Shown here piece after piece: positions 1 to 31,962 of a stretch of DNA of 31,962 bases. Position 1 is the first letter of the stretch. Each line of letters opens with the position of its first letter. The notes under the pieces are model-generated. The model did not search any database, had not been told where the DNA came from, and saw only the letters and a program-made list of their open reading frames with translations. The stretch covers positions 1-31,962 of the forward strand of contig NZ_JAAHHD010000019.1 of the NCBI RefSeq assembly GCF_010672205.1, read 5' to 3'. Made by a program: the position numbers and the translations under genes. Source of the DNA: Moorena sp. SIO3A5 (lineage in GTDB: Bacteria; Cyanobacteriota; Cyanobacteriia; Cyanobacteriales; Coleofasciculaceae).

Positions 1-144
1 GCATCTTGGTGGAATGGGCATCTTGGTGGAATGGGCATCTTGGTGGAATGGGCATCTTGGTGGAATGGGCATCTTGGTGGAATGGGCATCTTGGTGGAAT
101 GGGCATCTTGGTGGAATGGGCATCTTGGTGGAATGGGCATCTTG
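1..144. repeat. 17-bp tandem repeat GCATCTTGGTGGAATGG, about 8.4 units
   Basis: Perfect head-to-tail 17-mers are visible from position 1. The three overlapping ORFs in the track are artefacts of this repeat. Confidence 0.9.
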
Positions 145-260
145 CCCGTTTCAATTCCCGGCAGGCAGGATGCCCACCCCACTCATATTCATTCCGCCCC
201 TCAGCAATGCCCCTACATGGATGTAGACTTGGAATGCAGTTAAAAAAATACCAATTAAAG

Positions 261-325
261 TAGGGTGGGCAAAGTTATCTTATCTAGAAGACTCATGTGA
301 ACCAAAATGTTTTTGCCCACCCTAC
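261..325. repeat. Hairpin repeat, family D (TAGGGTGGGCAAA ... TTTGCCCACCCTA)
   Basis: A 13-bp inverted repeat flanks a loop of about 38 nt. The same stem sequence recurs at 13219..13284 and 13944..14012. Confidence 0.7.
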
Positions 326-374
326 AAGCTACAAGCTTGTTTTTCAAATCAGTTTAGTGCGATCGCAAAATTCC

Positions 375-690
375 CCATCAGCCATCAGCCATCAGCGATC
401 AGCGATCAGCGATCAGCGATCAGCCATCAGCCATCAGCCATCAGCGATCAGCGATCAGCGATCAGCGATCAGCCATCAGCCATCAGCCATCAGCGATCAG
501 CGATCAGCGATCAGCCATCAGCCATTACCTATTACCTATTACCTATTACCTATTACCCATTACCCATTACCCATTACCCATTACCCATTACCTATCACCT
601 ATTACCCATCACCCATTACCCATTCCCCATTCCCCATTCCCCATTCCCGATTCCCGATTCCCGATTCCCCATTCCCCATTCCCCATCACC
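375..690. repeat. Heptanucleotide tandem arrays (CAGCCAT/CAGCGAT, then TACCTAT/TACCCAT, then CCCCATT/CCCGATT)
   Basis: Direct reading shows consecutive 7-mer arrays of the STRR-like type that run right up to the ATG at 693. Confidence 0.9.
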
Positions 691-692
691 TA

Positions 693-1115
693 ATGGAAAA
701 AGATTTATTATTCACTCGCCGCCACACTGGACAATTTATTTCTGAGCGACAATTAGTAGACCTTAAAAGTGTCAATCGTGACTTGGCAACAGCGACAGGT
801 TTAGATAATTTGGCTCAGGCAATTCTCAATCGCCTTTACACCCGTAAAGGGGAGCTTGCCGCTTTGGGACATCCTAATTATGGGTCACGGCTCCACCTGT
901 TAGTGGGTCAACAAAATAATAATCGTCTTCGCTCCCTTGCTAATTTGTATATCCGTGAGTGTCTAGCTCAAGAACCTCGGATAGAAGAAATCAAGGCCAT
1001 AGATTTTGAGCCTCCCTCTCGTCAGCAACGTTATACACTCGTAGCAACTGTAGTCCTTAAAGCTGTAGGCCAGGAAACACCCTTGACCCTGAGCTTTTCC
1101 CTACCTGGAGGGTAA
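693..1115 (+). CDS. GPW/gp25-family baseplate wedge protein (P2 W / Afp9-like), 140 aa
   Basis: The sequence LAQAILNRLYTRKGELAALGHPNYGSRLHLLVGQQNN...LAQEPRIEEIKAIDFEP matches the gp25-like pattern (tR.GER...P.FGs.L..l.......l...i..aL..wEPRi). The start is taken at the first ATG after the heptamer array, because the longer ORF from 297 is repeat-encoded. Confidence 0.75.
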   Translation: MEKDLLFTRRHTGQFISERQLVDLKSVNRDLATATGLDNLAQAILNRLYTRKGELAALGHPNYGSRLHLLVGQQNNNRLRSLANLYIRECLAQEPRIEEIKAIDFEPPSRQQRYTLVATVVLKAVGQETPLTLSFSLPGG

Positions 1116-1300
1116 TGGGTAATAGGTAATAGGTAATAGGTAATAGGTAATGGGTAATAGGTAATGGGTAATGGGTAATAGGTAATAGGTAATAGGTAAT
1201 AGGTAATAGGTAATAGGTAATGGGTAATGGGTAATGGGTAATGGGTGATGGGTAATGGGTAATGGGTAATGGGTAATAATGGGTGATGGGTAATGGGTAA
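1116..1300. repeat. Heptamer array GGTAATA/GGTAATG (reverse complement of CCATTAC)
   Basis: Tandem 7-mers begin immediately after the stop codon. The minus-strand ORF 1031..1309 is an artefact of this array. Confidence 0.9.
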
Positions 1301-1360
1301 TGAGTTCATTAGCTAGAAATTACACGCAAAATTTAACTTCACTAGCTGGAGCTTAATGAG

Positions 1361-3883
1361 ATGGTTTTTGAGAAAAAAGGCTTTGCTCAACTGTTCGAGG
1401 CCATGCAGAGTCGCACTCCTGACACCCTAACGGATTTTCAAGAAGGCAGTGTGGTGCGCACTCTATACGAGTCCTTTGCTTGGGAACTCGCCCTCCTCTA
1501 CGAGCAGATGCAACGGGTATATCTGTCTGGCTTTGTGGATACTGCCGAAGGCATTGACCTTGACAAAGTAGTTGCTATTTTAGGCATTAAGCGGGGAGAA
1601 CCGGATTATGCTACCGGAAAAGTTACCTTTACGCGAGATATCGGCATTGATGAAGATATTTTTATTCCCAAAGGTACACTAGTTACCACGGAAGATACCC
1701 AGGAGTCTCCCAAAAAAGCCTACGAAACCATTGAAGAAGGCAAGATTTCCAAAGACCAAACCACTGCCCAGGTGAGAGTCCAGGCTCTACGACGGGGTAA
1801 AACAGAGGAAACTGAAGCTGAAACTATTGTGGTGATGCCTCAGCCGGTAGTAGGTGTCAAGTCAGTTAATAATCAAGAAACCCTCCGATTTACCGGTAAA
1901 CTACAGGAGAGTGACGAACAACTGCGCCAAAGAGCCAAGCAAACCCTGCTGGCGACGAGTGGTGGTAATACTACCTCCATCCGGAATGCTCTGTTGAGTT
2001 TACCTGGGGTGCGGGAAGTGCAAGTTAGAGAAAACTTTCATGTTGCTAGGGGCAAGGTTAAGGTTACTAAGAGTGGCTCCCTTAGTGAAGAGCTTAAGGT
2101 TCCCAAAGGGACAACGATAAAACTCGAAATCTTAGGCACACAAACTAAAGACTATCACACCACTCAAGAGGTAATCCTCTCAGCAGGTGAAAATCAAGAG
2201 GTGGAAGTAGAGGTAGAGGCTGGGATTTCTGGAGCAGCTGGGGAAGCTGAGGCTGGTGCAACTTGGAAAGAGTTAGTGCTTAATAGCGTAACTCTTACGG
2301 TTAGCAATGAGCAGCCTATTTCACGGCAAGACTTTGGAATCATTGAAATATTTGTTGATGGCATTGATTTTAGAGATCTTGAGAAAGTTAGTCAGCTCAA
2401 ACAGGAAATTGACCGAGTTAAGGCAGCGGGAATCTACCCATTACTTAAACCGGCGACAGCAGTGAACGTTGATGGGGTATTCCAAATTGAACTCCAACCA
2501 GAACTGAAACTGTCTCCAGAGGAACGGCTACAGTTGGAAGAACAGGTACAGCAGACAATTATTTCCTACCTCAAAGAGCAGAAAATGGGTCAACCCTTGC
2601 TCATCTCTCAACTCACGAGTAAGATACTAGGCTGTAACGGTGTCAATGATTTAGTTGATTTTACCCTCACCACCAGTATCCGTAATTCAGCAGGTACTGA
2701 ACTGGCTCGCCAGCACTATCAATCCTCCGAAACGCCAGTGAAACGGCTAGAGGTGGATATCTTAGAAAAGTTCACCCCCCACTCGGTTCGCGTTGCCTCA
2801 GAAATCAAACCCCTTCCTGTAGCCTTACAAATTAAGGCTGAAGCACTAGATGATTCCAAACAACAGGCAATTGAACAAGCCCTACAACACTATTTTGCTG
2901 ACTTCAAACCATCCCAGGCAGTGGTTAGGAGTGAGATTAAAAAGAGTATTGAGACAATCACCACCATCGAAGCAATCAAGTTAATTCCCTCCTTCTGGCA
3001 ACCAGGGATTCCCTTTGATGGCGAAACCGTTAATGTCACGTTTGTGGAGCAGGCTCAGCTCAGTTCGGTATTTCTCTATGAGAGATTACTCACCATTACC
3101 GGAGCCTTGAAGCTGATTTTACCGGTTACAGTTACCCAACAAGAGAAGCAGCAAATTTACCAACAGGTTCGGGAGCAGGTTAGTGCTTATCTTGAGCAAC
3201 TCCAACCAGAAGAAAATATTAAACTTGAGCAGCTAGTTGAACAGGCAAAAACCGTAGAATCAGTGCTAGATATTAATTGGAAACTGGAGGATTTTAAGGT
3301 TCTGGATGAAGACAATAATGCTAAGGATATAATTGACCAAGAACAGTCGCAAATTCAGGTAAACAAATTTGAAAAAACTCAGTTAGATAGTCAGTTTGTC
3401 ATTGATAGTGATATCCAGGTTGTTGATGTTGCGATCGCTACTTTGAATTTAAGGCTAACTCCGGCGGTTGCAGTTCCCGAAACTGTTGATCATGCAAAAC
3501 TCAAGAGTGCTATGGAAGCAGCAGTTAAGAGTATTTTGACTCCCTCTCTCCAGCAGTTACCCAAACTAGCAGTGGGAGACAATCTGGATTATGACCAATT
3601 GAAAACTCTCCTGCTGGTACAGATCAGGACTAAGGCAGGAAATTTTGACCAGGAAACCCTTCAGAGTTTCATCAGCAATGGCCAAGCTTCACAGCAAAAT
3701 CAGAAGCATTTAATGGAGGCGCTCCGGAGCTTTCTCCGAGATTCTAACTACAGGATTGATGGGCTAGAACTCACAGCCAAGGGTAGCTCCTATCAGCAAG
3801 ATATTCCGATTGCGATTGTAGAACGGGCTGAGATTCAGTTACAAGAGTCGTCTAGTTTGTCAATTGTGATTGAAGATAAGTAA
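1361..3883 (+). CDS. Baseplate J-like protein (P2 gpJ / T4 gp6 / Afp11-like), 840 aa
   Basis: The N-terminus (FAQLFEAMQSRTPDTLTDFQEGSVVRTLYESFAWELALLYEQMQRVYLSGFVDTAEG...GKVTFTR) fits the Baseplate_J family pattern. It lies directly downstream of the gp25-like gene, as in P2 W-J. Confidence 0.8.
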   Translation: MVFEKKGFAQLFEAMQSRTPDTLTDFQEGSVVRTLYESFAWELALLYEQMQRVYLSGFVDTAEGIDLDKVVAILGIKRGEPDYATGKVTFTRDIGIDEDIFIPKGTLVTTEDTQESPKKAYETIEEGKISKDQTTAQVRVQALRRGKTEETEAETIVVMPQPVVGVKSVNNQETLRFTGKLQESDEQLRQRAKQTLLATSGGNTTSIRNALLSLPGVREVQVRENFHVARGKVKVTKSGSLSEELKVPKGTTIKLEILGTQTKDYHTTQEVILSAGENQEVEVEVEAGISGAAGEAEAGATWKELVLNSVTLTVSNEQPISRQDFGIIEIFVDGIDFRDLEKVSQLKQEIDRVKAAGIYPLLKPATAVNVDGVFQIELQPELKLSPEERLQLEEQVQQTIISYLKEQKMGQPLLISQLTSKILGCNGVNDLVDFTLTTSIRNSAGTELARQHYQSSETPVKRLEVDILEKFTPHSVRVASEIKPLPVALQIKAEALDDSKQQAIEQALQHYFADFKPSQAVVRSEIKKSIETITTIEAIKLIPSFWQPGIPFDGETVNVTFVEQAQLSSVFLYERLLTITGALKLILPVTVTQQEKQQIYQQVREQVSAYLEQLQPEENIKLEQLVEQAKTVESVLDINWKLEDFKVLDEDNNAKDIIDQEQSQIQVNKFEKTQLDSQFVIDSDIQVVDVAIATLNLRLTPAVAVPETVDHAKLKSAMEAAVKSILTPSLQQLPKLAVGDNLDYDQLKTLLLVQIRTKAGNFDQETLQSFISNGQASQQNQKHLMEALRSFLRDSNYRIDGLELTAKGSSYQQDIPIAIVERAEIQLQESSSLSIVIEDK

Positions 3884-4348
3884 TGGGTAATGGGTAATGG
3901 GTAATGGGTAATAGGTAATAGGTAATAGGTAATGGGTGATGGGTAATAGGTAATGGGTGATGGGTGATAGGTAATGGGTGATGGGTGATAGGTAATGGGT
4001 AATAGGGAATAGGTAATAGGTGATAAGTAATGGGTAATAGGGAATAGGTAATAGGTGATAAGTAATGGGTAATAGGGAATAGGTAATAGGTGATAAGTAA
4101 TGGGTAATAGGGAATAGGTAATAGGTGATAAGTAATGGGTAATGGGTAATAGGTAATAGGGATGCGCTGCATCAAGACAGGGAATCGGGAGCATGTCACT
4201 TATGCAGAACATTTGTACTAAATCTAATGGGTAATAGGTAATTGGTAATAGGTAATTGGTAATAGGTAATTGGTAATAGGTAATTGGTAATGGATAATGG
4301 GTAATTAGTAATTGGTAATTGGTAATTGGTAATTGGTAATTGGTAATA
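3884..4348. repeat. Heptamer arrays (GGTAATG/GGTAATA/GGTGATG, then GGTAATT) with embedded GGGATGCGCTGCATCAAGAC...GGGAGCATGTCAC motif at 4160..4200
   Basis: Direct reading. The minus-strand ORFs 3835..4212 and 3852..4199 are array artefacts. Confidence 0.85.
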
Positions 4349-4615
4349 GGGGGAGCATGTCACATTAGCCTAATATTTTTACCTGATCTATAGCCCCCTC
4401 ATGGGTAAAAGCCAAGGGTAGTGGTACACAATTCGTGATTTTAACTCCTGAAACCTTGACGTAACCCGTTGCCAAATCACTACATCTTTACCACTACCAA
4501 GCCAAGCTCATATGGTACTAAGTTTATCTGTTCTGCAACTAAGACCGGCTTATTGACAGAATTTTTGTTGTTTTGTCAAGTAGTTCAAAAGTTCGGCTTC
4601 TTTGACCTGCTCCCT
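4349..4615 (+). mobile_element. MITE-like element, family A (GGGGGAGCATGTCAC ... GACCTGCTCC), long copy
   Basis: The termini form an imperfect inverted repeat (GGAGCATGTC versus the reverse complement GGAGCAGGTC). The same termini and shared interior are found at 21580..21742 on the opposite strand. ORF 4469..4819 is an artefact. Confidence 0.6.
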
Positions 4616-4815
4616 ACCCATCACCCATTACCCATTACCCATTACCTATTCCCTATTACCCATCACCCATCACCCATCACCCATCACCCATCACCCATCA
4701 CCCATTACCTATTACCTATTACCCATCACCCATTACCCATTACCTATTACCTATTACCTATTACCTATTACCCATTACCTATTACCTATTACCCATTACC
4801 TATTACCTATTACCT
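4616..4815. repeat. Heptamer array CCATCAC/CCATTAC/CTATTAC
   Basis: Tandem 7-mers reach up to the ATG at 4816. Confidence 0.9.
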
Positions 4816-5184
4816 ATGACTAATTATCAGCTAACTATTCAACAAAGAACTGAAGATTTTGCGATTCGTGTAATCAAAGCTTACTCTGAACTCAACAAGA
4901 GACATTTTGATGATGCTGGAAAAGTATTAGCCAAACAGTTTCTTAGAAGTGGTACAAGTATTGGAGCCAATTGTGCCGAAGCTATTTATGCTCAATCAAA
5001 AAAGGATTTTATCTCCAAATATTCTATTGCTTTGAAAGAAGCTTCAGAAACACAATATTGGATTAGAATCATGGTTAAATCTCAGCTTGTTACTGAACAA
5101 AACTTTTCGCTGATGCAACAAGAAATTGTTACAATAATCAAAATCCTAACTTCCATAATCAACAAACTAAAATCAAAGGAATAG
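4816..5184 (+). CDS. Four-helix-bundle protein (23S rRNA intervening-sequence protein / Avd superfamily), 122 aa
   Basis: The motif FLRSGTSIGANCAEA and the overall pattern (RTEDFAIRVIKAY..L.......Q..RS..SI.AN.AEA......K.DFI.....A..EA.ET..W) are typical of TIGR02436-type proteins. The gene is flanked on both sides by heptamer arrays. Confidence 0.75.
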   Translation: MTNYQLTIQQRTEDFAIRVIKAYSELNKRHFDDAGKVLAKQFLRSGTSIGANCAEAIYAQSKKDFISKYSIALKEASETQYWIRIMVKSQLVTEQNFSLMQQEIVTIIKILTSIINKLKSKE

Positions 5185-5387
5185 GTAATGGGTGATGGGT
5201 AATAGGTAATAGGTAATGGGTAATGGGTAATGGGTGATGGGTGATGGGTGATGGGTAATAGGTGATAAGTAATGGGTAATAGGTAATGGGTGATGGGTGA
5301 TAGGTAATGGGTAATAGGTAATGGGTAATAGGTGATGGGTAATGGGTAATAGGTGATAAGTAATGGGTAATAGGGAATAGGTAATAG
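5183..5387. repeat. Heptamer array GGTAATG/GGTGATG/GGTAATA ending in GGGATGCGCTGCATC motif
   Basis: Direct reading. The minus-strand ORF 5173..5400 is an artefact. Confidence 0.85.
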
Positions 5388-5631
5388 GGATGCGCTGCAT
5401 CTTCAGGTGCGACCCGTGGCGAATTTAATAATTAGATGCGGAAAGCGCACCTAACAGGGAATCAGCTTCAAAGAATACTGTACCTCATAACTGTGATCAA
5501 CGCTATATTTACCATTAGAGCAAGCAATTACCCATGAGGGGCTATAGATCAGGTAAAACTATTCGGCAAAAGTGACATGCTCCCTCTATTACCTATAACC
5601 TATTAAATATAACCTATTAAATATAACCTAT

Positions 5632-5806
5632 CAGGGTAAGCGCAAGAATCAATAAACCGTGGCTTATTGAGAAAAAGACCGCGTCATTATCAACAACTTA
5701 ACTCTATTGCGAGTACAGTTCTACGAGATTATAGGGGTTTCGAGCCACGATCAACCGATATCCAGCCAATGCACATTATGGGCAATTTTTTCTTGCGCTT
5801 ACCCTG
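5632..5806. mobile_element. MITE with perfect 17-bp terminal inverted repeats (CAGGGTAAGCGCAAGAA ... TTCTTGCGCTTACCCTG), 175 bp
   Basis: The perfect TIRs were read directly. The element sits inside a CTATTAAATATAAC 14-mer array, and both flanks read TAT/TA, consistent with a short target-site duplication. Confidence 0.7.
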
Positions 5807-6052
5807 TATAACCTATTAAATATAACCTATTACCCATTACTTATCACCTATAACCTATTACCCATTACCTATAACCTATTACCCATCACCCATCACCCAT
5901 CACCCATCACCCATCACCCATCACCCATCACCCATCACCCATCACCTAATACCTATTACCTATTACCTATTACCCATCACCTATTACCTATTACCCATTA
6001 CCTATTACCCATTACCTATTACCCATTACCTAATACCTATTACCTATTACCA
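5807..6052. repeat. 14-mer and heptamer arrays (CTATTAAATATAAC; CCATCAC; CCTATTA)
   Basis: Direct reading. The arrays end 4 nt before the ATG at 6057. Confidence 0.85.
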
Positions 6053-6056
6053 AATC

Positions 6057-7991
6057 ATGGAAAAACGCGGCAAAACCACCAGCATCACCAGTCGATTTCC
6101 TCATTTCTATGACGGAGCCAATGTTGAGAGTTTGCTCTACCAATTTATTGATGTCTTTGGCTTCTTGCTGGAGTCAGGGGAAACCGACTTGCTCGCTGTG
6201 ATGCGTTCCCATCATGTGGATACCGCTGACAATGAAGGGTCTCAAGGCTTTATTGCTGCCCAAAAGGGAGATTTAGATCAACTTTTTGCTCTCTACTTAG
6301 AAGCGTTAGGGGGCACCTCTCAACTGGTAAAGGTAAGTCACCAGTTTAGTCCAGGGAGTATTAAAAATGTCAGTAACTTGGCCAAGAAACTTCATCAAGG
6401 CAGGGATGAACTGTCTCAGTATTTGCGTGATGCACTTGATCCGCATACCAAGACCCTTCTGGAGCGCTATCAGGTTGCCCAGGCTCAATTTAACCTAGAG
6501 TCTTTCAGGGATCTGCCCGGTCTAGCCATTCAGCTATTGGTTGCTACCGATCAACTCAGTCATTATCTCAAAATTCACTTGCCCCCAGAAACCCTGGAAC
6601 TGCTCAATCACTATGACGGTTTCCCCCCGCTGCCTGAACCCCTACAGCAGGGACTGGTGCAAACACTCAACCAACAGCTGGTTAATCCCTCCCTCTACCG
6701 GAAAAATAAGCCATACTTCCAAACCCTGACTCTCAGCAAAGCCGCTCAGCAATTGCTGGCACAACAGCCCATCGGGGAAGACCGACAACGTCTCAATCGC
6801 TTGTTGTTAGAAGCCGCCTATCCAGACTATATCAGCCCTAGCCATATTCCCACTCTGGCTGAGGTAGAGCAGGGGTTAATTAAGGGCTTGAATCACTCTC
6901 TACAAGACCCCTTACTCTACCAAAAAACTGATCAACCCCAATCCCAAACCCTTCCGGCAGGAACTGATCTGATTATCCAAAATCGGCAATTGCTGGAAGC
7001 AGCCTATCCCAATGAGATTGCCAAGAGTTATGCTCCTTACCGAGAGCGACTAAAAGGCTTGATTCAAATCCTCCGTCAAGGAGCTGCTACCAAGCCAGGG
7101 ATTATTGATTTGGTTGCTGCCAACTTGGGAATTTTAGGAGATTCTCCCGCCGCTCAAGCCGCCAAGAAAACCATTCAAATTCAAGAGTTCATGCCTCGGC
7201 TGACTCAGTTACATCCTCCTAATCAGCCAGAACATCGCTACTTGCTGACACTTCAGGAAGAATTTGAGGTCTATAACCCCAACCCGCAGCCAGAGGAAAT
7301 CGAAATTTTCCTGGCAGTTCAGCCAACTCTGCCTGTGGTATTATACAATCTGCGAATTGTTAACTGCGATACTGAAGCATCGGTTGTTTACAAGGGAAAA
7401 GTAGAGGCCAATGATGTATTGTCCTTTCGAGAGGATATCGTTGATGTTAACGGTAAACCTTATGCAACAGAAGGAACGCCCCTACTACCAACCCACACCT
7501 CTCGCTGGCGGCTGGAAGCAGAGTTAGCTGAGGGGTATCCCCTGGCACGATTTGACCAACAGCGCTTTGATCAAACCACCTTTGTCTTGAGTGAAACCGT
7601 CGCCTCTCTGGAAATGAGATTCTACAAACTCACCCCAGGGGTGTTTGATGTAAAAATTCCTTGGGATATTCCCGGCTTTACTGATAAGTTTCAGGAAGCA
7701 GGGGATCATCCTCGTCATCAAATTGCTGGAATTATTGACAAGGTTAAAGCCGCTGGTGTTTTGGGGATTATTACCTATCAGAAGCGCTTTCAGGAAACTC
7801 ACGAGATAGTAGCAGAGTTAACTGTTGAACGTTCTCCGTTTAGGGAAGAACATCTTGCCGAAGATCACCTTACTATTAGTAGTAAGCAGGTTCCCTATCC
7901 AGAGGGAGTAGTCCACGAAATGTCGGATAATCTGCTTACTTGTGGAGTATTTGACTATACTGGCTTTGATAGCGGGAATCGTTTTGCTTGA
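6057..7991 (+). CDS. Putative baseplate protein in the P2 gpI / Afp12 position, 644 aa
   Basis: The ORF is long and uninterrupted. The call rests mainly on synteny: it follows the W-like and J-like genes and precedes the H-like fibre. I cannot confirm sequence-level homology from memory. Confidence 0.45.
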   Translation: MEKRGKTTSITSRFPHFYDGANVESLLYQFIDVFGFLLESGETDLLAVMRSHHVDTADNEGSQGFIAAQKGDLDQLFALYLEALGGTSQLVKVSHQFSPGSIKNVSNLAKKLHQGRDELSQYLRDALDPHTKTLLERYQVAQAQFNLESFRDLPGLAIQLLVATDQLSHYLKIHLPPETLELLNHYDGFPPLPEPLQQGLVQTLNQQLVNPSLYRKNKPYFQTLTLSKAAQQLLAQQPIGEDRQRLNRLLLEAAYPDYISPSHIPTLAEVEQGLIKGLNHSLQDPLLYQKTDQPQSQTLPAGTDLIIQNRQLLEAAYPNEIAKSYAPYRERLKGLIQILRQGAATKPGIIDLVAANLGILGDSPAAQAAKKTIQIQEFMPRLTQLHPPNQPEHRYLLTLQEEFEVYNPNPQPEEIEIFLAVQPTLPVVLYNLRIVNCDTEASVVYKGKVEANDVLSFREDIVDVNGKPYATEGTPLLPTHTSRWRLEAELAEGYPLARFDQQRFDQTTFVLSETVASLEMRFYKLTPGVFDVKIPWDIPGFTDKFQEAGDHPRHQIAGIIDKVKAAGVLGIITYQKRFQETHEIVAELTVERSPFREEHLAEDHLTISSKQVPYPEGVVHEMSDNLLTCGVFDYTGFDSGNRFA

Positions 7992-8200
7992 GAGGGAGTA
8001 GGGAGTAGGGAGTAGGGAATGTAGAATTAAGAATTAAGAATTAAGAATGTAGAATGTAGAATTAAGAATGTAGAATGTAGAATGTAGAATTAAGAATTAA
8101 GAATGTAGAATTAAGAATGGTTAATCTAACTTCTAACTTCTAACTTCTAACTTCTAACTTCTAACTTCCCGATTCCCAATTCTAAATCCTAAATTCCCGA
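7992..8200. repeat. Heptamer arrays (GGGAGTA; GAATTAA/GAATGTA; CTTCTAA)
   Basis: Direct reading, starting immediately after the stop codon. Confidence 0.9.
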
Positions 8201-8209
8201 TTCGACATT

Positions 8210-8296
8210 GGTGGTGCGTTACGGTGCGGGCTGTAACAAAACTGGCTCTCGGTGTTGAAGATGAGGGCAAGCCCGCCCCTAACACACCCTACGCAC
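8210..8296 (+). repeat. Dispersed repeat family B (GGTGGTGCGTTACGG..GCGGGCT ... GCCCGCCCCTAACACACCCTACGCAC)
   Basis: Related copies are embedded at 8417..8500, at 13821..13906 in reverse orientation and at 19534..19617 in reverse orientation. The ends are an imperfect inverted repeat. Confidence 0.6.
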
Positions 8297-8390
8297 TAAC
8301 TTCCCGATTCCCGATTCCCGATTCCCGATTCCCGATTCCCGTTCCCCTCCTGGGAGGGGTTAGGGGTGGGTTCCGATTCCCAATTCCCAA

Positions 8391-8525
8391 GGGTGCATCT
8401 CCTAAAAGCTGTTTGACACGGTGGTGCGTTACGGGGCGGGCTATCCAAAGCCTGGCTACGAGGCGGAAAATGAGGCCCCCCCTGAAGCACCACTAGCAAC
8501 TTTTTTACAAATATGAGATGCACCC
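8391..8525. mobile_element. MITE family C with 11-bp perfect TIRs (GGGTGCATCTC ... GAGATGCACCC), carrying a family-B core
   Basis: The TIRs were read directly. A second full copy lies at 21467..21570, with solo ends at 17811..17835 and 21822..21846. ORF 8224..8496 is an artefact. Confidence 0.65.
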
Positions 8526-8700
8526 ATTCCCAATTCCCCATTCCCAATTCCCCATTCCCCATTCTTCATTCTTCCTTCTAAATTCCCCATTCCCCATTCC
8601 CAATTCCCCATTCCCCATTCCCCATTCCCCATTCCCCATTCTACCTTCTAAATTCTAAATTCTAAATTCTAAATTCTAAATTCTAAATTCTAAATTCTTA
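8523..8700. repeat. Heptamer arrays (CCCCATT/CCCAATT; AATTCTA)
   Basis: Direct reading. The arrays end 2 nt before the ATG at 8703. Confidence 0.9.
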
Positions 8701-8702
8701 AT

Positions 8703-9197
8703 ATGAAAATTGCCGAAAGCCTCGACATGAAAGGTAGGTTAACTATCCAAAAATATAATTCTCAAGCTCAGCTGGTGGATGAAGTTAAAGCTGACAACTC
8801 GATTGTTTATACAGGGCGGGAATTAGTGGCTAAGTTATTTACTAATCAAAAAATTGATCCGATCCGCTACATCGCAGTAGGTACTGGCAACACCGCTGTT
8901 AAGCCAGCTAATGATACCCAACTGGGACAGGAGGTGTTTCGTAAACAAATTAAAAATTTTGACCCCTCCAAAGATTTAATAGAGACTGGAGAAGATGACG
9001 GTAAAAAATGTCAAATTCGGTTATCTGTAGACCTAGATTTTGGAGAACCAAAAAGTCAGCCAGTTGCTTTAACTGAGGCAGGTTTGTTCAATAGCCTAGA
9101 AAAAGGAAAGGGAATCATGTATAATAGAGTAACCTTTCCTCCAATTACCAAGAGCGAAAATTTTAAGTTAACTCTCGTCTGGGAAATTTTGTTTTAG
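8703..9197 (+). CDS. Tail-fibre N-terminal (baseplate-attachment) domain protein, P2 gpH N-terminus-like, 164 aa
   Basis: The stretch IVYTGRELVAKLF...IRYIAVGTGNTAVKPANDTQLGQEVFRKQI...VALTEAGLF parallels the P2 gpH N-terminus (ITTAGAAKLAAA...VGITTMAVGDGGGKLPVPDAGQTGLIHEVWRHAL...RELGLYD). Its position after the I-like gene supports the call. Confidence 0.55.
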   Translation: MKIAESLDMKGRLTIQKYNSQAQLVDEVKADNSIVYTGRELVAKLFTNQKIDPIRYIAVGTGNTAVKPANDTQLGQEVFRKQIKNFDPSKDLIETGEDDGKKCQIRLSVDLDFGEPKSQPVALTEAGLFNSLEKGKGIMYNRVTFPPITKSENFKLTLVWEILF

Positions 9198-9210
9198 GGA
9201 TTGGCTAACG

Positions 9211-9747
9211 ATGGTTCAAGAGTTCACTGCAACCAAAAAAAAGCAAGGGGATTTGATTTGTTCAGCTGACTGGAATGCAGCCATGGACGAAGTCACCCGT
9301 TTAGGGAAATCAAAACTAGACAAAGAAAGTTTCAGAGGACCACTGACAATTCAGGAATCCTTAACTGTGAATGGAACCCTGAAATTAGAAAAGGGGGTGG
9401 CAGTGGCTCAATTCTCCAGTACCCTAAATGGCACAAGCAATTCCGTGCCGACTGAGAGTGCCGTAAAAACCTACGTCGATAGTAAACTCAACAGCCTAAA
9501 AGGAAGCGACAGCCTGAAGTTGACTGCAAAGAGCCTGACAGTTAGTGACGCTCTGACAGTAAACGGAGATTTAACGGTCTCCAGTAAAGGAAAACTTTCT
9601 TTTGAAAAAGGTACAACAGTAGATGGATTTGTTACCAGTATCAACCCAAACGGAAAATCTAACTCTACTGTAGTACCAACTGAACAAGCAGTGATAGCTT
9701 ATGTCGAAAGTAAACTAAAGGAGCTAGGTTTCCTAGATTCACAGTAA
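9211..9747 (+). CDS. Tail-fibre shaft module with phage tail-fibre repeats, 178 aa
   Basis: It contains repeated S/T-rich ...VPTExAVxxYVxSKL motifs (NSVPTESAVKTYVDSKL; TVVPTEQAVIAYVESKL). The N-terminus (DWNAAMDEVTRLGKSKL) is paralogous to the N-terminus of ORF 10060. Confidence 0.55.
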   Translation: MVQEFTATKKKQGDLICSADWNAAMDEVTRLGKSKLDKESFRGPLTIQESLTVNGTLKLEKGVAVAQFSSTLNGTSNSVPTESAVKTYVDSKLNSLKGSDSLKLTAKSLTVSDALTVNGDLTVSSKGKLSFEKGTTVDGFVTSINPNGKSNSTVVPTEQAVIAYVESKLKELGFLDSQ

Positions 9748-10052
9748 TAGGTAATGGGTGATGGGTAATGGGTAATAGGTAATGGGTAATGGGTAATGGG
9801 TAATGGGTAATGGGTGATGGGTGATGGGTAATAGGTAATAGGGGGAGCATGTCACTTATGCCTAATATTTGTACATTATCTATAGCCCCCGGGTAAAAGC
9901 CAAGCTCATATTCCCGATTCTCAATTCTCAATTCTCAATTCTCAATTCCCAATTCCCAATTCCCAATTCTCAATTCCCAATTCCCAATTCTCAATTCTCA
10001 ATTCTCAATTCTCAATTCCCGATTCCCGATTCCCGATTCCCGATTCCCGATT
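9748..10052. repeat. Heptamer arrays (GGTAATG; CAATTCT/CAATTCC/CGATTCC) with a truncated family-A MITE end at 9841..9911
   Basis: Direct reading. ORFs 9665..9931 and 9869..10054 are artefacts. Confidence 0.85.
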
Positions 10053-10059
10053 AAAATCC

Positions 10060-11346
10060 ATGACCACAGGATTTAACCCAACACCCAAACAACCAGGCGA
10101 TCCATTCTACGCCAAAGATTGGAATGAGGCGATCGCAGAAATTGCTCGTTTAGAAAAAACCAAACTAAATCAAGAAGCCGATGGTAGCATCAAAGGTCCA
10201 CTAACGATTGAAGAAGCCCTAAAAACTAGTGAAACTACTCCCCCGACACTCCAAATTAACGGCCCATTGAAATTACAATCGGACGTGACAGTCAGGGAGT
10301 TTTCCAGTGATGGAACTCTTGCAGATAACAGCAATACTGCTGTACCAACTGAAAAGGCGGTAACAACCTATGTCACCAGTGCCGTGGACAAGTTCCAGAA
10401 AAGCCGAGACAACTATGCTCAGGTGACAAGCCAAGGTGGCACGGTGAAAAATTTACACCTCAAGGGGAATCTCCAACTGCCACAGGGGTGTAAAGTACAA
10501 CAGTTTGCTGATACTATAGACACCAGCAGAAAGTCTACCCTAGTGGTGCCAACTGCACAGGCGGTGATTAAGTATGTCAATACTACTCTAGAAAAATATA
10601 GTTTTAGTTTAGAGAAAATTAAATTAGCTGATGGTGTATTTTTGGAATTGGTACAGCTCAAGGCTGGTAAATTCATGATGGGTTCGCCCGGAGATGAGTC
10701 TGGTAGAGATAGTGACGAAGGCCCCCAGCATCAGGTAACTGTACCAGGGTTCTGGATGGGGAAGTATCAAGTAACCCAGCAGCAGTGGCAAGCCGTTGCT
10801 GGTTATGAACAAGTCAAAACAGGGATTAGCACTAACCCCTCTAACTTTAAAGGCCAGTCTCGACCAGTTGAGAGGGTAACCTGGCATGAAGCCAAAGAAT
10901 TTTGTGCGCGACTCAATCAAAAATTTAAGGGTCAACTCCAGGGTCGAAAATTCCGTTTGCCCAGTGAGGCGGAATGGGAATATGCCTGTCGAGCAGGTAC
11001 GACAACTAGATATTACTTTGGTGACAATAGCTCACAACTGGGAGACTATGCTTGGTACGATGGTAATTCTGGTAGCAAAACTCATCCAGTAGGACAAAAA
11101 AAACCGAATAAATGGAAATTGTATGATATGATGGGTAATGTATGGGAATGGTGTGAAGATACCAGGCATGGCAACTATGATCATGCCCCAGTAGACGGCA
11201 GTGCCTGGTTTGATAATGATAATGATAATCGGCTGCTGCGCGGTGGCTCTTGGCACCACAATTCGAGGGGCTGCCGCTGTGCCGATCGCAACTACTCGCC
11301 GGACCCCAGGTACAGCTCCTACGGTTTCCGGGTAGTTTGTTCCTAG
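10060..11346 (+). CDS. Tail-fibre protein with C-terminal FGE-sulfatase (C-type lectin fold) domain, the DGR variable protein, 428 aa
   Basis: The N-terminal third carries tail-fibre repeats ([18 protein letters not shown]; [18 protein letters not shown]). The C-terminal part has hallmark FGE-sulfatase motifs ([10 protein letters not shown]...[15 protein letters not shown]...[16 protein letters not shown]...[13 protein letters not shown]...LRGGSW). The last roughly 40 codons are the VR. Confidence 0.85.
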
Positions 11347-11351
11347 GCGTG
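11229..11351 (+). other. DGR variable repeat (VR), 123 bp, spanning the stop codon
   Basis: It aligns with the TR at 12864..12989. There are 13 substitutions, every one at a TR adenine, plus a single 3-nt (AAC) length difference. Both repeats end in the shared block TTCCTAGGCGTG, which I take as a candidate IMH. Confidence 0.9.
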
Positions 11352-11413
11352 GACTCTTCTTTGCTCTTTCGCCCTTTTGCCCTCTACCCTTTTATTTATT
11401 TTATTTTACCCTT

Positions 11414-11437
11414 TTCCGCCTGCGGCGGAATTTTTTT
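11414..11437 (+). terminator. GC hairpin TTCCGCC-tgc-GGCGGAA followed by T7
   Basis: It is a perfect 7-bp stem followed by TTTTTTT, 63 nt downstream of the VR end. It fits both a rho-independent terminator and the stem-loop usually found 3' of DGR VRs. Confidence 0.6.
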
Positions 11438-11443
11438 CTGGAA

Positions 11444-11791
11444 ATGAGTGATTTACCAATTATCCAAAGAACCTACGAGCTGATTAAGTGGTATGTTCCC
11501 ATTCTAAACCGGTTGCCAAGAGACCATAAGTTCATCCTAGGAGATAGAATCATTTCAGGACTCTATGACCTACTCGACAATCTGATTGTAGCACGGTATG
11601 CCCAGGAAAAACTGACAATTTTAAAAAATCTTAACAGTAGACTAGACATCCTGCGCCACCAAACCCGACTCCTGCTGGACTTCAAGCTGATTAAAACTGA
11701 GCGCTACGAGTACGCCAGTAAATTGCTCAACGAAATTGGCAAAGAGTTGGGAGGCTGGATTAAACAACAACAAAGACAAGCAAAAAAATGA
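11444..11791 (+). CDS. avd: DGR accessory variability determinant (Avd), 115 aa
   Basis: The sequence [30 protein letters not shown]...[12 protein letters not shown] matches the bAvd pattern. The stop overlaps the RT start codon (ATGA). Confidence 0.85.
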
Positions 11792-12846
11792 AACGCTACG
11801 GCAATCTTTGGCACCAAGTGACGGAATTTAGCAACTTACTAGCGGCTGCCCGTCAAGCCCAGAAAGGTAAACGGTTTCGTCCTGATGTGCTCGAATTCAA
11901 TTATAACCTAGAACAACAACTGAGTCAATTACAAGCGGAACTAATCTCCCAAACCTACCACCCTGGTGCCTATAAAACCTTTGAAATCAAGGAACCCAAA
12001 CCTCGCTTTATCTCAGCTGCTCCCTACCGCGACCGAGTCGTTCACCATGCTCTGTGCAACATCATTGTTCCCATTTTCGAGCGCAGTTTCATCGGTGACT
12101 CCTACGCTAACCGGGTCGGTTTTGGTACCCACCGTGCCCTCCGCCGTTTTACCAAATTTGCCCGCTCTAGTAACTATATTCTTCAGTGCGACATTCGCAA
12201 ATACTTTCCCAGTATAGACCATACCATCCTCAAATCCTTGCTCCGTCGCCAGCTCAAATGTCGGGAAACCCTCTGGTTACTTGACACCATTATTGACAAT
12301 AGCAACAAACAAGAACTCATCATTGACTATTTCCCCGGTGACGATTTACTTTCCCCCCTCAACAGGCGACGAGGCTTACCCATTGGCAACCTCACCAGTC
12401 AGTTGTTTGCTAACGTCTATCTCAACGGCTTCGACCACTTTCTCAAAGAACAAGTCAAAGCAACTAAATATATCCGCTATGTGGATGATTTTGCCCTATT
12501 TGCTGATAATCGCACCTTTTTAGCATCAGCCAAACTAGCGATAGAAGACTATCTTGCCAACCTCAGGCTCAAACTTCATCCCATCAAAACTCAGCTATTT
12601 GCCACCAAACAGGGAGCGAATTTTCTCGGCTTCCACATTTTGCCAGATTGCCTCCGCGTCCGTACTGAAAATCTGCGCAGGGCAAGACGCAGGCTGCGAC
12701 GTATGTTGGTAGAATACAAACAAGGTAAAATCACGCGCCAGGAAGTATCCCAATCATTGCAAAGCTGGTTTGCCCATCTAGAACATGGTGATACTTGGCA
12801 GTTGCGCCAACAGATATTTAGTTCTCTCCCTTGGGTGAGAAGCTAG
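11788..12846 (+). CDS. DGR reverse transcriptase, 352 aa
   Basis: RT motifs are present: [17 protein letters not shown]; the DGR-typical [16 protein letters not shown] (I/LGxxxSQ); and [12 protein letters not shown] (YxDD). The gene lies between the avd gene and the TR. Confidence 0.93.
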
Positions 12847-12863
12847 AGAAGGGACAGGCACTT

Positions 12864-12989
12864 TCGGCTGCTGCGCGGTGGCTCTTGGAACAACAATTCG
12901 AGGAACTGCCGCTGTGCCAATCGCAACAACAACTCGCCGGACAACAGGAACAACAACAACGGTTTCCGGGTAGTTTGTTCCTAGGCGTG
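12864..12989 (+). other. DGR template repeat (TR), 126 bp, AAC-rich
   Basis: It lies 18 nt downstream of the RT stop and is identical to the VR except at adenines, apart from one extra AAC. ORF 12831..13034 is an artefact of the TR. Confidence 0.9.
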
Positions 12990-13218
12990 CGCTCTTGGTG
13001 TGCCAGAACTTGTGGATGGAAATTCACAGGGTGAGCCATCTCCAAGAGTCCAGACCTGTTCCTGGGAGATCGGTGACGGTCTTGCGAAAATCAAACTAGG
13101 TCTGGTAGCTTGGTAGGCTCTCAATCCGAAGAGTTGCCCGACCTTCTACTAGTTGACAATAGGTAATGGGTAATGGGTAATGGGTAATAGGGAATGGGGA
13201 ATGGGGAATGGGTAATAG

Positions 13219-13284
13219 AGATCTTGTAGGGTGGGCAAATGGACATGATTGCTGAGGAAATTGCCAAACTCTGATTATTTGCCC
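13219..13284. repeat. Hairpin repeat, family D, copy 2
   Basis: GTAGGGTGGGCAAAT...ATTTGCCCACCCTAG with a 13-bp stem. Confidence 0.7.
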
Positions 13285-13343
13285 ACCCTAGCCTAGGGAA
13301 TGCGATCGCCTTGGTATACTTAAGGACAAATCAGGAAAAAACA

Positions 13344-13616
13344 GTGAACTCTATCCCGTTAAAACAATTTAAGACTAACATCCAAGACTTGATCAAAAAA
13401 GTCATTACTCAGCATATTGCCCTCAAAATTACCGATCCCAATCAGGGAGACTTTATTATTATTAGTGCCGAAGATTGGGAACAACAACAAGAAACCTTGT
13501 ATGTTTTACAAAATACCAATTTAATGGAACAGATTAACTGTTCTCAAGCTACCCATTCCCAAAATAAAGGCTACTCTCCCAATCAGCAAGAACTAGATGA
13601 GATCCTTAGTATTTGA
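13344..13616 (+). CDS. Phd/YefM-family type II antitoxin, about 90 aa
   Basis: The block DFIIISAEDWEQQQETLYVLQN matches the YefM core (V.I.s.edyesl.ETlyll). The start is taken at a GTG that follows AGGAAAAAACA, and the TTG at 13311 in the ORF track is less likely. No toxin ORF lies downstream. Confidence 0.65.
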   Translation: MNSIPLKQFKTNIQDLIKKVITQHIALKITDPNQGDFIIISAEDWEQQQETLYVLQNTNLMEQINCSQATHSQNKGYSPNQQELDEILSI

Positions 13617-13660
13617 GGGCAAAACTTGGGAAATTTACGAAGACCTTAGGCAAAAAGACT

Positions 13661-13812
13661 AATGGGTAATGGGTAATGGGTAATGGGTAATAGGTAATAG
13701 GTAATAGGTAATAGGTAATAGGTAATAGGTAATAGGTAATAGGTAATAGGTAATAGGTAATAGGTAATAGGTAATAGGTAATAGGTAATAGGTAATAGGT
13801 AATAGGTAATAG
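13661..13812. repeat. Heptamer array GGTAATG/GGTAATA
   Basis: Direct reading. It is followed by a family-B copy at 13821..13906 and a family-D hairpin at 13944..14012. Confidence 0.9.
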
Positions 13813-14133
13813 AGAATTTAGTGCGTAGGGTGCGTTAGGGGCGGGCTTGCCCTAATTTTCAACACCGAGCGCCAATGTTGGGATAGCCCGCACCGTAACG
13901 CACCGCCAAGTAGAATTAAGTAATGGGTAATAGCAAGTATTTTGGAGGGTGGGCATTGCCGGTTTCCCACCCCAAATCCTGCCGGAATTCACCTGAGCAA
14001 TGCCCACCCTACTTACTAGAGGCGGTTGTTAGTCAAATCAGACAGAATCAGACCTCAAAAACTGCTGCCTAACTCCCATAACCTATTACCTATTACCCAC
14101 TACCTATTACCTAACTATGGTATGCTTGTTGTA

Positions 14134-14961
14134 TCAGGGATCCGTTGACTGCTGAACCACCTGTGTAACTTGTTCAACCTCTAATTCTAAAGCTTGGGCA
14201 ACTTGTTCTACGGTTAACCCCAACGCTAACAACCGAGGTATAGACTTTAATTTGCCTTGAATTTCACCTTCTTGTATGCCTTCTTGTATGCCTTCAAGTC
14301 TGCCTTCTGCTTTTGCCTCCTGATAAACTTTGGTTTGCCGTAAATCACTTAAGCTAAACATGGCTTCGATCTCCCTACGACTGAGTAGTGGTAACTTATA
14401 CACCAGTATGGTCTCTATTAATTGTAGAAGTTCTCGCTTTTGTCGTTCATTGTCTACCTCCTCAGTGGTTCGTTGAATCAAGTCTTGAGCAAGTGCGATG
14501 GCAGTATCTTCCTCGGTTACAATTAGCTGTACTGTAGCGATACCCACCGATGGTGCAGGGGTCTCGGCTAATTCATCGAGATAAATCCGAGATACCCTTG
14601 GAGAATCGAGTAATTCAAGATATTGTTGAGTTGCTCCTTTATCCACATTGCGGCTCGGGTAAATCACCACACCACGCCAATCATTGCTGATTTTGTTTTT
14701 GTTTAAGTATATGAAAATTTCGGTAAAAAAGCGGGAGTAAAATTCAGAGTCCCTCTGAAATTGGACTTCTACAAAATAAATCGGTGATTGGGCTGTGGTA
14801 GTTGTCGGCAGGAATACTCCATCAATTCTAAAAGCTAGTTGTTTAACTTCCACAGAGGCGAATTGATAAGCTTGTGCTTCTGTAGGGGAATGGTTAATTA
14901 ATTCAAAGAAGATGCTGGGAAACGATTGGAACAGGCGATAGAATATGGTGTCGGTTTTCAC
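14134..14961 (-). CDS. Rpn-family recombination-promoting nuclease / putative transposase (PD-(D/E)XK N-domain plus DUF4351-like C-terminus), 275 aa
   Basis: The N-terminus MKTDTIFYRLFQSFPSIFFELI...FVEVQFQRD is typical of this cyanobacterial family. The C-terminus has G(I/L)QEG repeats. Confidence 0.65.
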   Translation of the reverse strand: MKTDTIFYRLFQSFPSIFFELINHSPTEAQAYQFASVEVKQLAFRIDGVFLPTTTTAQSPIYFVEVQFQRDSEFYSRFFTEIFIYLNKNKISNDWRGVVIYPSRNVDKGATQQYLELLDSPRVSRIYLDELAETPAPSVGIATVQLIVTEEDTAIALAQDLIQRTTEEVDNERQKRELLQLIETILVYKLPLLSRREIEAMFSLSDLRQTKVYQEAKAEGRLEGIQEGIQEGEIQGKLKSIPRLLALGLTVEQVAQALELEVEQVTQVVQQSTDP

Positions 14962-15048
14962 ATTAATGTCATTATTTAACTATACCTATAGTAATGGTAA
15001 TGGGTAACCCGCCATTACCTATTACCCATTACCTATTACCTAAATATA

Positions 15049-15560
15049 TCAACTATCAGAAGACTGCTGGATCACCTTTGTAACTTGTTCAACCTCTAAT
15101 TCTAAAGCTTGGGCAACTTGTTCTACGGTTAACCCCAAAGCTAACAACCGAGGTATAGACTCTAATTTGCCTTGAATTTTACCTTCAAGTCTACCTGCTT
15201 GTATACCTTCAAGTCTCCCTTCTTGTATACCTTCAAGTTTACCTGCTTGTATGCCTTCGGCTAAAGCCTCCTGATAAACTTTGGTTTGCCGTAAATCACT
15301 TAAGCTAAACATGGCTTCGATCTCCCTACGACTGAGTAGTGGTAACTTATACACCAGTATGGTCTCTATTAATTGTAGAAGTTCTCGCTTTTGTCGTTCA
15401 TTGTCTACCTCCTCAGTGGTTCGTTGAATCAAGTCTTGAGCAAGTGAGATTGCAGAATCTTCCTCGGTTACAATTAGCTGTACTGTAGCTATACCTACTG
15501 ATGGTGCAGGGGTCTCGGCTAATTCATCGAGATAAATCCGAGATACCCTTGGAGATAGGT
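15049..15560 (-). pseudogene. Truncated tandem paralogue of the Rpn-family nuclease (C-terminal ~170 aa only)
   Basis: The stretch SPRVSRIYLDELAETPAPSVGIATVQLIVTEED...LRQTKVYQEA is about 90% identical to residues 118-275 of ORF 14134..14961. The N-terminal nuclease domain is replaced by the heptamer array at 15548..15730. Confidence 0.65.
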
Positions 15561-15730
15561 AATAGGTAATAGGTAATAGGTAATAGGTAATAGGTAATGG
15601 GGAATAGGTAATAGGTAATAGGTAATAGGTAATAGGTAATAGGTAATAGGTAATGGGTAATAGGTAATAGGTAATGGGGAATAGGTAATAGGTAATGGGT
15701 AATAGGTAATGGGGAATGGGGAATACAAGA
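15548..15730. repeat. Heptamer array GGTAATA/GGTAATG/GGGAATA inside the former Rpn paralogue
   Basis: Direct reading. ORF 15519..15728 is an artefact. Confidence 0.9.
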
Positions 15731-16072
15731 TTTCTTTCCGAAGCTCTGAAGCTGCCCTGCTTTTTTGAGATCAACGGACAGCTAACCCGGATTTGGGTAC
15801 ACAAGCGATCGCGTAGCGTGACCGTAGGTCAATCGCACAAGCGCGGAAACTTCGCGTGACTCGCTTAGCGTGACCAAAGGTCAATCGCTTCGATAAACCT
15901 TTGAGTAGCCTATTGCCTCTCAATACTACTCAATAGTAGAATCGGCAAGGGCTTAAGCTGGGGCTTGCTGCAAGGTCAAAAAATTTTACAATGCCTATAT
16001 TACAAGCATCCCAGCCTCTTTAATAAAATTCCCTAGCAGCACTGCCAACCTGCCGAATGTGGGAAATAAACG

Positions 16073-16243
16073 TCTTACCCATTACCTATTACCTATTACC
16101 TATTACCCATTCCCCACTACCTATTACCTATTACCTATTACCCACTACCTATTACCCACTACCTATTACCTATTACCCATTACCTATAACCCATTACCCA
16201 TTCCCTATTACCTATTACCTATTACCCATAATCTATTACCTAA
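16073..16243. repeat. Heptamer array CCATTAC/CTATTAC/CCACTAC
   Basis: Direct reading. The ORFs 16057..16305 and 16059..16253 are artefacts. A run of nine A residues precedes the ATG at 16250. Confidence 0.9.
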
Positions 16244-16249
16244 AAAAAA

Positions 16250-16834
16250 ATGATTCAAAACTTACTATCCCAAATCAGCCAGCAGCTTCAGAAAGAACTA
16301 ACTGACGACATCTCCCAAGGTCAAATAGAAATTGTTGTTGCCCCCATTACCGAATCACCAACAAAATTACCACACATCAGCATCTATCCTGGTAAATGGG
16401 AAATTGCCTCAACATTTAGAGCAACCCATCCACAACAGTTACATCCGGAGCAACAAAACCCCACCATAATTACTACATCCAGGGAATTTAAACAAGAGTT
16501 TTTCATCGATATCTGTGACGCTGACCTAACTAACTTAGAAAAATTAGCTTCCTTAGCTACAGGTATTATTTTAACTAACTACAAAGAAATCATCGAAACT
16601 TATAATTTATCAACGGCTAACAATTATCAAGCCCAACAAACAGCTACAACTCACACGATTAGCCAAATTACTATCCTTGAAGGTAGCTATGATTATCTTA
16701 ATAATACCCCTAAACTTAAACTAAAATGGCAAGTTATAGGTCAAGTCAACTTTAGCAAAACTATCACAGAAATTGGGCGTCCGATTGAGGAAATTGAAAT
16801 TAATCAAAGTGTAAGCAGTCAGCGGTCAGCTTAA
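16250..16834 (+). CDS. Hypothetical protein, 194 aa; possibly DUF4255-like (eCIS Afp16/Pvc16 N-domain)
   Basis: It is a clean ORF bracketed by heptamer arrays. The N-terminus MIQNLLSQISQQLQKEL...IEIVVAPITESPTKLPHISIYPGKWEI loosely recalls the DUF4255 N-terminal pattern, but this is from memory only. Confidence 0.35.
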   Translation: MIQNLLSQISQQLQKELTDDISQGQIEIVVAPITESPTKLPHISIYPGKWEIASTFRATHPQQLHPEQQNPTIITTSREFKQEFFIDICDADLTNLEKLASLATGIILTNYKEIIETYNLSTANNYQAQQTATTHTISQITILEGSYDYLNNTPKLKLKWQVIGQVNFSKTITEIGRPIEEIEINQSVSSQRSA

Positions 16835-17067
16835 AACAAGGTAATGGGTAATAGGTAATGGGTAATAGGTAATGAGTAATGGGTAATAGGTAATGGGTAA
16901 TGAGTAATGGGTAATGGGTAATAGGGAATCGGGAAAAAATTCTGTGTACCTAATAGTTATGAAAAGCGCTGATAGCTGATAGCACCTCAAGTAGCACCTC
17001 AAGTACCGCATTAGCTGATAGCTGATCTAGCAATCCGTGTAGGAATTGTGAGAATTATTGTTCCCTA

Positions 17068-17228
17068 TTACCTATTACCTATTACCTATTACCTATTACC
17101 TATCACCCATCACCCATCACCCATCACCCATCACCTATTACCTATTACCTATTACCCATTACCTATTACCTATCACCTATCACCCATCACCCATCACCTA
17201 TTACCTATTACCTATTACCCATTACCTT
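17068..17228. repeat. Heptamer array CTATTAC/CCATCAC
   Basis: Direct reading. The ORFs 17048..17236, 17058..17240 and 16826..17011 are artefacts. Confidence 0.9.
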
Positions 17229-17365
17229 TGCTATAGCTGATAGCTGACGCGATCGCTTTTTTTTATTCTCTCTAAAACTTCCAAAAAAAAGTTTAAAAAA
17301 CCTTGACAAATAAAATTATAATCATTACAATAATTATATACAACCACAATGATTCCAAGTTTCGA

Positions 17366-17569
17366 CTTATGTCAAAAAACTTCAAGCAAAATCTCAATAA
17401 ACAACCTGTTGAGCACACTCTAAAAGGTCCTCGTCAAGCCGTAATCTATAGTATGCAAATGTTTTATTCCCTAGGGTATGGGGAGATTGCCGACTGGAGC
17501 CCTTTGGAACCTACTGAAACTCCTGGGGAAGTGATGACAACCATGATGAAGTATTGGCTGTTGCCATAA
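17366..17569 (+). CDS. Small hypothetical protein, 67 aa
   Basis: An ATG starts MSKNFKQNL.... The upstream part of ORF 17303 (MTNKIIIITIII) is AT-rich leader sequence. A GC hairpin CTGGGGGGcttCCCCCCAG follows immediately at 17582..17600. Confidence 0.35.
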   Translation, partial: LMSKNFKQNLNKQPVEHTLKGPRQAVIYSMQMFYSLGYGEIADWSPLEPTETPGEVMTTMMKYWLLP

Positions 17570-17705
17570 CACCTTAAATTTCTGGGGGGCTTCCCCCCAG
17601 AGCCTTGGCTCCGGTCTGGTCCCGTAGGGTGGCCGAAAGACCAAGGTAAATCAAATAGGATCACATCAGGTTCGGTTTGGGAAATCAGTGACATAAGTCA
17701 TTTAA

Positions 17706-17741
17706 ATAGCCGTGGATAGTATTTCTACGGCTATTTTTTTT
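17706..17741 (+). terminator. Rho-independent terminator TAGCCGT...ACGGCTA followed by T8
   Basis: A 7-bp stem is followed by TTTTTTTT. Confidence 0.55.
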
Positions 17742-17964
17742 GTTTTGAGATATATGGAAAAAGGGAATCGGGAATCGGGAATCGGGAATCGGGAATCGGG
17801 AATCGGGGAACAGAGGGTGCATCTCATAGTTGTAAATAGGCTTTTTTTCCTCTTGCCTTCCCCTCCTGGGAGGGGTTAGGGGTGGGTTCCTCTTGCCTCT
17901 TGCCTGTTTTCTGTTCCCTGTTCCCTAAAACCCAGGACTCTTTACCTCACCCAATTGCAAACCG

Positions 17965-18040
17965 CTGATAGCTGTTCGCGTAGCGTGCGCGTAGCGCATA
18001 AGCTGATAGCTGTTCGCGTAGCGTGCGCGTAGCGCATAAG
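17965..18040. repeat. 38-bp tandem repeat x2 (GCTGATAGCTGTTCGCGTAGCGTGCGCGTAGCGCATAA)
   Basis: Direct reading. The unit contains the palindromic core CGCGTAGCGTGCGCGTAGCGC. A related CGTAGCGTGACC...GGTCAATCGC pair lies at 15807..15895. Confidence 0.8.
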
Positions 18041-18216
18041 CTGATAGCTGATAGCTTACCCATTACCCATTACCCATTACCCATTACCCATTACCCATTA
18101 CCCATTACCTATTACCCATTACTCACTCAACACTCAGCACTATTTAATGACGACATGCTAAAACAGGGTTGGTATTCACCATAGTTATATCCAGCTTGTG
18201 CTGACAAGCATTATCT

Positions 18217-18912
18217 ATGCCAAATCTGACCCTGGAAAGGAATCCCTGTGTCTTAGTTGTAGAAAACGATCAAATATTGGCGGAACGGCTGAGTCAGGAC
18301 TTGAAAGAAGCAGGTTATCATACCGTCATTGCCCTTGATGCCTCCGTTGCTTGCCATCAAGCCTGTGAACTCCAGCCAGCAATGGTGGTTGTGGATAGAG
18401 CACTTTCAGGAGAATCAGGGCTGAGATTATGCGATCAGCTCAGACGTGAAGGCTCTCGCGTACCTGTAATCATGCTGATGGCTCATGACCGAGTAGAGGA
18501 TCGAGTGGCTTGTATAGAAGCAGGAGCTGATGATTATTTCCTGAAACCCTATCGTAGCGAGCCATTTGTGAAAATGGTGCGGCTTTATCTAGAGCCAAAA
18601 ACAGGAGGCTCCGAGCAGCTCAGGTTTGGAGAACTAACTTTAGACCTAAGCCAGCGTAGAGCCATGCGCAACGGACGGGTGATTGATTTGACCATGAAAG
18701 AGTTTGAACTGCTCAAGTATTTGATCAGCCATCCCAGAGAAGTATTAACTCGCGAACAAATTTTGGAAAATGTTTGGGGTTATGACTTTATGGGAGAGTC
18801 CAATGTGATTGAAGTCTATATTCGCTATTTACGTATCAAGATAGAAGATGAAGGTGAAAGGCGATTAATCCAGACGGTGCGTGGTGTTGGTTATGTGTTA
18901 CGGGAGGCTTAG
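18217..18912 (+). CDS. OmpR-family response regulator (receiver plus winged helix), NblR-like, 231 aa
   Basis: The receiver domain reads VLVVENDQ...VVVDRALSGESGL...VIMLMAHD...AGADDYFLKPY. The OmpR-type winged helix reads LTMKEFELLKYL...VLTREQILENVWGYDF...IEVYIRYLRIKIE...RGVGYVL. The LSGESGL motif is atypical and resembles NblR, but this is tentative. Confidence 0.88.
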   Translation: MPNLTLERNPCVLVVENDQILAERLSQDLKEAGYHTVIALDASVACHQACELQPAMVVVDRALSGESGLRLCDQLRREGSRVPVIMLMAHDRVEDRVACIEAGADDYFLKPYRSEPFVKMVRLYLEPKTGGSEQLRFGELTLDLSQRRAMRNGRVIDLTMKEFELLKYLISHPREVLTREQILENVWGYDFMGESNVIEVYIRYLRIKIEDEGERRLIQTVRGVGYVLREA

Positions 18913-18922
18913 GGTTGTGGGT

Positions 18923-19489
18923 ATGACGTTTCAAATCACTCTATGTGCAATAGCACTAAGTATTTTAATCATGGGCTGTTCAGCAGGGTCAGTTCCAGAA
19001 GACACTATAAATAGTACCTCTGTGAAATCTGGTCAACCACCAGCAACAGCCCCATCAGTTTCACAATCACCAAGCAAATTAGGTCAAATGTTACCAATTT
19101 CTGCTGAGGCTGACATCGCAGGTGAGCGGATTGGGCTGGAAGTGGCACAGACCCCTGAGCAACAGGCAATGGGTTTGATGTATCGCCTATCTCTAGCACC
19201 GGATCGGGGGATGTTATTTGGCTTCGACCCACCACGGCGTGTCAGCTTTTGGATGAAGAATGTTAAAATCTATCTGGATATGGTGTTTCTAAGAAATGGG
19301 GAAGTAAAAGCGATCGCAAAATCTGTCCCCCCCTGCCAAACCGATAAATGTCCTACCTATGGTCCAGGAAAGGAAATTATTGACCAAGTGATTGAACTCC
19401 GTGGCGGACGTGCGGCTGAACTGGGTCTGAAAGTAGGTGACCAGGTCACTGTTAAGTTTCTGGATCGGAGTAGTACTGCACCTAACTAG
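18923..19489 (+). CDS. DUF192-family lipoprotein, 188 aa
   Basis: The start is an ATG giving MTFQITLCAIALSILIMGCSAG, which has a lipobox. The DUF192 core is LEVAQTPEQQAMGLMYR...MLFGFDPPRRVSFWMKNVKIYLDMVFL. The longer ORF from 18881 overlaps the regulator gene. Confidence 0.7.
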   Translation: MTFQITLCAIALSILIMGCSAGSVPEDTINSTSVKSGQPPATAPSVSQSPSKLGQMLPISAEADIAGERIGLEVAQTPEQQAMGLMYRLSLAPDRGMLFGFDPPRRVSFWMKNVKIYLDMVFLRNGEVKAIAKSVPPCQTDKCPTYGPGKEIIDQVIELRGGRAAELGLKVGDQVTVKFLDRSSTAPN

Positions 19490-20585
19490 TACTCTATAAC
19501 ATTTAGCTTTGAGGGTTAGGCGAAGGTGGCACAGTTGCGTAGGGTGTGTTAGGGAAGGGCTCCCTCTGACCGCCTCTTCGCGCCTTGTTTGGACAGCCCG
19601 TCCCGTAACGCACCACCTTATAATATTAATTCCTTGATTCAGCAATGCATTGTGGCAAGGGTTCAGGCTTTATTGCTTAAAGCCTAATCCTAATCCCTCA
19701 AGTCTCAAGAACTAGGTATAAAGCAGTGAAGTACCCCAACCTGCTTCGCTGAGGTTGGGGCTTCCCATTCCCAGGTCAGTTCAGTGACGGTCTTATTCGT
19801 CTTTGGGATTTCCCGCTTCATCCGCCGACGCCTCAACCAGCAAGCTGGCGTTGGTCTTACTCAGCGTCCACAGGCAGACATCCGCCTTCCGCAGATGTAT
19901 ATTTTTACGACAGACTCACCTTGGAATTACAGCATCTATGGCTAACCAGCTGGGGCAAGTCTCTTCCCTGAGCTCTGCTAGTACTTTTATACCTTCTATC
20001 AATAGGTAGCCTTTTAGTCAGTCAGGCGGGTCAGCGACCAATTTTATTATATCACGAATCATCGTAAGTTGTCGTCTCGCTATCCATCCCCACCCCTCTT
20101 GAGGGTGGGGAATTCCGCGAGTTTCGTTAAGCCTTATGCTATCATCCCTATACATAAGCATTCAGCTGACTGCCAATAGTTTAATGCTTACCTCTGTCGT
20201 GGGGCTTCTGGCGGATTAAGCTAAATTAGGGTAATCTTTCCTAAGACAGATGTAAAAAGCTCGCAAATGACTATACCCTTGATTACTAATGGCTGCCCTT
20301 GACATAATTAATCAAGGTTGGGAAAACAAGGGTAGGGGTGACGCTACTGACTCTTAGCGGTGAATCGCTAAGTTGAGGGTGTGAGAGAGTAGTCAGTTAT
20401 AGCGTACGCCAGCCAAAGTTTTTAACTTGACAGACCATTGTCAATCAAGGGTCTGATGTAGTGTGTGTTTAAAACTGTCGAATTTTGCTTGACTTAACCA
20501 TATGAGCTAGGAGGGTCTTGCCAACTCAGTGTGTTGGCAAGGTCTAGGGGTGATGCGAGTGGGGTATTTGATCTCGATACTGGGA

Positions 20586-20800
20586 AGAAAGCGATGCAGC
20601 GCGGTCTTGGGGAGGCAGCGCGGTCTTGGGGAGGCAGCGCGGTCTTGGGGAGGCAGCGCGGTCTTGGGGGTTTCCCCCATGAGCGACTGCCGTGGTTTCC
20701 CCCATGAGCGACTGCCGTGGTTTCCCCCATGAGCGACTGCCGTGGTCTCCCCCATGAGCGACTGCCGTGGTTTCCCCCATGAGCGACTGCATCAAGACAC
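20586..20800. repeat. Palindromic element with arm-wise tandem amplification (4x GCAGCGCGGTCTTGGGGA; 5x GTTTCCCCCATGAGCGACTGCCGTG)
   Basis: Direct reading. The unexpanded form (GATGCAGCGCGGTCTTGGGGGTTTCCCCCATGAGCGACTGCATCAAGAC) is at 21895..21950. The minus-strand ORFs 20494..20802, 20507..20755 and 20544..20795 and the plus-strand ORF 20529..20732 are artefacts. Confidence 0.85.
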
Positions 20801-21058
20801 ATAAGATTGCTGTTCTAGGTTGACGAGAATCTCAGGTTGGCAGTGATTTAGGACACAGGTAATCAGCCTCCTAACCCTGAAAATTTATACAGGGATACTA
20901 GAGTGCTATTCCTGTCATCCTAAATCCTAGTCGGGTGATGATTGGGAAAGTCAACTACTTTCCTATGGGATTAATTATCCTTAAAACCTGAAAATTTCCT
21001 ACTGTTTCTATGTCAGGTATAACCGACACTCGTAATTTCCTAGTGGACAGATGAGATA

Positions 21059-21328
21059 GTGGCTACTGATGGTTTACACATTCAGATTACTAATTCCCAA
21101 ATAGAGCCTATTAAAGGAGGTGAAATACAACTAATTATGGCACCAAAAACCTATACAAAATTCTTGCATTTTCTCCAAGAAGAGTTAGCAATTTCTAGAG
21201 ATTCAATTGCGATCGCACAACGACACCGGGAACAAGATCCAGGACTTTTGCCAATGATTCTTTGGCAGTATGGTTTGGTAACTCTGGAGCAATTAGATAA
21301 AATTTATGACTGGTTGGAAACAGCCTAA
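21059..21328 (+). CDS. DUF2949-family small protein (cyanobacteria-specific)
   Basis: The conserved C-terminus is LPMILWQYGLVTLEQLDKIYDWLE. The true start is uncertain: GTG at 21059, or ATG at 21137, which lies 18 nt after an AAGGAGG. Confidence 0.55.
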   Translation: MATDGLHIQITNSQIEPIKGGEIQLIMAPKTYTKFLHFLQEELAISRDSIAIAQRHREQDPGLLPMILWQYGLVTLEQLDKIYDWLETA

Positions 21329-21466
21329 AGCCTGAGCCATCAGGGAGGAGAGAAACTATGTCTAAGGAGCTATGTCTTTGGGTTAAAATATCCCTAAGAC
21401 AAATTTATAATTCTACTTTGTCCTTAACTATTTATCCCCTTATCAAAAAGAGCGGTTTCATGAGTG

Positions 21467-21570
21467 GGGTGCATCTCAGTTTTGCAATTAGGCAAAAATT
21501 CGGGAGAAAATTCCCACACTCCCCGGGCCCGGGCCCCACACTTCCTTTTTTACAAATATGAGATGCACCC
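21467..21570. mobile_element. MITE family C, copy 2 (GGGTGCATCTC ... GAGATGCACCC)
   Basis: It has perfect 11-bp TIRs and a different interior from the copy at 8391. ORF 21358..21561 is an artefact. Confidence 0.65.
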
Positions 21571-21579
21571 GACTATAAA

Positions 21580-21742
21580 GGGAGCAGGTCAAATAAGCCT
21601 AACAAATGAACTACTTGACAAAACAACAAAAATCCGGTCTTAGTTGCAGAACAGATGAACTATTTACCAGATCAGCAAGCAATTACCCATCAGGGGGCTA
21701 TAGTAATGGTAAAAATATTAGGCTTAAGTGACATGCTTCCCC
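21580..21742 (-). mobile_element. MITE family A, short copy
   Basis: The reverse complement aligns with 4349..4615 at both termini and over about 90 nt of interior, and it lacks a block of about 105 nt present in the long copy. Confidence 0.6.
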
Positions 21743-21984
21743 TATTACCTATTACCCATTACCTATTACCCATTCCCCATTCCCCATTCCCCATTCCCCA
21801 TTCCCCATTCCCCATTCCCCTTTTACAAATATGAGATGCACCCAGCGCGGCTCTCCCCCCAAAGTAAACTTTAGGTAACTCTATCATGCCAGAAAAGCGA
21901 TGCAGCGCGGTCTTGGGGGTTTCCCCCATGAGCGACTGCATCAAGACGCGATTAGTTGATCATCCCATCGATTACCACGAAGCC

Positions 21985-22335
21985 ATGGAGCGCCTTGAGC
22001 AGCTTGCCCAGAGGAATTCCAAGCCCGAAAATTCCTATCCCTATCCCATCACCGAGCGAGAACAAATCCTAATTCGACTGTACAGTTACTGGGAATTGGG
22101 TATGACACCGCAACGGTTTTATCAAAAGTGGGACATAACTCCAGAAGATATAGCTTTGATCTGTTCTTGCTCTACTCAAACCGTCAACGGCTGGTTTAAC
22201 ACCAGTCGTCGCTGTTACCCTCCCACTCCCGGTCACTTGCGCCATCTGGCCATTATGGATTTCTTATTGGAAGATTTTGAGACAATTCCGAAAGAGTTAT
22301 TGGAGCGATTGTTCTCGAAGGAGGTCAGAATGTAG
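21985..22335 (+). CDS. HTH-domain hypothetical protein, about 116 aa
   Basis: The conserved-looking region begins MERLEQLAQ and contains a CSCSTQTVNGWF HTH-like segment. The ORF runs upstream to 21886 through the palindromic repeat at 21895..21950, so the start is ambiguous. Confidence 0.45.
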   Translation: MERLEQLAQRNSKPENSYPYPITEREQILIRLYSYWELGMTPQRFYQKWDITPEDIALICSCSTQTVNGWFNTSRRCYPPTPGHLRHLAIMDFLLEDFETIPKELLERLFSKEVRM

Positions 22336-22625
22336 AATTTAGAATGAAGAATTTAGAATGAAGAATTTAGAATGAAGAATTTAGAATGAAGAATGAAGAA
22401 TGTAGAATGCATAATTTAGAATGGTGAATGTAGAATGGTGAATGTAGAATGGTGAAGGCAGAAGGCAGAAGGCAGAAGGCAGGATTTCCAATTCTAAATT
22501 CCCAATTCCCAATTCCCAATTCTAAATTCTATTGAATTCTAAATTATGCATTATTAATTCCCAATTATTAATTCTCAATTATTAATTCTCAATTATTAAT
22601 TCTACATTCTACATTCTACATTCTA
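22336..22625. repeat. Heptamer arrays (GAATTTA/GAATGAA/GAATGTA/GAATGGT; CAGAAGG; CCCAATT; ATTAATTCTCA; ACATTCT)
   Basis: Direct reading between two convergent genes. Confidence 0.9.
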
Positions 22626-23153
22626 CATTCTACATTCTCTGCGCCACTCTGCTGCTTTTCGATCCATCTCTTTGATGAACCCATCTTTTCCCTCCATATA
22701 TGCTTCAATATTGTCTGGATATTTCTTAGCAAGTTCTCGCTTAAGTTCACCGTATTTTTGGGCATCCTTAGGATGGGCAATCAGATAATCTCGAAAGGCT
22801 AAGTGGCGCTCTACCTCTACCGAATTAACCTCAAACATATGAACATGATGTGTTCTGATTCCTATTTGATTATGTTTCCGGAAATAACGACGACCTGGTA
22901 TGCCGTATTCACCCATTCCTTCATAGCCTATTGTCTCCATTGCTGAACTATTTTCATCTACTTTGGTAATGTCTTTGACTTCAACCAAAATATCAATAAT
23001 TGGTTTAGCATCTAGTTCTGGAATAGATGTACTCCCAATATGGTGTACAGCAACTAAGTTTTCGGCGACGGCAAGGGCAATCTGCTTTGATTCACGCTCA
23101 AATTCATCTCGCCACTTGGGGTCATGGGGAACAACTTCTACTTTTATTGACAT
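22623..23153 (-). CDS. GrpB-family protein (UPF0157, nucleotidyltransferase fold), 176 aa
   Basis: The motifs HHIGSTSIPELDAKPIIDILVEV and HHVHMFE...HLAFRDYL are typical of GrpB. Confidence 0.8.
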   Translation of the reverse strand: MSIKVEVVPHDPKWRDEFERESKQIALAVAENLVAVHHIGSTSIPELDAKPIIDILVEVKDITKVDENSSAMETIGYEGMGEYGIPGRRYFRKHNQIGIRTHHVHMFEVNSVEVERHLAFRDYLIAHPKDAQKYGELKRELAKKYPDNIEAYMEGKDGFIKEMDRKAAEWRRECRM

Positions 23154-23192
23154 AACTACAGCATTTTTATTGTAAGTATATGCGCTACGCGA

Positions 23193-23450
23193 ACAGCGGT
23201 CAGCCGTCAGCCGTCAGCCGTCAGCCGTCAGCCGTCAGTGATCAGCAGAGGTAACTTAGATGAAACAAATGGTTACCTGTTTTATTCCAAAGCTGAAAGC
23301 TGAAAGCTGAAAGCTGATAGCTGATAGCTGAAAGCTGAAAGCTGAAAGCTGAAAGCTGATAGCTGAAAGCTGAAAGCTGATAGCTGAAAGCTGATAGCTG
23401 AAAGCTGATAGCTGATAGCTGAAAGCTGAAAGTTGATAGCTTACGACTAT
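23193..23450. repeat. Heptamer arrays CAGCCGT, then AGCTGAA/AGCTGAT
   Basis: Direct reading. This is the last large array in the window. Confidence 0.9.
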
Positions 23451-24990
23451 ACCTGCTAAAGAAGTAGAGAGCTGAGCGATTATTAAGCAGAAATTAAAGA
23501 AAGAAATCTAACGATTTGCCCAACTGGGTAACCTGTTAAGTATGGTTTTAGTGAATTCTCCCTCCGCTAACATGCGCGGGTATAGCGGGGGCTTCAAAGA
23601 CGAGCGCCCTGATGTGGGTGTTCGTTTTTGAATTTCCTGGTTATGCTTCGTTACCGAAGTTTGCACCACTTACCTAGCGTTCACACGCCCCGGCAGATCG
23701 ATTGCTCAGGCAGTTTCCAGTTCCCGATGTTCCACGGGTAAAGTTTGATGTTTTGCGATTCCCCGGTTGCAAATTACTTGAGCGCTAGCTACGTCTCTAG
23801 GCTTGACAGAACAGCAGTTATCGCAACGGTGAATCCGATCAGCGAGTGTTTTTTTAACAGTTACACCGCAATCGGGGCATTCTTGAGAAGTTCCACGGTG
23901 ATCAACCGTGTCGAAAAACTTCCCAAGTTTCAACGCGACAGTCTTAGTAATCTGACGCAATTCACCTAAACCAGCGTCTAAGGTATGTTTACCCAACATC
24001 CCCTTAGCCATTGTCCGAAAATCAATGTCTTCAAAGAAAATACTGTCACACTCAGCTAGCAGCTGATGAGCCAGTTTGTAATGGTGATCTCTTCTTTGAG
24101 CCGCTACAGTTCGGTGAAGTCTCGCTACTTTCAACTGAGCTTTACGGTAGTTAGCTGATCCCTTTTGTTTCCTGTTTAAGCGACGTTGCAGCAATTTAAG
24201 CTTGCGTTCTGCTTTGACTTTGAACCGGGGACGCTTTACCTGTAAGCTATCTGAAGTGGCGACAAGGTAATCAAGTCCAAGATCAACACCAATAGCGTGA
24301 CCGTGGAACCCAACTGACGGAACATTAACATCACACTGGATGCAAATATTGCAATACCAGTGATCCGCTTTTTTGATGACCCGAACATTTTTAATTTTGA
24401 AACCATCCGGGATCGGACGATGAAGATTAATTGTCACTTTTCCCAGTTTGGGAAGCTTGATCACGTTGTTTTGAGCATCTAATGGTGAAGTTTTGAACTG
24501 AGGAAATAATGTTGATCTCAGCTTCCCTGGTTTCTTAAACCGTGGATATCCAAAACCACGTTCACGCATAAAATCAAACCCTTTGTGAAGCTGTTTGATA
24601 GTGCATTGCAGGTTTTGGGCAGGCACCGCTTTCAGTCGTGGGTTTGTCTTTTTAGCTTTAGCTAATTCAGCATTCTGCTTATATTCGGACGGATACGGTT
24701 CATCGGGTGGAATTACATATTCACTAACGATTGAACACCGATCAATCGGACACTTCCGGCTGTTTGACCAGTCTTTAATCTGCCTCAAAGCGTAGTTGTA
24801 AACCCTTCGAGACGTTTCGAGCCAGTCACACAGGGTGATCGCCTGTTCAGCATCGGGATAAATACGATATTGGTAGTTCAATCTCAGCATACCCATAGTA
24901 TAGCTAGTTCTACTAGCAACCTCACCATCCGTAGACTAAAAAATTGGTAAAGTTAAGGGCAAGTGGATGAATCCCACTTGCCCTTAACAA
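23450..24990 (-). mobile_element. IS200/IS605-family element carrying only tnpB (IS1341-like)
   Basis: The tnpB ORF sits with a perfect 15-bp subterminal hairpin (GTTAAGGGCAAGTGG-atgaatc-CCACTTGCCCTTAAC, 24952..24988) on its 5' side, typical of IS605 ends. There is no tnpA. The boundaries are approximate. Confidence 0.5.
23706..24896 (-). CDS. tnpB: TnpB (OrfB) RNA-guided endonuclease, IS200/IS605 family, 396 aa
   Basis: The N-terminus MGMLRLNYQYRIYP is followed by RuvC-like segments (IGVDLGLDYLVATSD; IFFEDIDFRTM) and a C-terminal zinc finger (CPDCG...CDNC). Confidence 0.9.
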   Translation of the reverse strand: MGMLRLNYQYRIYPDAEQAITLCDWLETSRRVYNYALRQIKDWSNSRKCPIDRCSIVSEYVIPPDEPYPSEYKQNAELAKAKKTNPRLKAVPAQNLQCTIKQLHKGFDFMRERGFGYPRFKKPGKLRSTLFPQFKTSPLDAQNNVIKLPKLGKVTINLHRPIPDGFKIKNVRVIKKADHWYCNICIQCDVNVPSVGFHGHAIGVDLGLDYLVATSDSLQVKRPRFKVKAERKLKLLQRRLNRKQKGSANYRKAQLKVARLHRTVAAQRRDHHYKLAHQLLAECDSIFFEDIDFRTMAKGMLGKHTLDAGLGELRQITKTVALKLGKFFDTVDHRGTSQECPDCGVTVKKTLADRIHRCDNCCSVKPRDVASAQVICNRGIAKHQTLPVEHRELETA

Positions 24991-25064
24991 CCCCCAACCC
25001 TAGTTAGACTTAGCCTGGGCTAGGTCTAGACTACCTAAATAGATATCAGTAATTTCCCATAACT

Positions 25065-27035
25065 ATGTCACAACCCACTATAGAATCAATCCTTCAAGAA
25101 GAACGGCTGTTCCCGCCACCGACTGACTTTTCTGAGAATGCCCAGATTAAGAGCATGGCGGAGTATCAGCAACTGTATGAACAAGCCAAAGCTGACCCCC
25201 AAGGGTTTTGGGCCCAGCTTGCAGACCAAGAACTAGACTGGTTTCAAAAGTGGGATACGGTATTAGATTGGCAACCCCCCTTTGCCAAGTGGTTTGTTGG
25301 TGGAAAGATTAATATTTCTTACAACTGTCTTGACAGACACCTCACTACCTGGCGTCGGAATAAAGCTGCCCTGATTTGGGAAGGGGAACCGGGAGACTCC
25401 CGCACCCTAACCTATGCCCAGTTACACCGGGAAGTTTGCCAGATGGCAAATGTGATCAAACAACTGGGAGTGAAAAAAGGCGATCGCGTTGGCATTTATA
25501 TGCCCATGATTCCGGAAGCTGCCATTGCCATGCTGGCCTGTGCTAGAATTGGTGCTCCCCACACGGTTGTTTTTGGTGGCTTTAGTGCTGAAGCCCTAAA
25601 AGACCGACTGGTAGATGCTCAAGCTAAATTAGTAATTACTGCTGATGGGGGCTGGCGCAAAGACAAGATTGTTCCTCTCAAGATCCAAGTTGATAAAGCC
25701 CTAGAGAATAATGGCGCACCTACTGTAGAAAACGTCCTAGTGGTAGAACGCACCAAGCAAGGGATTGACATGGAACCAGGACGAGACCACTGGTGGCATG
25801 ACTTGCAACCGGGAGCATCTGCGGATTGTCCAGCGGAACCCATGGATAGTGAAGATATGCTCTTCATTCTCTACACTAGCGGTACCACCGGTAAACCGAA
25901 AGGGGTCGTTCACACTACTGGTGGCTATAACCTCTACACCCACATGACTACCAAGTGGACCTTTGACCTCAAAGAGACCGATGTCTACTGGTGTACTGCT
26001 GATGTTGGCTGGATTACCGGACACAGTTACATTGTCTATGGTCCATTGTCCAATGGTGCTACTAGCCTGATGTACGAAGGGGCTCCCCGTCCTTCCAATC
26101 CCGGTTGCTTGTGGGATGTGGTAGAAAAATATGGAGTCACTATCTTCTACACTGCGCCCACTGCGATTCGTGCCTTTATTAAGATGGGAGACCAGCATCC
26201 CAACGCCCGTGATTTATCGTCCCTACGTATCCTAGGAACTGTCGGTGAACCGATTAACCCAGAAGCCTGGATGTGGTACCATCGAGTGATTGGGGGAGAA
26301 CGTTGTCCCATTGTCGATACGTGGTGGCAAACTGAAACCGGAGGCTTCATGCTCACCCCCTTACCCGGTGCTACTCCCACTAAACCCGGTTCCGCTACCT
26401 TCCCCTTCCCAGGCATTATTGCTGATATTGTAGATTTAGACGGCAATCCAGTTGGGGACAATGATGGTGGTTATTTAGTTATCAAACATCCTTGGCCAAG
26501 TATGATCCGTACTGTCTATGGCAATGATGACCGTTTCCGCCGCACCTATTGGGAACATATCCAGCCAAAAGATGGCCAATACTTCTATTTTGCTGGAGAT
26601 GGTGCCAGACAAGACCCCGATGGCTATTTCTGGGTTATGGGTCGTGTCGATGATGTGTTGAATATCTCTGGTCACCGCTTAGGAACCATGGAAGTGGAGT
26701 CAGCACTGGTTTCTCATCCTTCTGTAGCTGAAGCAGCTGTAGTCGGTAAACCTGATGAGCTAAAAGGGGAAGATGTCTTTGCCTTTGTGACCTTAGAAGG
26801 CAGTTATAGCGCTAGTGACGAACTCAAGCAAGAACTAAAGCAGCACGTAGTCAAAGAAATTGGTGCGATCGCACGTCCTGGTGACATTCGCTTTACTGAT
26901 GCTTTGCCCAAGACCCGTTCCGGAAAGATTATGCGACGGCTATTGCGATCGCTAGCTGCAGGTCAAGAGGTGGCTGGAGATACCTCCACTCTAGAAGACC
27001 GCAGTGTTTTGGATAAGTTACGGGAAGGGGCTTGA
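25065..27035 (+). CDS. acs: Acetyl-CoA synthetase (AMP-forming), 656 aa
   Basis: The N-terminus matches Acs throughout ([13 protein letters not shown]...[17 protein letters not shown]), as do the AMP-binding motif [12 protein letters not shown] and the C-terminus [14 protein letters not shown]. Confidence 0.95.
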
Positions 27036-27080
27036 AAACCAGGCTTCAGGTAAGCAGTCAGCTATCAGCTATCAGCTTAT

Positions 27081-27126
27081 ACAAGACTTAAGCAGCCAAT
27101 CTATATGTAGGCTGTCTAAGTCTTGT
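27081..27126. terminator. Inverted repeat ACAAGACTTAAGCAG ... CTGTCTAAGTCTTGT between convergent genes
   Basis: It has a 15-bp stem with one mismatch, lies between the acs stop and the SDR stop, and has no strong T-run. Confidence 0.35.
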
Positions 27127-27140
27127 TCATATCGGAAAAG

Positions 27141-27749
27141 TTAATCAGGAAATTTGTCTTTTAAAGCTTGATCAAACCCTTGATCAAAGGTTTGTATACT
27201 AGATCTAAAGAAGCCAAAATCCAAAACTTTTCTCCAAAATCCTTTTCTGTTGCTTGTTGTCTGTTGCCTGTTTGCTATTTCTCCAAAACTTTTTCTTCTA
27301 GATAAAGGAGCTGCTATCAGTAACATCTTCGACCGTAGGGAAGGAAAGAAACGCTGACACCACACAGTTAAATGACTTTGCCATCCCACTAAAATTTCCG
27401 ATGAGTTCTTCTCCAGTTTGGCGACTAGCACCTTGGCGACTTGTTGGGGAGTCATCGGCAACACCCAGCGAAACAACTGTAATCCTCGCGCCATATCAGT
27501 ATCTGTTAACGATGGCAGTAAAGCAATTACCCGAATATTTTGTGGCGCTAACTCCCCTCGTAAGGCTTGGGTAAAACCAACAATGCCAAATTTGGTAGCT
27601 GAATAGCTTGCCATCGTCGGTGCTGCTACTTTACCCATCAAACTAGAAACATTTACAATAGTGCCTTCTCGTCGTGCTGCCATGCGTCGCCCAATTAGAC
27701 GAGTCATCGTGTACATACCCATTAAATTTGTGGCGATTTCTTCCTTTGA
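27141..27749 (-). pseudogene. Short-chain dehydrogenase/reductase (SDR), C-terminal fragment
   Basis: It carries the SDR catalytic region (GTIVNVSS...YSATKFGIVGFTQALRGELAPQNIRVIALLPSLTDTDM). It has no Rossmann N-terminus of its own. It continues the fragment at 29103..29444 across the IS insertion. Confidence 0.7.
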
Positions 27750-29135
27750 CATCCTCCCCGGCATGAATGCGCGGGGATTCCAAACCTCACGATTTGGGTT
27801 TCCTCTTTCTGTTTCTTCGAGCTGGTTTACTTGGTTGAGTTTCCCCACTCAAGTAGTGACCAATCTCTCCAGAGGCGTTAATTTCCGTCTGCCCGACGGT
27901 ATTTGATAGCTGTTTAAGTGCAGATTTAAGAATGTTGTTCGCGTAGCGTCGGCTTCGCCGAATCGCAGCGTTATGATCCCGATCTGCTAGATACCCACAG
28001 TGAGGACACTCATGAGTTCTAGTGCTAAGAGTTTTGATAACTTTCTCCCCACAATTCGAGCAATTCTGGGAAGTATATGCAGGCTCAACAGCAATAACTG
28101 GAACTCCATAAATTCTGCCAAAATACTCTAACCATTCCCTAAATCTGTACCAAGCAGCATCCGAAATCGATTTAGCTAGTTTGTGGTTCTTAACCATGTT
28201 GCGTATCCGTAGGTTTTCAATCGCAACCAAGTCGTGAGACCGGATGACGTGTTGAGCTAATTTACAAACCCAATCGTTACGTCTGCGTGACACCTTTAGA
28301 TGTGCTCTACCTAATCGGTTTCTGGCTTTTTTTCGGTTTTGACTTCCTTTTTGGGTTCGAGATAATCGACGTTGCAGCTTCTTGATTCTACGTTCGTCAC
28401 TCCTGAGAAACCGAGGATTGTCTATCTGTTCGCCAAATGAATCAGTGTAGAAAAAGTTAAGACCTACATCTAGCCCGGTCTGTTTTCCTGTTAGCTCTTT
28501 TGTCTCCTCTCTAGTCTGGTCGATCAAAAATTGTGCGTAATACCCATCATGCCTTCTAATCACTCTTACTCGTTTAATTTGTTTGAGTTGATAGAAGTGG
28601 AGATCTCGACTCCCCCAAAGTTTGAACGTACCCGATTTAAACTTGTCTGAAAAGGTTAAATAACGCCTATCTTCAGAGAGTTTCCATCCGGAAGTCTTGT
28701 ATTCGACAGATGCTCGAACTTGGTATTTCTTAAACTTTGGGAAACCTTTCTTGCCAGGTATCTTTTGCTTGCAATTTCGATAGAACCGTTCAATTGATGC
28801 CCAGGCTCTTTCCGCGTGCGCCTGTCGAGCCATCGAGTTGAGCTTGCTTACCCAGGGGAACTCTGGGTTGTCTGATAGCACTTTGCAGTAGCTATAGGCA
28901 TCGTTGCGACTTTTGATTTGACCATCCATCCACGCTCTGACAATGCTGTTGCGAACAAACAACCCTGTACGGATAGCTTCATCAAGCCGACCATACTGGG
29001 ATTCCGTTCCTTGCAGCTTCATTTCGTAGATGATCATGATTATCGCTATTGCTCACGATAAATATGATAGCACAAAGTTAACCGTCCTAGAAGGACGGGG
29101 CTTTAGACCCGCTTTTTTTTTGGTAAATTTTGCAG
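27750..29135 (-). mobile_element. IS200/IS605-family tnpB-only insertion splitting the SDR gene
   Basis: The tnpB ORF together with a subterminal hairpin (CCGTCCT-aga-AGGACGG, 29082..29098) lies between the two SDR fragments. The boundaries are approximate. Confidence 0.55.
27787..29037 (-). CDS. tnpB: TnpB (OrfB) RNA-guided endonuclease, second divergent copy, 416 aa
   Basis: The N-terminus MIIYEMKLQGTESQYGRLDEAIRTG is followed by GLDVGLNFFYTDSFGE and AIENLRIRNM and by a zinc finger CSNCG...CPHCG. It is clearly a different lineage from the copy at 23706. Confidence 0.9.
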   Translation of the reverse strand: MIIYEMKLQGTESQYGRLDEAIRTGLFVRNSIVRAWMDGQIKSRNDAYSYCKVLSDNPEFPWVSKLNSMARQAHAERAWASIERFYRNCKQKIPGKKGFPKFKKYQVRASVEYKTSGWKLSEDRRYLTFSDKFKSGTFKLWGSRDLHFYQLKQIKRVRVIRRHDGYYAQFLIDQTREETKELTGKQTGLDVGLNFFYTDSFGEQIDNPRFLRSDERRIKKLQRRLSRTQKGSQNRKKARNRLGRAHLKVSRRRNDWVCKLAQHVIRSHDLVAIENLRIRNMVKNHKLAKSISDAAWYRFREWLEYFGRIYGVPVIAVEPAYTSQNCSNCGEKVIKTLSTRTHECPHCGYLADRDHNAAIRRSRRYANNILKSALKQLSNTVGQTEINASGEIGHYLSGETQPSKPARRNRKRKPKS

Positions 29136-29444
29136 TTTGGATTCTAGAAAAGGAGCTTGATGAGCAACGCCAGCACAGTTAACCAACAAATCAATTGGTC
29201 CGTAACTTCGCCAAGCTCGTGCGATTGCAATATTGACTTCTACTATTTGGGTTAGATCTAAAACGAGCGTCACAACTAGTACCCCTTGTCGTTCAATCTC
29301 AGCCGCCACTTCTGCTAAACGTTGGCGATTTCGTGCCACCAACAGTAAGCGTCTTATTCCTTGTTGGGCTAACTCCAGAGCGATCGCTCTGCCAATACCA
29401 CGAGAGGCTCCGGTCACCAGAGCCGTTTTTCCCTGAATCTTCAT
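29103..29444 (-). pseudogene. SDR N-terminal fragment (Rossmann fold: TGASRGIG ... NCAGV)
   Basis: The N-terminus MKIQGKTALVTGASRGIGRAIALELAQQG is present. SDR similarity ends near FLESKLQ, and the tail NLPKKKRV* is read-through into the IS end. Confidence 0.7.
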
Positions 29445-30142
29445 TTGCTACAATGCCTATAGTTGAAAATAAGTAAAAGTTAAAAACAAGCAAGCATCCG
29501 ATGCTAATATGCGTCGCTAAACCCACTGAGACTGAACTTAGCAACAGTAAAATTAGTCACCGTGAAGTTAGCCACCGTGAAAATTTGCTCCCACGCAACG
29601 GTTATCCGTAGGCAGTGCAAGATTGGTAAAGACTACCTACAAATAATTGATGGCAACAGCCTTCTCCCCGACCTTAGCTATCGGACTATTGGCTAAGGGA
29701 GTCAGAAAAGCGGCAATTTGCCATTCAGTCTGGTGGATAACTGGTTAAGATATTTCTCGCCGGTTTGTTGCGGAAACTTGGTAAGAATCGGTGGTCGAAA
29801 TATCCTTCAAATCATTCTGGCATCAGTTAATCAATCCGTAGCCAGAATGGGTGTTGATGTAGAGCATGGTTGGTACCCTCCTTGAAATGAGTATTAACCA
29901 GAAACTAAGCCATAAGCCTACAGTAACAACAGCAACTCTCAACTGCAACATATATTAACATAAAACTATTGTTTTTTACATTTATATACGAAAAATTCAT
30001 ACATCAATTAGGATTAAACAGTTATTTCATATTGGTTCAATCTCTTATCAAATATAGGATTGAGTCGTTTTATTCCTGAATTTTGTTTTTTTGTTCAATA
30101 AGAAAAAATATGAGAAAATTAACAAAGTGTTCAGGTAGATAG

Positions 30143-30254
30143 AAAAAATCCGCTCATCCTAGACCTGGCTAGTCGTGGGATCAGCGGGTCATTTTATTCA
30201 AGTAGATTAAAAATTTCCGCTCATCCTAGACCTGGCTAGTCGTGGGATGAGCGG
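30143..30254 (-). terminator. Two tandem copies of a hairpin (CCGCTCATCC-N17-GGGAT(C/G)AGCGG), each followed on the minus strand by a T-run
   Basis: The copies are at 30150..30187 and 30217..30254, with 10-bp stems. On the minus strand they are followed by TTTTTT and ATTTTT, about 150-250 nt downstream of the frr stop. Confidence 0.6.
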
Positions 30255-30401
30255 TTCATTGTCAGATAAGTGTTAAATAACTAGTAAGTACACAAGTACA
30301 ACAATTACACACAACTGTGAATGCCGATAGAGGGAAGAGTTGCCAAAATGAACTCACCCCCCACCAAGAATAGCATTACACAGTAGCATTACATAGTAGC
30401 A

Positions 30402-31734
<1,333 letters not shown>

Positions 31735-31962
31735 TCATAGCTGAACCCTTATCGCTGATCGCTGATTTTTAATCCCAGCTTAAGGATTATTAGAGGTCTA
31801 ACCGCTGGAAACCCCGTCTCTTTAAAGCGGGTATCAAAGTGAACAGCGCGCTTTTAGCCGTGAAAAGATTTCCTAGAAGATTCCGGAATCATCGTCAAAA
31901 CCAATGTATAATAAATTATAGAGTACAGGCTGCAAAACCGTTGGCTCAACCGGGGTAGAGAC

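Follow-up and report, generated by a model that had tools for sequence, protein, structure and literature searches.

A DGR at the fibre tip of a probable headless contractile particle encoded in the chromosome of Moorena producens

The analysed window, i.e. the whole stretch of 31,962 nt from Moorena sp. SIO3A5 (contig NZ_JAAHHD010000019.1), contains near its left end a series of baseplate genes. The first (693..1115, + strand) encodes a gp25/gpW-like sheath initiator of 140 aa (Pfam Sheath_initiator, E=3e-9; GPW_gp25, 7e-6; PHROG baseplate protein, 1.6e-20), which is 96-100% identical to its Moorena orthologues and has a dN/dS value of 0.27. It adjoins the gene of a Baseplate J/gp47-like wedge protein of 840 aa (1361..3883, + strand; Baseplate_J, 1.7e-23; phrog_6 baseplate wedge, 2e-61), so that the gpW/gp25 and gpJ/gp47 homologues follow each other in P2/Mu order. 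An earlier sequence-only reading of this DNA had proposed both identities, which are borne out at the coordinates given there and with scores far above chance, as well as a P2-like gene order, which holds only as the generic order of Mu, P2 and PBSX. In the PDB, the J protein matches by sequence a baseplate protein of phage phi812, Triplex 1a of phiCD508, and TRI-2 of diffocin. It is identical to EGJ32632.1 of M. producens 3L and is intact; codon 687 is CAG in the window, and it is an amber codon in the M. bouillonii clade, common to five assemblies.

Two further baseplate genes are located downstream. A conserved protein of 644 aa (6057..7991, + strand) occupies the gpI/gp48/TRI-1 position and is helical in its N-terminal half and rich in beta structure in its C-terminal half; its predicted structure resembles monocin FtbK and diffocin TRI-1. 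The next gene (8703..9197, + strand) encodes a putative baseplate-periphery or fibre-adaptor protein of 164 aa (phrog_5417, 9e-23; N-terminal match to tail-fibre phrog_4176, 1.7e-6), and its modelled fold matches baseplate-hub and fibre-adaptor domains. Sequence comparison with the PDB yielded no usable match for either protein. The 164-aa protein had been taken for a gpH N-terminal domain and for the first ORF of the fibre, but no gpH family match was found, and it is a separate, highly conserved member of a stand-alone family of ~160 aa. Baseplate or fibre similarity was nevertheless found for all four genes for which it had been predicted.

All ORFs of the cluster in the window are full length, and the baseplate genes are 87-95% identical to their Moorena orthologues. 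The dN/dS values range from 0.27 to 0.56 for the five genes compared with Moorena orthologues, showing that the cluster ORFs are under purifying selection, but that the constraint is only moderate. None of 16 cluster proteins has a transmembrane segment (no 19-residue window reaching a Kyte-Doolittle value of 1.6).

The gene for J and the 644-aa gene are separated by a 2.2-kb insertion (3884..6056) that contains 7-nt STRR arrays and a 23S-rRNA-IVP gene (4816..5184; Pfam 23S_rRNA_IVP, 1.9e-22), the product of which is an Avd-like four-helix protein. The insertion is absent from the related locus L002, where only 89 nt separate J from the next gene, and it contains no strong terminator-like site on the + strand. 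At the left edge of synteny with intact clusters, we found a conserved non-coding segment (236..352, + strand) that is 88% identical to positions 8161-8270 of the M. bouillonii locus L001; in intact clusters, its counterpart is located just after an 80-aa ORF that follows the spike gene V. Positions 1-235 of the window match L002 and comprise a 17-nt tandem repeat within an ORF with a TnpB HTH fragment.

The tail fibre has a length of 428 aa (10060..11346, + strand) and is composed of an attachment N-terminus, a VPTExAV shaft, and a C-terminal TvpA-like C-type-lectin/FGE-sulfatase domain. Residues 196-426 match the Pfam family FGE-sulfatase with E=2.4e-54, and the best solved relative of the lectin domain is the DGR variable protein TvpA (2y3c, E=5.7e-35), with an alignment that runs through the variable region (VR). 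The shaft matches the tail-fibre family phrog_9851 (6.8e-9). No signal peptide, transmembrane-like hydrophobic stretch, kinase domain or further domain was found in the 428-aa protein. Its best PHROG match carries the label "kinase".

Upstream of the fibre gene, a second ORF (9211..9747, + strand) encodes a 178-aa paralogue of the fibre N-terminus and shaft that lacks the lectin domain. It aligns to fibre residues 1 to ~190, with identities of 41% to the 428-aa fibre and 52% to the L002 fibre, and it ends where STRR arrays start; it is probably the remnant of an earlier fibre. The VPTExAVxxYV motif occurs twice in each of the two proteins, confirming the phage tail-fibre repeats that had been recognised in the distal ORFs. 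The assumption that these ORFs form one fibre was not upheld, and a single split gene was ruled out, as they are paralogues with separate starts.

The 428-aa fibre is 58-63% identical to its Moorena orthologues. Its N-terminal ~60 residues are also found in proteins that occupy the same slot in Nostoc, in Microcystis, and in another cyanobacterium, in which the protein ends in a Peptidase_S74 fibre chaperone. The motif PGDLILSADWNAAM..RL..GPLTIQEAL is shared with a Nostoc protein of 329 aa, the Peptidase_S74 fibre of 623 aa, and a Microcystis fibre of 1491 aa, all of which are encoded in the same slot after the 164-aa gene. Across genera, the fibre N-terminus is thus conserved where a fibre is present, whereas the distal domains differ. 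Because its N-terminus matches the same-slot proteins of the cluster in other genera, the DGR target is identified as the fibre.

The DGR is intact and directly follows the fibre gene. It consists of avd, the gene of the accessory variability determinant (11444..11791, + strand; Pfam bAvd, 4.8e-21; PHROG "Avd protein of DGR", 2.9e-26), a reverse transcriptase (RT) gene for 352 aa (11788..12846, + strand; RVT_1, 8.3e-22; IGNLTSQ and YVDD motifs), and a template repeat (TR; 12864..12996, + strand) with 31 adenines, including 13 AAY codons. The TR/VR alignment places the VR at 11229..11358 (+ strand), i.e. the last ~39 fibre codons plus 12 nt. Of the 15 mismatches between TR and VR, 13 are at TR adenines and the other two are at the extreme 3' end. 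The earlier proposals that the DGR diversifies the tail fibre, and that the VR is located at the fibre tip, in the C-terminal lectin domain, agree with these results and with the fibre N-terminus shared across genera. Judged from its sequence, the VR is displayed in the C-type-lectin fold at the C-terminus of the fibre.

Compared with the TR, the VR lacks one AAC codon, and therefore retrohoming has not taken place since that indel. Orthologous VRs differ among strains, in L002 mostly at TR adenine sites, and the L002 VR has the length of the TR. The RT is retained only in this window, and the DGR has been lost from all other Moorena loci examined, with avd stubs kept in two relatives, L002 and L024. 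The L002 VR and the two avd stubs suggest that the DGR was used in the past. The lectin/DGR tip was seen in Moorena only, and a metagenome scan with the 164-aa family recovered four short loci, none of which contained an RT.

The RT in the window is identical to EGJ33169.1, a DGR RT that Table S1 of Vallota-Eastman et al. 2020 (PMC7517822) lists as non-degraded. The same table catalogues this DGR for Moorea producens 3L, with the target EGJ33171.1 listed merely as "CLec"; the present analysis identifies this target as the fibre encoded in a phage-tail-like cluster. This link to a tail particle is new, and our literature search retrieved no paper that connects a DGR with a tailocin, eCIS or CIS. 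In the 2011 assembly, J and the fibre are located on separate scaffolds.

Between the VR and avd, a GC-rich 7-bp hairpin is followed by T7 (11414..11430, + strand), the strongest of three terminator-like sites on the + strand in 1..13700. It is probably the terminator of the fibre operon and/or the hairpin element known from the 3' side of DGR VRs. A consensus promoter scan was uninformative (33 sites versus 25 expected), and tRNA and Rfam scans of the window gave no matches. Further downstream, the window contains only host or mobile genes, i.e. those for a Phd antitoxin, two DUF2887 proteins, a response regulator, DUF192, GrpB, two TnpB proteins, acs, an SDR, frr, and pyrH. As noted in the sequence-only reading, capsid, portal and terminase genes are missing from this region.

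The part of the cluster that precedes the window can be seen in orthologous Moorena loci. In about eight Moorena assemblies, at one chromosomal site in at least seven, the cluster has the order rlmN (- strand), sheath, tube, further genes, a tape-measure-like gene for 1185 aa, a gpD-like hub, and the spike V, followed by gp25, J, a 651-aa protein, the 164-aa protein, the fibre, and then DUF2887 and host genes. The sheath gene matches Phage_sheath_1 and phrog_279 (1.7e-51), and genes for the sheath, the tube, a length determinant, hub/spike, gp25, J, and the fibre are all present. Upstream of the sheath gene, the relatives carry rlmN, a glycosyltransferase and a sulfotransferase gene. No capsid, portal or terminase gene was found in the orthologous Moorena loci, no AAA domain occurs in any gene called from rlmN to the host genes in seven loci, and neither the window downstream of the DGR nor the clusters of the relatives contain replication or integrase genes. 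Because capsid, portal, terminase and AAA+ ATPase genes are lacking in the orthologous loci, the cluster represents a headless, phage-ordered contractile tail, and neither an Afp/PVC-type eCIS nor a prophage. A lysis cassette, a regulator or an effector gene was not recognised among the cluster ORFs with Pfam, PHROG and NCBIfam; several small ORFs are unannotated.

For the source strain, gp25 through the fibre are read directly in the window, and the numbering of the accessions (tube EGJ32621, hub EGJ32626, V EGJ32627, J EGJ32632; OLT56301 for V next to OLT56300 for J) suggests that the cluster is contiguous. In the loci L002, L021, L025, and L027 it is split, and the arrangement in L002 is explained by one inversion of ~30 kb of the window-like order. 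Nostoc and Microcystis carry the same cluster, and Adonisia has a truncated version of it; the spike V is 70-84% identical across cyanobacterial orders. Among sequenced phages there is no close homologue, the best match having 30-33% identity over the N-terminus of J. A scan of viral contigs with the 644-aa family yielded one 14-kb provirus call, which is the same tail cluster.

We conclude that the window probably contains the distal half, from sheath initiator and wedge proteins to fibre adaptor and fibres, of a chromosomal, headless, tailocin-like contractile particle of M. producens, and that the adjacent intact DGR has as its target the receptor-binding fibre tip. Of the two particle types considered in the sequence-only reading, an eCIS or a tailocin, the latter is favoured.

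The alternative that has to be taken most seriously is an eroding relic, i.e. a cluster that no longer makes particles and in which DGR and fibre are an intact but functionless or soon-lost remnant of an ancient tailocin or prophage. We regard this as possible, but rather unlikely. All window ORFs are full length, including an intact J, the RT motifs are intact, and dN/dS is <0.6 for all genes; moreover, the cluster is conserved across cyanobacterial orders with a very high identity of V, and its contiguity in the source strain is suggested by the accession order. Erosion could nevertheless explain the splitting by rearrangement in four loci, the deletion of the DGR in all other Moorena loci, which left avd stubs, and the amber codon in J common to five assemblies. 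The same is true for the 2.2-kb insertion and the STRR arrays between genes, the lectin-less fibre paralogue, the VR that is one codon short of the TR, and the lack of recognised lysis or regulatory genes.

It seems improbable that the particle is an intracellular contractile system that is not released and acts in the producer, e.g. in stress-induced cell death; its variable lectin fibre would then bind a ligand inside the cell or in the envelope. Intracellular roles of CIS have been described in cyanobacteria and actinobacteria, cf. the Anabaena tCIS and the Streptomyces CIS (PMC8894136, PMC10066040), and with this precedent the missing lysis cassette and the vertical conservation of the cluster in multicellular cyanobacteria would be compatible. 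However, no protein contains a transmembrane anchor, unlike tCIS Cis13, and the gene order is phage-like with a tape-measure-like protein. In addition, the fibre tips vary by genus, and a lectin diversified by a DGR argues for a changing external ligand.

It is very improbable that the lectin protein belongs to the usual cellular DGR targets, i.e. surface or signalling proteins as in other cyanobacterial DGRs, and merely lies beside a tail remnant. Most cyanobacterial DGR targets are kinase, caspase or LRR-CLec proteins without a phage link, and this one is listed as "CLec" (PMC7517822); the "kinase" label of its best PHROG match points in the same direction. In contrast, its N-terminal 190 residues are a fibre attachment domain and shaft that it shares with the product of the last cluster gene in other genera, among them the Peptidase_S74 fibre, the shaft matches tail-fibre PHROGs, and the protein lacks a signal peptide, a transmembrane-like stretch, a kinase domain and any extra domain.

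Lastly, an Afp/PVC-type eCIS or a complete DGR-bearing prophage is extremely unlikely and both were rejected. In favour of this reading, Moorena has been reported as eCIS-positive, with many predicted eCIS toxins in its genomes (PMC11297309), and all contractile systems share gp25 and J domains. However, genes for an AAA+ ATPase, a cap or a DUF4157 effector are absent from the cluster and its surroundings, a tape-measure-like gene precedes the baseplate genes, and gpD and V are encoded separately. J scores only 22 bits against the Afp11-type model TIGR02243 (cut-off 155.8) and matches phage and tailocin proteins in the PDB, not Afp11 or Cis11. Against a prophage, the sheath gene is directly bordered by rlmN and the fibre by host genes, and no locus contains capsid, portal, terminase or integrase genes.

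The tailocin-like particle that we favour shares features with several characterised systems. Like the DGR of phage BPP-1 (Mtd-Avd-TR-Brt), the Moorena DGR has Avd, RT and TR beside the target, the substitutions are adenine-specific, and the VR is in a C-terminal C-type-lectin fold of the distal tail-fibre protein, so that receptor specificity would be rewritten. However, BPP-1 has a head and a short, non-contractile tail and replicates as a phage, whereas in Moorena the DGR is carried by a headless contractile-tail cluster on the chromosome; the lectin belongs to the FGE-sulfatase/TvpA type instead of the Mtd type, and the order is target-avd-RT-TR. TvpA of Treponema denticola can be aligned with the VR segment RGGSW...C..R...SP..R....GFR..C, but it is a surface lipoprotein, while in Moorena the domain follows a phage-fibre attachment domain and shaft within one protein.

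With R-type tailocins (pyocin R2, diffocin, monocin) and PBSX-like tails, the cluster shares the headless sheath-to-fibre gene set, the resemblance of J and of the 644-aa model to diffocin and monocin proteins, and a fibre that is the most divergent gene. The differences include the lack of a recognised holin/endolysin or PrtN/R-type regulator, a DNA_circ_N-like gene before the long tape-measure-like gene, a wedge partner of 644 aa with a large helical domain, and specificity that would be varied by a DGR instead of by fibre/chaperone exchange. Furthermore, the Moorena system belongs to a cyanobacterium and is not known to kill cells. The eCIS of the Afp/PVC/MAC types and the thylakoid-anchored CIS of Anabaena (all3313-all3327) have in common with it the sheath-tube, the gp25/J-type baseplate, and the fibres, as well as a location on a cyanobacterial chromosome without head genes. 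In contrast to these, the Moorena cluster has no Afp15 ATPase, Afp16 cap or downstream Afp14-type ruler, no VgrG fusion, and no transmembrane anchors, and J falls short of the Afp11-type model. It forms a lineage separate from the eCIS reported in Moorena (PMC11297309).

In the proposed mechanism, the sheath-to-spike genes, which would lie just upstream in the source strain, and the genes of the window would together give rise to a soluble particle. Trimeric fibres would dock by their conserved N-terminus, through the 164-aa adaptor and the J/644-aa wedge. Avd and RT would reverse-transcribe TR RNA, placing random bases opposite adenines, and the resulting cDNA would replace the VR, so that the 13 AAY codons (~15^13 combinations) would re-specify the ligand face of the lectin. 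If VR replacement re-specifies this face, subpopulations would therefore produce particles with new binding specificities. Target binding would be followed by sheath contraction and puncture of the target cell.

DGRs retarget phage fibres and vary cellular surface or signalling proteins. To our knowledge, tailocins and eCIS change their specificity by fibre swapping only. Coupling a DGR to such a fibre would unite the two: the headless contractile particle would serve as a bacterial weapon or delivery device whose programmable retargeting is built in, a property relevant to engineered tailocins and PVCs. The assignment of this DGR also corrects the published view that no cyanobacterial DGR can be assigned to phage-derived elements. 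Moreover, the results point to an uncharacterised contractile-tail cluster that has been kept in Moorena, Nostoc, Microcystis, Adonisia, and others, including bloom-forming and toxin-producing cyanobacteria.

As a tentative extension, M. producens may possess a self-retargeting tailocin, i.e. a domesticated pan-cyanobacterial particle of a lineage apart from Afp-like eCIS and tCIS, the fibre lectin of which is continuously re-specified by a chromosomal DGR. If true, this would be the first known DGR that serves a non-replicating bacterial weapon, and not a virus or a cell-surface protein. The particle, as deduced here from its genes, could allow a bacterial weapon to switch targets, and a clonal population of filaments would release particles that differ widely in binding specificity, directed against competitors, grazers or partners that change over time.

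The upstream gene content was taken from orthologous loci, i.e. those of M. bouillonii and of six or more further Moorena assemblies. There, the gene order starts with rlmN on the reverse strand, the sheath gene (phrog_279, 1.7e-51), the tube gene, and genes for a 109-aa protein, an acidic protein of 435-572 aa and a 194-aa DNA_circ_N-like protein. These are followed by genes for a 1185-aa tape-measure-like protein, a gpD-like hub, the spike protein V, and proteins of 171 and 80 aa, and then by gp25, the Baseplate_J protein (J), a 651-aa protein, a 164-aa protein and a lectin fibre; DUF2887 and host genes come last. None of these Moorena clusters contains a capsid, portal, terminase, integrase or AAA+ ATPase gene, so that the upstream genes of the relatives bear out the sequence-only reading of a contractile-tail module that is not a complete prophage. 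Nostoc and Microcystis have the same cluster, again bounded by host genes at its end. The acidic protein, encoded between the tube and DNA_circ_N-like genes (L004 9392-10714 and orthologues), is of strain-variable length and contains heptamers of the 7-nt repeat (STRR) arrays translated in frame (SAISHQPSAISHQ..., PLPITHY...), representing a coding tandem-repeat length polymorphism.

In the window, the predicted identities of the gp25/gpW-type sheath initiator (693..1115) and of J (1361..3883) were both upheld. For the 644-aa protein (6057..7991), neither a sequence-family match nor a PDB match by sequence was found; its family comprises 86 "hypothetical proteins" from cyanobacteria, Chloroflexota, Longimicrobium and Bacteroidota. 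We interpret it, without claiming gpI homology, as a wedge partner of the baseplate that occupies the gpI/gp48 position. The proposed resemblance of 8703..9197 to the gpH N-terminus was not supported, and it is not the first piece of the fibre: this gene encodes a member of a stand-alone family of ~160 aa with 562 representatives, and is a baseplate/fibre adaptor. The Moorena protein shares 57-61% identity (tblastn; 60-64% by global alignment) with those of Nostoc and another cyanobacterium.

The J, 644-aa, fibre and reverse transcriptase (RT) proteins of the window are identical to EGJ32632.1, EGJ33175.1, EGJ33171.1 and EGJ33169.1, respectively, in GenBank (M. producens 3L and one sister assembly). 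Accession numbers in M. producens 3L ascend from the tube (EGJ32621) via the hub (EGJ32626) and V (EGJ32627) to J (EGJ32632), and in the re-annotation V (OLT56301) adjoins J (OLT56300). The numbering gaps are in keeping with the gene order of the intact clusters plus one ORF, which corresponds to window 1-263. From this accession order, we infer that the genes from tube to J are contiguous in the source strain. The additional ORF includes a perfect 17-nt tandem repeat (window 1-144; GCATCTTGGTGGAATGG, 8.5 copies), begins with a TnpB (IS605 OrfB) HTH fragment in the closest relative, Moorena sp. SIO3A2 (L002, 97% nt identity), and marks the end of synteny with the intact clusters. In L002, pyrH-frr (5391-7437) lies directly upstream of this ORF and gp25, and frr-pyrH of the window (29916..31962) is inverted relative to it, which one ~30-kb inversion of a window-like arrangement would explain. 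The arrangement is consistent with inversion ends near TnpB sequences, on the left flank the HTH fragment and on the other side a 416-aa TnpB/OrfB_IS605 gene (27787..29037). Insertion of this gene has split a short-chain dehydrogenase gene into halves (29103-29444 and 27141-27848).

The ORFs at 9211..9747 and 10060..11346 share a starting module (..PGD....DWN.A..E..RL....GPLTI.E.L..), and both contain the predicted VPTExAVxxYV repeats, which match a tail-fibre PHROG. The first, of 178 aa, is a lectin-less paralogue that ends at the start of STRR arrays. The second, of 428 aa, extends further, with an FGE-sulfatase/C-type-lectin domain (2.4e-54). Among solved structures, the DGR variable protein TvpA is the closest relative of this domain (5.7e-35); the alignment spans the variable region (VR), in agreement with its earlier placement. 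The gene after that of the 164-aa protein always has the same N-terminal module with different ends (Nostoc, 329 aa; another cyanobacterium, 623 aa with Peptidase_S74; Microcystis, 1491 aa), which identifies the DGR target as the fibre of this tail machine. Identity to the Moorena orthologues is 58-63% for the fibre, in contrast to 87-95% for J, gp25 and the 644-aa protein (gp25, 96-100%), as would be expected of a specificity determinant.

The DGR includes intact avd (11444..11791), RT (11788..12846, with IGNLTSQ and YVDD motifs) and template repeat (TR, 12864..12996, with 13 AAY codons), and a GC hairpin followed by T7 lies between VR and avd (11414..11430). Thirteen of the 15 TR/VR mismatches are at TR adenines, and the other two lie at the 3′ end, at which a difference between IMH and IMH* is normal. 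Relative to the TR, the VR (11229-11358) is short by exactly one AAC codon (AAC TAC instead of AAC AAC AAC), and the orthologous VR of L002 has the full TR length, pointing to an indel after the last retrohoming or during cDNA synthesis/integration. A Phd/YefM-type antitoxin ORF (13311-13616) follows just after the TR, with STRR arrays on both sides and no recognised toxin partner nearby. The DGR is already catalogued, with the target given as "CLec" (Vallota-Eastman et al. 2020, Table S1; PMC7517822). Our literature search, including a 2026 catalogue of eCIS receptor-binding domains, found no paper tying DGRs to tailocins or CIS.

All ORFs of the window are intact, with dN/dS values of 0.27-0.56 against three orthologues. 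Signs of erosion are the VR/TR length mismatch and a 2.2-kb insertion after J (3884-6056), absent in L002, which consists of STRR arrays and a gene for a 23S-rRNA-intervening-sequence protein (4816-5184). Such proteins are four-helix-bundle relatives of Avd, so that a second Avd-like gene lies 6 kb from the DGR. The genome of Moorena, a filamentous marine cyanobacterium, is full of STRR arrays, which occupy all intergenic gaps of this region. Erosion is common across the genus: clusters are split in L002, L021, L025 and L027, and the DGR is missing from all other Moorena loci examined, with avd stubs remaining in L002 and L024. In the M. bouillonii clade, J has an in-frame CAG-to-TAG amber at codon 687 (L001 12059-12061; also L021, L023, L024 and L026), yielding ORFs of 686 and 146 aa; the window and L002 have CAG. 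The shared amber is either a pseudogenising mutation or a read-through site. In Adonisia turfae (L038 11992-12975), J is cut short at 328 aa, where the cluster ends, and ferredoxin and photosystem genes come next; this is another independently eroded copy. DUF2887 genes (window 14134-14961 and 15049-15804; L002 17543-19993) abut the fibre/DGR end in every Moorena locus and directly adjoin the truncated avd stubs; in M. bouillonii, the 80-aa ORF and gp25 are separated by an inserted DUF2887 gene. Such genes may have brought about the DGR deletions.

The genes are arranged as in phages (Mu/PBSX-type): the length determinant is encoded upstream, and gpD and V are separate genes. The PDB matches of J by sequence are proteins of phage phi812, phiCD508 and diffocin; J falls short of the Afp11-type model by a wide margin, and the cluster encodes neither an ATPase nor a transmembrane anchor. 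These features fit a headless contractile tail, i.e. a tailocin-like system, and do not fit an Afp/PVC eCIS or a tCIS (PMC8894136). Of the two alternatives proposed, eCIS or tailocin, the sequence evidence thus supports the latter, and the overall observation is confirmed. Moorena has been reported to have an eCIS and eCIS toxins (PMC11297309); given that this cluster is devoid of Afp-type markers, these are probably encoded at another locus.

The spike protein V (L001 6220-7074 and homologues) shares 70-84% identity across Moorena, Okeania, Microcystis, Dolichospermum, Leptolyngbyaceae and Adonisia, which is unusually high for a structural gene derived from phages. Its best match among 50,697 phage genomes is 28%, to a haloarchaeal virus, and none of these records contains a close homologue of J or V. 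Together with the conservation of V across cyanobacterial orders, this suggests a long-standing domestication of the tail machine.

Follow-up and report, generated by a model that had tools for sequence, protein, structure and literature searches.

A complete diversity-generating retroelement in Moorena whose target is most likely the fibre of an apparently head-less contractile-tail gene cluster

The Moorena sp. SIO3A5 locus analysed here is a genuine and complete diversity-generating retroelement (DGR), arranged in the order target, avd, RT and TR. We consider it very probable that this DGR belongs to a cyanobacteria-specific RT lineage; the protein it diversifies is most likely the receptor-binding fibre of a chromosomally fixed, apparently head-less tail cluster. 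All positions refer to the window, which is the whole analysed stretch of 31,962 nucleotides (GCF_010672205.1, NZ_JAAHHD010000019.1:1-31962). The DGR itself is not new: it is EGJ33169–33171 of the marine cyanobacterium M. producens 3L, for which the exact target protein is on record at NCBI. It has already been catalogued, and EGJ33169 and EGJ33171 are found in Additional file 1 of that survey, with the target entered only as 'CLec' (Vallota-Eastman et al. 2020, PMC7517822). The target-avd-RT-TR order corresponds to Architecture B2 of Wu et al., and both the avd-RT-TR arrangement and indels of multiples of three at AAC runs are already known for DGRs. Previously unremarked are the location of the target, which takes the place of the fibre gene in a phage-tail cluster apparently without head genes, and the existence of sister Moorena loci that are without the avd–RT–TR cassette. 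The order and coordinates given in the initial annotation hold, and the parts of the DGR are:

10060..11346, + strand: DGR target, 428 aa (EGJ33171.1 / WP_008182821.1), with the VR in its C-terminal FGE-sulfatase/C-type-lectin domain
11229..11351, + strand: VR, 123 nt, the last 39 codons and stop of the target, with 13 A-to-N changes and one 3-nt gap relative to the TR
11444..11791, + strand: avd, 115 aa, its stop overlapping the RT start (ATGA)
11788..12846, + strand: DGR RT, 352 aa (EGJ33169.1), with LPIGNLTSQ and YVDD
12864..12989, + strand: TR, 126 nt, non-coding, 17 nt past the RT stop, with 31 adenines and 11 AAC codons

Differences between the TR and the VR are confined to adenines. When the two repeats were aligned with gaps and mismatches were tabulated by TR base, 13 substitutions were found (A>C 5, A>G 4, A>T 4), every one at a TR adenine, and there were none at the 94 aligned non-A positions within the repeat. 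The hypergeometric probability that 13 random sites would all fall on the 29 aligned adenines among 123 positions is 5.5e-10. The example strings that had been quoted for the two repeats are exact, and their identity over the first 25 nt also stands; the identical 3' end is present, although it extends over 31 nt (VR 11321..11351) rather than the 29 first reported. A by-eye comparison had read the substitutions correctly but had overlooked a 3-nt indel: one AAC of the TR run AACAACAAC (12924..12932) is missing in frame from the VR, which reads AAC TAC, so that a 123-nt VR faces a 126-nt TR. The TR is AAC-rich as claimed, its 11 AAC codons lying in the VR reading frame, and its adenines are distributed as 15 at codon position 1, 15 at position 2 and one at position 3. 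This AAC layout is retained in the TRs of two related loci, a Symploca relative (L004) and L005. The VR occupies the 3' end of the target ORF, in a C-type-lectin-type domain, as expected for a DGR. There is a single VR for the TR within the window. A possible second VR allele in strain 3L was rejected, as the record is a C-terminal fragment only and its VR is identical.

A second, independent VR, from Moorena sp. SIO2C4 (L007), exhibits the same A-only pattern. It agrees with the window TR at 95/95 non-A sites and departs from it at 18 of the 31 A sites, all 18 differences being at adenines, and the protein that carries it is only 60% identical to the window target. Could the two repeats be an ordinary duplication that has diverged at random and has no connection to the RT? 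Beyond the existence of a repeat nothing speaks for this, and it is scarcely credible given that all 13 differences fall on one base of one copy, that L007 gives 18/18 likewise, that the adenines are restricted to the first two codon positions, and that a cognate RT and Avd lie between the repeats. The A-only counts in the window and in L007 refute it. The initial annotation spoke of direct evidence of adenine-specific mutagenesis; the A-only pattern is real, but 'direct' is too strong, because it is the footprint of past events that is seen rather than ongoing variation.

The proteins encoded by the cassette lead to the same reading. The LPIGNLTSQ motif noted earlier is present in the RT translation, alongside the catalytic YVDD. 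The best solved relative of the RT is the Bordetella phage DGR RT (8ub7, 5.9e-52, 180 bits), compared with 77 bits (2.1e-20) for the best group II intron RT and 52 bits for the next RT classes (a group II maturase; a chain deposited as 'retron-type RT'), and the protein falls under the cutoffs of every NCBIfam retron, Drt and group II model. At the positions where group II enzymes have QGxxxSP, the sequence reads [I/L]GxxxSQ with YxDD intact, which would place the enzyme in the DGR clade; I181 and Q187 of IPIGSLTSQ in the 8ub7 chain correspond to bRT residues named by Handa et al. The RT also matches phrog_1423 (3.2e-123) and is 70-82% identical to RTs found throughout filamentous cyanobacteria. 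Avd scores 144.8 bits against the NCBIfam NF033474 DivGenRetAVD equivalog (cutoff 80), matches PF22296 bAvd (4.8e-21) and phrog_3206 'Avd protein of DGR' (2.9e-26), and is named 'diversity-generating retroelement protein Avd' in RefSeq. Its gene ends at 11791 and that of the RT begins at 11788, as the reported ATGA overlap requires. Since the RT is of the DGR clade, Avd belongs to the equivalog family, the VR lies in a C-terminal C-type-lectin/FGE domain, the TR/VR differences are A-only and the cis elements are conserved, every defining DGR feature open to in silico testing supports the identification as a DGR. Neither outcome that the initial annotation had named as refuting was encountered: the repeat is free of non-A mismatches, and the RT scores far better against the Bordetella DGR RT than against group II RTs. 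The window contains no Rfam match and no tRNA.

The cis elements, which are conserved in the lineage, and the repeat array that follows the DGR are:

11321..11358, + strand: IMH-like VR 3' boundary, 31 invariant nt followed by GCGTG-GA-CTCTT
11414..11430, + strand: hairpin TTCCGCC-TGC-GGCGGAA with a T-run, 62 nt past the VR, a terminator-like match
12851..12858, + strand: GGGACAGG, 5' of the TR, putative 5' partner of CCTGTTCC (13056..13063) in a duplex of the 'cPRT Stop' type
12990..13145, + strand: structured, Spacer-like RNA of ~155 nt after the TR, non-coding and conserved across lineages
13158..13218, no strand assigned: heptamer tandem-repeat array immediately past the DGR, right-hand endpoint of cassette deletions in related Moorena loci

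The TR counterpart of the VR boundary is GCGTG-CG-CTCTT at 12984..12996, and the two-base discriminator, GA in the VR and CG in the TR, recurs in the window, L004, L005 and the L007 VR; by analogy it probably has an IMH/IMH* role. A CCGCC/GGCGG stem with a variable 3-nt loop is retained 56-64 nt past the VR in L007, L004 and L005, and is missing from the cassette-less loci L002, L003 and L009. The window has a GC-rich hairpin or cruciform, comparatively far from the VR (~60 nt) and with a loop of 3 nt, and it could equally be a DGR target-recognition cruciform, a terminator of the target gene, or both. In the RNA that follows the TR, helix 1 pairs 12989..12999 with 13042..13051, a 9-bp stem capped by a GGAA (GNRA) tetraloop is located at 13009..13030, and a hairpin (13063..13086) and a long helix (13098..13144) follow; the MFE z-score is -3.3. 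Across six sequences, the consensus structure has double changes in 14/44 pairs and 96.6% paired cells, against 36-46% when slid, and the observed value was reached by 0/500 shuffles on four of five measures and by 21/500 on further pair types. These figures are supportive rather than conclusive of a DGR-type structured RNA flanking the TR. Handa et al. described an Avd-binding GNRA stem-loop in cyanobacterial DGRs, with which the 9-bp Moorena stem-loop agrees, and the 'cPRT Stop' duplex is likewise their concept. Pairing of GGGACAGG with CCTGTTCC is retained in four loci despite differing sequences, and in L004 a G-C pair is replaced by A-U through a double change; since whole-length predictions of a duplex between the RNA upstream and downstream of the TR are messy, only its 8-bp core is given, and with four sequences its assignment as a 'cPRT Stop'-type duplex is suggestive only.

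The sequence features, the A-only mutation pattern in two independent VRs, the conservation and covariation of the RNA, and synteny are observed; a course of diversification, including its priming and its operation at the present day, is proposed. The transcript would include the last part of the RT gene, followed by the 126-nt TR and the ~155 nt of structured downstream RNA. This RNA would join the RT and Avd, with the 9-bp GNRA stem-loop as the Avd-binding element and a helix between the 3' edge of the TR and the downstream AAGAGTC block as a putative template:primer duplex, from which cis-primed cDNA synthesis would place random nucleotides opposite TR adenines. The cDNA would then supplant the target's 3'-terminal VR, with an IMH-type boundary as its 3' limit, and the hairpin ~60 nt downstream probably assists replacement. 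Up to 15 Asn codons could be recoded (11 AAC, 2 AAT, plus A-containing codons), and the recoded residues would be presented on the ligand-binding face of the C-type-lectin/FGE-type domain. RT slippage on the AAC run would best explain the AAC that is missing from the VR.

What might the diversified protein do? The target closes a series of genes with the same orientation, of which the following lie in the window upstream of it:

297..1115, + strand: gp25-like sheath initiator / baseplate wedge (PF10934 3e-9; phrog_975 1.6e-20)
1361..3883, + strand: Baseplate_J (gp6/gpJ-like) baseplate wedge, 840 aa (PF04865 1.7e-23; phrog_6 2e-61)
6057..7991, + strand: 644-aa protein of no known family, between Baseplate_J and the fibre-like genes
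8703..9197, + strand: pre-target protein, 164 aa (phrog_5417 9e-23; phrog_4176 'tail fiber protein' 1.7e-6)
9211..9747, + strand: paralogue of the target N-module, 178 aa, without the C-lectin domain

PF03781 covers residues 196-426 of the target (E 2.4e-54), and the nearest solved relative is Treponema TvpA (2y3c, 5.7e-35). The N-terminal ~190 aa are fibre-like: residues 76-109 match phrog_9851 'tail fiber protein' (6.8e-9), and the first 182 aa are 39% identical (E 4e-30) to the product of the upstream ORF 9211..9747, after which heptamer arrays occupy 9744..10052. This 178-aa paralogue is missing from L003 and L007, in both of which the 164-aa protein has orthologues immediately 5' of the target (dN/dS 0.29-0.37). 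The 644-aa protein has no match in Pfam, PHROG or PDB, and is syntenic in L002 and L003 (dN/dS 0.39). Sequence searches against solved structures returned no match for the fibre-like N-terminus or the 164-aa protein, and an AlphaFold2 model of the target from a 10-sequence alignment was unusable (mean pLDDT 45).

Together, the window and L001 place a tape measure, gpD-like hub, gpV spike, gp25-like protein and Baseplate_J upstream of the target, the Baseplate_J protein being 100% identical to that of M. producens 3L. The Moorena cluster as a whole is of the myovirus type and consists of sheath, tube candidate, tape measure, hub, spike, gp25-like protein, Baseplate_J and fibre, in which the sheath is known from syntenic Moorena loci only and the tube candidate is a 168-aa ORF without a family match. 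The tail structural genes have dN/dS values of 0.16-0.39. In the Symploca relative the target directly follows Tail_P2_I. Gene position and weak PHROG matches suggest that the target is mounted on a tail particle, and the cluster appears head-less in Moorena genomes other than 3L: in L010, L011 and L015 the sheath gene adjoins rlmN with no head genes, and on the right, in the window, chromosomal genes follow the DGR.

Two other readings of the target and its neighbours have to be weighed. The target could be a free-standing C-lectin ligand-binding protein, and no tail fibre, that happens to lie beside a prophage-derived remnant. The published survey (PMC7517822), which has no prophage-linked cyanobacterial DGRs and lists mostly cytosolic or regulatory targets, would fit this, as would the caspase-FGE protein that the same RT lineage diversifies in L005, the fibre-FGE homologues that lie off tail genes in L008 or in rearranged contexts in L007 and L009, and a fibre N-module with neither a solved relative nor a usable model. 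We nevertheless regard it as unlikely, because the target closes a co-oriented tail cluster directly after the baseplate genes, the Symploca arrangement after Tail_P2_I is the fibre position of P2- and Mu-type phages, the target, its 178-aa paralogue and the 164-aa neighbour all have PHROG tail-fibre matches, synteny is maintained across Moorena, and Mu-like prophages offer documented cases of DGRs that act on FGE-sulfatase/gpH fibres (PMC12724379). The cluster could instead be part of a complete, inducible prophage, with a BPP-1-type phage DGR for host-range switching. Its genes do follow a phage-like order (tape measure, hub, spike, gp25, Baseplate_J, fibre) and not that of a canonical eCIS, and its left boundary is known from Moorena assemblies other than 3L. 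We judge this quite improbable: in those three assemblies the sheath directly adjoins rlmN and glycosyltransferase genes, chromosomal genes lie past the DGR, none of the loci examined yielded a capsid, portal, terminase, integrase or lysis gene, the cluster has a common chromosomal location across several species and is under purifying selection, and no sequenced phage was found with an RT more than 40% identical to that of Moorena. Membership of the canonical eCIS was rejected as well, on account of the wrong gene order and the lack of an ATPase.

The fibre reading allows a bolder proposal, which we put forward tentatively and hold to be possible rather than probable: that Moorena (and Symploca) have domesticated a contractile tail particle that lacks a head, that the resident DGR keeps re-targeting its receptor-binding fibre tip, and that species acquire and lose the cassette but retain the fibre gene. 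Sister Moorena loci form a series from intact cassette through avd remnant to clean deletion, and because sister loci have lost it, the cassette can be considered dispensable. The cassette might, on the other hand, be an intact fossil in which diversification has ended, the TR/VR differences and the 3-nt gap being frozen traces of past homing. Every M. producens 3L record carries the same VR, as seen in three records of the protein, a search of metagenome and viral contigs with the TR adenines masked to N yielded no further VRs or copies, the TR/VR length mismatch means that the VR as it stands was not simply copied from the TR, and the cassette is deleted in four related loci. We think a fossil unlikely all the same. 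The RT, Avd and target ORFs are all intact, the catalytic YVDD and the I/Q dNTP-contact residues are present, every RNA and DNA cis element is preserved, and active DGRs are known to produce in-frame indels at AAC runs. The absence of non-A mismatches in the window VR (0/94) and the L007 VR (0/95) points to recent homing, as neutral drift would also have altered sites other than A.

Taken as a DGR, the locus is a textbook and already catalogued example, to which confirmation adds little. Its interest is in the setting: no cyanobacterial DGR in the survey was tied to a prophage and the targets were mostly intracellular regulators, and Moorena and Symploca tie the same RT lineage to the tail-fibre position. 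If the proposal of a re-targeted fibre were true, the locus would encode a self-diversifying tailocin or injection device, and, if particles are made, they would be a natural case of programmable specificity in a tail-like particle. Such a case would have a bearing on tailocin and injection-system engineering, and on allelopathy in a cyanobacterium that forms blooms and is rich in toxins. The clean natural series of intact, remnant and deleted cassettes would lend itself to studying the loss of DGRs from loci that retain their targets.

The apparently head-less contractile-tail gene cluster, its fixed chromosomal site and its purifying selection are reminiscent of R-type tailocins and eCISs. 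Pfam and PHROGs identified no tailocin lysis cassette (holin/endolysin) or regulator in the window and related loci, where several small ORFs have no family; no gene from the sheath to the DGR was found to have an eCIS AAA+ ATPase domain, and a tail terminator was not recognised. In eCISs of the Afp/PVC type the tape measure is downstream of the fibre, whereas in Moorena it precedes the hub, an arrangement shared with phages. The Symploca DGR is followed by a CIS_spike_tip gene, of which no counterpart was found in the window. We found no DGR-diversified fibre of an R-type tailocin or eCIS in the searchable literature. Treponema denticola TvpA, the closest solved target domain, shares the FGE-type CLec fold and C-terminal VR, but it is a lipoprotein, belongs to a cellular DGR of HRDC accessory architecture and has no tail-gene context. 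The DGRs of Desulfovibrio piger Mu-like prophages (PMC12724379) combine Avd with an FGE-sulfatase/gpH tail-fibre target in a myovirus-type tail module; unlike the Moorena loci, in which no head, packaging or lysis genes were found, they belong to complete, spontaneously induced prophages.

Bordetella phage BPP-1 (Mtd at the tail-fibre tip, Avd, bRT, TR, Spacer) represents the same mechanism class and provides the closest solved relative of the RT. It shares with Moorena Avd, adenine-specific TR-to-VR differences, the IMH/IMH* logic, a hairpin after the VR, structured RNA past the TR that includes a stem-loop for Avd binding and, if the Moorena protein is indeed a fibre, a tail receptor-binding protein as target. 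The order there is avd-TR-RT rather than avd-RT-TR, Mtd is a minimal CLec fold whereas the Moorena target is of the FGE-sulfatase subtype, and BPP-1 is a complete infectious phage in contrast to the apparently head-less, chromosomally fixed Moorena cluster. The cyanobacterial DGR clade (Nostoc PCC 7120 Alr3497/Alr3495, Nodularia spumigena DGR1; PMC7517822) has the same RT lineage, at the 70-82% identity given above, the same avd-RT-TR order with the TR after the RT, an FGE-sulfatase/CLec VR, the same AAC layout and the same GNRA stem-loop RNA. In most catalogued targets of that clade the N-terminal domains are regulatory (kinase, caspase/CHAT, NACHT), and the survey placed none in a prophage, whereas the Moorena target has a fibre-like N-module and its gene closes a contractile-tail cluster.

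The window is Moorena producens 3L sequence: its Baseplate_J gene is 100% identical to that of scaffold NZ_GL890908, and its proteins are exactly EGJ33169-EGJ33175. A diversity-generating retroelement (DGR) lies there with its four parts in the order target gene, avd, reverse transcriptase (RT) gene and template repeat (TR), the target carrying the variable repeat (VR):

10060..11346, + strand: target ORF, 428 aa
11444..11791, co-oriented with the target: avd ORF, 115 aa
11788..12846, co-oriented with the target: RT ORF, 352 aa, its ATG overlapping the avd stop (ATGA)
12864..12989, co-oriented with the target: TR, non-coding, starting 17 nt past the RT stop

The VR is 123 nt long and the TR 126 nt, and because of this difference an ungapped comparison fails half-way. 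When gaps are allowed, the two repeats differ by one 3-nt gap in the VR, where AAC TAC stands opposite the TR run AACAACAAC (12924..12932), and by 13 substitutions (five A>C, four A>G and four A>T), 13/13 at TR adenines. Of the 123 aligned positions 29 are adenines, and the probability that 13 random differences would all fall on them is 5.5e-10. In the VR reading frame the TR has 11 AAC codons, with adenines at codon positions 1 and 2. The first 25 nt and the last 31 nt of the repeats are identical, and no further copies of the repeat were found elsewhere in the window. The initial annotation, which aligned the repeats by eye, had the four-part order, the adenine-only substitutions and the identical 5' stretch right, overlooked the 3-nt indel, and gave the identical 3' stretch as 29 nt. 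The adenine-specific TR/VR observation is confirmed; the DGR is real and was correctly interpreted, and as a finding it is ordinary.

The protein components agree with this assignment. The RT has an RVT_1 domain, LPIGNLTSQ and YVDD; the first of these motifs and the ATGA overlap had been reported before and are present in the translation and the ORFs. Among solved structures the RT is closest to 8ub7, a reverse transcriptase of 328 aa (E 5.9e-52; the best group II intron RT gives 2.1e-20), and I181 and Q187 in the IPIGSLTSQ of 8ub7 match the dNTP-contacting residues of the Bordetella phage RT (bRT) named by Handa et al. The 115-aa protein scores 144.8 bits on the NCBI DGR Avd equivalog model (cutoff 80). 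The C-terminal 230 residues of the target form an FGE-sulfatase-type C-lectin domain (PF03781, 2.4e-54); among solved proteins its nearest relative is TvpA, the variable protein of a Treponema DGR. The dS of the N-terminal module is ~1.8 (window 10060..10630 against L003:17036..17700 of M. bouillonii and L007:10001..10570 of Moorena sp. SIO2C4), compared with 0.1-0.36 for neighbouring genes and 0.24-0.29 for the target's own FGE domain, which indicates that the shaft module has been swapped by recombination while the C-lectin/VR end was kept at the locus. A sigma-70-like promoter match lies antisense in the 5' part of the RT gene (11928..11900, minus strand; TTGACT-17-TATAAT, 11/12); near-consensus and oriented towards avd, it could be a chance match.

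We compared the cis elements with those of two members of the RT lineage that have TR/VR pairs of their own, L004 (Symploca; RT 82% identical to that of the window) and L005 (metagenome; 78%). The form of the 3' boundary is constant in all three, GCGTG-CG-CTCTT in the TR and GCGTG-GA-CTC(TT) in the VR, and the two-base CG/GA difference would be a discriminator of the IMH*/IMH type. A hairpin with an invariant CCGCC/GGCGG stem, a variable 3-nt loop and a following T-run is found 56-64 nt past the VR in the window (11414..11430), L007, L004 and L005. The ~155 nt 3' of the TR are non-coding, yet their conservation equals that of coding sequence. The RNA folds better than shuffles (z = -3.3), and in the consensus structure of a six-sequence alignment 14 of 44 pairs have double compensatory changes, with 96.6% of cells paired against 36-46% when partners are slid. 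On four of five measures 0/500 shuffles reach the observed value; on the fifth, "further standard pair types", 21/500 do. The helix at 13009..13030, a 9-bp stem with a GGAA/GGGA cap, is probably the Avd-binding stem-loop described by Handa et al., who report 'GNRA tetraloops prevalent among Cyanobacteriota DGRs'. An 8-bp pairing of GGGACAGG just 5' of the TR with CCTGTTCC 3' of it persists in four loci, in L004 through a compensatory change, and is consistent with their cPRT Stop duplex. Because the sequences are few, these RNA-structure results are supportive and short of conclusive.

In two metagenome contigs (L012:7948..8860 and L013:2934..3823) the post-TR RNA element stands directly behind a diversified VR-like FGE-gene end, and neither RT nor Avd was found in the fetched loci. 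In the target-avd-RT-TR order the VR and TR form direct repeats on either side of avd-RT, and recombination of the two would yield just such a 'VR + Spacer' relic. The arrangement in these contigs may also be related to the DGR1 ncRNA element, of which 70 dispersed copies have been reported in Nodularia (PMC3610870).

Is the element active? The claim of direct evidence for mutagenesis went too far: the window shows the footprint of past change and no live variation. A second footprint, to judge from sequence an independent one, is provided by the target orthologue of L007, whose protein is only 60% identical overall. Its VR matches the window TR, gap-free, at 95/95 non-A sites and differs at 18/31 A sites. 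That neither VR has any non-A change speaks for recent homing from an identical TR. Two results weigh against ongoing activity: the M. producens 3L target has one and the same VR in every NCBI record, and scans of metagenome and viral collections with A-masked TR patterns gave no matches. The 3-nt gap in the window VR fits a phenomenon described by Wu et al., in which TR and VR lengths differ in ~7% of DGRs, mostly by multiples of 3 beside AAC, and which they ascribe to RT slippage. Length differences recur in the RT lineage: in the L005 VR (9432..9572) a +2 insertion beside AAC repeats (at the AAC run) shifts the frame, so that the target ORF runs into avd, and the L004 VR (9354..9500) has a 14-nt tandem duplication of IMH-proximal sequence at its 3' end.

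Relatives have lost the cassette. At the orthologous locus of L002 (Moorena sp. SIO3I8), L003 and L009 (Moorena) the target is kept with a VR-like end, and from 39 nt past the VR the sequence passes directly into a heptamer-repeat array and the sequence following window 13158..13218. L007:11167..11600 (JAAHGN010000005.1), compared with window 11229..13218, keeps the hairpin and the first 63 avd codons (97% identical); the remainder of avd is gone together with the RT, the TR and the post-TR RNA, and the junction is of the same kind. All four junctions are in heptamer-repeat arrays, and the deletions end at short tandem repeats that pervade the M. producens genome. The two different left endpoints indicate that the ancestral state was the intact cassette and that two or more deletions removed it.

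The target lies in a phage tail setting. On its 5' side are a Baseplate_J gene, a gp25-like sheath initiator, a 644-aa protein without family assignment, a 164-aa protein that PHROG matches link to tail fibres, and a 178-aa paralogue (39% identical, E 4e-30) of the N-terminal module of the target. Farther 5', L001 of the same genome encodes a spike of gpV type, a gpD-like hub and a tape measure of 1201 aa. In three other Moorena assemblies (L010, L011, L015) the syntenic cluster opens with a phage sheath gene directly adjoining rlmN and glycosyltransferase genes. No capsid, portal, terminase or integrase genes were found at the sheath end of those clusters, and chromosomal genes follow the DGR in the window. 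Between M. producens and M. bouillonii, dN/dS is 0.16 for both hub and spike, 0.33 for Baseplate_J, 0.39 for the 644-aa protein and 0.29 for the 164-aa protein, values which indicate that the cluster is maintained and not decaying. The Symploca locus, with the closest non-Moorena RT, has the order gpD, gpV, gp25, Baseplate_J, Tail_P2_I, FGE target, Avd, RT, TR; this shared arrangement places the target at the tail-fibre position of an apparently head-less contractile tail cluster. Target homologues also occur outside tail clusters, and the same RT lineage diversifies a caspase-FGE protein (L005) in an ordinary chromosomal setting. That the target is the fibre of a head-less tail, the only part with some novelty, is plausible but unproven. 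A search of its N-terminal module against solved structures found no relative, a predicted structure of the target proved unusable as a model, and neither a lysis cassette nor an ATPase of the eCIS kind was recognised.

Several observations concern the cluster and its neighbours. The 178-aa ORF (9211..10052 region), missing from L003 and L007, consists of nothing but the fibre-like N-terminal module, and its identity to the targets of L003, L007 and the window is 39-42%; it stops where the C-lectin domain would begin, and ~300 nt of heptamer repeats follow. It may represent an older fibre gene that was truncated, or else an additional, short fibre. A CIS_spike_tip (PF19267) gene 3' of the Symploca DGR (L004:11514..11942), with no counterpart found in the window, hints at an injection-system affinity of that cluster. 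Baseplate_J is a single 840-aa ORF in the window (1361..3883) and 687 aa plus 146 aa in M. bouillonii and SIO3I8 (L002/L003:9998..12526). L011 (11974..16533) has a split tape measure, past which the cluster is truncated; in L009 (9709..9972) the 164-aa gene is down to its last 87 codons beside a TPS-domain gene, and in L007 the 644-aa gene is down to its last 416; the cluster has probably decayed to various degrees in these Moorena MAGs, or the MAGs may be mis-assembled.

Between Baseplate_J and the 644-aa gene, ~2 kb (3876..6056) missing from L002 and L003 hold heptamer arrays (3876..4350, 4615..4814, 5180..5385, 5807..6051). Amid them is a four-helix-bundle protein of 122 aa (4816..5184) from TIGR02436 / 23S_rRNA_IVP, a family related to Avd, with a weak NF033474 match (1e-3); the ORF at 4469..4819, mostly overlapping a repeat array, is probably not a gene. 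Past the DGR are a Phd/YefM-type antitoxin ORF (13311..13616) with no recognisable toxin partner adjoining and two tandem DUF2887 paralogues (14134..15804, minus strand); the targets of L007 and L009 are likewise followed by a DUF2887 gene. An acetyl-CoA synthetase gene lies between two TnpB/IS605-OrfB-type genes (23706..24896 and 27787..29037, minus strand), which combine OrfB_IS605 with a Cas12f1-like TNB domain.

The avd-RT-TR order is Architecture B2 of Wu et al., and the RT is a member of the clade that Vallota-Eastman et al. (PMC7517822) describe as specific to cyanobacteria. Additional file 1 of that study has a row for EGJ33169.1 (GL890865, Moorea producens 3L, VP EGJ33171.1, 'CLec') and Avd is already so named in RefSeq, so the DGR was already known; its tail-cluster context went unrecognised in that study. 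We found no literature that connects a DGR with tailocins or contractile injection systems. Mu-like prophages with DGRs that target FGE-sulfatase/gpH fibres have been described (PMC12724379); those prophages are complete, whereas the window cluster is apparently head-less. In the light of this precedent, the context described here departs only modestly from the original BPP-1 theme.
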